64,000 nucleotides of DNA. Source: Pyrodictiaceae archaeon. GTDB lineage: Archaea; Thermoproteota; Thermoprotei_A; Sulfolobales; Pyrodictiaceae. A model generated the notes under the pieces. It ran no database searches. It saw nothing but the letters and a program-made list of their open reading frames with translations, and had not been told where the DNA came from. Location of the stretch: NCBI GenBank assembly GCA_027036135.1, contig JALVSY010000007.1:996880-1060879 (forward strand), written 5' to 3'. Position numbers and translations under genes: made by a program. Positions 1 through 64,000 of this stretch are shown here, in pieces (the first letter of the stretch is position 1; each line of letters starts with the position of its first letter).

Positions 1-615
1 GCCTCTTTGTTCTAGATGACTTAGGGCTTCATCGTACATTGACTTATCCATTAGGTGTAGTATGTGGTCTTGCTCTTCGTCTGCTAGGCCAAAGTGCTTA
101 AACATGCTTCTATAAATCCCTATGTTTCCTATTTTAAGGACTATCTTGTCCAGCATTTTTATCTTTTCATAGTAGTTTATGAGAAGGTTTATTGTCTCTA
201 TATCAGCTACTTTCCCCTCGGCGCCAAGTAGTTCTATTCCTGCCTGCCAGAACTCTCTATACCTTGCTCTCTGAGGCTCTTCGTAACGGAAGCAATTCAC
301 TATATAATACAGTCGTAGTGGTTTTGGCTTTGCCCTTAAGTGTTTTAAGTATATGCGTGCTATGCTAGCAGTAGCCTCAGGGCGTAGAGCTACCTCGCGG
401 CCAGCCTTGTCTCTGAAGACGAACATCGACCTTCTGATCTCTTCCCCTGATTTTATCGCGAATAACTCAAATCTTTCAAGTGTTGGCGGTATGACCTCCT
501 CATAGCCATAGCTCTCTACGAGTTCCCTAAATAAGCTCATTAAGTGACGAAGCGTAGTCGAATCTGGTGCCAGTATATCTCTAAAGCCTCTTAGAGGCTC
601 TAGCGGGATTTTCAT
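1..615 (-). CDS. hisS: Histidyl-tRNA synthetase, N-terminal part (runs off the window start)
   Basis: Manual translation from ATG at 615: MKIPLEPLRGFRDILAP...FVFRDKAGREVALRPEATASIAR...FRYEEPQRARYREFWQAGIELLG (HisRS motifs). The start overlaps the stop of the upstream gene (ATGA). Confidence 0.95.
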   Translation of the reverse strand, partial: MKIPLEPLRGFRDILAPDSTTLRHLMSLFRELVESYGYEEVIPPTLERFELFAIKSGEEIRRSMFVFRDKAGREVALRPEATASIARIYLKHLRAKPKPLRLYYIVNCFRYEEPQRARYREFWQAGIELLGAEGKVADIETINLLINYYEKIKMLDKIVLKIGNIGIYRSMFKHFGLADEEQDHILHLMDKSMYDEALSHLEQRG

Positions 616-1160
616 AACTTGTTCTCCGCTTCCGTGAGCCTCGTCTCGCCAGGTCTAAATAGTAACGCTTCATAATAGGTTAAGTCACCGTACCTATCTA
701 CTATTGCTAGTATGGGTTCCCAGCTATTGCTAAATGCCTCTCGTATAAATGAGTAAAGGGTTTCAAGGCTGATGGGCCGGTTCTCTTCTAGTACCAGCAC
801 ATAGTGGGTATATTTTTGCTCCATTTTCCTTCGGCGTAGGAGGAATGTATGTGGACGAGGACCCGGTATGGGGTGGCGTCCCCGCTTTTTTAGGTCAAGA
901 TATGTTTCGAACTCTACCCATGCGTAGGGATTATCGATACTATATAGCCTCATGAGTTCCTCGAAACTGATAGGTTCCCCCTCTCTGTTAAATGCATTAG
1001 CTATCCCACGGTATATGAGGTAAAGTGCTTCTATGACGTGGATCTTGTTATTATTAAGCGGTCCTAGTATTTTAGTAACCTCTTCTACTCCTTGCACTAT
1101 AGTTATACTCCATGGTAGCGACTCGATACGCAATACTACGCTTCTTTGCGTGGCCTCCAA
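612..1160 (-). CDS. endA: tRNA-splicing endonuclease subunit, probably the structural (beta) subunit
   Basis: IEALYL, YLDLKKRG and AIVDRYGDLTYY motifs are present. The catalytic GxKFGxDF/His motif is absent, which fits the crenarchaeal heterotetramer structural subunit. Confidence 0.75.
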   Translation of the reverse strand: MEATQRSVVLRIESLPWSITIVQGVEEVTKILGPLNNNKIHVIEALYLIYRGIANAFNREGEPISFEELMRLYSIDNPYAWVEFETYLDLKKRGRHPIPGPRPHTFLLRRRKMEQKYTHYVLVLEENRPISLETLYSFIREAFSNSWEPILAIVDRYGDLTYYEALLFRPGETRLTEAENKL

Positions 1161-1212
1161 TCAGTAGCCCTCATTAAGCTCTTTTATTCTTCCCTCTTTT
1201 GTTCTTGTCTCC

Positions 1213-2295
1213 TTGGTGGAGTTTTTGTCTGTACTCGAGAAGCTCCGAATAAAGCCTATGGAATGGGTAGAGGATTCTGAAGGCCCTCGTTTTCGATGGC
1301 TAGATACAAGGCTTATTCCTTGGGAAGAAGTCTATAGGGAGACAACAGACTATGAGCGTGTTGCAAGGGCAATAAAAGAGATGGAGATTCGTGGGGCCCC
1401 GGCCATAGGGATAGCAGCAGGCTACGGTATGGCTCTAGCAGCTTACTACTCTAACACAAATGATGTAAACGAACTATTAGCTCATCTCGAGAAGGCCAAG
1501 AAGGTTCTAGCTGCTACTAGGCCAACAGCCTATAACCTCTTCTGGGCTCTTGATAGGGTTATGAAGAAGGCCAAGGATTCTCTAGGTAAAGGTGTTGACG
1601 CTATTATTCGAGCCGTTGTCGAGGAGGCCAAGCGCATCCATGAGGAGGATGTACGCCAGAACATGGAAATGGGTAAGATAGGTTCTAAACTAATAGATGA
1701 TGGCGATGTTGTTCTCACGCATTGTAATACTGGTGCATTGGCTACTGGAGGGTATGGCACTGCTCTAGGCGTTATAAGAGCTGCTGTCGAAGAGGGTAAG
1801 CGTATAAGAGTTATAGCGACTGAAACACGTCCTCTCCTCCAAGGCGCGAGACTAACCATATGGGAACTAGTTAAGGAAGGTATAGATGCAACACTAATAA
1901 CCGATAACATGGTTGGTTATGTTATGTATAAAGGACTTGTCAATAAAGTCTTTGTCGGTGCTGATAGGATAACTCTTGACGGCTATGTAGCTAATAAGAT
2001 AGGAACGTATATGATAGCAACAATGGCGTCAAGGCATCGTATACCATTCTATGTTGTTGCACCTTCATCGACTTTCGATCTAGGCTTAGAGGGCGACGCG
2101 ATTTCAATAGAAGAGCGCTCTCCCGATGAAGTTAGAACAGTGTTAGGTAAGGTACTGATTACTGTTCCAAGTATTAACGTTATTAATCCTGCTTTCGATA
2201 TTACCCCGCCTAATCTAGTGACTGCTCTTGTAACGGAGCGTGGTATTATAACGCCGCCCTATAGAGAAAATATTAAACGAGTATTATCAAGATAG
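1213..2295 (+). CDS. mtnA: Methylthioribose-1-phosphate isomerase (eIF-2B alpha/beta/delta family)
   Basis: IRGAPAIG, RPTAYNL, LTHCNTGALAT, ETRPLLQGARLT, GADRI, NKIGTY, NPAFDITP. Confidence 0.9.
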   Translation: MVEFLSVLEKLRIKPMEWVEDSEGPRFRWLDTRLIPWEEVYRETTDYERVARAIKEMEIRGAPAIGIAAGYGMALAAYYSNTNDVNELLAHLEKAKKVLAATRPTAYNLFWALDRVMKKAKDSLGKGVDAIIRAVVEEAKRIHEEDVRQNMEMGKIGSKLIDDGDVVLTHCNTGALATGGYGTALGVIRAAVEEGKRIRVIATETRPLLQGARLTIWELVKEGIDATLITDNMVGYVMYKGLVNKVFVGADRITLDGYVANKIGTYMIATMASRHRIPFYVVAPSSTFDLGLEGDAISIEERSPDEVRTVLGKVLITVPSINVINPAFDITPPNLVTALVTERGIITPPYRENIKRVLSR

Positions 2296-2312
2296 GCAAT
2301 GTTTTCTCTAAA

Positions 2313-3602
2313 TTAGAATATTTTTGTATATAATATAGTTGTTATGTATAGTATCAATGGGGTAGCGAAATTAGCGGTAAATAATCGTTTAAAGATAGTG
2401 TAACCTATGGTCATGCTTGCTATGCTGCTGCTTAGTGAAACCACTAATGAGGCATAACTGGTTGCGTTCTTGCTCATAGGTATTCCATAGAAAAGACCCA
2501 ATGGAGAAATAGTAGCTCCTAATAATGATGATATGTATCTAAACACTAAGAGAAGCACCATTATGCTTCCAGCTAGTAGGCTTAGCTGCACTATGCCACT
2601 CATTATTATTTTCCTTACAGCCTTGTATATATTATCTATAATGCTATGCATTAATCTTATTGAGAGAACGGCTTCTCTACCACTTCTCATAACTGAGACC
2701 AATGTTTCGGAAACAATAAGCATAAGTTTATCGTTCCTAGCTTCATTACGTGTTAATGGGACGCCCTTAAGTACGGAGATTATTTCTCGTGGAACCCTAG
2801 GATCTCTTGTGAGCATTCTAATTATCCCTGTATTAGCAGTTGATATCGATAGTAGCTCTGTTAATAGTCGCAGTGTGTAAAGTATGTCCTCTATCTTTTT
2901 CATCAATTTTGCTATATTCATATACGACTTTACCACTGCTATAAGTGAGACCGTGAAACCTATTGATGATATGTAGAAATTTTTTAAATAGAGCCCTATA
3001 ATAAGCAATAGTATAGATATAATGTATGAAACTGCTATTACATTACTATTACTATTTTGGAAATATATATCTAAATACTCTATTTTAGTGAATGGGATAA
3101 GAATTATTGATAATAGTGATACCAATATAAGTAATAATGAAAATGAGACAGTATTGCTAAAGCCGGCTAAGAGAACAACAATAGAGAAAAGAGATATCAA
3201 TAGTACAATTAATTCTATCCATTGAACGAGTATAGACATTTTATTTGATATGCGTTGTTTTAATTCCGCAAGGACACGTAGAGCGAACTCATCTAATGTA
3301 CCTAGGTCAATACCTTTTGATAGATATATCATAACGTATTCGTGGATTAGACGTGTAAGAAACGGCTCATTTATTAAGTCAGCTATTTTCCCTAGTACTG
3401 TTATATCATTTATATATATTTTCTCCATTTTCTTATATATTTGAGATACTTTCTTATATTCTCTTAGGTACTCTGATAAGTTATTTATTTTAGATAATAT
3501 TGTATGTGGGCTACGCTTAGCTAGAGCGTAAGGTATCGAGGATAGTATAAGTATTGGTGTTTCTGCAAGTAGTTTTTCTTTGTTAATCTTATTTATTTTC
3601 AT
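2313..3602 (-). CDS. Polytopic membrane platform protein of a type IV pilus system (TadC/ArlJ-like, divergent)
   Basis: Two clusters of TM segments separated by soluble helical regions. Lies directly downstream of, and overlaps, a secretion ATPase gene. Confidence 0.65.
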   Translation of the reverse strand: MKINKINKEKLLAETPILILSSIPYALAKRSPHTILSKINNLSEYLREYKKVSQIYKKMEKIYINDITVLGKIADLINEPFLTRLIHEYVMIYLSKGIDLGTLDEFALRVLAELKQRISNKMSILVQWIELIVLLISLFSIVVLLAGFSNTVSFSLLLILVSLLSIILIPFTKIEYLDIYFQNSNSNVIAVSYIISILLLIIGLYLKNFYISSIGFTVSLIAVVKSYMNIAKLMKKIEDILYTLRLLTELLSISTANTGIIRMLTRDPRVPREIISVLKGVPLTRNEARNDKLMLIVSETLVSVMRSGREAVLSIRLMHSIIDNIYKAVRKIIMSGIVQLSLLAGSIMVLLLVFRYISSLLGATISPLGLFYGIPMSKNATSYASLVVSLSSSIASMTIGYTIFKRLFTANFATPLILYITTILYTKIF

Positions 3603-5139
3603 TATTAATCACCTTAATTTGTTTTTCGTTATAGTATTTTCTTATAGTGTTTATAAACGTTGTATATTGACATTTTATACATTTTTCAATAATATCTTTT
3701 AATTCAATTATATCATGAATTATTTCATTTTTACTAATATATAACATTTTACTAATTGTATCTAATCTATAACTTTTGTTTACTAATTCCTCAACGGAGT
3801 CAGGAAGAAGTTTATCAACCTCCTTATTCCATTCAGCTATCTTTAGCAATTCTATTCTATCGCTAGCAGGTTTAATCTCATAGAGTTCAACCACTCTTCT
3901 CGTATATGTACCATCTTGGTTTTTTACCCGCTTGAGTACAACTATGCTCCATATGAGTTGGAGAAAGCTCTCACCAATATTTATTGGAGCTGCTTTCAAG
4001 CGCTGAATGACTGATAAGGCGCTATCGGCGTGAAATGTTGTTAATGCCCCATGCCCGCTTGCTGCTGCGTGAATCAGTGTTCTTGCTTCCTCGCCCCGAA
4101 CTTCTCCTATTACAAAGTAATCAGGTCTTCGGCGAAGGGCAAACTTTGTGAGATCAAGTAAGTTAATGCTTTCTCCGCTATTAGTTTCAGAGATTATTCT
4201 TGTAACTAGGCTGTCCCAGTTATCGTGGTATCTCAGATTTATTTCCGGCGTATCTTCTATTGTCACTACTCTATCAGTTGGAGGTATTAGCATTAGTAGT
4301 GCTTGGAGCAGAGTCGTTTTTCCCGAAGCCGTTGGTCCTGCTATGATGACGGTTGCCCTTAGTCTTAGCAGCAGCCATAGGTAAGCCATATAAAGGGATG
4401 ATATCAGCTTGTTCCTTACTAAATCGCTAGGTGTAAGGGGTTCCTCTAAATGCTTCCTAATAACTAGTGACGTTCCGAACCTAGTTATTTCGTTTGAAAA
4501 AGTAGCTGCAATACGATTCCCATCTGGTAGTGGCGCCTCAATATAAGGATGAGCTATGCTTAGCTCCTTCCCAGCTATACGGGAAAGCCTAATAACTATA
4601 TCATCAAGATCCTTGTCATCGAGGAACACGTTTGTTTTAATCCAGGTATAGTTATAGAGTCTGTGAAATATGAGTGCATAAGAACCTGGTTTATTAACCA
4701 CTATTTCCTCTATATACTCGTCCCTAGTCAGTGGATAAATTTTGCCATAACCGCTCAAAACTTTGTTTAAGAAATAGACTATCTTAGTCACATTTGATGA
4801 TAATAAGCGATAATCTAATTGATACTTTGAGCTTAGTTCTTTGAGTCTTTTAGGGTTATATATCTCGGATAAGTCTATATTTGTTGAAAAAATGATGTCT
4901 ATGAGTTTGGTTACTTCTTCGATTAATCGTTCATTCTTATCCATTTCGGGCTCGTCGATGCAATATAAGAGTTCGTCTTTATCATTTATTCCAATTGTTA
5001 CCTCAACTAGACCACTTGTTGTGTATTTCTTTAAGATTTTATTTATTTTTTCATTACATTTAGTTGCTTGGAAAACTTTTTGTACGTGTAGTTTTTCATA
5101 CATATTTGTATCCCTTCGCGGATAATGTGCCCTAGTCAT
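3589..5139 (-). CDS. Type II/IV secretion-pilus assembly ATPase (VirB11/TadA/ArlI family)
   Basis: Walker A GPTASGKTT, TIEDTPE, ALRRRPDYFVIGEVRG, His box GHGALTTFHA. Confidence 0.93.
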   Translation of the reverse strand: MTRAHYPRRDTNMYEKLHVQKVFQATKCNEKINKILKKYTTSGLVEVTIGINDKDELLYCIDEPEMDKNERLIEEVTKLIDIIFSTNIDLSEIYNPKRLKELSSKYQLDYRLLSSNVTKIVYFLNKVLSGYGKIYPLTRDEYIEEIVVNKPGSYALIFHRLYNYTWIKTNVFLDDKDLDDIVIRLSRIAGKELSIAHPYIEAPLPDGNRIAATFSNEITRFGTSLVIRKHLEEPLTPSDLVRNKLISSLYMAYLWLLLRLRATVIIAGPTASGKTTLLQALLMLIPPTDRVVTIEDTPEINLRYHDNWDSLVTRIISETNSGESINLLDLTKFALRRRPDYFVIGEVRGEEARTLIHAAASGHGALTTFHADSALSVIQRLKAAPINIGESFLQLIWSIVVLKRVKNQDGTYTRRVVELYEIKPASDRIELLKIAEWNKEVDKLLPDSVEELVNKSYRLDTISKMLYISKNEIIHDIIELKDIIEKCIKCQYTTFINTIRKYYNEKQIKVINNENK

Positions 5140-5534
5140 GCTATCTCTATCGGACTTGTTGAGAATGTCTTCCCCGTAGAGTCTTTGTAGTTAAGTACTA
5201 TGTAGATCGGTGTGCATGTCTCGTTAGTGAGGGGCAAGGATAGTGTCTTTGATTGTCCTACGCCTATAGTTGTTGTAGTGTTTATTGTCAGCTCTGTATT
5301 ATTTTTGCAAATTATGTTAGCAGATTGTATAGTTATGGTTTTTGGCCCTGAGTTATAAATTGTCACAAATATTCTTTTTATAGAGTCCATGTATTGTGCG
5401 TTATTGACGTATACCATGGGTTTTGTGGTCATGCCCTTAACTGTTCCTATGAAGTACTGATAAACTATTATTCCGGCAGCTACGGTAGCCATTATCAATA
5501 TGACTGCTGACAATATGGGAGAGAGGGCTCTCAT
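5136..5534 (-). CDS. Archaeal type IV pilin (class III signal peptide); likely start at 5534 rather than 5639
   Basis: MRA|LSPILSAVILIMATVAAGIIVY prepilin motif, followed by a small beta-rich domain with two Cys and N-x-T sequons. Confidence 0.85.
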   Translation of the reverse strand: MRALSPILSAVILIMATVAAGIIVYQYFIGTVKGMTTKPMVYVNNAQYMDSIKRIFVTIYNSGPKTITIQSANIICKNNTELTINTTTTIGVGQSKTLSLPLTNETCTPIYIVLNYKDSTGKTFSTSPIEIA

Positions 5535-5693
5535 ACTCTTTTCACCGTTATTCTTAGTTTTTATGTTAAGATGTAGAAACATAATTGATAATGATAACAT
5601 ATTTAACCTTAGAAACTGTTTCGGCAGGTTGATATCCATGTATGTTACTAGTTTTAAGGGAATAATTGCTAGAAAGGATGAGCAGGGGGCTGT

Positions 5694-7289
5694 ATGAGCA
5701 AGGTGCAGGAGCCGCTAAGAGAAAAATACCGCAGTATGACGCCATCTCAGTTCTTCTACGAGCATAGAGAGCTTGCAGGCTTTGGCAGTCCTTCTCGTGC
5801 TCTCTACCAAACTATCCGCGAGCTCGTAGAAAACGCGCTTGACGCAACCGATGTCTATGGTATTATGCCCCGCATAGTGATAGTTGTAGAGAAGCTCGAG
5901 GAGCGCCAGGATTTCTATCGCATAACCGTTGAGGATAACGGTATTGGCATTAACCCCAAGTATGTCCCACAAGCTTTTGGCCAGGTTCTCTTCAGCTCTA
6001 AGTATAAACTAAGACAGGCTAGGGGGCGATTCGGTCTAGGCGCAAAAATGGCCATACTCTATGGCCAGATTAAGACGGGAAAACCTGTCGAGGTATATAC
6101 CTCTCCTATAGGATTTACAAAGATATATTATTATAAGCTAAAGATAGATATCGAGCGCAATAAACCGATCATACTAAGTTACGCGGAACACGATAATAAG
6201 ACTCTATGGCATGGAACACGCATAAGTGTTGTCATAGAGGGGGATTGGTCAAGAGCGAGAAGCCGAGTATACGAGTACATAAAACGCACCGCAATAGCTA
6301 CACCATACGCCGATATAGTATTCATAGACCCCGAAGGCAATATGATAACCTATTGGCATAGTATAGAAAAACTACCACGCCCACCAAAAGAGGTAAAACC
6401 CCACCCTCACGGCGTTGATATCGAGCAGTTAAAGAGACTCATACGTGATGTAAAAGCAAAAACACTCATAGAGTTCCTTGTCTCCGCGTTCCAGGGCGTA
6501 GGCAAGAGGTCAGCGGAGGCTTTCCTAAAATGGGCAGGTCTTGACCCAGGTCTGGACCCTCATAGGCTGAATGATTCTCTACTAGGTGAGTTAGCACGCA
6601 AGCTCAGAGAGTACCCGAAGTTCCGGCCGCCATCAGCTGAGTCGCTATCACCTTTTGGGCCGGAGATAATAGAGGCTGGTCTAAGAGCGATACTGCACCC
6701 AGAGTTCGTTGTAGCTGTCTCGCGTAGGCCAAAGGCCTATGAGGGGCATCCATTCATAATTGAGGTCGGGATAGCCTATGGTGGAGAGATTCCTCTTTCC
6801 AATGAACCTATACTGTTAAGATATGCTAATAAGATACCCTTACTCTATGATGAGAAATCCGATGTAGCTTGGAAGGTTATTGATCCTCGAAGCTTTAATT
6901 GGAAAGACTACATGGTGGTTTTTCCAGCACCAGTAGCGGTGCTAACACATATAGCTAGCACAAAGGTACCTTATAAGGGAGTAGGTAAGGAAAGTGTAGC
7001 AGATGTACCCGAGATAGAACATGAGTTGCGTAACGCGCTCCGAGAAGCAGCAAGAAAGCTGCGACTCTACCTCTTACAAAAGAAGAGAGAAGAGGAGGCA
7101 AAGAGAAGAGTTATCACATTCGTAAAATACACGCCAGAGGTAGCTAAGGGGCTAGCAACTATACTCGGTGATATAGACGAGAAAACAGTGCAAGAAATGC
7201 TCCTTAGTGCAATGAAGCGCCGTCTAAGACTCGATGACGAGGAGTTCGCAAAACTAGTACAAGGGCTAGAGATAAGTATAGAAGAGTAA
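5694..7289 (+). CDS. top6B: DNA topoisomerase VI subunit B
   Basis: GHKL motifs ELVENALDA, EDNGIG, RGRFGLG; H2TH and transducer regions. Confidence 0.97.
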   Translation: MSKVQEPLREKYRSMTPSQFFYEHRELAGFGSPSRALYQTIRELVENALDATDVYGIMPRIVIVVEKLEERQDFYRITVEDNGIGINPKYVPQAFGQVLFSSKYKLRQARGRFGLGAKMAILYGQIKTGKPVEVYTSPIGFTKIYYYKLKIDIERNKPIILSYAEHDNKTLWHGTRISVVIEGDWSRARSRVYEYIKRTAIATPYADIVFIDPEGNMITYWHSIEKLPRPPKEVKPHPHGVDIEQLKRLIRDVKAKTLIEFLVSAFQGVGKRSAEAFLKWAGLDPGLDPHRLNDSLLGELARKLREYPKFRPPSAESLSPFGPEIIEAGLRAILHPEFVVAVSRRPKAYEGHPFIIEVGIAYGGEIPLSNEPILLRYANKIPLLYDEKSDVAWKVIDPRSFNWKDYMVVFPAPVAVLTHIASTKVPYKGVGKESVADVPEIEHELRNALREAARKLRLYLLQKKREEEAKRRVITFVKYTPEVAKGLATILGDIDEKTVQEMLLSAMKRRLRLDDEEFAKLVQGLEISIEE

Positions 7290-7304
7290 GAGGGGTGAGC
7301 AGTA

Positions 7305-8471
7305 ATGAGTATCGAGGAATACATCGATAAGGCTGATATAGAGGCGCGCAAAAGAGCACTCCGGGTATTCCGGGAGAGATTTAGAGAAATACTTGAGCAG
7401 ATAAAGAGAGGCGAGAACCCTACAATAATGCTACCTAAGCGCACACTGGCAAACACAATATACGATGAGAAGAGGAAACTTCTCCTACTAGGCCCGGAGA
7501 AGCTTAGCAGAAGCTTCTTCGACCTCCACGAGTCAAAGAAGTTCATGCAAACACTTCTAATGGCGAGAATAATCTATGAAGCACTTGAGAGAAATGAGTA
7601 TCCAACTATCCGTGACCTGTACTACAGAGGAAAACACACGATAGTATATCGGGAACCAGGAGGCCGCAAGCACGAAGAAAACACATGGGATGAACAAAGA
7701 GAATCAGACTCTGTGATAAGAGACATAGAGGTCTTCACCGGGCTACTTCGTGAAGAAATGCTCATACTCAGCAAGGAGAAAGGAAAAGTCGTAGGCAATA
7801 TGAGGATACGAAGCGGAGGAGACGTAATAGACCTAAGCAAGATGGGACATGGAGCCTATGCTATAGAGCCGACTCCTGACCTTATAGAATTCGTCGATGT
7901 AGATGCCGAGTACGTGCTAGTAGTAGAGAAAGACGCAGTATTCCAACAGCTTCACAGAATAGGCTTCTGGAGAAAACACAAGGCAATACTAATAACAAGC
8001 GCTGGGCAGCCAGACAGGGCAACGAGGCGATTCGTTAGAAGACTAAACGAGGAACTTGGATTACCGGTATACATACTGACTGATGCTGATCCTTACGGAT
8101 GGTATATATACAGTGTGTTCAAGATTGGATCAATAACTCTAAGCTATGAAAGCGAGCGCCTAGCAACACCAAATGCAAGGTTCATAGGCGTAAGCATGAC
8201 AGATATATTTGGCTACAAGAGGAAAAAGCCATACTTAACAGAGCAAGAGCGCCGAAACTACATAATCAAAGCAAAGGACGCAGACATAAAGAGAGCCTAC
8301 GAGTTAAGGAACTATAAATGGTTCCAGACAAAGAAGTGGAAGATAGAGATAGACATATTCCTTGAGAGAAAAGCTAAGCTAGAGATAGAAGCCTTAACAA
8401 GCAAAGGCCTAAGATTCCTTGCAGACAAATACCTACCAGAGAAAATTGAAACAGGGGACTGGATAGAATAA
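7305..8471 (+). CDS. top6A: DNA topoisomerase VI subunit A
   Basis: TIRDLYY catalytic Tyr, VEKDAVF, TOPRIM DADPYG. Confidence 0.97.
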   Translation: MSIEEYIDKADIEARKRALRVFRERFREILEQIKRGENPTIMLPKRTLANTIYDEKRKLLLLGPEKLSRSFFDLHESKKFMQTLLMARIIYEALERNEYPTIRDLYYRGKHTIVYREPGGRKHEENTWDEQRESDSVIRDIEVFTGLLREEMLILSKEKGKVVGNMRIRSGGDVIDLSKMGHGAYAIEPTPDLIEFVDVDAEYVLVVEKDAVFQQLHRIGFWRKHKAILITSAGQPDRATRRFVRRLNEELGLPVYILTDADPYGWYIYSVFKIGSITLSYESERLATPNARFIGVSMTDIFGYKRKKPYLTEQERRNYIIKAKDADIKRAYELRNYKWFQTKKWKIEIDIFLERKAKLEIEALTSKGLRFLADKYLPEKIETGDWIE

Positions 8472-8517
8472 AGTTCTAATTACCTACAAGTACTAGTCAC
8501 AGCAACGGACGAGGAAA

Positions 8518-9234
8518 ATGTCTAAACAAGACATTTGCAGAATGAGTGTAAATGAACTAGCCTCTAGGATAGATCACGCTGTTCTACGTCCCTGGAATGG
8601 CAGAAAAGAGCTAGAGACAGCTATAGAGGAACTAGAAAAGCTGGGCCTAAGATGCCTCATCCTATCCCCTATGCTCCTCAATGAAGCAAGAGGATTAACC
8701 AAGAGCTGCTTAGGCGCAGTAGCCGGATTCCCCTATGGATACCATAGCATAGAGGCAAAGATAAAAGAAGTAGAAGACCTAATAGCTATGGGTGCCGACG
8801 AAATAGACTTCGTAGCAAATCTCCAGCTATACCTACTTGGTAAAACAGAGCAATACATTAATGAGATAAAAGCAGTAACAACTATATGCAAAAACGCTAA
8901 CGTAAAATGCAAAATAATCGTGGAGGCCCCCGCACTAAGTCCCGCACAGCTAAGAAAAGTAGTAGAATTAATAGCTACAAAAACTGAGCCGGACTTCATA
9001 AAAACAAGCACAGGTTACGGGCCGAGACACACTATACCAGATGACATAGTAATAATAGATGAGACCCTTAGACAACTAGGACTTCGTAACCGTATAGGCA
9101 TAAAAGCAGCTGGCGGCATAAGGCAGGGACTACAAGCAGCCCTCTATATAGATATAGGGGCAGACATAATCGGGACAAGTACTCCTAGGAAAATCCTAGA
9201 CACATATAAGGAGATATGTCTACAGAAGCATTAA
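8518..9234 (+). CDS. deoC: Deoxyribose-phosphate aldolase
   Basis: IDHAVL, GFPYG, GADEID, FIKTSTG, IKAAGGIR, IGTS. Confidence 0.93.
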   Translation: MSKQDICRMSVNELASRIDHAVLRPWNGRKELETAIEELEKLGLRCLILSPMLLNEARGLTKSCLGAVAGFPYGYHSIEAKIKEVEDLIAMGADEIDFVANLQLYLLGKTEQYINEIKAVTTICKNANVKCKIIVEAPALSPAQLRKVVELIATKTEPDFIKTSTGYGPRHTIPDDIVIIDETLRQLGLRNRIGIKAAGGIRQGLQAALYIDIGADIIGTSTPRKILDTYKEICLQKH

Positions 9235-9260
9235 CCCCGGAACCATGCTCTGCGAGCTAA

Positions 9261-9319
9261 ATGATGAAACGACGGTCTCGAGAGCCTCTTGAAGCGATGA
9301 AGAACATTCTCCTTTCTGA
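9261..9319 (+). ncRNA. C/D box guide sRNA
   Basis: C box ATGATGA 9261-9267, C'-like GCGATGA 9294-9300, D box CTGA 9316-9319. Guide ACGACGGTCT is complementary to conserved 23S AGACCGUCGU. Confidence 0.8.
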
Positions 9320-9359
9320 TAACCAGGCATGGATGGAGAACCTTCCTTATAAGAGGGTA

Positions 9360-9413
9360 TCAGCTGAGACAGGTTTCTTCATAGCTACTTGCTCCGAACC
9401 CCTATATCATCAC
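9360..9413 (-). ncRNA. C/D box guide sRNA
   Basis: Minus strand: GTGATGA-tataggggtt-CGGA...ATGAAGA-aacctgtctcag-CTGA. The D guide is complementary to 23S UGAGACAGGU. Confidence 0.85.
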
Positions 9414-9615
9414 GTCAAAGAAAAATAGTGCATCGGGACTAGTCCTCTAATTTACCTAGGATTTCGTGGAAAGTATTCTCGCCACAGTACTTACAATAGT
9501 GATAAAGACGCTTATCCTTAAGCTTTAGCAAGTCAAAGCTAACCTCTAATTCCCAGGTATTCCCACACTTTGTACAGCGCAACAGCCACTTAGTCATGGG
9601 TCGGCCACCTATCTC

Positions 9616-10251
9616 TTACCTTCTTTCTTTGCCCCTCTTAGAAGGCTTAGAGATACCTCTGGGCTTAATTAGTCCTCTTCTTAAAAGCTCGTTGAGGCTT
9701 CGTCTCAGCACGCGACGCACACGCCACCGTCTTTCAATGCTGCCGAATAGGCGAATAGCTGTAGAGCGGATGCTGTTCGTAATAGTTAGGTCGCGAAGTA
9801 TCTTCTTCTCTTCATCACTTAGCACGTCTTGTAAGTAGCGCAGAGCGAGCCTGGCAATATCGGCAGGCGACAAGCCAAGGTAAGGATCCTGGGGCTCCAG
9901 CTCGCTCAGGTTCTGTATAACATCAAACTCTATTATAGTAACAGTATCGTCCGGCTTAATGTTGCCATAAACCTTCCTAAGTGCTTCAAGAAGCTCGCTA
10001 AGATCCCGAAAACCGTCCTTTCGTGCATCCTCATCCGTGAGCTCTTTCACTTTCTTATAAACAACATTGGTCACCTTGACTTTTGCTACCGGTCTTCCGC
10101 CTCCATGGACTATAAGTTCGTCATACTTTACCTTAACCTTGCCAAGCCTTATAGTTGCCCTCTTACGGCCAGATAATATGTCATCAACGTATTCCCCCTT
10201 AACCATTAAGTGTCTGCCAAGAAACTTTGCTCTCTCGCCCGCTTCGGGCAA
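9616..10251 (-). CDS. ASCH (PUA-superfamily) domain protein with C-terminal helical/wHTH-like extension
   Basis: ILSGRKRATIR and LTDEDARKDGF ASCH signatures. Confidence 0.85.
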   Translation of the reverse strand: MPEAGERAKFLGRHLMVKGEYVDDILSGRKRATIRLGKVKVKYDELIVHGGGRPVAKVKVTNVVYKKVKELTDEDARKDGFRDLSELLEALRKVYGNIKPDDTVTIIEFDVIQNLSELEPQDPYLGLSPADIARLALRYLQDVLSDEEKKILRDLTITNSIRSTAIRLFGSIERRWRVRRVLRRSLNELLRRGLIKPRGISKPSKRGKERR

Positions 10252-10322
10252 TAATTCATCCCGAGAAACAGCTGGGAAGTAACGGAAGCCCTTATTAGAA
10301 ATAAGCTATGTATCCGAGAAAC

Positions 10323-10413
10323 GGGGCTATGAAGGTTCTACTATCCCGGCCCCTAGCCAGGGCCGGGCACCTGATCAAAAATGTAGTGAAGAAGGGCCAA
10401 AGCGCTGAGCCCC
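10323..10413 (+). ncRNA. Atypical C/D-box-like RNA with internal GC hairpin
   Basis: Terminal stem GGGGCT/AGCCCC, degenerate C box ATGAAGG, hairpin CCCGGCCC/GGGCCGGG (10345-10367), D' CTGA 10371, C' GTGAAGA 10386, D CTGA 10405. Confidence 0.55.
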
Positions 10414-10420
10414 AGGCTCC

Positions 10421-11557
10421 CTACTGTTCTCTGTAAATTGTTGCTGGTTCTATAACCTCATGAGGCCTTGTCTTGGAGCGTGCAGGTATTACTGAGCCTA
10501 TTTTTAGCGCCTCAAGAGGCTGTGTTGATGTTAACTTGATTTCTTCGCTTACTTCGCCATAAGGTATGTTAGTCGTAACAGTATAGGGGGCTAATGAGGC
10601 ATACGCTCCTATAATGCTATCAGCTATATAACTATGTGAACCTATCTTTGCCTTAGTGTACACTATGCTTCGCTTTATCTCCGTATAAGCACCTACGATC
10701 GAGTTATCAAAGAGAGCTACATGGTTTCTAACAAAGCTATGTGCACCTACGAGGACGCCATTACCTATATATGCCGGACCCTTTATTACAGCATAGTGGT
10801 CTATACGTGCGTCTTTTGCTACATAGACGGGTCCCTCTATCACAGCGGTACTAGATATATTGGCCTCTTTCTCTATTACGGTATCTTTTACTTTCTCTAA
10901 GTCAAGGCGTACGGCTAACAAATAGTCCCAAGGCGTATCTAGATCAACCCATTCTCCTATCCATATATCAGCTCTAAGTCCTTTGGCGACAATCTCTCCT
11001 ATAGCGTCATGAAATCCTTTCCCCTTGTTACATAATAGCTCGCGTAGTACAGAGGAGTCTATGGTTAGCAGGCCAGCGAACACGTATGGGCCTCGGCCAA
11101 TACCCGTCACGCGCTGATCTATCGGGTCAACCGTTATGCGCAGGAATGAGCCCCTCATAACGACAGGCTTTGTAATCGTGATCAAGGGCTCATAGTCTCG
11201 AAGCACCTTAGCTATATGTGAGGAGATCATGGCCTCCTCCGAGTATATATCGCCATAGAGTATCGTTATGAGTCGTTCACCGGTCACAACACTAGATGCA
11301 AGCGCAGAGCATAATGCCCCCTCTATGCCCTTTACCCGCTGCTCAACAAAGACGCATCCTCCCATATTATTGCAGTAATTTGCGACCAAATTATCATCCG
11401 AGACTACTGCTACGCTATCAAAATATTTCAACATAGTATTTATATGTATATCTATTAGTCTGCCACGAGGAAACCTTAGTAAGGATCGAGACCCATCTCT
11501 ACCCATTACAAGTTTTAGCCTCTTAGCCGAACCACCAGCTAATATGATCCCTTTCAA
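10421..11557 (-). CDS. Sugar-phosphate nucleotidyltransferase/acetyltransferase (GlmU-like) with left-handed beta-helix
   Basis: GIILAGGSAKRL, WVDLDTPWD, hexapeptide repeats; adjacent to glmS. Confidence 0.85.
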   Translation of the reverse strand: MKGIILAGGSAKRLKLVMGRDGSRSLLRFPRGRLIDIHINTMLKYFDSVAVVSDDNLVANYCNNMGGCVFVEQRVKGIEGALCSALASSVVTGERLITILYGDIYSEEAMISSHIAKVLRDYEPLITITKPVVMRGSFLRITVDPIDQRVTGIGRGPYVFAGLLTIDSSVLRELLCNKGKGFHDAIGEIVAKGLRADIWIGEWVDLDTPWDYLLAVRLDLEKVKDTVIEKEANISSTAVIEGPVYVAKDARIDHYAVIKGPAYIGNGVLVGAHSFVRNHVALFDNSIVGAYTEIKRSIVYTKAKIGSHSYIADSIIGAYASLAPYTVTTNIPYGEVSEEIKLTSTQPLEALKIGSVIPARSKTRPHEVIEPATIYREQ

Positions 11558-11640
11558 GACCTATCCCTCAATCATATTACAATAAATAACTCTCTACACT
11601 ATTATCCATAAAACAATAATTATAACATTATGTATAATAA

Positions 11641-13482
11641 TTACTCAACTGTAACAGTCTTAGCTAAGTTCCTCGGCTTGTCAGGATCCCTTCCAAGTAT
11701 TACTGCAAGCCTATAGGCGAGAAGCTGAAGAGGCGGCGTTATGGCATATGGTGCTAGTAGCTCATTCCACTCACCAGTACTAATGACTATATCTGCTCCC
11801 TTAATGTCCTCATACCCCCTCACCCCGATTATGATCGTGCTTGCACCACGAGCCTTCATCTCCATAACGTTTCCTTGGATTTTCTCCTTAAGGCTCTCCA
11901 GTGGGGGTGTACCTAGGAATATAACGGGGAAGCCGGGCTCAACAAGAGCTATTGGGCCATGTTTGCTCTCTCCAGCAGGATAAGCCTCGGCATGTATGTA
12001 ACTAACTTCTTTTACCTTAAGGGCTCCTTCATAAGCTAGTGGTATGCCTAGCTCTCTCCCAAGAATATACATGTTTCTAGCCTCTTTGAGCTTCATGACG
12101 AGTCTCTCAATAATCCTAGAGGATCTCTCAATAGAGATAGATGCAGCCTCACCTGCTCTTCTAAGTTTCTCGATAAGCTCTTTGTGCTCGTTCTTAGTAA
12201 TAGTTCCTTTATTTACTCCAAGGTGTAGAGCTAGGAATGTTAATGCAAGCACTTGTGTGAGAAAGGTCTTGGTTGCTGCTACTCCTATCTCAGGCCCCGC
12301 TCTAGTATATATCGTCCTATCTGATTCGCGTGGAATAGAACTACCTATGACATTCGATACCGCTACAATCCTTGCTCCTCTATTTTTAAACGCCCTAAGG
12401 GCTTGTAAACTATCTATTGTTTCGCCGCTCTGACTCACAACTATTAGGGCCGTATTCTCGTCCGCAAGCCTGCTATAGGTAGTGTATTCGCTTGCAATAA
12501 ACGGTACAATCGGCTCTTTTGCGAAGAGTGATGAATAATACATAAACACTAATGAAGCGTGATAACTAGTCCCAGCACCCGTTATAAATATCTTATCCGT
12601 ATCCAGTAGGAGTTCTGCTGCCTTCTCTACCTCGTTACTAGAGACAAGCCCCGTATAGGTCTCGTAAAGTACTCTTGGTTGCTCCATAATCTCTTTCAAC
12701 ATGTAGTGTGGATAGCCGCCTTTCTCGGCGTCCTCTAGGCTCCAAGTGATTGTTGCGACTCTTCGTCTCCACTCAACTGGTTTCCCGCCTCTCTCTATGT
12801 ATACTTTGTAGGGTTCGATGTACCCATACTCTCCGTCATTGAGCACAATGAATTTCCTAGTATAGGCTAGCATTGATGGAATATCGCTGGACAACATGTT
12901 AAAGCCTATACCTAGTCCAATAAGCAGTGGGCTAACGTTTCTAGCAAAGTATATTCTGCTGGGCTCGCCGCGATATATGACCGCAAGGGCATATGAGCCC
13001 TCTATCATCTTTAATGTTTTCTTAAATGCGGTAAAGAAGTCGTTTTCTACTCTATTGAAATGCTCTAGGAGGTGAGCTACAACCTCTGTATCAGTATCGC
13101 TTCTAAACCGGTGTCCTTTACTTATAAGCCATTCTCGTAGTTCTGCAAAGTTCTTAATAATACCGTTATGGACTACAGCTATCTTGGAATCACAGTCTAG
13201 ATGTGGATGTGCATTAACTTGGTTCGGTTCCCCATGGGTTGCCCAACGCGTATGAGCTATGCCAGCTATAGCACAATAATTAGAGACCATGTATTGGTTA
13301 ACGACCTCGTCTATCCTGCCCTTGTTCTTAAATACCTTTAGATTAAGTGAGCCGCACTCTATGAAGGCGAAGCCAGCGCTATCGTAGCCACGGTACTCTA
13401 GTCGTTTAAGCCCCTGTATTAGCATAGGCACTACATTAGGTACTTGGTCTGGATCGGCAGTAACGCCAACTATCCCGCACAA
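11641..13482 (-). CDS. glmS: Glutamine-fructose-6-phosphate aminotransferase
   Basis: MCGIVG, LEYRGYDSAG, HTRWATHG, SQSGET, C-terminal PRNLAKTVTVE. Confidence 0.97.
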   Translation of the reverse strand: MCGIVGVTADPDQVPNVVPMLIQGLKRLEYRGYDSAGFAFIECGSLNLKVFKNKGRIDEVVNQYMVSNYCAIAGIAHTRWATHGEPNQVNAHPHLDCDSKIAVVHNGIIKNFAELREWLISKGHRFRSDTDTEVVAHLLEHFNRVENDFFTAFKKTLKMIEGSYALAVIYRGEPSRIYFARNVSPLLIGLGIGFNMLSSDIPSMLAYTRKFIVLNDGEYGYIEPYKVYIERGGKPVEWRRRVATITWSLEDAEKGGYPHYMLKEIMEQPRVLYETYTGLVSSNEVEKAAELLLDTDKIFITGAGTSYHASLVFMYYSSLFAKEPIVPFIASEYTTYSRLADENTALIVVSQSGETIDSLQALRAFKNRGARIVAVSNVIGSSIPRESDRTIYTRAGPEIGVAATKTFLTQVLALTFLALHLGVNKGTITKNEHKELIEKLRRAGEAASISIERSSRIIERLVMKLKEARNMYILGRELGIPLAYEGALKVKEVSYIHAEAYPAGESKHGPIALVEPGFPVIFLGTPPLESLKEKIQGNVMEMKARGASTIIIGVRGYEDIKGADIVISTGEWNELLAPYAITPPLQLLAYRLAVILGRDPDKPRNLAKTVTVE

Positions 13483-13577
13483 GGGCCTTCCCTATTCAAG
13501 CCTTAGTACAAGTTATCAAAATATGAGGTAAAAAGAATACTATTTTAAGCACTTGCTACGCGCGGAACTTGTATATG

Positions 13578-13644
13578 GGCATATGATGAATGAACCCTGT
13601 AGCGAGCAATACCCGGTATGAGCGTCCTTCAGCGTACTGATGCC
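13578..13644 (+). ncRNA. C/D box guide sRNA
   Basis: Terminal stem GGCA/TGCC flanks C box ATGATGA (13583-13589) and D box CTGA (13637-13640); internal boxes are degenerate. Confidence 0.7.
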
Positions 13645-13656
13645 TTTTCATGTTCA

Positions 13657-15558
13657 TTAATTAGTTTTTGTGCGTTCCTCTTGTCTAAGAGTGATACTTT
13701 TCTCCAAGTATACTAGGCTTGGTCTCTGGGATACGTAACGTGGAAGTGTTTGTTGGACCCGTGGATACCCGCGTATGTCGTTTATTACTCGCTGTAGCAA
13801 TTCCTCTGGTGTTAACGCTATTCTGTCATTAGTTCTACGTATTGTAACGTTTATAGTTCCTGTTTCAACTTCTCGTGCACCTATTACACCTATATAGGGT
13901 ATCCATTCCCTTGCTGCATCCCTTATGCGTTTCCCAAGGCTTAGATCCCTATCATCTATGTCTACTCTTACAAGATTCTCTTCGAGGAGTGTAGCGGTTT
14001 TTTCTGCAAGGTTAAGCTGTTTCTCGTCCTTCGGGTTAAGTGGTATTAATCTAACCTGTATAGGGGCAAGCCATGTTGGTAGGTAGGGTGTCTGGCCTTT
14101 TTGCTCTGTCTTAACTGCTGAGTCAAATATCATGTATATGTAGCGCTCAACAGAGCCTATAAGAGCTGTATGTATAATGATTGGGTATTTCTCGTTATTA
14201 TTCTCGTCAACGTATTTTATCCCAAACCTTTTCGCATTACCTATATCGAATTGATATGTTGCTATCTCGCGAGGACGCCCAGCGGAATCTACTATGTGGT
14301 ACTCAACATTAACGACCCAATAATATATGCCAGCGGGATATAATGCTATCAGAGCTGGTTTTCCATCCCTCCTTATTAGCTCTAGTAACATGTCTCGTTT
14401 TTCTTCCCAGAAGTCTTCAGTTACGTTATAAACAGCGTAATATTCTTGTCCTAGCTTTTTAGCCTCTCTATGAATTACTTCCTGTAGCTTCTCGCTTACT
14501 TTTACAGCCTCTTCAAGGCCCTTTGTGAGGATGTGGAGGTCTGGCATGTAGAATCTTCTCAGTCTAAAGCAGAGGGTTACCTCACCGCTCTGTTCTAATC
14601 GGTAACTATCCGCTACCTCGAACATCCCAAGGGGTAGGTCTCGGTAGCTTAGCACGTAGTCTTTTAGCATTGCGAATTGTTGGTGACAAGCAGCGTATCT
14701 AAGAACCAGGTGCTTCCTATCGGTCCAAATCTCGTAGAGTCTATCTCCATAGAGCTGTGCATGTTCATAAACTGGTTTCGAAGATAGGTCGAACATGTTT
14801 GTTCCTCTTATTTTGAGGACGGGTATTCCTAGGGTTCGCGCTAGTAGCCATGCATATTCCGATACGGCATCTATTAGAAGAGACGCGTGTGGCTCGTACC
14901 TCATGTGTCCATAGTCTCCCATAGGCTCCCATTCGAAGCCGAACTTTGAGCAGAGCTCGTTAACAGGGTTCTCCACTTCTCCTATCTCTTTACCGAGAGC
15001 TTCTTTCTCTATTAGTATCTTCATTTCCTTAGAGGCTTTTTTGAGATATTCTTCGGGTTCGTATACCTCGCCGCTCGGTGTTAGCACGAAGTACTTCTTT
15101 TCTATCTTCGGCCTAGTAATGGTCTGCGGTGTATATGACCTGGATAGTTCGGATAAGGGGTGGCCTAGACAATGTAGCTTAAATTCCTTATACCAGCCGA
15201 ATGGCGCCCTATATACAGTGTAAGCATCTTTAGCAATATTGTCTAGTTTTTCTGCTAGCATTCTCAGAATCTTAACCGCTATGTGGCCTGGGGCAAGCTT
15301 GCTTGATAGATGAGCATAAGGATATACGAGGACATTCTTAGCTCCAACTCTTCTCGCTACATCATCTATATCTAGGGCTGCTTTCTCGACGACATCGGAG
15401 GGAGCTTGTGCATCTACCTCTTCAACTGTTGTAAAAGCTACTAAGACATTCTCAAGGTGAAGCGACTCAGGAACCGCTCCTAGCTCTTCTGCATCGGCTA
15501 TGGCTTTTGACCTTGCCTTGTAATAGAACTCCTTTGCATGAATAAGAAGTGCTTTCAA
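13657..15558 (-). CDS. thrS: Threonyl-tRNA synthetase, archaeal type with N-terminal editing domain
   Basis: YPYAHLS and RAPFGWYK editing motifs; LRYAAC, SYRLEQSGE, RLRRFYMPDLH, PTWLAPIQVR. Confidence 0.96.
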   Translation of the reverse strand: MKALLIHAKEFYYKARSKAIADAEELGAVPESLHLENVLVAFTTVEEVDAQAPSDVVEKAALDIDDVARRVGAKNVLVYPYAHLSSKLAPGHIAVKILRMLAEKLDNIAKDAYTVYRAPFGWYKEFKLHCLGHPLSELSRSYTPQTITRPKIEKKYFVLTPSGEVYEPEEYLKKASKEMKILIEKEALGKEIGEVENPVNELCSKFGFEWEPMGDYGHMRYEPHASLLIDAVSEYAWLLARTLGIPVLKIRGTNMFDLSSKPVYEHAQLYGDRLYEIWTDRKHLVLRYAACHQQFAMLKDYVLSYRDLPLGMFEVADSYRLEQSGEVTLCFRLRRFYMPDLHILTKGLEEAVKVSEKLQEVIHREAKKLGQEYYAVYNVTEDFWEEKRDMLLELIRRDGKPALIALYPAGIYYWVVNVEYHIVDSAGRPREIATYQFDIGNAKRFGIKYVDENNNEKYPIIIHTALIGSVERYIYMIFDSAVKTEQKGQTPYLPTWLAPIQVRLIPLNPKDEKQLNLAEKTATLLEENLVRVDIDDRDLSLGKRIRDAAREWIPYIGVIGAREVETGTINVTIRRTNDRIALTPEELLQRVINDIRGYPRVQQTLPRYVSQRPSLVYLEKSITLRQEERTKTN

Positions 15559-15734
15559 GATGTTACACCATTGATGCTCATACTTCTTGCTACCTAGGCG
15601 TTTTTAGCGCAGTCAAGGGGAATATAAGATTAGAGCTTACGGCCGTCTCCACGTCGTAATAGAATAGTTTCGGCCAGGTAAAGAGTAGTATATAAGGGTA
15701 CTACTCACCCCTCTCAGCTACGGGTTAGAAAGGT

Positions 15735-16706
15735 ATGGCAAAAAAGGAAATCAAGACCATTACAGACTTGCCTGGAGTAGGCCCAGCCACCGCTAATAAG
15801 CTAATAGAAGCAGGATACGGAACACTAGAGGCGATAGCGGTAGCAACGCCCCAGGAGCTAAGTGCAGCAGCAGGAATACCCTTAACGACGGCGCAAAGGA
15901 TAATCAAGGCTGCACGTGAGGCCCTTGATATACGTTTCAAGACAGCACTAGAGATAAAGAAAGAGAGGCTAGCAGCAAGGAAAATTACGACAGGGAGTCG
16001 TAACCTCGATGACTTGCTTGGAGGCGGGATAGAGACTCGAATGATAACAGAGTTCTTTGGCGAATTCGGTAGCGGTAAGACGCAGATCTGTCATCAATTA
16101 GCAGTAAATGTGCAGCTGCCGCAGGAAAAGGGTGGGTTAAGCACGAGCGATGCAGTAGCTAAGGCTGTATACATAGATACTGAGGGGACTTTTCGATGGG
16201 AACGTATAGAGAACATGGCTAAGCGATGGGGCCTTGACCCGGACGAGGTAATGGCTAACATATTCTATATACGTGCAATAAATAGTGACCATCAAATGGC
16301 CATAGTTGATGAACTCTTCAACTTGGTTCCAAAGGAGAACATCAAGTTAGTAATAGTTGACTCGGTTACTAGTCACTTTAGAGCAGAGTATCCTGGCAGA
16401 GAAAACCTGGCAGCACGCCAGCAGAAGCTAAACAGGCATCTGCATCAACTAGCTAGGTTAGCTGAGATATACGACTTAGCAGTCATAATAACAAACCAGG
16501 TAATGGCGAGACCAGATGTATTCTATGGCGATCCTACTCAAGCTGTTGGCGGGCACGTACTAGGGCATGCCCCAGGCGTGAGGGTGCAATTGAGAAAAAG
16601 CAGAGGAAATAAGAGAATAGCTAGAGTTATTGATGCACCACACTTACCAGAGGGCGAGGCCGTATTCGTAATAACAGACTATGGTATAGCTGACCCCGAG
16701 GAATAA
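15735..16706 (+). CDS. radA: DNA repair and recombination protein RadA (no intein)
   Basis: N-terminal Hh[29 protein letters not shown]. Confidence 0.98.
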
Positions 16707-16760
16707 CTTAATGGTAGCTCACGAAACCTTATAGCTAGAGCGATGGCGTGCACAGCCCTA

Positions 16761-17171
16761 TCATAGTTGTTTACATATAGCGCACTCACTTATCCTTTCA
16801 ATAGGGAGCACAAATCTAGATTTTTTCCAATTGAACTCCATGCAGCAGTTATCTATGCAGAGAATGGGTTGGCGAAGTCTTAGGTTAAGCCCGCTAAGTT
16901 CATCACTAATAATCAAATTCTTAAATTCAATAGATAAACCTACACCACTACATATGAATAGCTTATCCTTAAGTCCCTTGGCTATGAACATGATAACGGA
17001 TATACTCTTATCCCCGCACTTAAGCTTATAGATGGATTCAAATATAACATGGGTTATGGCGTTAGGGTTTCTACTCTGATAAGGAAGCTGTAATGACTTG
17101 CCTTGTTTCTCGATAACACAGTTTGGAAACACTCTTCTTAGAGAAGCATCGTAATTAGTCTTGGTGTTCAC
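16761..17171 (-). CDS. Hypothetical Cys-containing protein
   Basis: 136-aa ORF filling the gap between radA and the peptidase gene; no motif recognised. Confidence 0.45.
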   Translation of the reverse strand: MNTKTNYDASLRRVFPNCVIEKQGKSLQLPYQSRNPNAITHVIFESIYKLKCGDKSISVIMFIAKGLKDKLFICSGVGLSIEFKNLIISDELSGLNLRLRQPILCIDNCCMEFNWKKSRFVLPIERISECAICKQL

Positions 17172-17195
17172 CAGCTAGCACCGCGGGGAAAGAGC

Positions 17196-17894
17196 TTGAT
17201 ATTAGAGATTATAACAGTTATAGTTCTAATCGTGCTTTCGCTATACGATATGAGGACACGGGAGCTTCCACGTGGCCTTGTGTATTCATCATTATTCCTT
17301 CTCCTTGTGGGCAGAATACTATATGGCATAAGCATGCCTCATAAACTTCTCTTGATCTATGCCATATTCGACTCTATCCTTCTAGCTATGATGGCGCTCA
17401 TGGCCGGGCTAGGACTCATAGGGTGGGGTGACGTAGCGGCGCTCACGATAATAACTGTCTCGTCGCCAACACCTAGTTATGCGGCACGCATAATGCCACC
17501 ACTGTTACTCGTACTCATATACTATGTGATAGTGGTTGGAATCATAATGGTTTTCACAGCAATATATAATGTAATATTCCATAAAGAGGCATTATCAGAA
17601 CTACCTGGTCGCTACAAGGTAATATATCTCTTTATAGCTAGGCCTATGAAGGTTCAAGAAATACTCAAAAAGCCTGGATGGTGGTATCCATTAAACCTTT
17701 GCGGGGAATACAAGATATCATTCAATATATACCTAGATCCACCCGATATAGTAAAACAAGTGAAGCAAGCATTAAACAAGGGCTGTATAAAAAAAGACTC
17801 AATAATATGGGTGACCTATGGCTTGCCGGGTCTGCCAATAATAACACTTGCCTATATTCTTGCATTAACAATTGGAGATAAACCCTTTATATAG
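17196..17894 (+). CDS. Prepilin/prearchaellin peptidase (A24, PibD/FlaK-like)
   Basis: SLYDMRTRE (first Asp), IGWGD (GxGD), multiple TM helices, C-terminal IWVTYGLP. Confidence 0.85.
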   Translation: MILEIITVIVLIVLSLYDMRTRELPRGLVYSSLFLLLVGRILYGISMPHKLLLIYAIFDSILLAMMALMAGLGLIGWGDVAALTIITVSSPTPSYAARIMPPLLLVLIYYVIVVGIIMVFTAIYNVIFHKEALSELPGRYKVIYLFIARPMKVQEILKKPGWWYPLNLCGEYKISFNIYLDPPDIVKQVKQALNKGCIKKDSIIWVTYGLPGLPIITLAYILALTIGDKPFI

Positions 17895-17903
17895 CCGAGG
17901 AGA

Positions 17904-18431
17904 GTGAATGAAGCCATGACTCAATGGTTAAGACTATTATACGCTCCCTGGAGGTTCACGTATATAAAATCAATATCAGAGAAAAAGGATCATACATGCA
18001 TATTCTGCGAAGCCCCCAAACGAGACGACGACGAGTCCCTCATACTGGCTAGGGGTACATATAGCTACGTTATAATGAATCTTTATCCGTACAATACAGG
18101 GCATGTAATGGTTGTTCCCTATAGGCATGTTCCTAGTCTAGAAGACCTAGACGAAAGCGAGGCAGCAGAAATATTCAAGTTCATAAAAATATCGATGAAG
18201 GCGCTGAGAGAGGCAATGAATCCTCATGGATTCAATATAGGTGTAAACATAGGTAGGGTAGCCGGAGCAGGAATAGATAAACATGTTCATGTACATATAG
18301 TTCCTCGCTGGAACGGTGACGCAAACTTTATGCCAGTAATCGGCGGTGTTAAAGTAATATCACAAGACGTGCGAGAAACATATAGATTGCTCAAACCAAT
18401 ATATAAAAAGTACCTTGGAGAGAAGGTATAA
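17904..18431 (+). CDS. HIT-family hydrolase (Ap4A phosphorylase-like)
   Basis: APWR, CIFC, NLYPYNTGH, HVHVHIVPRW. Confidence 0.92.
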   Translation: MNEAMTQWLRLLYAPWRFTYIKSISEKKDHTCIFCEAPKRDDDESLILARGTYSYVIMNLYPYNTGHVMVVPYRHVPSLEDLDESEAAEIFKFIKISMKALREAMNPHGFNIGVNIGRVAGAGIDKHVHVHIVPRWNGDANFMPVIGGVKVISQDVRETYRLLKPIYKKYLGEKV

Positions 18432-18445
18432 GAAGAGAAGACATG

Positions 18446-18832
18446 TCATTGTTGCAAATATGCTTGAACTCTCCTGATAAATGTCTCTATGTCATTCAAG
18501 TTTCTTAGAATCTCATCACGAGCCTCGCTGAGCCCCCGTGTCCCAAGCCTCATAACTCTAACTCTTAGTGCTCGAGCATATTCAGCAAGCAAGTGGGCAC
18601 GATTACTGTATCCTCGAGCCTCAGCTACCCCGGCGTGATGGAGCTCGGTTAAAATGCTGTATAACTTACTAAAGTCGCGTTCTAGTGCACCACTCATCAA
18701 GGAGTAATCTATGTTAATAAGCTCTTGTTTTACAGATTCAAGAATAGATAGCGCCTCACTTACTAGGTGCTGAGCTTTCTTCGCATCCACTTTTGCTCCT
18801 AAAAACCATGCGTCTACGCTCATAATCTGCAA
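18446..18832 (-). CDS. Hypothetical helical protein
   Basis: Amphipathic-helix-rich ORF overlapping the upstream small wHTH gene; start uncertain. Confidence 0.6.
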   Translation of the reverse strand: MQIMSVDAWFLGAKVDAKKAQHLVSEALSILESVKQELINIDYSLMSGALERDFSKLYSILTELHHAGVAEARGYSNRAHLLAEYARALRVRVMRLGTRGLSEARDEILRNLNDIETFIRRVQAYLQQ

Positions 18833-18995
18833 CCCTCTCCACCTTACCCGTCCTAATAAGCTTTGAAAGAATCTCCCGTACCTCTATTTTTCTTATACCC
18901 TCATGGCTGCCTAATAGTTTCTCATAAACCTCGTTGAAGGCTAGTCCGCGCTTACTTCGACAAAGGATTTCAAGTACCTCATGTTCTAGGCTCAT
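18756..18995 (-). CDS. Small winged-helix protein
   Basis: VLEIL...LAFNEVYEKL...EVREILSKLIRTGKVER pattern typical of wHTH. Confidence 0.7.
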   Translation of the reverse strand: MSLEHEVLEILCRSKRGLAFNEVYEKLLGSHEGIRKIEVREILSKLIRTGKVERVADYERRRMVFRSKSGCEESSAPSK

Positions 18996-19126
18996 GGCCT
19001 CGCTTCCCCCTTAATGTTGTTAGGACTGTCACGAGCCTTAATTAAGTAGCTCAACCATACTAGTGACACGACAACTAGGCGATAGGCAAGCGTAGAGTAA
19101 TATTAAATAATAAGCTATGGTGATGC

Positions 19127-19327
19127 GTGTTGAGTTTGAGCGAAATAGAACTCGAGATAGTGGAAAAGTATGAACTCTTAGGCGAGAAACGTTATCGGGT
19201 AAGGATAAAGGGTACATCAATATACCTAAATGTAGCCGCTAATAACGAGCAAGAAGCAATTAATAAGGCAAACAAGATGATAAAAGAGCTTAGTCTTGAT
19301 AAACTCGTAAGAGAAATATTTAAATAG
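19127..19327 (+). CDS. Small hypothetical protein (beta-beta-beta-alpha pattern)
   Basis: YRVRIKGTSIYLNVAANNEQEAINKA; protein-like composition. Confidence 0.6.
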   Translation: MLSLSEIELEIVEKYELLGEKRYRVRIKGTSIYLNVAANNEQEAINKANKMIKELSLDKLVREIFK

Positions 19328-19336
19328 TCTTGGAGA

Positions 19337-19588
19337 CTAAATCCTCTTTACTGCTTGCTTTGCTTTAAGAGATTCTTCGAACTCCTTGATGACTTCTCTT
19401 GCTGCTCGCTTAAACTCGCTTTCATCTAGTCGCTCAATAAATAATTTAAAGAATTTTGCTAGACAACTCTTGCTATGAAAGGCAAGCTCTATTCCAGCTC
19501 TTCTAATCACTATTCCCTGTCCTTCAGGAAAATAGCGTCCACACACTATGCAGCGATATCTCCGCGGCTTCGGCAACCCTGTTTTCAC
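19337..19588 (-). CDS. TRASH/L24e-like zinc-binding small protein
   Basis: CIVCG...GQGI...FHSKSC metal-binding pattern. Confidence 0.7.
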   Translation of the reverse strand: MKTGLPKPRRYRCIVCGRYFPEGQGIVIRRAGIELAFHSKSCLAKFFKLFIERLDESEFKRAAREVIKEFEESLKAKQAVKRI

Positions 19589-19788
19589 CCCAAGGAGGCC
19601 TGGGACCTAACTTATATTAACCTATTGCATAAGAAATCTAAGAGTGCTAAATCTACTCTGGGGCCTAGAAAAGAAGTTAGCTACTCGCTTAAACCGCGGC
19701 TCTAGATGCAGCTGGCCTACCAAGTGAGTATTGAGAGGGGTGCTGCGGGGTAAAGGTATAGGAGTATGAATGGAGAGGTAGATGTAAC

Positions 19789-22644
19789 ATGAGTACAAGG
19801 AATGAATCACCGTTAATGATGCTAAATGAGAAAGTAGTAGAGCTCATTAAGAGGCGTGGATGGAGCAACCTAACAGAGGTACAGGAGAAAGCTATAGGAC
19901 CGATTCTACGCGGCGATAATGTTGTGATTGTGGCTCCGACAGGGTTTGGCAAAACAGAGGCAGCGCTGCTCCCAATACTTTCGCGGATGGTTGAAGAGCA
20001 ACCAGAGCCAGTTTCAGTGCTCTACATCACGCCGCTTCGTGCACTCATAAATGATCTCTATGAGCGGATTAGCTGGTGGGCAGAGCAGCTGGGCTTCATT
20101 GTAGCACGTAAGCACGGTGACGTGTCTCATGCTGAGAGGGCGCGTCGTTTACGGAAGGTCCCACACATCCTTATAACAACGCCTGAGAGCCTTGAGATAG
20201 ACCTTGATTGGGCTTCTCGTTTCCGTGTACATTATCGTAACCTTAAATGGGTAATAATAGACGAGGTCCACGAAATAGTCTCCTCTAAGCGTGGTGTGCA
20301 ACTGGCTGTGCTTCTTGAGCGTTTCAGAAAGCTTGCTGGCGATTTCCAGCTAATAATGATATCAGCTACAATAGGCAAGCCAGAAGTAATCGCAGAAGCC
20401 TTCAAGGGTAGCTCGAAGAGACGAATAAGTGTTATTAGTGTTGATAAGCGCAAAAACATTAAGATAACGATAGATTATGTTAATGCACCAAGTACTGAGT
20501 TCTGGAAGAAGTCGGCAGAGAAGCTACTAGAGCACATGGAGCCCCTTACACTAGTATTTGTTAACTCGAAGCATGTTGCGGAGAGACTTCACGAGGAAAT
20601 AGAGAAGAAGGGAATAGATGGAGTAGTTGTGCACCATGCGTCAATCTATGGTGAAGAGAGACAGAGAATAGAGAGAATGGCAAAGCAAGGAAAAATAAAA
20701 ATGATAATAGCCACGAAGACTCTCGAACTCGGCATTGATATAGGCTCTGTTAAAAAGGTCATATTATTTAGGCCGACAGGCACGGTCTCATCACTTATAC
20801 AGAGACTGGGCAGAAGCGGGCACAGTATCGAGGGAGACATTAGAGGCGTAATAATAACAACTGATAAAGTAGAGCTTCTCGAAGCGCTTTCGGAAGCCCG
20901 ACTCGCTATAAGAGGCGAGGTCGAGCCCCCGCGTCTTCCGAGAAAACCACTCGATATGATAGCACGAGCCATTATAGGCATGGCGCTCTCCGGCATGTAC
21001 ACGGTAGATGAAGCATATGAAACACTAAGAGAAGTTAGCTACTTTAAGGACCTATCTAGGGAGGAATTTGATCACCTCATAAAATACTTGATAGAGAACA
21101 AGATGATCAAGATCAATGGTGAAAACAAGGTAGTTCCGGGCTCACAGTTCTACAGAATATGGCGCTTCGACGCGGGAGATACAAGCAGGTATAGCTGGTG
21201 GGTACACAACTTCTCAGAATTCTTCACCACGATAGGCGAGAAAAAAGCATACATAGTTAAAACAGTTGACGGGAAAACAGTGGGTGAGCTGGACTCAGAG
21301 TATGTTATGAGGCTTCTTAGAGTCGGGCAGGTTCTTCGACTTGGAGGCAGGAACTGGCAAGTAATAGACATAGATGAGCATACAAACAAGGTAACAATAA
21401 CAGAGGCAAGTACCGGGACAGCGGCAGTACCCTTCTGGAAGGGACAGGGACCGCAGGCATCTAGCCTCGTTATAGGAGAGTTGGAGAAAGTTCTAAGTGA
21501 ACTACATAATGGTGGTGTGAAGCTCCCAGAAGGTATAGAGCTCACACAAGACGCGAAGAAAGCAATGATGGAGCTGGAGGACGAGGTTCGTAAGTATCGG
21601 TATCCTCATCCAAGCTCTAGGAGAATCATTGTTGAGCAACTAGCCGACGAGATAGCCTATATGATGCTTGCACCAGAGCCAGCGGTGAGAACACTTGCTT
21701 ACATAGTGATGTTGGAGATGTACAGAGAGAACTCCGAGACATATACAAAGATAACGCATTACGGCTTCGCGGTACCCTCAAAGATACTAAGCTTTGATCC
21801 AATAAAATTCCTAGCATCGCTAGAGAGGGAAGAGTTCGAAGAAAGGGTACGCGAAGCAGCTGAGAGATCACCTTTCTTTGTAGAGACTGTGCATAATATA
21901 CAACTAGTATTTGGTATAACACGTAAACTGCTTCCTAGCGATATGCTCGTATACAAAGAGGCTATACGCCAAACCATAGAGAACTACTTCGACCCCATAA
22001 ATGCATGGAGAATAATCGAGGGCTTGAAGAAGGGAGACATAGAAGTTGGCATTAATACTAGTAGATCAAGCATCTATGCCCGCACATTAGTTAAAGAAGC
22101 ACCTGAGAAACCATGGATAGGTAATGTACAAGACCTCGTAGCAGAAGTACTAAAAGGCATGGCATTCACTGTTGAAGAGCTTTCAGAAGCACTAGGGCTC
22201 CCAATAGACATCATAGAGTCGGCGTTACGTTCAATGAAGATGCCGGGTTCGCGGTACAGAGTGTTCAGCTTCATAGACGTTGATACCGGCGAGGAAAGAT
22301 GGGCCCTAGTAGAGGACGCCGAGGAGATTGCATCCTCAGAGGAATTCTCGTCATCGTTTACTCCGCAGAACAAAGACACGCTATACCTAATGCTCGTCAA
22401 GAACGAGACGGGAAGCCTAGTCCATGTGGTTGCGAGAGTAATCGATGTAATGAATAACCCCGAGACCATTATTAAGCAAATACCCTTTGAAGAAATATAT
22501 GAGCTCAGGGTGATGCCGCTAACAAGCTACTATGAAGGCAAGCCTATAAAGTACCAACTAGTCCCTAGGAAAATAGCCCCCCTGCTGCTGCTAAACGCTG
22601 CAGCAATTACACAGAAGATAGAAGTATCGAATCTACTAATATAA
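19789..22644 (+). CDS. lhr: Lhr-family SF2 helicase
   Basis: APTGFGKT, PLRALIND, DEVH, SAT, TLELGIDIG, QRLGRSGH; GELD...LGGRNW and PFWKG Lhr-specific domain; C-terminal HTH. Confidence 0.92.
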   Translation: MSTRNESPLMMLNEKVVELIKRRGWSNLTEVQEKAIGPILRGDNVVIVAPTGFGKTEAALLPILSRMVEEQPEPVSVLYITPLRALINDLYERISWWAEQLGFIVARKHGDVSHAERARRLRKVPHILITTPESLEIDLDWASRFRVHYRNLKWVIIDEVHEIVSSKRGVQLAVLLERFRKLAGDFQLIMISATIGKPEVIAEAFKGSSKRRISVISVDKRKNIKITIDYVNAPSTEFWKKSAEKLLEHMEPLTLVFVNSKHVAERLHEEIEKKGIDGVVVHHASIYGEERQRIERMAKQGKIKMIIATKTLELGIDIGSVKKVILFRPTGTVSSLIQRLGRSGHSIEGDIRGVIITTDKVELLEALSEARLAIRGEVEPPRLPRKPLDMIARAIIGMALSGMYTVDEAYETLREVSYFKDLSREEFDHLIKYLIENKMIKINGENKVVPGSQFYRIWRFDAGDTSRYSWWVHNFSEFFTTIGEKKAYIVKTVDGKTVGELDSEYVMRLLRVGQVLRLGGRNWQVIDIDEHTNKVTITEASTGTAAVPFWKGQGPQASSLVIGELEKVLSELHNGGVKLPEGIELTQDAKKAMMELEDEVRKYRYPHPSSRRIIVEQLADEIAYMMLAPEPAVRTLAYIVMLEMYRENSETYTKITHYGFAVPSKILSFDPIKFLASLEREEFEERVREAAERSPFFVETVHNIQLVFGITRKLLPSDMLVYKEAIRQTIENYFDPINAWRIIEGLKKGDIEVGINTSRSSIYARTLVKEAPEKPWIGNVQDLVAEVLKGMAFTVEELSEALGLPIDIIESALRSMKMPGSRYRVFSFIDVDTGEERWALVEDAEEIASSEEFSSSFTPQNKDTLYLMLVKNETGSLVHVVARVIDVMNNPETIIKQIPFEEIYELRVMPLTSYYEGKPIKYQLVPRKIAPLLLLNAAAITQKIEVSNLLI

Positions 22645-22678
22645 GAGCAACTAACACGGTTCCATTAGTTATGGGAGG

Positions 22679-22736
22679 GTGCGATGAAGATCGCCGCGAC
22701 ACTGAGTAAGTGATGAGGGTCCGTGTTTCAGAGCAC
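22679..22736 (+). ncRNA. C/D box guide sRNA
   Basis: GTGC/GCAC stem; ATGAAGA-tcgccgcgaca-CTGA-GTGATGA-gggtccgtgttt-CAGA. The D guide is complementary to LSU rRNA AAACACGGACC. Confidence 0.88.
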
Positions 22737-22766
22737 AACCTTTTCTTAAATTTAGTATTTTTGTTA

Positions 22767-22839
22767 ATGATGAGAACTCGCCCGTCAATGACCATTTTAT
22801 CTCTAGAATATGAGGGATGAAGACGTTATCCCCGGCTGA
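22767..22839 (+). ncRNA. C/D box guide sRNA
   Basis: ATGATGA-gaactcgcccgtca-ATGA...ATGAAGA-cgttatccccgg-CTGA. The D guide is complementary to 23S CCGGGGAUAAC. Confidence 0.85.
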
Positions 22840-22855
22840 GGAGAGGACAACGGCA

Positions 22856-23386
22856 ATGACAAAGATATATACTTACATAGTTATTACGATGAGTGTCAAG
22901 CAAACGGCCTCAATGGCCAATCTTCTCGCCATATTATCGGAAAACGAGCCTATAGAGCTAATAGACCATGATGAAGCTACACGTAGAATCATAGTGCGTG
23001 CTCCGCCTAGCGAGGCAGGTTATCTAGAACTATTAGTGAATAAGTATGCGTCGTCTGCTAGCTTTGAGGTAAAGGCTAGCATAAAGAAAAGCATTAGTTC
23101 AAAATACTTGGCGCGGCTCGGAGCAAAGTATGTGAGACATAGGAGACTGCTCTTTTACTGGAACTGCAATGGTGGAGCAGTATTCGGGGAGCAAAAGCCC
23201 CGTTCAGGAATATTGCTCAAGTATTGTAGAGAAGCAAGTGGTATAGATCCTGCAATGATACCCTACAGTCTCTGTAGCTTCAATCCATTTGAGCAAAGGA
23301 TAACCAGTATTCTAGAGAAGGCAAGACAATGCTTCATCAAGTTTGTTGCTAAGCTTAGTCGTAATGTTCCCTCCGGTACTAACTAG
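22856..23386 (+). CDS. Hypothetical protein (start probably 22856 or later; the ATG at 22817 is the sRNA C' box)
   Basis: Long ORF directly upstream of alba. Confidence 0.6.
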   Translation: MTKIYTYIVITMSVKQTASMANLLAILSENEPIELIDHDEATRRIIVRAPPSEAGYLELLVNKYASSASFEVKASIKKSISSKYLARLGAKYVRHRRLLFYWNCNGGAVFGEQKPRSGILLKYCREASGIDPAMIPYSLCSFNPFEQRITSILEKARQCFIKFVAKLSRNVPSGTN

Positions 23387-23441
23387 CTTTATATTACTGG
23401 AGCAAGAACGTCTACGAGCGGAAAAGAGCAGGGGTGGCAGT

Positions 23442-23711
23442 ATGGCATCAGCCGAGAACGTCGTGGTAATTGGTAAAAAACCTGTTATGGATTATGTGCT
23501 TGCCGCTATTCTTCTCTTTAACGAGGGATACGACGAGGTAATAATAAGGGGACAGGGCTCAAATATAAGCAAAGCCGTTGATGTATACAATGCACTTGCT
23601 CATAGGCTACAAGACGGTGTTGAAATAGTAAAAATAAATATTGATAGCATAGAAAGAGGGCGCCGATTAATACCGGTAATAGAGATAATTGTGAGACGTA
23701 GGATAGCATAG
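23442..23711 (+). CDS. albA: Alba chromatin protein (Alba2-like paralogue)
   Basis: VVIGKKPVMDYVLA, EVIIRGQGSNISKAVDV; SD-like GGGGTGG precedes ATG 23442. Confidence 0.9.
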   Translation: MASAENVVVIGKKPVMDYVLAAILLFNEGYDEVIIRGQGSNISKAVDVYNALAHRLQDGVEIVKINIDSIERGRRLIPVIEIIVRRRIA

Positions 23712-23882
23712 CAGTTAGCATGTAAGTAGCTAATTTGTGTACTCCTAACCTATACTTATATAGTCATTGTGTGCCCCGCTCCAGTAGTTGTAATCTAATC
23801 TGTCTTGTCTTTATCCTTATTAAGACGTCCTCTTACCGAGTAATGGTATAGTAAAGAGTTATTGGCGTCGTAGGCGAGGTAC

Positions 23883-25205
23883 ATGGAGCAAGTAACTAGT
23901 GTCACTGTGCTAGAGAGGGTTATAGTTGCTCTCTTATCCGGGATGCTGATCGGCATAGAGCGTGAAAAAGCGAGGGTCGCAGCCCTAACTCAGCGAAGGA
24001 AGCGCTCCCGCATCGGTGTCGAGGAACTAGTAGTTAAGGAGTTCCCTGGTCTTCGCACATTCAGTCTTCTTGCAGTCTATAGTGCACTTGTGGGAGTCTT
24101 TATAGATGCAGGGACAATTAGCGGTATTGAGGCATCTCTGCTTATTCTTGGATTTGTCCTCGTTGTCTCGATCTTTGCTGCCTATAGGCTCCTTGTAACA
24201 CGGATAGCTGGTATAACGACAGTAATAGTTATGATGGTTGATTTCGTGATAGGACTTCTAGCGGGTCTCGGGTACATATTAATTGCTGCTAGTATTGCAG
24301 TATTAACTACCTTTGTCCTGGCAATAAAGCTTCCAGCGGAAAGATTTGTTGGCAGAATAAGCTATGAGGAGCTGCTCTGGGCGCTTGAGCTCGGCGTAAT
24401 ATTGATGGTTATTGGGCCATTCTTCATATCCTCTAATCTACGCTTCTACGGTATAAGTCTTAAAAGTCTCTACTTATTCTTCGTCCTCGTCCTCCTAACA
24501 TCCTATATAGGTTATATAGCGGCGAAGATCAAGGGTAGTGAAGGCTTCGCATATGCAGCTCTCTTTGGCGGGATAGCCAATAGTGAAGCGACCCTATCTG
24601 CTCTCTTGTCAATAGCTACTGGCGAGATACGTAGGATTGTAGCCTTCGATGTCACTATTCTCACGAATACAGCTATGCTTCTCAGGAATGGGTTCATAGC
24701 ATTCATAGTAGTCTACCTTGTATCAAACGGGGTAATTGCTCCTAAGGTAGCGCTTTCATTGTTCCTTGCATTTGCTGTTTCATCGCTGCCGATACTTTAT
24801 TCTTGGCAAAGATTAGTCTCTCTGCGCACCGAGCAGCCTCTTGTACAGATAGAGAACCCGTTGAGGTTTAGCACTGCTTTCAAGATGACTATGTTCTACC
24901 TGGTTATGGCGTTTACTGCCTATTTGCTTCGCCATATAGGTTCCTTTGGGCTAGCATTAGTTGTTGTAATAGGAGGTTTTGTATCAAGTAGTGCGACAAT
25001 ACTTGCTCTTACAGCTTTGCAGGGGCTAAGTGCCTCGACGATAGCGTTCCTAGCGGTGATAGCTACTGCCGCTAGTGTCTTAAACAAGCTACTATATGCA
25101 TACCTAGCAACTAGCGATGTTATTGTTCTTCGGAAAGTCTTGATAGCATGTTTATTGCAAGCAGTTCTCATGATACCCGGTATTCTTGTCGCGATATCTA
25201 TGTAG
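23883..25205 (+). CDS. MgtC/SapB-family membrane protein with DUF4010-type C-terminal domain
   Basis: LIGIERE, PGLRTF, GITT, GGIANSEAT; about 12 TM segments. Confidence 0.85.
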   Translation: MEQVTSVTVLERVIVALLSGMLIGIEREKARVAALTQRRKRSRIGVEELVVKEFPGLRTFSLLAVYSALVGVFIDAGTISGIEASLLILGFVLVVSIFAAYRLLVTRIAGITTVIVMMVDFVIGLLAGLGYILIAASIAVLTTFVLAIKLPAERFVGRISYEELLWALELGVILMVIGPFFISSNLRFYGISLKSLYLFFVLVLLTSYIGYIAAKIKGSEGFAYAALFGGIANSEATLSALLSIATGEIRRIVAFDVTILTNTAMLLRNGFIAFIVVYLVSNGVIAPKVALSLFLAFAVSSLPILYSWQRLVSLRTEQPLVQIENPLRFSTAFKMTMFYLVMAFTAYLLRHIGSFGLALVVVIGGFVSSSATILALTALQGLSASTIAFLAVIATAASVLNKLLYAYLATSDVIVLRKVLIACLLQAVLMIPGILVAISM

Positions 25206-25224
25206 ATCTATTAGATATATCGGC

Positions 25225-25761
25225 TTAGGCTGTGAAGGAGAACTGTTGATATACAACTACATGGCCTAAATAGACGAGTATGAGAAATCTCCGTACACCA
25301 CCCGCATATAGTCCCGCTAAGACGGGTGGCGGCGTATCACTCACGTCGGCTATTTTTGCGGAGAGGCCTCGAGCTATCTTAGCGACGTCGCGCACTATTT
25401 TCTTAGCGTGAACTCTACTGCTAGGACTAAAGTTGGTGCGGTAAACATGTACATAGCCTAGTTGTGCTAGTTCGTCAAGTAACGTGTTTAGAGGAGCCCA
25501 TCCACGAATAGGCTCACGTGGGGCAACAACCCTTATGGCTCTACTGCTGCCTACACTATTGAGTACTATAGCAGCTATTACATTCTCGACGGCGGCTCTA
25601 ACTACTACTGTGTCGGGTATGTACTCTCCACCTAGGAACCTAGATAGCTCCTTAGTAGCCCTCTTGGGCTCTCTTAGAAAGGATTCCACGAGTACTGCGC
25701 GGTTCTCTTCGCTAGGCTCCTCTAGGACTCTCCTATAGACCTCTATTATGGGTAGTTCCAC
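25225..25761 (-). CDS. Hypothetical protein
   Basis: 178-aa ORF translationally close to the upstream gene. Confidence 0.6.
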   Translation of the reverse strand: MELPIIEVYRRVLEEPSEENRAVLVESFLREPKRATKELSRFLGGEYIPDTVVVRAAVENVIAAIVLNSVGSSRAIRVVAPREPIRGWAPLNTLLDELAQLGYVHVYRTNFSPSSRVHAKKIVRDVAKIARGLSAKIADVSDTPPPVLAGLYAGGVRRFLILVYLGHVVVYQQFSFTA

Positions 25762-25764
25762 GGC

Positions 25765-26358
25765 TTACTCACCACAAAGTACCCTACTAGATAAGCCCTT
25801 GTCATCTAGATCCGTGAGACTTGTACAGCTCCCGCCGCCTAGACATAGTATTGTGATGCCTTTGTACTCTACCGCCCCAGGGCCGCAGTCGCACGAAACG
25901 AGTATTTTCACTGGGTAATTATTAATAATTTCGCGTAATTCGTGTAAACCTCTTCTTCCACCAAGCAGGGATTCGTCGCAGATCCTGTATGGGCAAAAAT
26001 AGCTCGCAAGGATTATGTACCTCTTAGTCCCTCTCGCTAATATTTCGTTGAGCATTCTTTTCACTGCATTGATGTTAGCTATCGGATCTCTTCCACCTAT
26101 TCCTGCAATATACCAATTATCACCAATATATTGAACCCTGCTCTCAATGAATATTGTTCTCCTGTCAAGAAGCGTAGCTATGTAGTGGTCGTCGAAGCGC
26201 CCAGTAATGCTGTACACCTTGTCTATTCTATTCTCATCTAAGGGTAATGTCCCGCCTAGAAGCAGTACTATAGATTCCTCAGTACCCCTACGGTTAATAA
26301 GGTTATACAAGTGCTCATTGCCCCTGTTGCAGAGAGCTATCAGTCGCAAAGGGGACAA
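25765..26358 (-). CDS. Degenerate metallophosphoesterase-fold protein
   Basis: Spacing resembles calcineurin-like motifs (LLLGGT, SITGRFD, YIAGIGG, LASYFCP, LVSCDCG), but the metal-binding D/H/N residues are replaced. Confidence 0.5.
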   Translation of the reverse strand: MSPLRLIALCNRGNEHLYNLINRRGTEESIVLLLGGTLPLDENRIDKVYSITGRFDDHYIATLLDRRTIFIESRVQYIGDNWYIAGIGGRDPIANINAVKRMLNEILARGTKRYIILASYFCPYRICDESLLGGRRGLHELREIINNYPVKILVSCDCGPGAVEYKGITILCLGGGSCTSLTDLDDKGLSSRVLCGE

Positions 26359-26424
26359 GCCCCTCCGCGCTACAATGTATCCTCATTCATGACCGTCTGG
26401 CCGCCCATCGTTCTTCATCGGGGC
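26359..26424 (-). ncRNA. C/D box guide sRNA (16S-targeting)
   Basis: Minus strand: GCCCC stem, ATGAAGA-acgatgggcggc-CAGA...TGAATGA-ggatacattgtagcg-CGGA, GGGGC. Guides pair with 16S CCGCCCGUCG and GCUACAAUG. Confidence 0.85.
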
Positions 26425-26498
26425 CACGAATCAGTAACAATTACTCCTTGTTTAATATATGGTTACACGCAAAAGAGTGAATGGCTCGTCCTGAGCCC

Positions 26499-27056
26499 CT
26501 ATTCTTTACATGTTGCCCTTTGCGTCTTCTTATTAGTTACCTTGTTTATATGGATTTGGAGAAGGAATGCTAAGTCACTGAGCCTGTTCAATAGCTTAGC
26601 TATTGTTTCCTTCTTTGAGCTAGCTAGTTCTGCTTCAGCTATGCATCTCCAATAGCTCCTCTCTGCTCTACGAATTGTCGCTCTCGCGAAGGAAGTAGCT
26701 GCCGCTGCTGGGTGCCCTCCATTAAGCACGAAGAGCGGCTCTACTTCCGAGGCATACTCGTCTATGTATTCCTCTATGCGCTGGACATCGTTGCTATCTA
26801 TACAATTATGCCCGGCTAGCGTAAACCCTATGCGGAATAAGATCTTCTGCATATATTCTAGGACCTTGGCCTCCTCACTAAGGTTCGGTGCAAGCGCCTC
26901 TAATAGGCTCTGTGCGAGCCCAAGACTCGCCTCGGCCTCATCAAGTGCTCCAACGAACTCTATACAACTATGAGTTTTAGGTACTTTGCGCTTAGTTATA
27001 ATGCAATAAGTATAGCCCTCATCGCCGCTCCCTATTCGTGGCTTAAATACTCTCAT
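26499..27056 (-). CDS. pduO: PduO-type ATP:cob(I)alamin adenosyltransferase
   Basis: GDEGYT, GALDEA, RATIRRAER, LNRLSD. Confidence 0.88.
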   Translation of the reverse strand: MRVFKPRIGSGDEGYTYCIITKRKVPKTHSCIEFVGALDEAEASLGLAQSLLEALAPNLSEEAKVLEYMQKILFRIGFTLAGHNCIDSNDVQRIEEYIDEYASEVEPLFVLNGGHPAAAATSFARATIRRAERSYWRCIAEAELASSKKETIAKLLNRLSDLAFLLQIHINKVTNKKTQRATCKE

Positions 27057-27293
27057 TCTTCGTCGCCGCCAGGAGAGCCCAGTGTAGTGTGGAGGGGATG
27101 GTATTGCTGAAAAATAGTGTTCGGACAGCCAGTACTAGGTCTCACGAGACTAGATATATAGTCGTGTAATCGCTTATCCCAGCTATGAGGAGCATCTGCG
27201 CAGGTATGGAGAATTCAATGACAAAGAAGACATCCAGGTATTCAGGGAAGAGCTTTAGTACACTAGCTACTCCGGCTGAGGAGGTGGTAACTG

Positions 27294-27788
27294 ATGCAAA
27301 ATACTAGTATAGACGAATTAGTCATTATTAGGAAGGCAAAGAAAGAGGATATACCAATAGTTATGTACATTAACAAGGTCTCCCTTCCGGAGAACTATCC
27401 GGAGTGGTTCTTTGAGGAGCACCTCGAGAGATGGGGTGAAGCATTCTACGTAGCCGAGGTAGGCGATAAAGTTGTTGGTTATGTGATGTCGAGGGTTGAG
27501 TTTGGTGCACCCTATGTGGTTGAGGGGAGCATTGTTAAGAAGGGGCATATAGTCTCTATCGCTGTTCTTGAGGGCTATAGGCGGAGAGGCATAGGCCGCC
27601 GATTAATGGAGAATGCGCTACGTTCCCTTAAGGAGGTATATGATTGTAAGGAGGTTTATCTTGAGGTCAGGGTATCTAATATGCCTGCTATTAGGCTTTA
27701 CGAGAAACTCGGCTTCAAGAAGGTACGTATTATCCCGATGTATTATCTTGACGGAGAAGATGCTTACCTAATGGCTCGGCCTCTATGA
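27294..27788 (+). CDS. rimI: N-alpha-acetyltransferase (Ard1/RimI family)
   Basis: LPENY, GHIVSIAV, RRRGIG, LEVRVSN, YYLDGEDA. Confidence 0.92.
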   Translation: MQNTSIDELVIIRKAKKEDIPIVMYINKVSLPENYPEWFFEEHLERWGEAFYVAEVGDKVVGYVMSRVEFGAPYVVEGSIVKKGHIVSIAVLEGYRRRGIGRRLMENALRSLKEVYDCKEVYLEVRVSNMPAIRLYEKLGFKKVRIIPMYYLDGEDAYLMARPL

Positions 27789-27858
27789 CTATTATTTGCA
27801 TCGATTACAAAATAATCAAAAAGGTTATGAAGAAGCTACGAAATATTGTTTATCTCAG

Positions 27859-28170
27859 TTACTTTAGCCCGAGTCTCTTTAACGCATAGTATACTGTTGA
27901 TTCGGGTCTATCGAGTCTCCTAGCAATCTCGTAGATACTTGCTCCCTGTGTATAGAGTCTCTTTATTTGTTCTAGTTCTTCTTCGCTTAGGCGCCTATGC
28001 TTAGTATAATGCCCTCTTCTCCTCTTTATACGACCCATCGCCTCTAGTCTGTCAAGGACCTTGTATACCGTGCTCATACTATTACCACAATGCTTCGCTA
28101 TCTCCTTGACAGGGACTCCTTCCTTATACAGCTTCTCCACTATCTTTAGGCACTCATCTACTGAGGGCAC
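27859..28170 (-). CDS. Tandem helix-turn-helix protein
   Basis: Two HTH units: LYKEGVPVKEIAKHCGNSMSTVY and LYTQGASIYEIARRLDRPESTVY. Confidence 0.8.
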   Translation of the reverse strand: MPSVDECLKIVEKLYKEGVPVKEIAKHCGNSMSTVYKVLDRLEAMGRIKRRRGHYTKHRRLSEEELEQIKRLYTQGASIYEIARRLDRPESTVYYALKRLGLK

Positions 28171-28254
28171 GCCTTATCCCCCCAAGCCTTCTCTGCTGGA
28201 GGGGCTTTTGAACATTCGGCTCCTTATAATACATAGTGAGGTGATGTCGCGGGC

Positions 28255-28494
28255 ATGAGCGGTGTTATACTTGTCTCGTCACGCAGTATAAGTGATGTGT
28301 GCCTATCTATAGGCTCTAGGGTGTTTACTCTCAAGAGCTTCATAGTTGTCAGAGACGATTCTGAAATAGGTATGCATGATATTCTACCTAGTGCTCTAGG
28401 CATGAGTAGTGCCCGTGATATCGTTGTTTGTTTAGAGAAGAGTGATTACCGATATGAAGGCTTTGACTTGGTAAGAGGATATTTAGTGGTCTAG
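28255..28494 (+). CDS. Small hypothetical protein
   Basis: 79-aa ORF with SD-like GAGGTGA upstream. Confidence 0.45.
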   Translation: MSGVILVSSRSISDVCLSIGSRVFTLKSFIVVRDDSEIGMHDILPSALGMSSARDIVVCLEKSDYRYEGFDLVRGYLVV

Positions 28495-28518
28495 GGGTAG
28501 TCCTAAATTCGGTTACGA

Positions 28519-28815
28519 GTGCACTATATCTACATGACTGTGCTCTCTCGTAGAGGTGGTGTCTCCGTGGGGGAAGAAAAAGTACTAGCTTATCTCCTAA
28601 TAGTCGCAGAGGTTGGTAAAGAGTACGAAATTATCGAGAAAATAAAGGATATAGCTCGTAATGTAGGGGTTGAAGCAGAACCCAGTGTAGTCTATGGTGA
28701 GTATGATATAGTAGTGCGTATAATATCGGATAGTCTTAGAAAGATAGATAAAGCTGTAACAATGATAAGATCCTTGCCCGGTATACTAAGGACTATAACC
28801 CTTATAGCTGCCTAG
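28519..28815 (+). CDS. Lrp/AsnC ligand-binding (RAM) domain protein; true start probably ~28567
   Basis: AYLLI..EVGKE, VYGEYDIVV, IRSLPGILRTITLI. Confidence 0.85.
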   Translation: MHYIYMTVLSRRGGVSVGEEKVLAYLLIVAEVGKEYEIIEKIKDIARNVGVEAEPSVVYGEYDIVVRIISDSLRKIDKAVTMIRSLPGILRTITLIAA

Positions 28816-29306
28816 TCAGCACTTATATTAATAACTAGTATATCTCCTTCCTCTTTCATCTCGACACCGTATGCCTTTGCAACGCCTTTTACAAGGTCCT
28901 TAATAGCCCTATCAGTTTTATTAGACACCATTACTATTATCTTGTCCTTCTCCTGTATGGCTGTCTTTAGGTTCTCTAGGAACAGCTCAATAGCTTCCTC
29001 TAGGCGCACTCCTAGATTCTTAAGCAGGATACCGATGCGCTCCCCTTCTCGCTCTAGGTCGTTCTCGTCTAGATTGCATTCACTAACTATATCTGCTGGT
29101 ATAAGTAAGAGTCCTGCTCCACGTAGCTTCGAGAGTAGTAGCGCTTTTCGTAGCGCTAGGGGCGCGAATAATCCTCGATTCTCAGCCTCGATGAGGTTTG
29201 TTAAGAGGCTACGCATGTAGGCAGCGAGGGTCATTCCATGTTTGTTAGCTATGTTCTTTACGGCATCGACTAATTCAGCGTCCAACATCATTGGCTTCCT
29301 ACGCAT
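28812..29306 (-). CDS. Ribbon-helix-helix protein with C-terminal alpha/beta domain
   Basis: RKPMMLDAELVDAVKNIANKHGMTLAAYMRSLL RHH pattern. Confidence 0.7.
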   Translation of the reverse strand: MRRKPMMLDAELVDAVKNIANKHGMTLAAYMRSLLTNLIEAENRGLFAPLALRKALLLSKLRGAGLLLIPADIVSECNLDENDLEREGERIGILLKNLGVRLEEAIELFLENLKTAIQEKDKIIVMVSNKTDRAIKDLVKGVAKAYGVEMKEEGDILVINISAD

Positions 29307-29402
29307 GGTTGCCTAGTCCCGTGGGGCAGTATGCTGGTCCTAGCTTATAGGGGATTGGTTCCCTCAACTTGTTGAGTATTTCAATAAAAGAGTTTATACT
29401 GA

Positions 29403-29996
29403 TTAGGGTTCTTCTTCCCTCTTTTTCTTATCCCTGTACTCGATGATTACGATTGAGCCTAGTTTCTCGCTTGATAGTACCTGGTATCCCATTTCTTCTA
29501 TGATTGTTGATGCTATATCCCTTACATAGCTCGCCAATAGTTCCGAAGAATTACGTTGGCTCAGTGATATTATGAGGCGTTTCTCGCCATTTGTGTCATC
29601 AACTGTGTCTATTGTGGAGAAGGGGGTAAAGAGGGAAATGATATCCTTTGGCTCAAGGCCTTCAACGCCGTGTGCTTTCAGATAAACTGTTGCAGTACGA
29701 GCAAATTCTCGGACATGGTTTATGAACCGTGTCCTAGCCTCGTCGCTGCTCCCCTCAAGTAGTGCTAGCAATGCATCGCTAGGGATTACTACGGCGCCTA
29801 GCCTTTTGGTATCGGCTAGCATCACGCTATCACGGAATATAGTTGTTATATTGTCTCTGCCCTGAAGCATGCGGGCAGCATGTGCCAGCATAAGGCTGGC
29901 AAGCTCTGATATAGTAAGCCCTGTGCGCTTAGCGATCCCCATTAGGTCGCGTAGAACAGTCTCTGGGACCACTATGAGCTTCTTGGGCCCCTTCAT
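29403..29996 (-). CDS. Ribbon-helix-helix protein, paralogue of the adjacent gene
   Basis: KKLIVVPETVLRDLMGIAKRTGLTISELASLML; shares a G-hydrophobic-IP-x-D motif (GAVVIPSD vs GLLLIPAD). Confidence 0.7.
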   Translation of the reverse strand: MKGPKKLIVVPETVLRDLMGIAKRTGLTISELASLMLAHAARMLQGRDNITTIFRDSVMLADTKRLGAVVIPSDALLALLEGSSDEARTRFINHVREFARTATVYLKAHGVEGLEPKDIISLFTPFSTIDTVDDTNGEKRLIISLSQRNSSELLASYVRDIASTIIEEMGYQVLSSEKLGSIVIIEYRDKKKREEEP

Positions 29997-30161
29997 TAAG
30001 TCCTCACGCCGCTCGCTACTCCAGAGATTATGCTGGTATTTCGGTTATATAAGACTAAGGCTAAAGGTAGGGACTTAGTTTTCTAAAGGGGATGTGGCGC
30101 GTTTTTATAATGTCGCTGAGTCTTGTAACCAGCTTTGTGCTAAGGTATACCGTTTAGGATT

Positions 30162-32153
30162 CTACTTGATTATTAATGCACTTTGTCCTATCTGTGCTAC
30201 TCTCTCAAGTATGGTTGTGGCTGAGACACAATCTGTTAAGCTAGCCTTGGTGATTCCGGTCGTGTATATATCGTTGGTATTAATTATTTTAACGCTGGTA
30301 CTAGGTGGCATCAATACCTTACAGCCTTGGCACACAACAGAAAGTGGTGAGGCGCTGAACACTTCAACATACTCGCCTGTATAATCTGGTTCTTGGAACT
30401 CTATCTTAGCTGATAATGAGCTTGGCAGATATAATTCCGAGACATTATAGGCGGTGGATTCGTAACTTTCTATTCCTTCGCCGGGTAACAGCAATAGCCA
30501 TGAGCCTTGCGGGACACGAGTATTTGTTGGCAGTATTGACAAGTGTATATAATCATCAATGCCACTGATAAAAGCTACACCAGTATTGCAGAAGAGACTA
30601 TCCCCTACATCATCAGTGTTGTTCGTTGTATCAACTATTAGCCTAGAGCCCTTACCCACTAATACGAGTTCTATTGCAAGTATAGCGTTGTTGGATAGAA
30701 GTCCTGCCTTATTAAAAAGCTTTCCCGGATCTATGCTTATTATGCCACTTAGTGCCTCGTTACTAGTGATTTTTGTTAAGTTTAATAATGTAGTCTTATA
30801 TACGGCCTTGATAACTTGATTAGACTTTGTAAGCTGTACTATCTGCATATCTACTGGGAGTCCAAGCCTCCACTCCGATAATGGAACAAGGTAGGCATAG
30901 ATAGCGATGTACTGAGGCGAGCTTCTATATGCTCCGTAAGTCTTAACAGTATATCCGCTCAATGGAGTATAATAAAATTCCCAAGAGAGCTTTCCTTGTG
31001 CATTGTACTGTACTGGTAGTACTCCATAGCTAAGTGTAATGGGTGCTGAGTCTCTACTAATAAGGAGTGGTATTAGTAATATATCAATGCTTCTGCTATA
31101 AAGACTTGATATAGACTTCTTTGTGCACACAGTAAAGCTATATCCATCACTAAGTCTTGTAGCTTTCTCCACTACTCTTGCATAGAAGAATGGAGGCGAC
31201 ATATTAGCCTCAACGAGCCAAGTGTACCGCCAGCCCCAGCCAGAGTACTCGCCAGCAGAATCGCCATATAACTGGATATGCAGGGGCAGTACAACCCTAT
31301 AATCCCTTATATGTAGCCATCCAGGCCGCTCAGCTACTAAGCTAGCATACTCGTACTCGAGATGCATAGCTACACGAGTAGCATTCTCGGGTAGTGGTGT
31401 ATGGTAAGAGTTGTCCCGGTATAAGCAACCAATCCCGGGCCTGCAGTAGATAGGGTATGATACATCAACTGTAAGATTGTTATCATACAGAGTGGCGCTA
31501 GCTGATACCCGTGACGGGATAAAACGGTACACATAGCTATTAGACCTGCCCAGAACTACATAATTGGTCTCGTTAATAACAAGGCCAGGTACTACACCAT
31601 ACTCGTTCAACAAGCTTAACGCATCATTGCTTACAAGAATACCGCGTATCCACAAAGGCTGTAACATAGATGAATAAGTATCCATGTTGCCTATATTATT
31701 CTTACATCCCTTAAGCAACGCTGACGCATTAACGATGTATCCGCTAAGACAATGCATATTTGGGTCAAGCTCGTATCTATAGATCCAGAACCCACCATTA
31801 CTACTATTCACGGTAATTACTACGTCCTCGTTGCAAGGTATATTGATATATACAGAGCCATTATCACTGCTGTAAGCTCCTACAACCCGGCCAGACAAAT
31901 CATAAACAATTACGTCAAATCGCCCCAACCCATTATCGTTAATCTTAAGCTCTGCAGCCAAGAACCCATCATTACAAGTATTGCTCAACGGTCCCAATTC
32001 CATAGTAGGCGGCATGGCCATTAGCGCCCTTGAAGTAATAATGTGTATACCGCCGTATACGGCGCGAGAAATGAGAATAGAAGCAGCTGCCGCCAGGGAA
32101 ACAATCATAGCAATCACAAAGATAGCTGCAACTAAGTTCTCTAGTCCACGCAT
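30162..32153 (-). CDS. Large secreted protein with class III (pilin-like) signal peptide
   Basis: MRG|LENLVAAIFVIAMIVSLAAAASIL N-terminus; beta-rich, rich in Tyr/Ser/Cys, with N-glycosylation sequons. Confidence 0.7.
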   Translation of the reverse strand: MRGLENLVAAIFVIAMIVSLAAAASILISRAVYGGIHIITSRALMAMPPTMELGPLSNTCNDGFLAAELKINDNGLGRFDVIVYDLSGRVVGAYSSDNGSVYINIPCNEDVVITVNSSNGGFWIYRYELDPNMHCLSGYIVNASALLKGCKNNIGNMDTYSSMLQPLWIRGILVSNDALSLLNEYGVVPGLVINETNYVVLGRSNSYVYRFIPSRVSASATLYDNNLTVDVSYPIYCRPGIGCLYRDNSYHTPLPENATRVAMHLEYEYASLVAERPGWLHIRDYRVVLPLHIQLYGDSAGEYSGWGWRYTWLVEANMSPPFFYARVVEKATRLSDGYSFTVCTKKSISSLYSRSIDILLIPLLISRDSAPITLSYGVLPVQYNAQGKLSWEFYYTPLSGYTVKTYGAYRSSPQYIAIYAYLVPLSEWRLGLPVDMQIVQLTKSNQVIKAVYKTTLLNLTKITSNEALSGIISIDPGKLFNKAGLLSNNAILAIELVLVGKGSRLIVDTTNNTDDVGDSLFCNTGVAFISGIDDYIHLSILPTNTRVPQGSWLLLLPGEGIESYESTAYNVSELYLPSSLSAKIEFQEPDYTGEYVEVFSASPLSVVCQGCKVLMPPSTSVKIINTNDIYTTGITKASLTDCVSATTILERVAQIGQSALIIK

Positions 32154-32338
32154 GGGTACCCTAGGTATCTTCCTGTATCAGATGCAGCGGCGTGGAGGGG
32201 CCGGGCCGTAACTAAGCAGTAACACTGTATGCAAATGTATACACTTGTTACCGCATACCCCAAAAACCCTCCACAACAACCTACCACTACCACACGGCCT
32301 AGAGAAAAGGTAGACTCTAAGCGCAGGGTGAACCACGT

Positions 32339-35300
32339 ATGAGATCCAGGCTACTAAACACGCTCATAATAGCAATCTTCCTCCTCTCCATAGCAGCACC
32401 ACTAGTACCAATAATGACCACACCTATAACAAAGATAGCTAAGGCACAAGCAGCACCAACAATATGGGCTAATGCGACAAAAGTAACATGCAACACGACA
32501 GTAAAGGTAGTAGTAACAGTACCAGGAGCCACGGCGAGCACCGTAAAGGTCAATGTAACTGTTAATGGCGCTCCTAATACAGTTACACTCGAGAGAAATG
32601 GTACCACAGACCAGTATGTTGGCTACCTATATATAAAACCGATCCAACCGGAATGTGGTGCTGCAGAAGTAGTATACATATCGCTAGGCGGGTATACTTC
32701 ATACGCTCTCTCGGGCACGCTTAACAGCAATGGGCAAACAATAGTAATAAGCATGAAGGGTGCAGAGAACACGTGGACCATCTACTTCTATAACAAGGCG
32801 AAACTAGTAATTGAGGGACGCGAATACCCGCCAAATAGCGGAGTATATTGGATACCAAGAATCTGCAACTGTACAATAGGTAGCATAAATCCATACTATG
32901 CCTATAACCCCTGGGAGTGGTACATAATAGCGCCATTTGCTACGCCTGGAAAACAATACAATGTATCAATAAATATAACTAATATCGTCAATAACGAGCC
33001 GGTAGCAAGCATAACTGCAGTATTCAATGCAACAACAAAAGGCGGCATAACAGTACTAATCCCGGCGAACAAGACTGAGGCAATGAAGATAAACTACCTA
33101 CTCCTAGAGGCCAGTAACAAGACTACACCTTGGTACATAATGGGCAACAACTTTGATGACGTCATAAGCCAGGGAGACCTTCTACAAGTAACAGCCACAA
33201 TATATAACGCGACAAGTTCATCAAAGAGTATTACGACAAAGAGCATACAACTAAGAATATTCGTAAGTATAGCGAAAATATATACCGAGCCAGCAACACT
33301 AAGCCTAAACAACCCAGAATTCACAATATACGTAGCCGATGCTGACGCCAACTTCAACTCAACATACGCAGAGACATACCCATTCAATCTAACAATAGGA
33401 GGGATACAGGTAAAGCTAAAAGAAACTGGACCCGACACCGGCCTCTTTGCCGCACAGCTAAACTTATTAACAAAAGGCCTCTATCCACAAGGCTTCAACG
33501 AGACGAACAATAAGTTATACTGGAACCTAACAGAAATAAGGATAGACAAGCCAAGAAAAGTAGTAACATGCCTAAGAAGCGGCTACTTCACAATACAATA
33601 CCACTATGGTATAGTAAAGACAGCGCAGGCATCAGTAATACTAAGACAAGCAGTGCACTGCTGCCCGGTTCTCGAACTAACATTAGAAACCAATGATACG
33701 GACCTATTGCTAGGATATCCATCAACAGTACCGGTAGCAGCAACAATGATAACGCCTGGTACCCCATTGATAAATGTTACAGCGAATTATACAGAATACT
33801 ATTCATCAACCAATACTATAGAGCAGACAAAAGTACCAGCACTAATGATCTCGTTGTATCTAGTGGGAGTAAACGAGACCAATGGGACAAAGGCAATACC
33901 TCTAACAGCAACCGCTAACTTTACACTAGCATTCTACCAGACAAGCAGCAATACAATCACGGCACAGATACCACTAAGCCTGATTAACTGGGCGCAAGCA
34001 AATAAGAACCTAACAGAGAGCGGATATAACCCCAAGTGCATCGAAGTAGTATACTATGATCTCTTCAACCCGAGCCTGCAAGTACAAAAACACATAGTGT
34101 GTGTGAAGGTGCAACATGTAAGTATGAGCTTGGATCGCTATATATTACCAGTAATAGCTAGGACATTGAATGCAACCAATCACTACACTAATATATCTGG
34201 GTCACAGTATCAAGTAGTACATATAAAAATCTATGATGAGGGTATGAACAAGAACTGCTGCCAAGTAGACAATATTAGTGCTTCTAACATCAAATTAATA
34301 CTAACAAAGTATGATAAAGTAATAGGTAAAAGTATCGTACTGAACGAATCTTATGGTGAGATAACACTGCCTCTCAAGGAAAGACTGAGCAACGGCTCTA
34401 TAATCACTGTTGGAAAATGTTATATGGAGGTAACGAACTTTACTGAGACCGGGCCAAATACAGGAGTATTTACCGGCGAACTCAGAATATACTCAATTGT
34501 TAATATAAGCGGTAAGACCTACTGGTTCCCAGGGTGCCCATCACCATGGCTAAATGGCGCCACGTTAACCCTTAAGTACATAAGTGGAGCTGTAGGATAC
34601 GCAGAGAAAACAATTAAGTTCAAAGTAGATGACGCTATGCTAAAAGTATCATCCACGAGCGTATACTTTGGGAAGAACCTAACAATAATAGTAAATGACC
34701 CAGACGCTAACCTGGATAATAGCGTGAACGAAACCATACCGGTAATTATAGAAGCTTATTGTCCGGTAAGCGGGGAGCTTAAACAATACACGGTGTCTCT
34801 AAAGTCTGTTGCCGCGAATAGTAGCATATTTGAGGCCACGATACCAGTCACTAAACCATATGTACCAGGCCCTTGTACCCAGCTAATTATTCGCTACATA
34901 GACCCAACACCATATAATCCGATGTCATTAAGCCTAGCGCAGCAGTTATTTGAACAAGCATACGCAGAGAACGGCTCCGTCCATTGGTTGCTGTACTATA
35001 GTAGCCCATACACCCCATCCAATTCATTGGCGACAAACTTTGCTCCGTCCTCAGATGCGGTCCACGAAGTAACCATTAATGTGGTGCCTATGAAAGGCAA
35101 GGTTGAGGTATTCTACGAGTTGCCGCCGTTTATAAATAACTGGATAAATGTTACCAACAAGGTTATACCGGCATCTAACTACACATTAATTAACATAACG
35201 GTAATCGATAGCGACCAGAACAAAAACGCTATGGAAATAGACACGATATCGCCAAGCTATATATCAATAACCTTTAACGGGACAACGGTGTCTCTACCGT

Positions 35301-36397
35301 CACAGTATGTGTTAATAGAGACTGGGCCAGACACTGGAGTATTTACAACAACCTTGTCGCTTGGCGACATATTATCGATGTTGGGACTTAATAGTCCACT
35401 AGAGCTAGCAGGGAAAACTATAACTATAACATATCATGACCCGTCAGCGTCATGTCAGACTGGAATATGCGGTGGAACTGGTACAGCAACGGCATCAGTA
35501 GCACTGAAAGTGATAGATGTAACTGGTAACCTTTCAGTAATTAATGCGGTTACTGGTAAGCCTCAGAACAGCTTTAACTGTTATTGCATGAGGACCCATA
35601 AGCCAGGCAACATAATAACTATTAGCGTTGCTGATCTGGATCTCCTACCATACAGTATGCCATACAGCGGGTTAAGCCAAGTAAATCTTAGCAAGTTTAT
35701 CAGCATATATAATGTAAGAGGTACGAGCATGTCTCCAGCTGCTAATAGCATAACATTTAGATACGCTGGAACATACAATGTAACAGTAGATGGCGTACCA
35801 ATACCTGTAGCGGTCTTTAACGCCACTAACATACAGCTACTTTGTAGCAGTTTTGAGACGACGAGTGTGAGTGGAAACTATATTGTAGCACCACCATTCA
35901 CTACGTTGAAGATAGTATACCATGACCCGGCCAGCAGCAATGGTATGCCTGTAAACGTGAGCAAGTCATTTAGCATAGGTATAGCGACAATAACTAAGCC
36001 CGAGGAGACAGCTAGTATTAATACGTCAAAGACAGCAGTAGTAGTCTACAGAAATGGTACATTCGTACAAACGACGCTAGTGGTACAAGGTGAGCCGGTA
36101 ACAATAGAGGCACCGATAACCTATAACCCGCTGGCAGCCTCGATGTTCGCTGGCAAGACCTTCGATGTAGTGTATCTAATCACTGATAACACCGGACACG
36201 TCTATGCCTTCGGCTACGTGCCTGTAAGCGTATCGCAGAGCGGTTACGTAGTAGTACCATTGCAGATTAGTAGCTTAGTAACAAAGAGCTTAGCGCCAGG
36301 GACATATAAGGTAGTAATTTATGCTGTCAACAACTTAGTGAATTTGGTATCGCTATCAAAGCCCGTTGAAGTAACAATAACGGTACAAGCGGCATAA
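32339..36397 (+). CDS. Putative major S-layer glycoprotein (SlaA-like, Ig-domain repeats)
   Basis: Sec signal ending AKAQA; repeated D-x-D-x-N / ETGP[DN]TG[LV]F / Y-x-DP modules; many N-x-S/T sequons; about 20 Cys; no C-terminal TM. Confidence 0.8.
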   Translation: MRSRLLNTLIIAIFLLSIAAPLVPIMTTPITKIAKAQAAPTIWANATKVTCNTTVKVVVTVPGATASTVKVNVTVNGAPNTVTLERNGTTDQYVGYLYIKPIQPECGAAEVVYISLGGYTSYALSGTLNSNGQTIVISMKGAENTWTIYFYNKAKLVIEGREYPPNSGVYWIPRICNCTIGSINPYYAYNPWEWYIIAPFATPGKQYNVSINITNIVNNEPVASITAVFNATTKGGITVLIPANKTEAMKINYLLLEASNKTTPWYIMGNNFDDVISQGDLLQVTATIYNATSSSKSITTKSIQLRIFVSIAKIYTEPATLSLNNPEFTIYVADADANFNSTYAETYPFNLTIGGIQVKLKETGPDTGLFAAQLNLLTKGLYPQGFNETNNKLYWNLTEIRIDKPRKVVTCLRSGYFTIQYHYGIVKTAQASVILRQAVHCCPVLELTLETNDTDLLLGYPSTVPVAATMITPGTPLINVTANYTEYYSSTNTIEQTKVPALMISLYLVGVNETNGTKAIPLTATANFTLAFYQTSSNTITAQIPLSLINWAQANKNLTESGYNPKCIEVVYYDLFNPSLQVQKHIVCVKVQHVSMSLDRYILPVIARTLNATNHYTNISGSQYQVVHIKIYDEGMNKNCCQVDNISASNIKLILTKYDKVIGKSIVLNESYGEITLPLKERLSNGSIITVGKCYMEVTNFTETGPNTGVFTGELRIYSIVNISGKTYWFPGCPSPWLNGATLTLKYISGAVGYAEKTIKFKVDDAMLKVSSTSVYFGKNLTIIVNDPDANLDNSVNETIPVIIEAYCPVSGELKQYTVSLKSVAANSSIFEATIPVTKPYVPGPCTQLIIRYIDPTPYNPMSLSLAQQLFEQAYAENGSVHWLLYYSSPYTPSNSLATNFAPSSDAVHEVTINVVPMKGKVEVFYELPPFINNWINVTNKVIPASNYTLINITVIDSDQNKNAMEIDTISPSYISITFNGTTVSLPSQYVLIETGPDTGVFTTTLSLGDILSMLGLNSPLELAGKTITITYHDPSASCQTGICGGTGTATASVALKVIDVTGNLSVINAVTGKPQNSFNCYCMRTHKPGNIITISVADLDLLPYSMPYSGLSQVNLSKFISIYNVRGTSMSPAANSITFRYAGTYNVTVDGVPIPVAVFNATNIQLLCSSFETTSVSGNYIVAPPFTTLKIVYHDPASSNGMPVNVSKSFSIGIATITKPEETASINTSKTAVVVYRNGTFVQTTLVVQGEPVTIEAPITYNPLAASMFAGKTFDVVYLITDNTGHVYAFGYVPVSVSQSGYVVVPLQISSLVTKSLAPGTYKVVIYAVNNLVNLVSLSKPVEVTITVQAA

Positions 36398-36440
36398 ATA
36401 CATGATAGCTAAGTGGATGAGAAGGTTAAAACCCCTAATG

Positions 36441-36446
36441 TTTTTT
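36441..36446 (+). terminator. Oligo-T terminator candidate after the S-layer gene
   Basis: TTTTTT 44 nt after the stop codon, in an AT-rich tract. Confidence 0.45.
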
Positions 36447-36482
36447 ACTTATTTATCGTATTCTGTTATAAGCTATAGATAG

Positions 36483-36525
36483 AATGTTCGAACATTACAT
36501 ATATGTAGCTCTCAACGCTTAAATA
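36483..36525 (+). promoter_or_regulatory. Two abutting palindromes plus a TATA-like element upstream of the stalk gene
   Basis: AATGTTCGAACATT (36483-36496), TACATATATGTA (36496-36507), CTTAAATA (36518-36525). Confidence 0.45.
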
Positions 36526-36578
36526 CGTGCTCCAAAGAAAAATCCCCTTGATGGTGTATAATTGGAGGGTGTAGGTAA

Positions 36579-37937
36579 ATGAGAAAGATAATAACTCCAA
36601 TAGCTGCCCTACTAGTGATAACAGTGCTAGCACTAAGTATAGCTAGTTACGCTGCCTCAGTAACCTATAGCGGCGTGACCCTTAGTACTAATAAGAACAA
36701 GTACCTACCCGGTGAAACAGTAACAATAACTGTTAGCTTCGAGAAACCATTCACGGGGTCTGTATATCTATACATCTATAAGCCAGGAGGAATTCTAGAT
36801 TTCTTCAAGTATGTAAGTCTAACGAATGAAACAACTTACACGGTGACTTACAAGCCACAAGAACTGGGTGTCTATACGGTCAAGGCAAGCGTTCAAGGTA
36901 GCTTTGCAGGAGAGAATCGGACAATAGTGATACCAGTTAGTGCCTTATCAGTAACATTTACTGTGGCGGCGCAATATGCGATTAAAGGCCGAGTAGTTGA
37001 TGAAAACGGTAATCCGGTTCCTGGGGCAACGGTTATGATTAAAGAAGCAGGGCTAAAGACAACTACTGATAGTAATGGTTACTTTGTTATATCGGTAGCG
37101 AAGCCAGGTACATACACGCTATGTGCTTGTAAGGAGGGCTACTTACCAAGTATGGCTACTGTCCAAGTGACCCAGATGGGTATAACAGAGCTAAGTAAGC
37201 CAATAGTCATAGAGAGCTTCACTCATGCGATACTAAGACTACAAAACAATATACAGCAACTAGATAATAAGTTAGCAGAACTAAATATGACACTAAGCAA
37301 TGCTATAAAGACACAGGTAAGTAACCTGCGAACAGAGCTAACAAATAGCCTAAATCAGTTAAGCAATGATGTTAACAAGAAGATAAACAATCTAACACAG
37401 AGAGTAACGGGTCTAGAGAATACAGTAGCCGGTATAAGTGATGCATTAAAGCAGCTAAGCACTAGCATACAATCGCTACAGACAAGTATACAGAATCTAC
37501 AGGCGCAACTAAGTAATGTACAGCAGCAGTTACAAGGAAAGGCTGATAAAGCTGCACTACAACAGCTAGCAACTATGTTAAACAATATGAATACTAAGAT
37601 AAGCAATATGGATAAAACGTTATCGACTCTGCAGACAACGGTAACCCAGTTGCAAGGCGTCGTCAAAGACCTCAAGACGACTGTTGGGGGACTAAAGACA
37701 ACGGTTAGTAGTTTGCAGACGAGTGTATCCGACTTAAAGTCAACTATGAATAATGTACAGAACAAGCTTAATACTGTAGCGAGCCAGGCGAACAGCGCTG
37801 CGCAGCAGGCTAGCAAGGCTACAAAGAAGGCCGATGACGCTGCATCGAAGGCGATGCTCGGCATAGTGATAGGCATAATTGGCCTCATAATAGCAATTAT
37901 AGCTGTTATACTAGTTTATCGGAAAATAGCTGTCTAA
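36579..37937 (+). CDS. Putative S-layer stalk/anchor protein (SlaB-like)
   Basis: Signal peptide; two beta-sandwich domains (the second carboxypeptidase-regulatory-like, GRVVDENGNPVPGATV); ~200-aa heptad coiled coil; C-terminal TM plus RK tail. Confidence 0.82.
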   Translation: MRKIITPIAALLVITVLALSIASYAASVTYSGVTLSTNKNKYLPGETVTITVSFEKPFTGSVYLYIYKPGGILDFFKYVSLTNETTYTVTYKPQELGVYTVKASVQGSFAGENRTIVIPVSALSVTFTVAAQYAIKGRVVDENGNPVPGATVMIKEAGLKTTTDSNGYFVISVAKPGTYTLCACKEGYLPSMATVQVTQMGITELSKPIVIESFTHAILRLQNNIQQLDNKLAELNMTLSNAIKTQVSNLRTELTNSLNQLSNDVNKKINNLTQRVTGLENTVAGISDALKQLSTSIQSLQTSIQNLQAQLSNVQQQLQGKADKAALQQLATMLNNMNTKISNMDKTLSTLQTTVTQLQGVVKDLKTTVGGLKTTVSSLQTSVSDLKSTMNNVQNKLNTVASQANSAAQQASKATKKADDAASKAMLGIVIGIIGLIIAIIAVILVYRKIAV

Positions 37938-38075
37938 GCTACGCATAGCCCCTTAGTTTTTTAACCGTATACGGCTTTTTAATAATACATTATTATTCTT
38001 ACCTATTAGGTATCTCCCTTATTATTCTACTTTAAACTCTTATCGTTTTTATCCCCTAGGTACGCGTTTCCTAAA

Positions 38076-39512
38076 ATGGTGTGTAGCGTCGTGGCTTCTC
38101 AGCGTCCATCCATCGGGGAAGGCGTAGATTTTCTCTTCCGTCCCCGCGGAGTAGCGGTTATTGGTGCCTCTAGGCACCCTGGCAAGGTCGGCTACATGGT
38201 GCTATATAATCTAAAGAACAGCTACCGTGGCCCCATATACCCCGTGAACCCTAACGCCACGGAGATACTTGGGCTAAAAGCCTATCCAAGCGTACTCGAT
38301 GTCCCCGATCCAGTTGAGTTAGCAGTTATAGTTGTTCCTGCGCCCCGTGTACCCGAGGTTATGGACCAGGTTGGGCGCCGCGGCATAAAGACTGCTATTA
38401 TTATTAGTGCTGGTTTCCGCGAAGTAGGCGAGGAAGGCGCTAAGCTCGAGGAGGAGGTTCTCCGGATAGCTAGGCGTTACGGGGTACGCATTTTGGGGCC
38501 TAACTGTCTTGGTGTTTACTCGCCCTCAACTGGTATCAACACTACCTTCTTGGATCCAGAGAAGCAGAGCCTGCCAGGTAATGGGCCAATAGCATTCATT
38601 AGTCAAAGCGGGGCCCTAGGCTCAGCGCTGTTAGATGTTGCAGCTCTACGCGGCCTAGGCATGAGCAAGTTTATTAGTATTGGTAACCGTGCTGACATAG
38701 ACGAGGCAGATCTACTAGCTTATCTAAAGAATGACTATCATACAAAGGTCATAGCAATATACGTTGAGGGCGTAGAGGACGGCCCCGTATTTAGAAAGGC
38801 GCTTGAGGACACTACGCCGGTAAAACCGGTAGTAGTGCTCAAGGCTGGTAAGACGAGCGCGGGTGCTCGGGCAGCAGCTAGCCATACTGGTAGCCTCGCA
38901 GGTAGCTACCAGATCTACAACGCCGTGTTCAAGCAGACAGGTGCGATAGAGGTTCTGCACACAGAAGAGCTCTTCGATGTGGCTCAGGCATTGGCGCTCC
39001 AGCCCCCGATGAGAGGTGACCGCGTAGCAATCATAACGGTTGGTGGTGGCAGCGGCGTCATGGCTACTGACTGGCTCTCTGAGCTAGGCTTCCAGGTACC
39101 ATTGTTTAGTAAGGAGATACAGGAGAAGCTCCGGAAGATACTACTGCCAATAGCTAGCCCGAGAAACCCCGTGGACATAACTGGCTCGGGGACAGAAGAC
39201 CATATGGTGGAGAGCACGCGGATAGCAATAGAGAGCGGCGAGGTAGACGGTATATTCCTAATACCATACTTCAACATAGCAACTATGACCGAGCGACTAG
39301 CAGACCTCATGGAGCCAATAGCCCAGAAAGCAAAGGAGATGGGAATACCCATAGTAGCCTCGGTCACCGGTGGCCAAAAATCCTGGCGCATAGCAAAGCT
39401 CTTCGAGGCGAAAACAGGGATACCAGTATACCCAGGCGAACACAGAGCAGCAAGAGCGCTCTGGGCGCTCAGGCTCTATGGCAGGTGGCTCCAAAGAATA
39501 GGGAAGCTCTAA
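38076..39512 (+). CDS. acdA: Acetate-CoA ligase (ADP-forming) alpha subunit
   Basis: VAVIGAS, GPNCLG, SQSGALG, phospho-His ASHTGSLAG, NPVD. Confidence 0.92.
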   Translation: MVCSVVASQRPSIGEGVDFLFRPRGVAVIGASRHPGKVGYMVLYNLKNSYRGPIYPVNPNATEILGLKAYPSVLDVPDPVELAVIVVPAPRVPEVMDQVGRRGIKTAIIISAGFREVGEEGAKLEEEVLRIARRYGVRILGPNCLGVYSPSTGINTTFLDPEKQSLPGNGPIAFISQSGALGSALLDVAALRGLGMSKFISIGNRADIDEADLLAYLKNDYHTKVIAIYVEGVEDGPVFRKALEDTTPVKPVVVLKAGKTSAGARAAASHTGSLAGSYQIYNAVFKQTGAIEVLHTEELFDVAQALALQPPMRGDRVAIITVGGGSGVMATDWLSELGFQVPLFSKEIQEKLRKILLPIASPRNPVDITGSGTEDHMVESTRIAIESGEVDGIFLIPYFNIATMTERLADLMEPIAQKAKEMGIPIVASVTGGQKSWRIAKLFEAKTGIPVYPGEHRAARALWALRLYGRWLQRIGKL

Positions 39513-39577
39513 CAAGACTTTCTCCGGAAAATACCTTAGCACCATATGGAGACTTGGCCGAGACCTAGGGAGTAATT

Positions 39578-39644
39578 GGGGTCGGGCTCGCCCTCGCTCA
39601 GCACTACCGTTTTTTCAGCAAGGGGTTAGGGAGTCCTCATCCCC
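39578..39644 (-). ncRNA. C/D box guide sRNA
   Basis: Minus strand: GGGG stem, ATGAGGA-ctccctaaccccttg-CTGA...GTGCTGA-gcgagggcgagc-CCGA, CCCC. Confidence 0.78.
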
Positions 39645-39780
39645 TCTTAGGAGCTAGCCGTTTCTCCTCTAAGCGGGGAGGGGAATAAAAGGGGCCTTAA
39701 GCCCGGTTAGAAGGGTAGGGAAGTACACAATAACGTAGAGCCCCTATTCGTATAAACGGTAAGTTGGTGGTGCATGGGCC

Positions 39781-40221
39781 TTGAGTAGACCGGGAGAAAT
39801 ACGTGTAATTGATTATGCTTTTCTCAAACAGCTAGAGGAGTGGGTCAAGGCACAGAAGAAGCTCCTTGAGACGTTCCGGGAAACGGCTGCCAGGGTTGAA
39901 CAGGGGGATAGACTTGATATAATAGTAGCGACTCGTGCTGCTTTCCAGCACATGATAAGGACGATAAAGGCGTTTGATAACTGGCTGCAAGACCCAGTAA
40001 TAATAGCTCATGTCCCTCGGGAGATGTTGTTAGAAGTCTGGAAGGTCATGTACAATGTGCTTAATCAGCTCCTCGAGATAGATATCAAGCATACAAGCGA
40101 TGTACGACAACTACTAGAGGAACTGGCAAAAGAGGGCAAGTTAAACCCCCTGGTAGCTACCGTGAAGCCTGGAGGCGAGGAAGAGGAGTCTCCGAGAAGG
40201 CCGCCAACAATGATGATATAG
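39781..40221 (+). CDS. DUF2153-family crenarchaeal protein
   Basis: DRLDIIVATRAAFQHMIRTIKAFDNWLQDP, LDIKHTS-like motif. Confidence 0.8.
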   Translation: MSRPGEIRVIDYAFLKQLEEWVKAQKKLLETFRETAARVEQGDRLDIIVATRAAFQHMIRTIKAFDNWLQDPVIIAHVPREMLLEVWKVMYNVLNQLLEIDIKHTSDVRQLLEELAKEGKLNPLVATVKPGGEEEESPRRPPTMMI

Positions 40222-40355
40222 TCCGTGTCATTCCTTATTTCTCGATGGAGCTTTGTAAGCTTTGTATTGACTCCTTCTCCCGGAGTCTCTATTATCATTG
40301 CTGTATTTTTAGCAAATATAGTGGGTGGTGAGGGACTCGGTTTAGGTTATTTGGC

Positions 40356-40832
40356 TTGCCTGTGGTGAGTGGTGTGCGCGTTCTCCGTATGCCCCCTAGG
40401 ATAAAGATACTTGAGGCGATGGGTGCTATAGCTGATGGTCGTGTAGAGAAGATAGGCCCTAGGCGCTACCGGGTTGTTAGTAGCGAGGGAGACCGGGTAT
40501 ACAACGTCTACGTTGACCCGGACTCGTTGCTCGTTTTCAGCGACGATAACGGGACAAAGTACCGTGGCTACGTGGGGTACCCGATAATAGCTGTCCTTAT
40601 GCTGGAGGGTATAATTCCCTATGACAAGGAGGTTGCAGAGGCTCTCCGAGGCATACCTTGGAGAAAGCTTAACGAGACGTACAAGCGCTACGCCCTGGTA
40701 GAGAAAGAGGTCAAGCGCATAGCAGTGCAGCGAGGCGTATCAGTTAATAAAATAGATGAGATCGTGGATAGAGCTATGCAGGCCCTACGTGGGCTCAGAC
40801 TACGCCTAGCTCCCTCGATGCCACTAGTCTAG
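40356..40832 (+). CDS. Conserved hypothetical protein
   Basis: PPRIKILEAMGAIADGRV, VVSSEG, SDDNGT, GYPIIAVLM, WRKLN motifs of a widespread uncharacterised family. Confidence 0.75.
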   Translation: MPVVSGVRVLRMPPRIKILEAMGAIADGRVEKIGPRRYRVVSSEGDRVYNVYVDPDSLLVFSDDNGTKYRGYVGYPIIAVLMLEGIIPYDKEVAEALRGIPWRKLNETYKRYALVEKEVKRIAVQRGVSVNKIDEIVDRAMQALRGLRLRLAPSMPLV

Positions 40833-40857
40833 AATGAATAACTCATAGTAGTGGTAA

Positions 40858-41181
40858 ATGTGTATGGGTAGCGAGGAAGAGCTCTGCAGAATAGCTCTCA
40901 CAATAGCGGAGCTGGGCATAGCAGCCCCCGAGTACATAGCGCTAAGACTACGTATGCCAGTCCACCGGGTGCGCTCAGCACTGGGTCTCATGGAGGCCTT
41001 TGGCTGGGTAGAGCGCATAGAGCAAGGTGGCTCGGCTTGCCCTTGCTCGAAGTGCCCGCTGAGAAAAATATGCCCAATTGCTCAGGGCAAGGAGCCAAGT
41101 AGCGGGGTTAAAGTCTACCGTGTAAGGAGAGAGATAATAGAGCATTGTAGGCGCCTCTTATCCGATAACAGAGATAAATAG
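40858..41181 (+). CDS. FeoC-like winged-helix protein with Cys cluster
   Basis: wHTH followed by CPCSKCPLRKIC. Confidence 0.7.
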   Translation: MCMGSEEELCRIALTIAELGIAAPEYIALRLRMPVHRVRSALGLMEAFGWVERIEQGGSACPCSKCPLRKICPIAQGKEPSSGVKVYRVRREIIEHCRRLLSDNRDK

Positions 41182-41271
41182 GTTCCGGGTAGACACATAT
41201 ACACGAGGAAGGAACATATACCCTCGATACAGGGCGTTTTGTTTAGTCTCATTGTTTAGGTGTAGTGTATT

Positions 41272-42172
41272 ATGGATACAACATTGTTAATAAAAACGGC
41301 TTATGCTCAACAAGCAGCGCCTAGCAGCGCCCTAAGCAACATAGGAACTATAATTGCCATCTTCTTTGCACTGCTCATAATATTTATAATATTATTGTAT
41401 AGTATAAGAATCGTGCGTGAATATGAGAGGGCAGTTATCTTCCGACTAGGCAGGGCAATAGGTGCGAAGGGGCCAGGAGTAGTAATAATCGTTCCTCTCA
41501 TAGATCGGGTAACAATTGTTGACCTACGAATACACACAGTTGATGTTCCTCGACAAAGAATCATAACCAAGGATAACGTAGAGGTCTCCGTCGACGCTGT
41601 TGTGTATTACAGAGTAGAAGATCCCTTGAAGGCGGTATTAACTGTAAGGAACTACAATTTAGCAGTAACGATGCTTGGTCAAACAACCCTAAGAGACGTA
41701 ATAGGTAAGAGCGAGCTAGACGACCTCCTTGCACGCAGAGAGGAGATAAACAAGGAGTTACAAAAGATACTAGACGAGCTAACAGATCCATGGGGAATAA
41801 AGGTAACAATGGTCACCATCAAGGAGGTTGTGCTCCCAGAGGGCCTAGTAAGGGCTATGGCGAGACAAGCAGAGGCAGAGAGATGGAGAAGAGCTAAGGT
41901 TATTGAAGCGGAGGGTGAGAGGCAAGCAGCGCGAATACTTGGAGAAGCGGCCAGGGTCTACGAGGAGCACCCGGTAGCTCTTCGTCAGGGTCTACGAGGA
42001 GCACCCGGTAGCTCTTCGTCTAAGAGAGTTGCAGACACTAATAGAGGTAGCTAAGGAGAGAAACATGGTCGTATTCTATCCGATAGGCTTGGGCAAGGAA
42101 CATGCTACCGAGACAGCGCTCGGAATAGTTGGCGGGAAGCTAGCTAGGCAGAAACCACCAGAGGAGCAATGA
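41272..42172 (+). pseudogene. Stomatin/SPFH (band 7) protein with C-terminus frameshifted by a 34-bp tandem duplication
   Basis: EYERAVIFRLGR, TKDNV, AMARQAEAER. Removing one repeat copy restores ALRLRELQTLIEVAKERNMVVFYP...EEQ with stop at 42170-42172. Confidence 0.85.
41952..42019 (+). repeat. Perfect 34-bp tandem duplication
   Basis: CAGGGTCTACGAGGAGCACCCGGTAGCTCTTCGT at 41952-41985 and 41986-42019. Confidence 0.97.
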
Positions 42173-42341
42173 AGCAGGTGCGTCGGCTGGGTAACCGCCC
42201 AGTCATCCCCCAAGACACTAGTTTTTGGCGCGATGCGGGGTCACGCTCCCCGAAAAGATCCCCATTTCCCAGCTACCCTTGTCTCTACCTAGGCAAGGCC
42301 TATAAGTCCTTATTTCCTGGTATTTCCTCGTGCCTAGCACC

Positions 42342-43007
42342 CTATTGCCCAAAACACCTATCGCCGGCATCACCGAGCCCTGGGACTATGAAGCCCTCTT
42401 CATTGAGCACGGGGTCGAGGGCCCCACTATAGATTACGAGATCTACTCTAGCTCTTCTAGCGGCTTCCTCGAGAGCCTCTATTCCCTGCTTGGTAGCTAT
42501 GAGGCTTATGGCCACTATCTTTGCCGGGTCGTACTCGCTTAGCCGCTCAATTATTCTGGACAAAGTACTACCCGTCGCGAGCATCGGGTCAACGAGTATA
42601 ACGTGCCTACCACTCATGTCGCCAATGCTCCAGTACGGCGTCTCCACGTCAAATACTAGTCTCTCGCCTTGCCTCCTACGCTTCTCCTCAACTCTCTTCG
42701 CGGCAATAAAGCCGAGACTAGCTCTCCTGTAGAGCTTCCTAGCCCCGAGCGCCATTGGGAGCGCGGCTCGGAGCACAGCGATAATGACTACGTCCTCGTC
42801 TCTCACACGTGTCGCCTCCGCCTTGGCGCCCAGAGGAGTTAGAACACTGTCCTTGACTAGGGGCAGCTCGCGCGAAGCCTCATAGGCCAGCAGGAACCCG
42901 GCCTCCTCCAGTAGGTCGCAGAACCGAGTAGGTGGTGTATCCCTGTCGCGTAGCTCGAGCAAGATGTTCTGAAGAGCAGGATTAGCTACTACGCTTAGCC
43001 TTGCCAC
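42342..43007 (-). CDS. upp: Uracil phosphoribosyltransferase
   Basis: LRDRDT, VLRAA, LVDPMLATGST, IVPGLGDAGDR. Confidence 0.95.
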   Translation of the reverse strand: MARLSVVANPALQNILLELRDRDTPPTRFCDLLEEAGFLLAYEASRELPLVKDSVLTPLGAKAEATRVRDEDVVIIAVLRAALPMALGARKLYRRASLGFIAAKRVEEKRRRQGERLVFDVETPYWSIGDMSGRHVILVDPMLATGSTLSRIIERLSEYDPAKIVAISLIATKQGIEALEEAARRARVDLVIYSGALDPVLNEEGFIVPGLGDAGDRCFGQ

Positions 43008-43059
43008 GGCCTAGAGCCCAGAGAGTAAGAAGAAGCACTGCCCTAGGGGTCTTTATTCG

Positions 43060-43863
43060 CTATCCCTTGTCCCTGGTTGCACAGATGTACTCATAGTCTC
43101 GTCTGGAGTGACGAGCTAGGTGAACAAGACCCTTCTCAGCGTAGACCCTCGCCTCCTTGGGGAGGTACCTGCACAGCCTCTTCCTATCCTCAATAACTTC
43201 AAGAACCTGGCTCCCCGGCCTAATCTCCAAGACATCTTTGCCACCCAGGGGGTTCCTAGCAGCTCTCGTGCGCAAGGCTTCTCGTGTATTAATATGGGCA
43301 AAAGAGCTAGGCGACAATACCCCTAAGAGCGACGATCCTACTAGTACAGAACAGCGGGAAAACCGTACATAGTCTGACGGACGAACATCGCCCCGAAGAG
43401 CACACATAGCCTCGGCTACGTGCTGCATAACTGGGAGAAAAGAGCTCCTCACAACAAGAACCAGTGTTTCCAAGAACCCGTTACCATGCAGCGGGACGGC
43501 TATGTCGCAGCCACTAAGGTAGCTCATCAAGTTCTTATAAATATTAGGAGGAAGCCACGGCGCATCACCTGGGGCTACAAACACGTAGCTAGCATCAAGC
43601 CCGGCTAGGGATGCGAGAGCATAGCCAGGCCCTTGGCACCTACTGGGCTTGTCGTAGAGACAGCCATCAAGTCCTGCAAGAGCAGTATAGAGCTTGCAAC
43701 GCGCCTCGTCACGAGTAAGGACATACACGAGACGAGCACCGGCTCGGCGCAGAGTACTAGCAACCCTCGTTACAGATGGATAGCCGTCAACGAGAGCTAC
43801 TAGCTTGTCGCCGCCGAAGCGCCTACCTTCACCACCACCTAGCACAACACCAACAATATCCAA
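43060..43863 (-). CDS. mobA: Molybdenum/tungsten cofactor guanylyltransferase-like protein with C-terminal extension
   Basis: VLGGGEGRRFGGDK, GPG, PGDAP, HINT. Confidence 0.75.
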   Translation of the reverse strand: MDIVGVVLGGGEGRRFGGDKLVALVDGYPSVTRVASTLRRAGARLVYVLTRDEARCKLYTALAGLDGCLYDKPSRCQGPGYALASLAGLDASYVFVAPGDAPWLPPNIYKNLMSYLSGCDIAVPLHGNGFLETLVLVVRSSFLPVMQHVAEAMCALRGDVRPSDYVRFSRCSVLVGSSLLGVLSPSSFAHINTREALRTRAARNPLGGKDVLEIRPGSQVLEVIEDRKRLCRYLPKEARVYAEKGLVHLARHSRRDYEYICATRDKG

Positions 43864-44021
43864 GACGGTTACACCATTAAGAACTAGGCAGCGCTCTGCT
43901 CCTGGAGCAATTACGATAATAGGTAGGTATTATAGTGTCTTCTCAGTCTCTTTACTTAGAGAGAATACTAGGGTCTTCCTAGTTCTCTCAACCTGTTTCC
44001 AAAACGTGAGCTAACTTGTAA

Positions 44022-44593
44022 ATGGGGTAAGAAGATCTCGAAGGGGGCTCGCTGATAGCCTCGAACCAGGAGAGGAAGCACTCTTCATGGTTAAGAAGAG
44101 ATTCGTTATCGAGAAGCCGAAGTGGCTAGTCGTAACAGATTAGGCGAATAATAGTGTTTAATGAGAAGGTGCTGGGCAGGTATGAGCTGAAGGCTGTGCC
44201 TTACGAGAAGCTCGAGAAAATAATATATCATGGAGGCGTAGTTGGGTCAGAGTTCTACATAGTGTTTGAGAGCGGCGAGAAACTCGAAATGTCCTGGACG
44301 GATAAGGATGACTCAAAGAAAGTAATAATAGCTGTGTATATAACGCGTTAAGAGAGGTATCGATAAAGCCGCCGACACTTGACAAGAAGAACCTTGCCAG
44401 CGAGGACTGGGTTCTCCATAACCTTAAGGAACTAGTAGCTCGCTCGGCCAGAAGTACTCCTACCTCTATCGCCGAGGATAAGGAGGACTCGGGTATTGAG
44501 CTTTTACGGAAACTAAGAGAACTTAGAGAAGCAGGGATAATAAGCGGGGACGAGTACGAGGCGAAGAGGCAATCCATCCTGGACAAGATATAG
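44022..44593 (+). pseudogene. Bacterial-type PH domain + SHOCT protein, multiply frameshifted
   Basis: Reconstructed ..LEPGEEALFMVKK..KWLVVTD/RRIIVFNEKVLGRYELKAVPYEKL..AVY/NALRE..ELLRKLRELREAGIISGDEYEAKRQSILDKI*; frame changes near 44027, 44047, 44140 and 44340. Confidence 0.75.
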
Positions 44594-44654
44594 GAGACGA
44601 GGGATAGAAAAAGACACGGCCCCAGGCAAAGCATAGCCGCGGGATAGGAGCGAG

Positions 44655-45686
44655 ATGGGTTGCCGAGAAGCCGTTATACGCCTTGATAAGCTAGAGGCTC
44701 CTTACCCGCCTCCTGAGAGCGTCCTAGCAGCTCTTGAGAAAGGGCTCCAGGAACTAAACAAGTACAGCGATGAGGGTCTTGCTGAGGAGCTTCGCTCAGA
44801 GCTAGCTAGTCACCACGGCCTCGAAGAGGACTCGGTAACTCTCCTAGGGAGCCGTGCTACCGCGGTTCTTGCTGTACTAGGCCTCGTGGCTAGGCTCAGG
44901 AAGAGGAGGCCTAGATTAGTGGCGCCGAGCCCGGGTCTCCAAGAGCTACGCAGGCTGCTAGAGAGCCATGCTGATGGCGTCATAGAGGTGGCTCTCGTTG
45001 AGCGGGACGAGTCTTGGCGAATCCCTCTAGACGAGCTACTGGGAGAAATAGGTAGAGCCGACCTAGTGGTGCTAGATAATCCCAGTGATCCCACGGGCTC
45101 ACTCATACTAAGGAGTCTTGGTGAGGCTAGGGACTTGCTAGAGGAGGCGTGTAGGCGAGAAACAATAGTGCTCATGGATGAGAGTTTCTACGAGTTTAGC
45201 GGGTTCAGCATAGCCGACCTCGTCGAGCCTTATCCCTGCCTCATAGTTATGCGGAGCATGGAGCAGGCCTACGCGCTCGCAGGCACCGGGCTAGTGTACC
45301 TCATCTCATCCGACAAGCTAGCCCAGGAACTATCCCGGCTAGTGCCACAGCCCTCTAGGCTATCGCTGCTAGCTGGCCTAGCGGCTCTAAGGAACCAGGG
45401 ATACTATTTCAAAATGGTCGAGAGACTCATAGCTGAGCGGGAGAGGACCCGGCAGCTCCTCCTAGGCCTCAGCGGAGTCTACGCCTACAGGTCTTGGAGC
45501 AGCTTCCTCTTGGTAAGAACGAGTATTGAACGAGTAGCAGAGAAGCTATGCAGCCAAGGAGTAGCGGTAGCGGGGACCACGCTCGGCAATAACTATGCGA
45601 GAATAAGCATCGGGAACCAAGGCGATAACAACTCATTACTAGCAGCACTAACCAGGCTACTCATGGAGGAGTCTAAGTTATCCTAG
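44655..45686 (+). CDS. Class I/II aminotransferase-fold protein (HisC/CobD-like) lacking the PLP lysine
   Basis: RLDKLEAPYPPP, NPSDPTG, DESFYEF, RSMEQAYALAG (canonical RTFSKAYGLAG), RISIG. Confidence 0.8.
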   Translation: MGCREAVIRLDKLEAPYPPPESVLAALEKGLQELNKYSDEGLAEELRSELASHHGLEEDSVTLLGSRATAVLAVLGLVARLRKRRPRLVAPSPGLQELRRLLESHADGVIEVALVERDESWRIPLDELLGEIGRADLVVLDNPSDPTGSLILRSLGEARDLLEEACRRETIVLMDESFYEFSGFSIADLVEPYPCLIVMRSMEQAYALAGTGLVYLISSDKLAQELSRLVPQPSRLSLLAGLAALRNQGYYFKMVERLIAERERTRQLLLGLSGVYAYRSWSSFLLVRTSIERVAEKLCSQGVAVAGTTLGNNYARISIGNQGDNNSLLAALTRLLMEESKLS

Positions 45687-46049
45687 GTAGCCAGCATAGC
45701 GACAAAGGCTAGAGACGATAGAGTACAGTGTATCAACCAATATTCTCGCCAGCTCCTCCTCGCCCTCGGTATTTAGCTTTCCAACCCGTTCAAGCCTAAT
45801 AGCCGCGCCTTGCATAACAGCCTGCAACCTATCAGCAAGATCGCCTAGTACGCAGCGAGGCTCAGAGCTACCATCGCATCCTCTAATGCACTCAGAAGCA
45901 GCGTCTCCGAGGCAATAAGCTGCTTCACGAAGCAAACGGGCAAGCCCAGAGCCCTTCCCGCGCCCCTTACCAATAGCCTCGGACATAGAGCCGAGTATTC
46001 CGAGAACCTCGTCGCAAGCATTACGCAACGGTTCACAATCAGTGTTCAA
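45678..46049 (-). CDS. Hypothetical Cys-rich helical protein
   Basis: 123-aa ORF with seven Cys, co-oriented downstream of the MoaD-like gene. Confidence 0.55.
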   Translation of the reverse strand: MNTDCEPLRNACDEVLGILGSMSEAIGKGRGKGSGLARLLREAAYCLGDAASECIRGCDGSSEPRCVLGDLADRLQAVMQGAAIRLERVGKLNTEGEEELARILVDTLYSIVSSLCRYAGYLG

Positions 46050-46073
46050 GCCCCGGTTACCTCGCCGTGGAGC

Positions 46074-46373
46074 TTAGACAACGAAGAGAGCTCTTGGGGA
46101 GAAAACCACTCTGTCACCATCATGCAGCTCGGTGTTGAGTCCCTTAAGGAACTCTACTCTCCTACCATTAACAGCTATCTCTACAGGATACCTTATCTCT
46201 CCTTTCTCGTCTAGGACACGGTTCTTGAACCCTGACTTAATCTCCCAATCAATATAGTTGATGAGATCCCTTACAGTTGAGCCCCTGGGCAGCTTTACCT
46301 TCTTCTCAAAGCCTCCTATCAGTTCACGAAACTCCTGGAGAAACACGGCTGTGACCTCTATATAGTCACCCAT
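46074..46373 (-). CDS. MoaD/ThiS/SAMP-like beta-grasp protein without C-terminal Gly-Gly
   Basis: STVRDLI, IAVNGRRVEFLKGLNTELHDGDRV; ends FSPRALFVV. Confidence 0.85.
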   Translation of the reverse strand: MGDYIEVTAVFLQEFRELIGGFEKKVKLPRGSTVRDLINYIDWEIKSGFKNRVLDEKGEIRYPVEIAVNGRRVEFLKGLNTELHDGDRVVFSPRALFVV

Positions 46374-46597
46374 GTTGTCCCACCCTCTAGTACCAGGCTC
46401 CATTCCTGCCGAAACCGCGATGAATGTGTTCTAATTCAGCTTGGGCGAGCATTCTCTATACACATATACAAGGGACGAACCTTTGCCCTAATATGTATGC
46501 TGCAAGGCTTTGAGGAATCGAGAGCTAGGCTTGGAACAGATTTGAGAAAAATGAAAATATTGAGCATGGAGCCTTATCCGTTATGTTGCGTAGCTGG

Positions 46598-48463
46598 TTA
46601 GGAGACTATGTAGAGGAACTCGTCTAGTCCGAGTCTCTTCAGAGTCTCCGGTGTTGGTTTGCCGTCTACCCATCCGCGGGCCTTGTAGTAAACTGGTAGG
46701 TAGGCCTCGAGCGCCTCCTTAGCGGTCTTGCCTTTGGCTGGGCCGTCGGGTAGTGGTTCCTCTAGTAGCCTCTTGGGCAGTGTGTCGTGGTACCCTGTTC
46801 CCTCTCTTACAGCGAAGAGCCTCTCAACGTTATAGATGCGCTCGCCCGTGGTTAGTAGCTCGTCAACTGTTAGGTCCTCCCAGCCCATAGCAGCCTTCAA
46901 TAGCTCCACGTAGTACTCGGGTGCATCAGCAAATGTATTGAACTTGCACACTACTAGGCTATCGATTACAGAGAAATAGTCTTGCTGCCACTTAACGAGC
47001 TCCGCCTTCTTCGGGTCAATCTTCAGTGGGTCGTACTTCTCTGGCACACCTAGTACGTCGAAGCTGACGCTATAAGCTCTTAGGTGGCATCCTCCCCTGT
47101 TAGACGTAGCGTAGCTTAGCGCCATGCTATTAATTGCTCTGGGGTCATAGGCTGGTAGCTCGAGGCCTTTGACATGGATGGCGCAATCTGGGCAGCCAAA
47201 GGCCTCGGCCAGTCTCTTAGCGCCCTCGGCTGTATATTCTCCTATTCCGTCGCGGTACGCGGTTTTCCATATCAGCCTTATTACCGCCTCTGCGTTGCCC
47301 CATGTGGGCTCAACGTCCTCGAGGAGGCTGAGGAGCTTCTCGGCCTTATCCTTGGGTAGTTCGCCTTTCTGCGCCTTCTCGTACAGCTCCATGAGGACTG
47401 CCGCGGTGTTGCCGAAGCTTATAGTGTCGAACCCCATGTCGTTGAGCAAGTAGTTTATCTTGATAATTGCCTCTATGTTGCCTATCAAGGTATTGGCTCC
47501 ATTGGCCCAGATTGTCTCGTACTCTGGGCCCTCTGATACCGGTGTGCGGTAAGGCCCGCTCTTCACCTCAGCTACCCTAGCGCAGCGGATTACACAGCCC
47601 CAGCAACCCTTGTTTGTCCTTAGGTAGTGCTCGGCGAGGTACTCGCCGCTAATATCGTAGGCCTTCTCAAAGGTTCCTCGTGTCCAGTTCTTGGTCGGGA
47701 GCCCGCCGTGCTCGTTTATAATATTGACCAGAACAGCTGTGCCGTACTTTGTCAGGGCCTGCTCAACGCTGTGTTCCATTATCTTCTTCGCTAGCTCCCT
47801 GGCGACCTGGGCGAACTTTGACCTATCGTATAGCTCTATCTTCCGGTGCCCATAGACGAATATTGCCTTGACCTTCTTCGCGCCCATTACCGCTCCTAGC
47901 CCGGTGCGGCCAGCTGCACGGTACTTGTCATTCATTATCGCTGCTATCTTTGAGAGGTTCTCGCCAGCAGGGCCTATAGCCATGACGCTGCCGAGATCGG
48001 GTTTGGTTATCCCCATTGTCTCTCTTATAACGTTCTCAGTGTGTATAACACCACGGCCCCATAGGTTCTTAGCGTCATGGAACTTAACTTCACCATCAAC
48101 TATGCTTATCCATACTGGCTCCTCGCTAACGCTCTCCAAGACTATTCCATCGTAGCCTGCGAAGCGTAGCCAGGGACCGAACTGTCCACCCGAGTTACTA
48201 TCACCGAGTATGCCCGTGAGAGGGCTCTTACCAATAACATGGTACCGGCCAGTCTCAACAGCAGCAGTGCCAGTGATTGGCCCGGTTAGTATGAAGAGCT
48301 TGTTCTCGGGGCCAAATGGGTCAGCGCCCTTGGGTATCTCCTTGAGTGCTAGGTAGGCTCCGAGGCCTCTGCCGCCGATGAAGCGGCGAAGCGTCTTCTC
48401 ATCAACTTTTTCTTCCCGCGTCTTCTGGGTCCAGAGGTTTATTCGTAGGAGTTTGAACTCCAC
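46598..48463 (-). CDS. aor: Tungsten-containing aldehyde:ferredoxin oxidoreductase
   Basis: IGGRGLG, KSPLTG, SNSGG, IGPAGEN, GRTGLGAVMG, CWGCVIRC, EGPEYET, DTISFG, RGGCH. Confidence 0.95.
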   Translation of the reverse strand: MEFKLLRINLWTQKTREEKVDEKTLRRFIGGRGLGAYLALKEIPKGADPFGPENKLFILTGPITGTAAVETGRYHVIGKSPLTGILGDSNSGGQFGPWLRFAGYDGIVLESVSEEPVWISIVDGEVKFHDAKNLWGRGVIHTENVIRETMGITKPDLGSVMAIGPAGENLSKIAAIMNDKYRAAGRTGLGAVMGAKKVKAIFVYGHRKIELYDRSKFAQVARELAKKIMEHSVEQALTKYGTAVLVNIINEHGGLPTKNWTRGTFEKAYDISGEYLAEHYLRTNKGCWGCVIRCARVAEVKSGPYRTPVSEGPEYETIWANGANTLIGNIEAIIKINYLLNDMGFDTISFGNTAAVLMELYEKAQKGELPKDKAEKLLSLLEDVEPTWGNAEAVIRLIWKTAYRDGIGEYTAEGAKRLAEAFGCPDCAIHVKGLELPAYDPRAINSMALSYATSNRGGCHLRAYSVSFDVLGVPEKYDPLKIDPKKAELVKWQQDYFSVIDSLVVCKFNTFADAPEYYVELLKAAMGWEDLTVDELLTTGERIYNVERLFAVREGTGYHDTLPKRLLEEPLPDGPAKGKTAKEALEAYLPVYYKARGWVDGKPTPETLKRLGLDEFLYIVS

Positions 48464-48557
48464 CTGTAGAGCACCATGTAATAACTAAGGGAGCTTATTA
48501 TAATAGGGTTCCCCAAACAAGGCCACTAGCTGTGCTTAACCCGGGTAAAAATCGGGC

Positions 48558-50111
48558 TCAGCAAGGCTCTATTGTTGAGGGAGGCTTCGTGGTGACAGCA
48601 TACGTTACCATGGTGACGCCGGGTACCTCGCTCGTAATCCTCCAAGCTATCTTGTCGAGGACCTCGTAGGGTATACGGGCCCAGTCAGCGGTCATCCCAT
48701 CATCGCTCAGTACTATGCGGACAATTACTATCCTGCCAATAGCTCTCTGGTCGCCCTTAACACCGACCCACTCATCGTCGCCCACTACGGCGAATGCCTG
48801 CCACACATCATAGTATAGGCCTGCTTTCTTTAGCTCCTCCTCAACTATCCAAGAAGCCTCCCTTACTACGCGGAGCTTCTCCTCGGTAACCTCGCCTATG
48901 ACTCGGACAGCGAGCCCAGGGCCGGGGAATGGGTGGCGATAAGCATAGCTACGTGGAACGCCTAGCGCCATGGCTATTCTTCTTACCTCGTCCTTGTAGA
49001 AGTATCTTAGGGGCTCAAGCACCCTTAGGCCAAGCTTCTCGGGCAAACCGCCCACGTTATGATGACTCTTTATCCGGTCAGCTCCGGGCACGGCACCGCT
49101 CTCGATAACGTCTGGATAAGTTGTTCCCTGGGCAAGCCACTTTATAGCCGGGTCTCTTCTCGCTATTTCCTCGAATATCTCCACGAAGGTTCTCCCAATG
49201 ATCCTGCGCTTCTCCTCGCAGTCTCTTACTCCTCGTAGCCTCTCAAGGAAGAGCCTAGATGCGTCAACGTATATGGGCTCGATGCCGAGGCTCCTTAGAA
49301 GCCCTAGTACCTCCTTGGCCTCGCCCTTGCGGAGCAGTCCGTGGTTAACAAACACGGCTACCAAGCGGTCACCTATAGCCTTCTTCACGAGCAATGCGGT
49401 AGTTGTTGAGTCAACGCCGCCACTAACAGCTACAAGAACTTTCTCATCGTGGCCGATCCTTGCCCTAATCTCCTCAACGAGTTTCTCAACTATGTTCTCG
49501 GGTCTCCAGTTCTTCTCCAACCCGGCCACAAGGGATACGAAGTTATCGAGGAGCAGCCTGCCTTTCGGAGTGTGGCTAACCTCTGGGTGGAACTGAACAC
49601 CATAGATTGGCTTATCTCTTAGCCTGAACGCGGCTATGTACCCGGTATCCTTGGAGACAGCTAATACCTCTGCGCTATCGGGGAGCGAGGCCACGTAGTC
49701 CCCGTGGCTCATCCACGTCTCTTCCTCAAGGCCCCATCCCTGGAACAAGGGGTCATCGCGCCGTAGCACTCTTATCCATGTACGCCCATACTCGCCGGGC
49801 CCTTTCTCAACACGGCCACCAATCATTGTCGCGAGTAATTGGTGGCCGTAGCAAATCCCTAGCACGGGGACATCGAGCCTGAGCACCCAGTCACCTATAC
49901 GTGGCGCGCCGGGCTCATGGACGCTACGAGGACCACCTGAGAGAACTACAGCGTCAGCCCCGAGCTCCCCAACTTTCTCCGGGCTAGCCTCGTAGTAATG
50001 AAGTATCTCTGTGTAGACACCGAGCTCCCTAAGCCTACGAGATATCAAGTGCGCGTATTGTCCACCAAAATTAATAACGATAACGGTGCTGTACTTTCCG
50101 CTAATTCGCAT
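48558..50111 (-). CDS. guaA: GMP synthase, fused glutaminase + ATP pyrophosphatase
   Basis: FGGQYAHLI, GICYGHQ, QFHPEV, SGGVDS, KSHHNVGG, HPFPGPG, KPPSTIE. Confidence 0.97.
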   Translation of the reverse strand: MRISGKYSTVIVINFGGQYAHLISRRLRELGVYTEILHYYEASPEKVGELGADAVVLSGGPRSVHEPGAPRIGDWVLRLDVPVLGICYGHQLLATMIGGRVEKGPGEYGRTWIRVLRRDDPLFQGWGLEEETWMSHGDYVASLPDSAEVLAVSKDTGYIAAFRLRDKPIYGVQFHPEVSHTPKGRLLLDNFVSLVAGLEKNWRPENIVEKLVEEIRARIGHDEKVLVAVSGGVDSTTTALLVKKAIGDRLVAVFVNHGLLRKGEAKEVLGLLRSLGIEPIYVDASRLFLERLRGVRDCEEKRRIIGRTFVEIFEEIARRDPAIKWLAQGTTYPDVIESGAVPGADRIKSHHNVGGLPEKLGLRVLEPLRYFYKDEVRRIAMALGVPRSYAYRHPFPGPGLAVRVIGEVTEEKLRVVREASWIVEEELKKAGLYYDVWQAFAVVGDDEWVGVKGDQRAIGRIVIVRIVLSDDGMTADWARIPYEVLDKIAWRITSEVPGVTMVTYAVTTKPPSTIEPC

Positions 50112-50305
50112 ACCTAGGACTTCCTCCAGCAGCGGCTACCATCTCGTGTAGCATGTGTCTCTGGGTCTCAGCCTTATTAGCCTAGGTGTATAAGAGGAAA
50201 CAAGACACGTTGTTACATAATGTGATATAAAAACGATGAATAAGCATTGATGCAGCTAGGCGTTATTTTAGGCCTATGCCTCGGGAATACCCTAAGCGGT
50301 GAACA

Positions 50306-51667
50306 ATGAAGGAGCGCTCCCCGGTCTGTGTCTATGAGTGGCGCTACGGAAGCCAGGAGATGAGGCAGGTATTCTCCCGCGACAACATGGTTGAGACATA
50401 TAAGCGTGTTGAGCTAGCCCTATTAGAGAGCCTCGTAGAGCTAGGCGTTGCTCCTCCAAAGGCTCTTGACGAAGCGAAGAAGGCAGCCTCCAAGCTAAGC
50501 GCGATACAAGTCTATGATGAGGAGAAAAAGAGGGGCCATGACATAGCATCACTAGTATTCCTCATGGGTAGGCTCGGCGGCGAAGAAGCTGCCCGCTGGA
50601 TACACTTCGGCGCAACAAGCAACGATGTAATCGATACCGCCTGGGCACTAGTTATTCGGGACGCACTTAGTATTGTTAAGAAGAGGCTAAGACTCCTAAT
50701 AGAGAAGCTAGTAGTCCTTGCTGAGAAGCATAGATACACCGTCATGCCCGGGCGCACTCATGGCCAGCACGCAACACCGATAACACTCGGGTTCAAGGTA
50801 GCGAACTACGTCTACGAGCTAGCTCGTAGCTACGAGAGAATATGTGACGCGGAGAAGAGGATTCTCCGCGTAAAGCTAGGTGGAGCAACAGGAACCATGG
50901 CTAGCTGGAATGGCTACGGCCTCGAGCTCCGCAAAGCCTTCGCCTCAAAACTCGGCCTAGAACCACACATTATATCAACACAGGTTGCGCCCCGCGACGG
51001 CTTCGCAGAGCTAGCAGCAGTACTAGCAATACTAGCTAGTACTCTTGATCGCTTCGCCGTAGAGATTAGAGAACTAGCGAGACCAGAGATCCACGAGCTA
51101 TGGGAGGAAAGGGGCAGTGCTATTGGGAGTAGCGCGATGCCCCAGAAAGCGAACCCCGTCACAGCTGAGAGGATAAGCGGCCTAGCAAGGATAGCTAGGA
51201 GCCTCGTGCACGTCTTCTTAGAAAACATGGTGCTCTGGCACGAGAGAGACTTAACGAATAGTAGCTCCGAGCGAGTAGCAATACCACATCTCTTCCTAAC
51301 AATAGACCAAATACTCATCGATGCTAATAATCTTGTTGATAGGCTACGCGTAGACAGAGACAAGATGAAGAGAAACTTGTACCTAACAATGGCCACAGCA
51401 ACCACGGAGGCGTTAATGAACCTCCTCATACAGCGAGCAAGACTGAGCCGCGAGGAGGCATACAGTCTAGCACGCAAAGCAGCGCAAAAAGCACTACAGG
51501 ATCAAAAACCATTATGGATCGCGGCAAGCGAGCTACCCGAGATAAGAAAGCACCTGGAAGACGTCGATCTAGAGGAGGTACTACGCCCAGAGAACTACAT
51601 CGGTGAAGCACCACGCCTAGTAAGCGAGGCAACAAGCTACGCAAGAGCCGTGCTCAAGGAGTGCTAG
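50306..51667 (+). CDS. purB: Adenylosuccinate lyase
   Basis: HFGATSND, GRTHGQHA, GSSAMPQKANP, HERDLTNSS. Confidence 0.96.
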   Translation: MKERSPVCVYEWRYGSQEMRQVFSRDNMVETYKRVELALLESLVELGVAPPKALDEAKKAASKLSAIQVYDEEKKRGHDIASLVFLMGRLGGEEAARWIHFGATSNDVIDTAWALVIRDALSIVKKRLRLLIEKLVVLAEKHRYTVMPGRTHGQHATPITLGFKVANYVYELARSYERICDAEKRILRVKLGGATGTMASWNGYGLELRKAFASKLGLEPHIISTQVAPRDGFAELAAVLAILASTLDRFAVEIRELARPEIHELWEERGSAIGSSAMPQKANPVTAERISGLARIARSLVHVFLENMVLWHERDLTNSSSERVAIPHLFLTIDQILIDANNLVDRLRVDRDKMKRNLYLTMATATTEALMNLLIQRARLSREEAYSLARKAAQKALQDQKPLWIAASELPEIRKHLEDVDLEEVLRPENYIGEAPRLVSEATSYARAVLKEC

Positions 51668-52377
51668 GATAGCTCCAAAAGGGCATGGACATCGCTTATA
51701 CCAAGTCTCTCTAAGCGCTTCCTCCACTCAGAACCGATAGCTATAACGACGACCGCTCCGACGACCTTGCCTCCTGCTCTCTTAACGGCTTTTGCAAGAG
51801 CCTCGAATGTGGCACCAGTACGAGCAAAGTCATCGACGAGTAGCACCTTGGATCCCTCAGACAGAGAGTCTCTGGGCACGTAGAACACCTTTACACCGAA
51901 AGGTTGCTCGCCGCCTTCGCTCCTAATGTACTCCCGGCCAGGGCTACCAGGATGACGCCTAGCCAGTACAAGGCGTGCATCAAGAGCCAGCGCTACCAGT
52001 GTGGCCAGGGGTACACCTATAGTCTCAGCTGATAGGACAGTGTCAACCCTTTCCTTATACTTGTACTCAGTCCATGCCGAGACTAGGCGCAGTACAAGAG
52101 GATCAAGCATAACGTACTCTAGGTCAGCTATGCTTCTCGTGGCTCTTAGACGCGAAGCTATCAATGATGCGAGATTTATTCTACTAAGGATAGTATTGAG
52201 GATTACTCGTGCCTGTGATGGGCTTGGTATTCTAGCACCTGTCGCGTACTGGGCTAGGACGTTCCTTGATATACCGAGCAGTTTCTCGAGCTCAGCATAG
52301 CTCATATCCCGGTGTAGTAGTCTTAGGATCTCTACTACGCTTAGCTGAAGCCGAAGTGTGTCAATCTTCTTAGCCAT
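51664..52377 (-). CDS. HTH + phosphoribosyltransferase fusion (PurR-like regulator candidate)
   Basis: N-terminal HTH (MSYAELEKLLGISRNVLAQYATG) and PRPP loop VLLVDDFARTGAT. Confidence 0.85.
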   Translation of the reverse strand: MAKKIDTLRLQLSVVEILRLLHRDMSYAELEKLLGISRNVLAQYATGARIPSPSQARVILNTILSRINLASLIASRLRATRSIADLEYVMLDPLVLRLVSAWTEYKYKERVDTVLSAETIGVPLATLVALALDARLVLARRHPGSPGREYIRSEGGEQPFGVKVFYVPRDSLSEGSKVLLVDDFARTGATFEALAKAVKRAGGKVVGAVVVIAIGSEWRKRLERLGISDVHALLELS

Positions 52378-52440
52378 GTCTAGGACACCGTTACTCGCTC
52401 AAGACAATAAAGCATTTAGAAAGGCTTAGTTATGCCTATC

Positions 52441-52458
52441 TTTACTTAGCTAAGTAAA
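52441..52458. promoter_or_regulatory. Perfect 18-bp palindrome, candidate operator
   Basis: TTTACTTAGCTAAGTAAA between the divergent regulator and purC; TATA-like TTAAAAA lies ~25 nt downstream. Confidence 0.65.
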
Positions 52459-52532
52459 TAGAATGAAGTAGCGCAATAAGGGTTAAAAAGAGTCTCAATC
52501 CGTAACCGCGTAAAATAGGGGCTAATAGGGCC

Positions 52533-53267
52533 TTGAGCACCAAGCCACAAGAGCTTTCTCTGCTTTACGAGGGCAAGTCAAAAAAGCTATACAAGGTGAG
52601 CGCTAACGAGGCAATAATGGTGTTTAAGGACGAAGTAACAGCATACAACGGGAAATACCACGACATAGTCCCTGGTAAGGGACTATACTCCGCCATACTT
52701 AGCTCAAAGCTCTTCGAGGTACTCGAGCAAAACAACATAGGAACCCACTACCTATGCTACATGGGCGGTAACAAGGTCAAGGTAAGGATACACAAGGTAC
52801 TCCCCATAGAAGTCATAGTGAGGAACTATGCATATGGGAGTATGCTGAAAAGGCTACCGCTACTAAGAGAACTCGAGCCCATAAACCCACCACTAGTAGA
52901 GTACCACTACAAAGACGATCGCCTCGGAGACCCCCTGGTTCATCCACGCGACCTTGTTATAGCAGGGCTAGTCAACAGCGACGAGCTCGAGGAGCTAGAG
53001 AACCTGGCCATAAGAACGAACGAGATCCTCAAAAGGTTCTGGGAAGATAGAGGACTAAAGCTAATCGACTTCAAAATAGAGGTAGCCAAGACGAGGAAAG
53101 GCCTAGTAATCGTTGACGAGATAACAGGCGACTCTATGAGGCTGCTTGACGAGAAAGGAGCACACCTTGACAAGGAGATCTACCGGAGAACAAGGAACAC
53201 CAAGGCCCTTCTCTCAGCCTACCAGCGCCTAGCCGAACTAGCAGGCTCTCCTATGAGGAGGTGCTAA
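52533..53267 (+). CDS. purC: SAICAR synthetase
   Basis: LYEGKSKKLY, FKDEVTA, PIEVIVRN, IDFKIE, DEITGDSMR, LDK. Confidence 0.95.
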   Translation: MSTKPQELSLLYEGKSKKLYKVSANEAIMVFKDEVTAYNGKYHDIVPGKGLYSAILSSKLFEVLEQNNIGTHYLCYMGGNKVKVRIHKVLPIEVIVRNYAYGSMLKRLPLLRELEPINPPLVEYHYKDDRLGDPLVHPRDLVIAGLVNSDELEELENLAIRTNEILKRFWEDRGLKLIDFKIEVAKTRKGLVIVDEITGDSMRLLDEKGAHLDKEIYRRTRNTKALLSAYQRLAELAGSPMRRC

Positions 53268-53275
53268 TAATAACC

Positions 53276-53560
53276 ATGCCTGTTTATAGAGTGCTCATGG
53301 TCGTAACCAATAAGGAAGCTGCACGAGACCCCGAAGGAGAAACGTTAGCGCACGAGCTAAGAAAACAAGGGTACAGCTACATAGTATCGCTGAGGGCTGG
53401 AAAATCCTACATAGTTGATATCGAGGCTGCTAGCGCTGAGAAAGCCATTCTCCTCGTAAAGGAGCTCGCTTCTAGGTCAAGGCTCTATAACCCAGTAGTG
53501 CATGATCTCCGGGTGCTCCTCCTTGCCGAGAATAGCCGTGGTAAAGTATCCGGGGACTAA
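53276..53560 (+). CDS. purS: FGAM synthase subunit PurS
   Basis: RDPEGET, RAGK, LYNPVVH. Confidence 0.9.
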   Translation: MPVYRVLMVVTNKEAARDPEGETLAHELRKQGYSYIVSLRAGKSYIVDIEAASAEKAILLVKELASRSRLYNPVVHDLRVLLLAENSRGKVSGD

Positions 53561-54197
53561 CTGCGAGGAGGAAACAGCGTTCGCCGTGAAACAAGTAGCA
53601 GGGCTTGAGTCCAGCATAGTGTGGCATACCGAGCTTCACTGGAGACTATGGGATGCCATAATAATACCTGGAGGCTTTAGCTATGGAGACTATGGCCGCG
53701 CCGGCTTAATAGCTTCTTGGACTAAGTCGATCGACGAGATAAGAGAGGCTATCGACAACGGGACCCCAGTCCTAGGCATATGTAATGGGTTCCAAGTACT
53801 AGTGGAGGCAGGTATACTGCCCGGAGCCTTGCTAGCCAACAGCAATGGATCCTTTATTGCTAGGTGGTTATGGCTCCGAATACGCCGTCCCCGTGGCCCC
53901 TGGTTATCCGTGGCAACAGAGTCACAGCTGGTCTCAATGCCGATAGCTCACGCCGAAGGACGCTACTATGTAAACAACCTAGACGAAGTAAGGCAAGGGC
54001 CTTGGATAGAGTACTTAGAGAACCCTAATGGGAGCATAGCCAACCTTGCCGGGGTATCGTCTCACGACGGCCTAGTTCTCGGCCTAATGCCTCATCCCGA
54101 GAGAGCAGCCTTCCCATGGCAAGCCCCGCCAGGCTACACAGCTGGTGGACGCCTCATCTTCGAGAGCATATCCCAGAGTCTGAGAAACGGTTGGTGA
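53523..54197 (+). CDS. purQ: FGAM synthase glutaminase subunit (likely TTG start at 53523)
   Basis: YPGTNCEEE, PGGFSYGDY, GICNGFQ, HAEG, MPHPER. Confidence 0.95.
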   Translation: MPRIAVVKYPGTNCEEETAFAVKQVAGLESSIVWHTELHWRLWDAIIIPGGFSYGDYGRAGLIASWTKSIDEIREAIDNGTPVLGICNGFQVLVEAGILPGALLANSNGSFIARWLWLRIRRPRGPWLSVATESQLVSMPIAHAEGRYYVNNLDEVRQGPWIEYLENPNGSIANLAGVSSHDGLVLGLMPHPERAAFPWQAPPGYTAGGRLIFESISQSLRNGW

Positions 54198-54205
54198 TCC
54201 GCACT

Positions 54206-56377
54206 ATGCCGTTAGCGCCCGAGGAGATAGAATACGTGAGAAAGGCCCTAGGCAGAGAGCCAAGCCGAGAAGAGCTAGCAATACTTGAAGCCGAGTGGAG
54301 CGAACACTGCAGCTATAAGAGCACAAAGAAGCTCCTAAGAACGCTCCCAACAAAGGCTCCATGGGTGCTAGTAGAGCCTGGCCGAGACGCAGGCGCAATA
54401 AGGCTCTTCGATGACGTGGCCCTAGTAGCCCGCATAGAGAGCCACAATCATCCATCAGCTATTGATCCATACAATGGAGCGGCTACTGGTATCGGAGGAA
54501 TAATACGCGATGTGCTCAGCCTAGGCGCTAAGCCAGTACTCCTGCTCGATTCACTGTACCTTGGCTGCCTAGATGATGACTATGCTCGGTGGCTAGCTAA
54601 GGGAATAGTAAAGGGGATAAGCGACTACGGTAACAGGGTAGGTGTCCCAACAGCAGCTGGTCAAACCTGGTTCGCAAAGACATATAACAAGCAACCCCTG
54701 GTCAATGTCGCCTGCATAGGCCTTGTACACCCCGGCAAGATTCTTGAGGGAAGAGTAGAGCCCGGCGACATCATAGTACTTGCTGGCAACACTACGGGGC
54801 GAGACGGTCTCCTGGGAAGTAGCTTTGCTAGTAAGCCTCTCAGCGGCAACGAGGAAGACCTAGCAGCTATACAAGTTGGAAACCCATTCCTCGAGAAACT
54901 ACTAATAGATGCTCTCCAAGAAGCTTTCAAGAAACACGTACTAAGACACGTGAAGGATCTAGGCGGTGGAGGCCTAGCAACAGCTATTATTGAGACGGCT
55001 GCGCAAAACAATGTAGGATTCCGCGTCCACCTAGACAGGGTGCACCTAAGAGAGCACGATCTCTCAGCAGTAGAGATAATAGTGTCTGAGAGCCAGGAAC
55101 GAATGCTCCTTGTTCCATACCGTGATAAGCTCGGGGAACTATTAGAGATCCTTGATAGATATGGTGTAGAGTACAGCGTAATAGGCTACTTCACGAGGAG
55201 CAAGAGAGCAGTATTCCTTTACAGGGGCATACCCGTCGCCGATCTTCCTGTAGAACTAGCAGTAAACCCACCAACTCCGCGTAGGGAGATTAACCCTCTT
55301 CCCCCGCCTCCACCTCTCCCAAAGCTTGAGGCCGATATCGTTGATACGTTGATAAGAGTTCTACGAAGTCCCAGGGTAGGCTCTAAGGCATGGATATACG
55401 AGAGCTATGACTGGGGAGTCGGTGGCAGAACGATAGGTGTACCGGGAGCCTATGACGCAGCGGTCATATGGCTGAGAGATGGAACGCTCCGAGGCTTCGC
55501 GGCGGCTCTTCACGGTAATCCACGCTACACGAGACTTGACCCGTTCCGTGGAGCTGCTCTTAGCCTCGCAGAAGCGTATCGCAAGGTAGCGAGTGTAGGC
55601 GCCGAGCCCCTGGCTGTCCTCGATAACGTGAACTCGGGTAACCCAGAGAAGCCGTGGCAACATGCATACACGGCTGCGATGATAGAGGGCTTGGCATGGA
55701 TGGCCCGGGGCCTCGGGCTCCCTGTCATAGGAGGAAATGTGAGTCTTTATAACGAGGACTCCGAGGGCAACATGATAGACCCCGTTACCAGCGTCCTAGT
55801 AGTTGGCCGCGTAAGTGATGTATCTAAAGTGTTCCCTAACTCGCTGCAGGGTTGCGGCCCAGTTCTATTAGCAGGTATTACTGAGCCAGAGCTAGGCGGT
55901 AGCGAGGTGGCAGAAATAATCCTAGGTAAACCGGTGGGCCGCCCTCCTAAGCCGAGGCCATCCATGGAGAAGCGCGTAGCGCAGCTCGCAAAACTGCTTG
56001 CCCAAGAGCAGCTAGCTTGTAGCGCTCATAGCGTCGGTATTGGCGGCGTACTAGTCGCATTAGCGAAGATGACTATACGTGGGCGCCGAGGCCTCGAGGT
56101 CTCTCTCAAAACAGTCTGTGAGAAGTGTACAGCGTTTGAGGCAGCATTCTCGGAGACTCCTGCCAGAATACTCTTTGAGGTAAAGGAGGACAAGCTAGAT
56201 CTTGTTTATGAGTATGCAGCCAAGCTAGGTGTCCCAGTAAAAATAGTGGCTATGCCAATAAAACAAGAAAAGCTAGTAATCAAGATAAACAACTACATGC
56301 ATCAAATCAGCATTGATACCCTCGTAGAGGCCTATACATGGGCCGAGAAAAACCTTGTCAGACCCAAGGGCGACTAG
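54206..56377 (+). CDS. purL: FGAM synthase subunit PurL (start 54194 or 54206)
   Basis: WSEHCSYKS, ESHNHPS, DLGGGG, SESQERM, GGNVSLYN. Confidence 0.96.
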   Translation: MPLAPEEIEYVRKALGREPSREELAILEAEWSEHCSYKSTKKLLRTLPTKAPWVLVEPGRDAGAIRLFDDVALVARIESHNHPSAIDPYNGAATGIGGIIRDVLSLGAKPVLLLDSLYLGCLDDDYARWLAKGIVKGISDYGNRVGVPTAAGQTWFAKTYNKQPLVNVACIGLVHPGKILEGRVEPGDIIVLAGNTTGRDGLLGSSFASKPLSGNEEDLAAIQVGNPFLEKLLIDALQEAFKKHVLRHVKDLGGGGLATAIIETAAQNNVGFRVHLDRVHLREHDLSAVEIIVSESQERMLLVPYRDKLGELLEILDRYGVEYSVIGYFTRSKRAVFLYRGIPVADLPVELAVNPPTPRREINPLPPPPPLPKLEADIVDTLIRVLRSPRVGSKAWIYESYDWGVGGRTIGVPGAYDAAVIWLRDGTLRGFAAALHGNPRYTRLDPFRGAALSLAEAYRKVASVGAEPLAVLDNVNSGNPEKPWQHAYTAAMIEGLAWMARGLGLPVIGGNVSLYNEDSEGNMIDPVTSVLVVGRVSDVSKVFPNSLQGCGPVLLAGITEPELGGSEVAEIILGKPVGRPPKPRPSMEKRVAQLAKLLAQEQLACSAHSVGIGGVLVALAKMTIRGRRGLEVSLKTVCEKCTAFEAAFSETPARILFEVKEDKLDLVYEYAAKLGVPVKIVAMPIKQEKLVIKINNYMHQISIDTLVEAYTWAEKNLVRPKGD

Positions 56378-56379
56378 CT

Positions 56380-57741
56380 ATGTGCGGCATAGCTGCCTGG
56401 ATGGGCGAGCTCCCCTACTATAATCTCTACCAGCTTCTCCTAGAACAACAGCACAGAGGACATGATGCAGCCGGCATAGCGATACGATATCGTAGTGATC
56501 TAAGAGTTTTTGGCGGCGGAGGTTATGTATGGAAGGCATTACCTGAGCCAGAAAGCATTAGCCTTGAGTCCAAGCTGGGTATAGGCCACGTAAGGTACTC
56601 AACTAGCGGCGGTTATGACGAGGTATATCAACCAGTCCTATCAAATAACAGGACCATAGCCCTCGCGTTTAACGGTAACATATACAACTATGTGGAGGCA
56701 AGCAAAGAGATTCTAGGAGACAGGAAAAGCTATGACTGGGATGCAGCAGCCTTTGCGGACCTAATCGAGCACTACTATGGTGAGACCCGTAGCCTCATCG
56801 AAGCAGTAAGAGAGACAGCTAAGCTGGTCAAGGGAGCCTATAGTCTCGTTGTCATCAGCTCGAAGGGGGAACTAGTTGCGGCAAGAGACCCCCATGGTAT
56901 AAGGCCTCTCGCAGTTAGCATTAATGACGAAGTAGTGGCAGTTGCCTCTGAGACCGCTGCTCTAGGAGCACTGGGTCTCAATTGGGCTGAGCTACCTAGA
57001 TCCGGGGCACTATATTGCCAGGGGTCTCCTAGAAATTGCTATACAGATAGTATTGCTTCGGCGAAGCCTCCGCGGCCGTGTGTGTTCGAGTACATATACT
57101 TCCTTCGCCCAGACAGCGTCTTTGAGGGAGTGGTTGCCCACGAAGCTCGTAAGAGAATGGGGATGCTTCTTGCCAGGATAGATGATGTAGTAGTTGACCT
57201 TGTTGTCCCGGTACCCGATAGTGGTAGGAGCGCTGCAATAGGTTACGCGATCGAGAAAGGGGTACCACTAGACGAGGGTCTCTATCGTAACCGGTTTGTT
57301 GGTAGAGCATTCATATCCTCACCATCAATTAGGAAGAGACGCTTACTGAGAAAGTTCTCGCCAATACCAAGCACTATCCGTGGCAGGCGTGTGGCAATAG
57401 TTGATGACTCAATAGTGCGTGGAGATACCTCGCGCTGGATAACAAGGCTAGCCCGCGCAAGTGGTGCAAGAGAAGTTCACTTCCGTAGCGCTTCCCCTCC
57501 GCTCCGCTATCCATGCTTCTTCGGAATAGATATCCCGAGTAGAGACGAGCTAATAGCCAGCAAGCACAGCGTTGAGGAGATCCGTAGAATTATCGGAGCC
57601 GACACGCTCCTATACAATACCGTTGAGAACCTCGTGAAAGCAATAGGCAAGCCGGTTTGCCTAGGATGTTTTACTTCGAAGTACCCATATCCTCTCCACT
57701 TACAACTCCTTGAGCAAAGATTCGTCTCAGGCAGAAGGTGA
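56380..57741 (+). CDS. purF: Amidophosphoribosyltransferase (catalytic Cys1, Fe-S type)
   Basis: MCG start, QHRG, GHVRYST, CVFEYIYF, VDDSIVRGDT, PCFFGID, CLGC. Confidence 0.95.
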   Translation: MCGIAAWMGELPYYNLYQLLLEQQHRGHDAAGIAIRYRSDLRVFGGGGYVWKALPEPESISLESKLGIGHVRYSTSGGYDEVYQPVLSNNRTIALAFNGNIYNYVEASKEILGDRKSYDWDAAAFADLIEHYYGETRSLIEAVRETAKLVKGAYSLVVISSKGELVAARDPHGIRPLAVSINDEVVAVASETAALGALGLNWAELPRSGALYCQGSPRNCYTDSIASAKPPRPCVFEYIYFLRPDSVFEGVVAHEARKRMGMLLARIDDVVVDLVVPVPDSGRSAAIGYAIEKGVPLDEGLYRNRFVGRAFISSPSIRKRRLLRKFSPIPSTIRGRRVAIVDDSIVRGDTSRWITRLARASGAREVHFRSASPPLRYPCFFGIDIPSRDELIASKHSVEEIRRIIGADTLLYNTVENLVKAIGKPVCLGCFTSKYPYPLHLQLLEQRFVSGRR

Positions 57742-57750
57742 TAAGGAGGG

Positions 57751-58959
57751 ATGGGTCTCTTACTGACATACTTCTATGAGATAGACCAAGACGCCGGGAA
57801 ATACGCCTACTATGGAGTAATGGGTCTACGTCATAGAGGATATAGAGTTGTTTACGCTGTTCTAGGCCCCAATGGGTTTGAGATAGGGGAAGCGAATCCT
57901 TGGAGCGAGTGGGGACTTCCAAGCGGCTACGCAGTTATTGCTGGAATATCTCCGACAGCTAGGCTGGCTACATCGAGGCATAATGGTAGACGCGTAGTAG
58001 CGATAATCGATGGGCCCTGCCCCGTAGAGAAGCTTGCAGAAACAATGGCTAAGAATGATCTACGCGATGTAGCTGAGGAGCTAGTAAGCGGCGATGAGTA
58101 TCGGTGGTGCGCTGCAATAGCTCTCCGCAGCGATGGAGCGTTTATCGCTGGCCGTGGAAAGGAGAGCAGAAGGCCACTAAGCATAGGAGGCTATGGCTTT
58201 GAAGCATTATATGCAGCTACGGAGACAGCACCAATAATCCTCATGGGTGGCTCCCCGAGATACGATCTTGGCGGCGGAGAGGCTGTCTATGGTGATCGCT
58301 ACAGCCTTGACCGTGTACATGTACCGGGACGGCGGAGAACCTCCCTCTTCGAGTACGTCTACCTAGCTAGACCCGATAGCTTGGTTGACGGGGTTAGTGT
58401 CTATGCCTTTAGGAGAGAGATGGGTAGGCAACTAGCCCTTATACATGACGCTGACGTGGATGTAGTGGTTGGTGTGCCTGAGACAGCAATACCCTATGCA
58501 ATAGGATACGCTGAGGCAAAACACGTGAGGTTGGAACAAGGATTTGTCTCAACGCTTGGCCGTGTACGTACAGCCTTAGCGCCAGTAAGCCTAGAGGAGC
58601 GCCTTATGATGCTCAGCCTCAAGCTTAACCCGGTGCCAGGGATATTTGAGGATAAGTCAATAGCCATAGTGGATGATAGCGTCGTTACTGGTTTGACTCT
58701 GAAGACCGTTATCCAGCGACTAAGACGCCTCCATGGTGCAAGGGAGGTACACGTAGCCGTCTCTAGTCCAAGGATAATATCTAGATGTAGGTTCGGTGTA
58801 CAATTAGTTGATGAGAGTAGCCTTATAGCGCGATACCTGTCCGACGAGGATGTCTCACGCGTCCTTGATGCTGATAGCCTAGTCTGGCTTCCCTTGAGGG
58901 AAGCTGTTCGCTTCCTCAGAGAGCATGGAGTAGAGCCCTGTACGGAGTGTATGAGGTGA
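57751..58959 (+). CDS. PurF-like paralogue lacking the N-terminal catalytic Cys
   Basis: Starts MGLLL; LRHRG, FEYVYLARPDS, VDDSVVTGLT, CRFG, CTEC. Confidence 0.88.
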   Translation: MGLLLTYFYEIDQDAGKYAYYGVMGLRHRGYRVVYAVLGPNGFEIGEANPWSEWGLPSGYAVIAGISPTARLATSRHNGRRVVAIIDGPCPVEKLAETMAKNDLRDVAEELVSGDEYRWCAAIALRSDGAFIAGRGKESRRPLSIGGYGFEALYAATETAPIILMGGSPRYDLGGGEAVYGDRYSLDRVHVPGRRRTSLFEYVYLARPDSLVDGVSVYAFRREMGRQLALIHDADVDVVVGVPETAIPYAIGYAEAKHVRLEQGFVSTLGRVRTALAPVSLEERLMMLSLKLNPVPGIFEDKSIAIVDDSVVTGLTLKTVIQRLRRLHGAREVHVAVSSPRIISRCRFGVQLVDESSLIARYLSDEDVSRVLDADSLVWLPLREAVRFLREHGVEPCTECMR

Positions 58960-60452
58960 GACCTTCCTTGCCCCGCGTCTTGCTTGTGGGAAGTGGTGCT
59001 AGGGAGCACGCAATCGCCCTCCTCCTAGCGGGTAGCCCAGAGGAGCCAGAGATAGCAGCAGTAATGGATCACTTTAACCCAGGCATTGCCGAGGTAGCTG
59101 AGAAGACTGGAGGCAGGGTATACTTAGCTAAGACAACTAGTGCTGATAGCGTCCTATTAGTAGCGGAGGAGTACTCGCCAGACCTGGTAGTCGTAGGGCC
59201 CGAGGAGCCCCTCTTCGCTGGAATTGCTAACAAGCTACGGGAGAAGGGATTCACCGTCTTTGGCCCGGACAAGGAGCTTGCCAGAATAGAGAAAGACAAG
59301 GTGTTCGCAAGAAGCCTTATGTGGAGACACGGTATCCCGGGAAGACTGCGTTACAAAGCCTTCCGCGACCCAGAGGAAGCATCTAAGTATGCACGCGTTG
59401 CAGGAGACGTTGTCGTCAAGCCTGCTCGCCAAGCTGGAGGAAGTGGTGTAAGAATATTCGCTGAGCCATACGAGCACCTCTCCAAGCTAGCAAGGAGCGT
59501 TGCATCAGAGTACGTCAGCGCAGTGGCGGAGAAAGTCAAGGCAAAGTACAGCGACATGGATTACTTAGTCTTAGTAGAGGAGCGCGTAGACGGCGTAGAG
59601 TACACGGTAATGACCGTTACAGACGGCGACAGCGTCGTAGCACTACCTGTTGTACAAGATCATCCACACGTCTATCCCTTCGACATAGGCCCTGAGACTG
59701 GCGGGATGGGGGCAATAGCCGGGCCTTGCTGGACTCTCCCATTTATAACGGAGGAAGAGTACAGTGAGAGCATAGAAATCATTAGAAAGACCATTGATGC
59801 GTTACGTAGTGAGATAGGCAAGCCATATGTTGGCGCACTTAGCGGCCAGATGATGCTCACTGGTTTCTGGGGCCCGACACTCATAGAGTATTATTCGCGA
59901 TTCGGTGACCCAGAGATATCAGCGCTACTATTCCTCCTAGAGAGTAGCTTCCTGGAGCTCTTGGATAGGGCTGCTTCCCGTAGACTAGCGGGATATAAGC
60001 TCTCAATAAAGTGCGACCAATACGTCGTTGTAAAAGCAGTTGCGCCCTCCGGTTATCCTCTCGAGAGAGCTAGGGCAAGAGGTCACCCGGTCGCAGTAGA
60101 TAAAGACATTGTTGAGAAGCTTGGCTGCGAGCTACTCTACGGCGGCGTTGATAAGAATAGTACCGGAGACCTGGTCTCAACAGGCTCTAGGCTCGCAGAG
60201 ATAGTATGTCCTAGCGACAAGGGCTTCGAGGATGCATCAAAGCGAGCTGAGAAAGCCATAGCTGGCATCTGGCTTAGGGATGGCCATCCGCTTATCCATC
60301 GCTGGGACATAGGCTCGCGAGTCCTCCTCGAGCAAAGAGTTGCTATGGCTCGCCGGGCCCGGATATCCTATACTCGTCGCCGCGAAAAGGGACTCATGGC
60401 TATTTATGACTGGGTTCCTGGTCAAGGCTTAGTCAAATACAACTATGAGTGA
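58947..60452 (+). CDS. purD: Phosphoribosylamine-glycine ligase
   Basis: LLVGSGAREHA, VGPEEPL, GPETGGMG, RFGDPE. Confidence 0.95.
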   Translation: MYEVRPSLPRVLLVGSGAREHAIALLLAGSPEEPEIAAVMDHFNPGIAEVAEKTGGRVYLAKTTSADSVLLVAEEYSPDLVVVGPEEPLFAGIANKLREKGFTVFGPDKELARIEKDKVFARSLMWRHGIPGRLRYKAFRDPEEASKYARVAGDVVVKPARQAGGSGVRIFAEPYEHLSKLARSVASEYVSAVAEKVKAKYSDMDYLVLVEERVDGVEYTVMTVTDGDSVVALPVVQDHPHVYPFDIGPETGGMGAIAGPCWTLPFITEEEYSESIEIIRKTIDALRSEIGKPYVGALSGQMMLTGFWGPTLIEYYSRFGDPEISALLFLLESSFLELLDRAASRRLAGYKLSIKCDQYVVVKAVAPSGYPLERARARGHPVAVDKDIVEKLGCELLYGGVDKNSTGDLVSTGSRLAEIVCPSDKGFEDASKRAEKAIAGIWLRDGHPLIHRWDIGSRVLLEQRVAMARRARISYTRRREKGLMAIYDWVPGQGLVKYNYE

Positions 60453-60483
60453 TGTTTTATCTATAGAACCCATATAGTCTCGG

Positions 60484-61734
60484 GTGATTGAAATGGGTAT
60501 ACCTAAGCCAATGAAGCATTTGCCTAGCCCTGTGGGCCCTGAGTCGGCAAAGATACTACTATTGGGAGGAGGAGAGCTAGGCAAAGAGGTGGCAATAGAG
60601 GCTCATCGCCTCGGGCTAGAGGTCATAGTAGTTGATAGGTATGATTGGGCACCTGCGATGCATGTAGCACATAGGAGATACGTTGTAGATATGCTCAACT
60701 ACGAGGCCGTGAAGAGTATTGCTGAGAAAGAGAAGCCGCTTGCCATAATACCCGAGATAGAGGCAATCAATACAAGTGCTCTAGCCTATCTCGAGGAAAG
60801 AGGCTACCACGTTGTACCAAACGCTGAGGCCGTGCGTATAGCCATGAACCGTATAGAGCTTAGACGCTTCGCAGCAGAGAAACTAGGTCTACCCACAACC
60901 AGGTACGCTTTTGCCTCAAACGAGGAGGAGGCTTATGAGGCATGCGAGAAGGTGGGATACCCTTGCCTCATTAAGCCCGAGATGAGCAGCAGCGGGCATG
61001 GCCATGTAAAAGTAGTGGAGCCATCAAGGCGCAGCGTCTACGAGGCTTACCGCGAATCAATAAGCCATGCACGCGGAGCGAGTAAGAGGGTTATTGTTGA
61101 GGAGTTCGTGGAGCTCGAGACAGAGTTCACCGTGCTAGCCTATCGCTGGGTTGACTGCAACGGGAAGCCTAGAACGGATACAATGGAGCCTATCGAGCAT
61201 TGGCGTTACGGCGAGTACCACTACATAGAGTCCTGGCAGCCATCCACAAGGCCCAGCTCGGTACTCGAGGAGGCTAAGAGAATCGCTGCCAGGGTTGCAG
61301 AGAGGCTTGGAGGCGTAGGCGTCTTTGGAGCAGAACTTTTCCTCGCTAAAGACGGAAGACTATTGTTTAGCGAGGTAGCGCCTCGTCCACACGATACGGG
61401 ATTAGTTACTCTTGTTAGTCAGGACCTTAGCGAGTTCGCGGTACACGTTAGGGCGTCAATAGGGCTCCCAGTACCAGAGGTAAGAGTACTAACGCCGGCA
61501 GCAAGCCTAGCAATATACACCGACTTGGACAACGAGTGGTATCCTAGGCTCACTGGAGTCTACGACGCGTTGACTAAACATGGCGTCCACCTCCGCTGGT
61601 TTGGGAAGCCCTATACTTACCGAGGAAGAAGAATGGCCGTTCTCCTAGCGAGAGGCGATAGCGTCGATGAGGCACGGAGAATAGTTCACGAGGCAGCTAA
61701 AAACCTCAAGGTGGTGTCAAGGAGCAATGAGTAG
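60484..61734 (+). CDS. purT: Formate-dependent GAR transformylase
   Basis: LLGGGELGKEV, PEIEAI, MSSSGHG, SEVAPRPHDTG, RRMAV. Confidence 0.95.
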   Translation: MIEMGIPKPMKHLPSPVGPESAKILLLGGGELGKEVAIEAHRLGLEVIVVDRYDWAPAMHVAHRRYVVDMLNYEAVKSIAEKEKPLAIIPEIEAINTSALAYLEERGYHVVPNAEAVRIAMNRIELRRFAAEKLGLPTTRYAFASNEEEAYEACEKVGYPCLIKPEMSSSGHGHVKVVEPSRRSVYEAYRESISHARGASKRVIVEEFVELETEFTVLAYRWVDCNGKPRTDTMEPIEHWRYGEYHYIESWQPSTRPSSVLEEAKRIAARVAERLGGVGVFGAELFLAKDGRLLFSEVAPRPHDTGLVTLVSQDLSEFAVHVRASIGLPVPEVRVLTPAASLAIYTDLDNEWYPRLTGVYDALTKHGVHLRWFGKPYTYRGRRMAVLLARGDSVDEARRIVHEAAKNLKVVSRSNE

Positions 61735-62758
61735 CGAGACTTGGAGCTATAAGCGAGCTGGCATCGACCTAGATAAGCATAGCTTGATGCACGACCAAGC
61801 GCTAAGAGCCATAGAAAATGTTGCAGCGCACCTAGGGGTAAGGATAGGTGGGCTTGGCGGCTATGCGGCTTGGCTCCGATTAGGTAATCGGAGAATAGCA
61901 CTGCACATGGATGGCGTCGGTACAAAGACCCTGGTACTCGAGAGCACGGGTAAGCTCTGGGTCGCAGGATGGGACTGCGTAGCTATGAACGTAAACGACC
62001 TAGCTGTTGCAGGGTTTAGGCCCCTAGCTCTCGTAGACTATGTAGCCATGCCTAGTAGCGACGAGGAAGCCTTCGCGGAGATTATCCGAGGCCTCGCTGA
62101 GGCCTCGAAGAAGGCTCATGTAGCAATACTTGGTGGGGAGACAGCGATACTACCAGACCTAGCGAGGGGAATAGATGTTGTCTGTACTGTACTAGGAGAA
62201 GCACTTAGCACAGACTATCGTGGCCAAGCGGAGCCAGGCGATGTACTTATAGGTGTTGAGAGCAACGGGCTACACGCCAACGGGTACACATTGGCTAGGA
62301 AGATCCTAGAGCAGCGCTTCGGAGACTACAAGGCCACTTACAAGGGCATCAACTTCGGAGAGGAGCTATCCAGGCCTACATACATCTACTCGAACCTAGT
62401 AATTGAGGCTATAGAGAAGGGACTTATCCATGCAGCTGCCCACATAACTGGTGGCGCATATACCAAGCTACGTAGAATACTCGGAGAAAACACGTACGCG
62501 GAGATAAACGCCCCAAAGCCTCCCCGCGTCTTCCAAGCACTTATGGAGCTAGGCAACATAGAGTCGGAGGAGATGTACCGCGTCTTCAACATGGGTATAG
62601 GCCTAATCTTTTCATCGCCTCCCGATAAAGTACCCAGGCTCAAACAAGTAATCAAGGAGCATGGGTTCAGACATTTTCTCATAGGTAGTGTTCGTACAGG
62701 CTCGCCTAGAATAATAATTAATACCCCTTGGGGCGAAAGAATTGAGTACAAGATATGA
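61727..62758 (+). CDS. purM: AIR synthetase
   Basis: YKRAGID, DGVGTK, AMNVND, GGETA, GLHANG, HITGG, VFNMGIG. Confidence 0.96.
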   Translation: MSSETWSYKRAGIDLDKHSLMHDQALRAIENVAAHLGVRIGGLGGYAAWLRLGNRRIALHMDGVGTKTLVLESTGKLWVAGWDCVAMNVNDLAVAGFRPLALVDYVAMPSSDEEAFAEIIRGLAEASKKAHVAILGGETAILPDLARGIDVVCTVLGEALSTDYRGQAEPGDVLIGVESNGLHANGYTLARKILEQRFGDYKATYKGINFGEELSRPTYIYSNLVIEAIEKGLIHAAAHITGGAYTKLRRILGENTYAEINAPKPPRVFQALMELGNIESEEMYRVFNMGIGLIFSSPPDKVPRLKQVIKEHGFRHFLIGSVRTGSPRIIINTPWGERIEYKI

Positions 62759-63851
62759 TCCAGAAGAACTACTTAGGGGCTATGACTACTCATCACTAAG
62801 CATAGCTGCTATCGCGAGCCACTCTGCTCTCGACGTCTTTGATGGGGCGAAAGACGAGGCATTCTATACTATAGCTATTTGTCAGAGGGGGCGGGAGAAA
62901 CCCTACACGAGGTTCAAGAGAGTAGTCGATAAAGTGATTGTGCTGGAGAGGTTCAAAGACGTACTGAGAGAAGAGAACATCGAGTTCCTACGGAAAAGAA
63001 GCGCAATAATGGTGCCCAATAGGAGCTTTGCGGTCTACGTCGGCTATGACGATATCGAGAAGAGCTTCCCCGTCCCTATATTTGGTAACCGCTACCTCCT
63101 ACGCTACGAGGAGCGAACAAGTGAAAAGAACTACTACAAGCTACTCGACACGGCGGGAATAAGGAGGCCCAAGACATTCCGAAACCCGGATGAGATAGAT
63201 CGCCCAGTTCTCGTAAAGATGCCCCACGCCCGTAAACGTGTCGAGAGGGGCTTCTTCGTAGCACTAGATAGAGACGATTTCTGGAAGAAATTCCACCAGC
63301 TTGAGAGAGACGGCGTCGTGCGGAGAGAAGACCTAAGGAGTGCATCAATAGAAGAGCTAATCATTGGAGCCCACTTCAACGTAAACTACTTCCATAGTAT
63401 TGCTAGAAAGGATACAGAAATACTCAGCATTGATAGAAGGATACAGACAAACCTTGACGGTTTCTTACGCTTAACAGCCGATACTCAACTCGAGTTGCTC
63501 AAAATAATGGACGTAGAGTACATAGAGATAGGCCATGAACCGGCCACGATAAGAGAGAGAATGCTAACAAAGCTATTCGAAATAGGCGATGCCTTTGTAG
63601 AAGCAACAAAGAGGTTAGAACCACCTGGGATCATAGGCCCCTTCACGCTACAACTAATGGTTACACCCGACCTAGATGTGGTAGTGTTCGATGTCGCGAC
63701 ACGGATAGGAGGCGGTACAAACATATACATGGGGATTGGTAGCCAGTACAGCAAGCTCTACTTCGGGAAACCAATCAGCATGGGTAGGAGAATAGCACTA
63801 GAGATACACATGTGCCTCGAAAGAGACTGCTTAGACAAGATAATTACCTAG
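62742..63851 (+). CDS. purP: AICAR-formate ligase family (PurP)
   Basis: IASHSALD..DGAKDE, VPNRSF, ERGFF, GHEPATIRE, IGPFTLQ, RIGGGT, SMGRRIA. Confidence 0.92.
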   Translation: MSTRYDPEELLRGYDYSSLSIAAIASHSALDVFDGAKDEAFYTIAICQRGREKPYTRFKRVVDKVIVLERFKDVLREENIEFLRKRSAIMVPNRSFAVYVGYDDIEKSFPVPIFGNRYLLRYEERTSEKNYYKLLDTAGIRRPKTFRNPDEIDRPVLVKMPHARKRVERGFFVALDRDDFWKKFHQLERDGVVRREDLRSASIEELIIGAHFNVNYFHSIARKDTEILSIDRRIQTNLDGFLRLTADTQLELLKIMDVEYIEIGHEPATIRERMLTKLFEIGDAFVEATKRLEPPGIIGPFTLQLMVTPDLDVVVFDVATRIGGGTNIYMGIGSQYSKLYFGKPISMGRRIALEIHMCLERDCLDKIIT

Positions 63852-63877
63852 CATAACCAGCCAAGAGGGCTGGGAGC

Positions 63878-64000
63878 ATGCAGTGCAGGGATGCACGCGT
63901 TGCCATTGTGATAGGGAGCCAAAAGGATATTGAGTACGCCGAAAAGGCAGCAACCATACTAAGGAACAGCAACGTATCTGTTGAGGTGAGAGTACTAAGT
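63878..64000 (+). CDS. purE: AIR carboxylase/N5-CAIR mutase, N-terminal part (truncated by window end)
   Basis: MQCRDARVAIVIGSQKDIEYAEKAATILRNSNVSVEVRVLS matches the PurE N-terminus (canonical ...VxSAHR follows). Confidence 0.85.
   Translation, partial: MQCRDARVAIVIGSQKDIEYAEKAATILRNSNVSVEVRVLS

What the first reader, a model, noticed from the sequence alone, without database searches (positions are those of the whole stretch)
32339..37937. Hybrid cell envelope: thaumarchaeal-type Ig-repeat S-layer protein paired with a Sulfolobus-style coiled-coil stalk
Seen: the 1352-aa protein repeats a module with D-x-D-x-N, ETGP[DN]TG[LV]F (near 33422, 34445 and 35318, plus a degenerate SVAANSSIF) and Y-x-DP. 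It ends with LAPGTYKVVIYAVNNLVNLVSLSKPVEVTITV and has no TM anchor. The next gene has a signal peptide, two beta-sandwiches, ~200 aa of heptads and a TM anchor. Knowledge, from memory: the ETG-x-x-TG-x-F repeats and that C-terminal pattern resemble the Nitrosopumilus S-layer protein family, while the second architecture matches Sulfolobales SlaB. Inference: a two-component S-layer whose cap is of the Ig-array type rather than the Sulfolobus SlaA type. Such an envelope appears little characterised in this lineage.
Basis: partly seen in the sequence, partly recalled or inferred. Interest (0 to 1): 0.75.

Follow-up and report, generated by a model that had tools for sequence, protein, structure and literature searches.

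The report
Pyrodictiaceae two-gene S-layer operon
Two neighbouring genes of a hydrothermal-vent archaeon most likely encode its protein cell coat, a large sugar-coated canopy protein and a membrane-anchored stalk, and this pairing is already listed in print for its relative Hyperthermus butylicus.

Summary
A 1352-aa secreted protein without a membrane anchor (32339-36397) is followed by a 452-aa protein with a signal peptide, two beta-sandwiches, a coiled coil and a C-terminal TM helix (36579-37937).

The stalk is a SlaB homologue. The large protein is an array of about ten Ig-like domains. It is homologous by profile to a ~1100-aa family that includes a protein from a Nitrososphaerota-labelled MAG, and that family matches the Nitrosopumilus maritimus S-layer protein. 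In a Foldseek search of the C-terminal model, that protein is the best hit. So the 'thaumarchaeal-type' reading holds.

The 'hybrid' framing does not. Von Kügelgen et al. 2024 state that most Nitrososphaerota encode a SlaB homologue beside the main S-layer protein. Their Supplementary Table 1 lists Hyperthermus butylicus SlaA and SlaB. The window's cap is 34% identical end to end to a protein whose start is identical to the sequence they print as H. butylicus A2BLH8.

The gene pair is adjacent in all 4 related genomes checked, and both genes evolve much faster than the next gene.

New here:
- A modelled contact between the cap's last domain and the stalk's first domain (score 0.81, best control 0.45).
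- A cap with no net charge, unlike 13 relatives.

Verdict: a new member of a known kind, of modest interest.

The parts
32326..32331 (+). GGGTGA, a Shine-Dalgarno-like motif 7 nt upstream of the cap start codon
   Evidence: Read by eye. Inference only.
32339..36397 (+). Cap / lattice protein gene (SlaA analogue), 1352 aa. It has a Sec-type signal peptide, about ten Ig-like beta-sandwich domains and no TM anchor.
   Evidence: ORF. 7 full-length homologues at 34-63% identity. 44 N-x-S/T sequons against 18.7 expected. Models with pLDDT 86 and 91.7. NmSLP is the top Foldseek hit of the C-terminal model.
32339..32449 (+). Signal peptide region, residues 1-37, ending at the conserved A-x-A-Q
   Evidence: Hydrophobic window at residues 5-10. 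M1, L5, I11, L16, A34 and A36 are invariant. The cleavage site is inferred by eye.
32450..34114 (+). N-terminal five or so beta-sandwich domains (residues 38-592), including module A with DADAN (334) and ETGPDTGLF (362)
   Evidence: Model m222120fdf543, pLDDT 91.7, pTM 0.77. Foldseek finds Ig/MG-domain arrays, with NmSLP at ranks 8-9 and the highest listed TMq, 0.37. Domain borders were read from the secondary-structure string and are approximate.
34118..35440 (+). Modules B, C and D (residues 594-762, 767-854, 908-1034). They carry ETGPNTGVF (703), DPDAN (787), SVAANSSIF, YIDP (853), DSDQN (957), ETGPDTGVF (994) and YHDP (1032).
   Evidence: BLASTP aligns these modules with the repeats of L008 and P0008. 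13 of the 14 distant module hits I scanned match the repeat region of NCBIfam NF052345, the Kustd1514 S-layer glycoprotein.
35486..35926 (+). Domain E (residues 1050-1196), a degenerate module ending in YHDP (1194)
35951..36388 (+). C-terminal beta-sandwich (residues 1205-1350) holding the conserved PGTY...L..LS...T.TV motif. It is the predicted stalk-docking domain.
   Evidence: VIA gives Z 13.2, rmsd 2.1 A, 117 residues aligned to the Wzt carbohydrate-binding domain 8dky_A. Interface residues 1219-1222, 1280-1291 and 1326-1342 come from complex prediction (score 0.81, best control 0.45). P1320, G1321, T1322, Y1323, L1333, L1339 and S1340 are invariant.
36441..36446 (+). T6 run 44 nt after the cap stop codon, a candidate partial archaeal terminator
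   Evidence: Read by eye. Inference only.
36519..36525 (+). TTAAATA, a candidate TATA box for a stalk-specific promoter
   Evidence: Read by eye. Inference only.
36564..36571 (+). GGAGGGTG, a Shine-Dalgarno-like motif 7 nt upstream of the stalk start codon
   Evidence: Read by eye. Inference only.
36579..37937 (+). Stalk / anchor protein gene (SlaB homologue), 452 aa
   Evidence: phmmer to 8qox_B (S. acidocaldarius SlaB chain), E 3.1e-14 over residues 313-450. NF040788 SlaB, E 6.3e-17, below the curated cut-off. 29% identity, E 2e-22 to the L008 stalk, whose N-terminus matches NF040788 at E 8.7e-31.
36651..36968 (+). Stalk domain 1 (residues 25-130), an Ig-like beta-sandwich and the predicted contact with the cap
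   Evidence: Interface residues 61-65, 73-78, 102-107 and 114-121. Conserved K39, Y42, P44 and G97.
36981..37181 (+). Stalk domain 2 (residues 135-201), a CarboxypepD_reg-like beta-sandwich
   Evidence: Pfam PF13620, E 3.5e-16.
37191..37844 (+). Coiled-coil region, about residues 205-422
   Evidence: Many coiled-coil Pfam and NCBIfam models match here.
37854..37919 (+). C-terminal TM helix (residues 426-447), followed by RKIAV
   Evidence: Kyte-Doolittle maximum of 3.32. The I433, I434, G435 ... YRKIA pattern is conserved in homologues.
37957..37962 (+). T6 run 20 nt after the stalk stop codon, a candidate terminator of the operon
   Evidence: Read by eye. Inference only.

Best explanation

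The 1352-aa protein is exported by the Sec pathway and probably heavily N-glycosylated. It folds into about ten Ig-like beta-sandwich domains, which self-assemble into the outer lattice (canopy). It has no anchor of its own.

The 452-aa SlaB homologue sits in the membrane through its C-terminal helix. By analogy with Sulfolobus SlaB it forms a coiled-coil stalk about 200 residues long and presents two N-terminal beta-sandwiches to the canopy.

The cap's last domain (residues 1205-1350, with the conserved PGTY...LS...TITV motif) docks on the stalk's first domain.

What is shown: the gene structure, the homologies, the fold similarities and the conserved adjacency.

What is inferred: lattice formation, glycosylation, oligomeric state, the docking contact and higher expression of the cap than the stalk.
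For: (1) Stalk homology to SlaB.

(2) Cap homology to an S-layer family.
- The profile of the cap family against the ~1100-aa family A5 gives hhalign probability 100, E 2.2e-72, over 1055 columns from end to end.
- A profile of A5 matches one PDB sequence only, the N. maritimus S-layer protein 8c8k_A, at E 4e-76.
- The L008 protein alone matches it at E 1.4e-25.

(3) Fold.
- Foldseek ranks 1-4 for cap residues 585-1352 are NmSLP entries (E 2.9e-19 to 9.9e-15). Rank 5 is the Haloferax volcanii S-layer protein.
- VIA gives Z 12.7 (210 residues aligned, rmsd 3.6) and Z 11.7 (461 residues aligned) to NmSLP.

(4) Orthology to a pair already named SlaA/SlaB. P0012 (1368 aa) has the same N-terminal sequence as that printed for UniProt A2BLH8 of H. 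butylicus in the source data of PMC11153153. It is 34% identical to the cap over the whole length. Supplementary Table 1 of that paper lists H. butylicus SlaA and SlaB.

(5) Conserved operon. Cap and stalk are adjacent on the same strand in 4 of 4 family genomes checked and in the loci L002, L004 and L005. A cap-like gene and a SlaB-like gene are also adjacent in the Nitrososphaerota-labelled MAG locus L008.

(6) Surface-glycoprotein signature.
- 44 sequons against 18.7 expected.
- This is the highest sequon density among the 114 ORFs of 600 aa or more in the genome.
- 14 invariant cysteines.

(7) Fast evolution, as expected of exposed envelope proteins. In the same-genus genome G066 the neighbouring CoA-ligase gene is 91% identical, the stalk 50% and the cap 35-40%.

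(8) Docking. Complex prediction with cap residues 1050-1352 and stalk residues 25-215 scored 0.81, against a best control of 0.45.
- That mark was reached by 116 of 157 solved complexes and 2 of 215 mismatched pairs.
- The runs agree in at least 97% of their contacts, and the partner's pLDDT is at least 88.
- The topology (C-terminal cap domain against N-terminal stalk domain) is the one proposed for S. acidocaldarius SlaA D6 and SlaB (PMC10903991, passages).

(9) The cap gene is single-copy in the genome.
Against: - No expression, proteomic or imaging data exist for this organism.
- The SlaB match to the solved chain lies in the coiled-coil and TM part, which is compositionally biased. The NCBIfam score of 61.6 bits is far below the cut-off of 700, although that model is an equivalog built for another group.
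- The cap has no direct sequence match to any solved structure: one search gave only a chance-level hit, and one search gave none at E up to 10. The link to NmSLP is therefore transitive, or rests on fold.
- Ig-like arrays match many unrelated proteins, such as complement C3 and alpha-2-macroglobulin at E 1e-12 to 1e-9.
- In the complex test, the control that kept the stalk and replaced the cap still scored 0.45, so the stalk head is somewhat 'sticky'. My own alignments were used, so the calibration holds only roughly. A SlaA-SlaB assembly is in the PDB (8QOX), so likeness to it cannot be excluded as a source of the pass.
- The genome encodes other large secreted, sequon-rich proteins with C-terminal TM helices: L015 (1296 aa) and L016 (1118 aa). 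Either could contribute to, or dominate, the envelope.
- For N. maritimus, the authors report that SlaB is far less abundant than the lattice protein, and they doubt stoichiometric anchoring.
Confidence: 0.85

Rival explanations
1. The 1352-aa protein is a secreted or surface-attached Ig-array adhesin or accessory envelope protein that hangs on the SlaB-like stalk. The real lattice is built by another protein of the genome, for example one of the large TM-anchored glycoproteins.
For: - Other large candidates exist: L015 (1296 aa, NEW3/CARDB domains, C-terminal hydrophobic segment) and L016 (1118 aa, CarboxypepD_reg domain, C-terminal hydrophobic segment).
- Single-polypeptide, TM-anchored Ig-rich S-layer proteins are described in other Thermoproteota (bioRxiv 10.64898/2026.08.21.746120, abstract and section 7).
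- The same repeat module occurs in giant proteins of 6000-7800 aa with 28-34 matched stretches, which look more like adhesins.
Against: - The cap family is homologous end to end with relatives of a lattice protein whose structure has been solved.
- It always sits beside the stalk gene.
- It is single-copy.
- It has the top sequon density in the genome.
- L015 has no match among solved structures.
- I did not test L015 or L016 any further.
Confidence: 0.1
2. The cap forms the lattice but is not held by protein-protein docking on the stalk. Instead its C-terminal domain, which has the fold of a carbohydrate-binding module, binds glycans on the stalk, on other envelope proteins or on membrane glycolipids. 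The SlaB homologue would then be a minor, sub-stoichiometric helper.
For: - The best VIA match of the whole C-terminal model is the Wzt carbohydrate-binding domain: 8dky_A, Z 13.2, rmsd 2.1 A, 117 residues aligned, covering cap residues 1220-1352.
[quoted passage not shown] They report SlaB as much less abundant than the lattice protein.
Against: - A shared beta-sandwich fold shows no function. Sequence identity to the Wzt domain is 14%.
- The complex model places the same domain on the stalk head with a score of 0.81 against 0.45 for the best control.
- The stalk has only 4 sequons.
Confidence: 0.15

Closest known systems
Hyperthermus butylicus SlaA / SlaB (UniProt A2BLH8 / A2BLH9), listed in Supplementary Table 1 and the source data of von Kügelgen et al. 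2024 (PMC11153153)
   Same: - Same family (Pyrodictiaceae, by the record titles), same gene order and same architecture.
- P0012, whose N-terminus is identical to the printed A2BLH8 sequence, aligns with the cap over the whole length at 34% identity.
- The printed start of A2BLH9 resembles the stalk by eye. In G056, a one-contig family genome that holds a 1370-aa cap frame, the stalk match is 30% identical. I did not identify G056 as H. butylicus.
   Different: - Only 30-37% identity.
- The window's cap has no net charge, while P0012 carries -84 (K+R minus D+E).
- The window's stalk carries +15. The paper's table gives -23.3 for H. butylicus SlaB.
- The window's cap has 44 sequons against 22 in P0012.
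- In my searches, neither pair has been characterised beyond annotation and 1990s electron microscopy.
Nitrosopumilus maritimus S-layer protein NmSLP (Nmar_1547; PDB 8C8K/L/M/O/R) with its SlaB homologue
   Same: - A secreted array of Ig-like domains without a TM anchor, encoded in a genome that also holds a SlaB homologue.
- Top Foldseek match of the C-terminal model.
- It shares the D-x-D-x-N ... ETG-x-x-TG-x-F module and the C-terminal domain, through the intermediate family A5.
   Different: - There is no direct sequence match between the cap family and NmSLP.
- NmSLP has 1734 residues and a net charge near -212 with a charge gradient, which the authors tie to ammonium capture. The window's cap is neutral.
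- Hexagonal lattice symmetry could not be tested here.
Sulfolobus acidocaldarius SlaA / SlaB (PDB 7ZCX, 8QOX)
   Same: - A two-gene operon with the lattice gene first and the stalk gene second.
- The stalk has N-terminal Ig-like domains, a coiled coil and a C-terminal TM helix.
- The proposed contact is between the C-terminal domain of the lattice protein and the N-terminal domain of the stalk.
- The stalk matches 8qox_B at E 3.1e-14.
- The cap is near-neutral, as the paper's table reports for Sulfolobales SlaA (-3.4 to -16.5).
   Different: - There is no detectable sequence similarity between the cap family and SlaA.
- VIA gives Z 9.1, at rank 47, below NmSLP.
- SlaA domains are described as having a more complex topology than Ig-like folds.
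- S. acidocaldarius SlaB has three Ig-like domains. This stalk has two.
Kustd1514 family S-layer glycoprotein of anammox bacteria (NCBIfam NF052345)
   Same: The repeat module is shared. 13 of the 14 distant module-bearing proteins I scanned match positions of about 975-1365 of this model, at E 1.5e-25 to 2e-118. So does the L008 cap-like protein, at E 1.9e-35.
   Different: - The window's cap itself does not reach E 0.1 against this model.
- Kustd1514 is bacterial and, as far as I recall, has no SlaB-type partner. I did not check this.

Membership tests
SlaB (S-layer stalk/anchor protein of Thermoproteota) | Signal peptide, N-terminal beta-sandwich (Ig-like) domains, a long coiled coil and a single C-terminal TM helix | tested here: met
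   Hydrophobic windows lie at residues 3-11 and 421-434. PF13620 matches residues 135-201. Coiled-coil models match about residues 205-422. The head, residues 25-215, folds with pLDDT 88.
SlaB (S-layer stalk/anchor protein of Thermoproteota) | Sequence homology to characterised SlaB | tested here: met
   - 8qox_B at E 3.1e-14, in the coiled-coil/TM part only.
- NF040788 at E 6.3e-17 but 61.6 bits, against a cut-off of 700 for that equivalog.
- The head is linked through the L008 stalk: 29% identity, E 2e-22, and the L008 stalk's N-terminus matches NF040788 at E 8.7e-31.
- So it is a member of the wider SlaB family, not of the Metallosphaera-type equivalog.
SlaB (S-layer stalk/anchor protein of Thermoproteota) | Encoded directly downstream of the lattice-protein gene | tested here: met
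   A 181-nt gap on the same strand. The arrangement is conserved in 4 of 4 family genomes and in L002, L004 and L005.
SlaB (S-layer stalk/anchor protein of Thermoproteota) | Forms trimers that tie the lattice to the membrane | not testable with these tools
   Only a 1:1 head-to-cap model was run. The oligomeric state was not modelled.
Ig-array S-layer proteins of the NmSLP / Desulfurococcales 'SlaA' kind | A secreted tandem array of Ig-like domains without a membrane anchor | tested here: met
   Both models are almost entirely beta-sandwich. There is no hydrophobic segment beyond the signal peptide.
Ig-array S-layer proteins of the NmSLP / Desulfurococcales 'SlaA' kind | Homology to a lattice protein of known structure | tested here: met
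   The sequence link is transitive, because the direct search found nothing. By fold the link is direct: NmSLP at Foldseek ranks 1-4 and VIA Z 11.7-12.7.
Ig-array S-layer proteins of the NmSLP / Desulfurococcales 'SlaA' kind | Orthology to the H. butylicus protein listed as SlaA | tested here: met
   34% identity over 1429 alignment columns to P0012, E 0. The start of P0012 is identical to the printed A2BLH8 sequence.
Ig-array S-layer proteins of the NmSLP / Desulfurococcales 'SlaA' kind | Strong negative charge or charge gradient (the feature tied to cation sieving in ammonia oxidisers) | tested here: not met
   Net charge is -1.1 at pH 7.4, and no gradient appears along 100-residue blocks. 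The 13 relatives carry -31 to -108. This is a feature of the ammonia-oxidiser function rather than of the fold family.
Ig-array S-layer proteins of the NmSLP / Desulfurococcales 'SlaA' kind | Assembles into a two-dimensional lattice and is the dominant envelope protein | not testable with these tools
   This needs proteomics and cryo-ET.
Sulfolobales SlaA | Sequence homology to SlaA | tested here: not met
   The profile of 7 cap homologues matched nothing in the PDB sequence set at E up to 10. That set includes the sequence of 7ZCX.
Sulfolobales SlaA | SlaA-like fold | tested here: inconclusive
   7zcx_AAA gives VIA Z 9.1, rmsd 5.8 A, 334 residues aligned, at rank 47. It is not among the 50 listed Foldseek rows.

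The most novel reading that the evidence does not exclude
The conserved C-terminal beta-sandwich of this protein family has a Wzt-CBD-like fold and ends in PGTY...LS...TITV. It is shared with the ~1100-aa family and with the C-terminus of NmSLP. The novel reading is that this domain is the general SlaB-docking module of Ig-array S-layers across Thermoproteota and Nitrososphaerota.

That would answer how the Nitrosopumilus-type canopy is tied to the membrane. The published structure leaves this open, because the tenth domain is unresolved.

A second reading concerns this lineage alone. It has swapped the usual acidic canopy for an uncharged, more heavily glycosylated one on a basic stalk, which would be a different way of setting surface electrostatics.
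Probability: 0.35. Interest if true: 0.5.

Novelty: new member of a known kind. Interest (0 to 1): 0.25.

Why it matters
S-layers of Pyrodictiaceae have been imaged since the late 1980s, but my searches found no biochemical or structural assignment of their proteins.

This locus gives confident models (pLDDT 86-92) of both components. It also gives a specific, testable contact between them.

Together with the published tables, it adds to the view that a lattice protein plus a SlaB-type stalk is a widespread plan of the Thermoproteota and Nitrososphaerota, not a peculiarity of the Sulfolobales.

It does not reveal a new kind of envelope.

Tried and rejected
- Direct sequence search of the cap against Pfam, NCBIfam and PDB sequences found nothing significant.
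- PF28202 is recorded for the distant relatives P0008 and P0009. It is not in the local Pfam copy, so I never saw its name.
No source names or accessions could therefore be obtained for the homologues.
- No RNA holder was listed for the locus, so nothing can be said about expression.
- The contigs laid from four hydrothermal-vent runs show related strains, for example a 3673-nt contig over 32384-36054 with 365 differing letters. I drew no conclusion from depth or cover.
- I considered whether the lower G+C of window 1-38 kb (0.33-0.46, against 0.48-0.54 to the right) marks an island that carries the operon. The genes there are housekeeping genes (topoisomerase VI, ThrRS, RadA, GlmS, Lhr helicase), so I dropped the idea.
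- SlaA is not among the 50 listed Foldseek rows for either model. That is not evidence that the folds differ.
- Atlas look-up of the upstream 663-aa protein gave only scores under 0.8.

Full report
**Observation**

One runs 32339..36397 on the + strand (1352 aa) and the other 36579..37937 on the + strand (452 aa).

The quoted motifs are at the stated places:
- ETGPDTGLF at residue 362 (nt 33422), ETGPNTGVF at 703 (nt 34445) and ETGPDTGVF at 994 (nt 35318).
- D-x-D-x-N at residues 334, 787 and 957.
- Y-x-DP at residues 853, 1032 and 1194.

From the composition, my own arithmetic expects about 5e-5 chance matches to ETG..TG.F in a protein of this length. The motif residues are also invariant columns among seven homologues.

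The cap has one hydrophobic segment only, the signal peptide. The stalk has two, a signal peptide and a C-terminal TM helix. The stalk also carries a CarboxypepD_reg-like beta-sandwich at residues 135-201 and matches a crowd of coiled-coil models over about residues 205-422.

**What the stalk is**

- It matches the S. acidocaldarius SlaB chain of entry 8QOX at E 3.1e-14. That match lies in the coiled-coil and TM part.
- It matches the NCBIfam SlaB model NF040788 at E 6.3e-17, far below that equivalog's cut-off.
- The head domains are tied to SlaB through an intermediate. The 303-aa protein of locus L008 is 29% identical to the stalk (E 2e-22), and its N-terminus matches NF040788 at E 8.7e-31.
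- Homologues at 80-94% identity exist in metagenomes.

I file it as a member of the wider SlaB family.

**What the cap is**

It has no Pfam, NCBIfam or direct PDB sequence match.

The word-based search found seven full-length relatives at 34-63% identity and two distant ones. A profile search of 1.84 billion representatives, with cap residues 315-1352, found 419 proteins at E up to 0.001. About ten of these are full-length family members. The rest are proteins of 250-7800 aa matched in several stretches, that is, by the repeat module.

I scanned fourteen of those distant hits, and thirteen match the repeat region of the Kustd1514 S-layer glycoprotein model. Genome records place the full-length family in Pyrodictiaceae, Hyperthermus and Desulfurococcales MAGs.

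The link to a solved S-layer protein runs through a family of about 1100 aa (alignment A5). It includes the L008 protein from a MAG labelled Nitrososphaerota.
- A5 aligns with the cap family from end to end: hhalign probability 100, E 2.2e-72, 1055 columns.
- A profile of A5 matches exactly one PDB sequence, the N. maritimus S-layer protein, at E 4e-76. The strongest stretch is at the two C-termini.

**Structure**

- Residues 38-595 fold with mean pLDDT 91.7 and pTM 0.77.
- Residues 585-1352 fold with mean pLDDT 86.0 and pTM 0.60.
- Both are strings of beta-sandwich domains. I count about ten from the secondary-structure strings, so the borders are approximate.

For the C-terminal model, Foldseek ranks 1-4 are N. 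maritimus S-layer entries (E 2.9e-19 to 9.9e-15). Rank 5 is the H. volcanii S-layer protein. After that come complement C3 and alpha-2-macroglobulin arrays.

VIA-align on the same model gives:
- NmSLP: Z 12.7 (210 residues aligned, rmsd 3.6 A) and Z 11.7 (461 residues aligned).
- S. acidocaldarius SlaA: Z 9.1 (334 residues aligned, rmsd 5.8 A), at rank 47.
- The last domain (cap 1220-1352): best match is the Wzt carbohydrate-binding domain, Z 13.2, rmsd 2.1 A.

For the N-terminal model the hits are generic Ig/MG arrays. NmSLP is at ranks 8-9 and has the highest listed TMq, 0.37.

**The literature decides the novelty question**

Von Kügelgen et al. 2024 (PMC11153153; I read passages, a figure legend and passages of two supplementary files):
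- They state that the N. maritimus genome encodes a SlaB homologue.
- The legend of Extended Data Fig. [quoted passage not shown]
- Under 'Thermoproteota (order Desulfurococcales)', Supplementary Table 1 lists H. butylicus SlaA (WP_011822157.1) and SlaB (ABM80840.1), and Ignisphaera aggregans SlaA and SlaB.
- The source data print the start of UniProt A2BLH8 of H. butylicus. That start is identical to the start of P0012 (1368 aa).
- P0012 aligns with the window's cap over its whole length at 34% identity.

Gambelli et al. [quoted passage not shown] They also propose that the N-terminal Ig-like domain of SlaB faces the C-terminal D6 domain of SlaA.

A 2026 preprint (10.64898/2026.08.21.746120; abstract, section 7 and passages) treats these systems as related Ig-rich S-layers of Thermoproteota.

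So an Ig-array canopy on a SlaB-type stalk is not a hybrid. It is a published, widespread arrangement, and this window holds another member of it. My searches found no experimental work on the Pyrodictiaceae proteins beyond the electron microscopy of 1988-1991 cited in the review PMC5744192 (passages).

**Context and evolution**

- The cap is single-copy in a 2.2-Mb genome that is 99.6% complete.
- In the order, 19 of 121 genomes searched (G000 included) match the cap profile at E up to 1e-5. Full-length matches occur in 5 of the 15 genomes of the family, G000 included. Other genomes match only in modules inside large open frames.
- Cap and stalk are adjacent on one strand in all 4 family genomes examined and in L002, L004 and L005.
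- In the same-genus genome G066 the downstream CoA-ligase gene is 91% identical, the stalk 50% and the cap 35-40%. Both envelope genes therefore evolve far faster than their neighbour.
- All 14 family members are enriched in N-x-S/T sequons. The window's cap has 44 against 18.7 expected. That is the highest density among the 114 ORFs of 600 aa or more in the genome.
- Fourteen cysteines are invariant among seven homologues, including two adjacent pairs at 441/442 and 640/641.

**Mechanism**

By eye I see the following. All of these signals are inference.
- A T6 run 44 nt after the cap stop codon.
- A TTAAATA box about 55 nt upstream of the stalk start codon.
- GGGTGA and GGAGGGTG motifs 7 nt upstream of the two start codons.
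- A T6 run after the stalk gene.

This fits the Sulfolobales pattern, a strongly expressed lattice gene with read-through or separate lower expression of the stalk, as described in the review.

A complex model of cap residues 1050-1352 with stalk residues 25-215 scored 0.81, against a best control of 0.45.
- That mark was reached by 116 of 157 solved complexes and 2 of 215 mismatched pairs.
- The runs agree in at least 97% of their contacts, and the partner's pLDDT is at least 88.
- The contact joins cap residues 1219-1222, 1280-1291 and 1326-1342 to stalk residues 61-65, 73-78, 102-107 and 114-121. In other words, the conserved C-terminal motif of the cap meets the first domain of the stalk.

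This supports binding but does not show it. The calibration holds only roughly because my own alignments were used. The control that kept the stalk still scored 0.45. A SlaA-SlaB assembly has been solved, so a pass by likeness cannot be excluded.

**What is particular to this copy**

- The cap has equal numbers of acidic and basic residues (84 each) and a net charge of -1.1 at pH 7.4. The 13 relatives carry -31 to -108.
- The stalk carries +15. Its closest relatives carry +7 to +10 and more distant ones -6 to -23.
- The cation-sieving role proposed for the highly acidic NmSLP therefore cannot simply be transferred to this protein.

**Rivals**

Another large TM-anchored glycoprotein of the genome (L015 or L016) could be the main lattice protein. 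Alternatively, the cap's last domain could anchor through glycans rather than through the stalk. This is suggested only by its Wzt-like fold and by the published doubt about stoichiometric SlaB anchoring in N. maritimus. Neither rival is excluded without proteomics and binding tests.

**Verdict**

The S-layer reading and the kinship with thaumarchaeal S-layer proteins are supported. The 'hybrid' claim is not. This is a new member of a known kind. The added value is two confident models, a testable docking interface and an unusual uncharged variant.

Noticed in passing
window 30162-32153 (- strand): A 663-aa ORF, transcribed divergently from the cap gene, has no Pfam or NCBIfam match. Its N-terminus (MRGLENLVAAIFVIAMIV...) looks by eye like an archaeal class III (type IV pilin-like) signal peptide. 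The Atlas look-up gave only weak leads: scores of 0.79 or less, and a Pilin_N family on 14% of one cluster at rank 9. No ORF of similar size lies upstream of the cap in L005. A prepilin-peptidase-like gene lies at 17196-17894.
   Followed up: partly
window 2313-5639 (- strand): A T2SSE-type secretion ATPase (3589-5139) is flanked by a 429-aa and a 167-aa ORF without Pfam matches. The stretch 2001-4000 has only 0.33 G+C, against 0.40-0.54 in the other 2-kb windows. This may be a type IV pilus or archaellum-like assembly locus.
   Followed up: no
window 1-38000 versus 38001-64000: G+C is 0.33-0.46 on the left and 0.48-0.54 on the right, and the step falls at the end of the S-layer operon. The genes on the left are housekeeping genes (topoisomerase VI A and B, ThrRS, RadA, GlmS, Lhr-type helicase), so this is not an obvious island. 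It remains unexplained.
   Followed up: partly
window 28812-29306 and 29403-29996 (- strand): Two ORFs of 164 and 197 aa have weak ribbon-helix-helix / CopG-like N-termini (E 0.01-0.03). They lie just upstream of the 663-aa gene. ORFs of similar size (169 and 193 aa) lie upstream of the cap in L005. I did not compare them.
   Followed up: no
G000:C30:133575-137465 (L015) and G000:C7:334734-338090 (L016): Two further large secreted proteins are sequon-rich and have C-terminal hydrophobic segments. L015 is 1296 aa with NEW3 and CARDB-like domains and 27 sequons. L016 is 1118 aa with a CarboxypepD_reg domain near its C-terminus and 21 sequons. They are possible further envelope components.
   Followed up: partly
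P0018, P0019, P0021 (proteins): Giant proteins of 6140-7799 aa carry 28-34 matched stretches of the same D-x-D-x-N / ETG-x-x-TG-x-F module. Their source and function are unknown, because the library gives no names.
   Followed up: no
G066:C1:297524-298951: In the same-genus genome, the orthologue of the CoA-ligase gene next to the operon (91% identity) is read through one in-frame TAG. I did not examine it.
   Followed up: no
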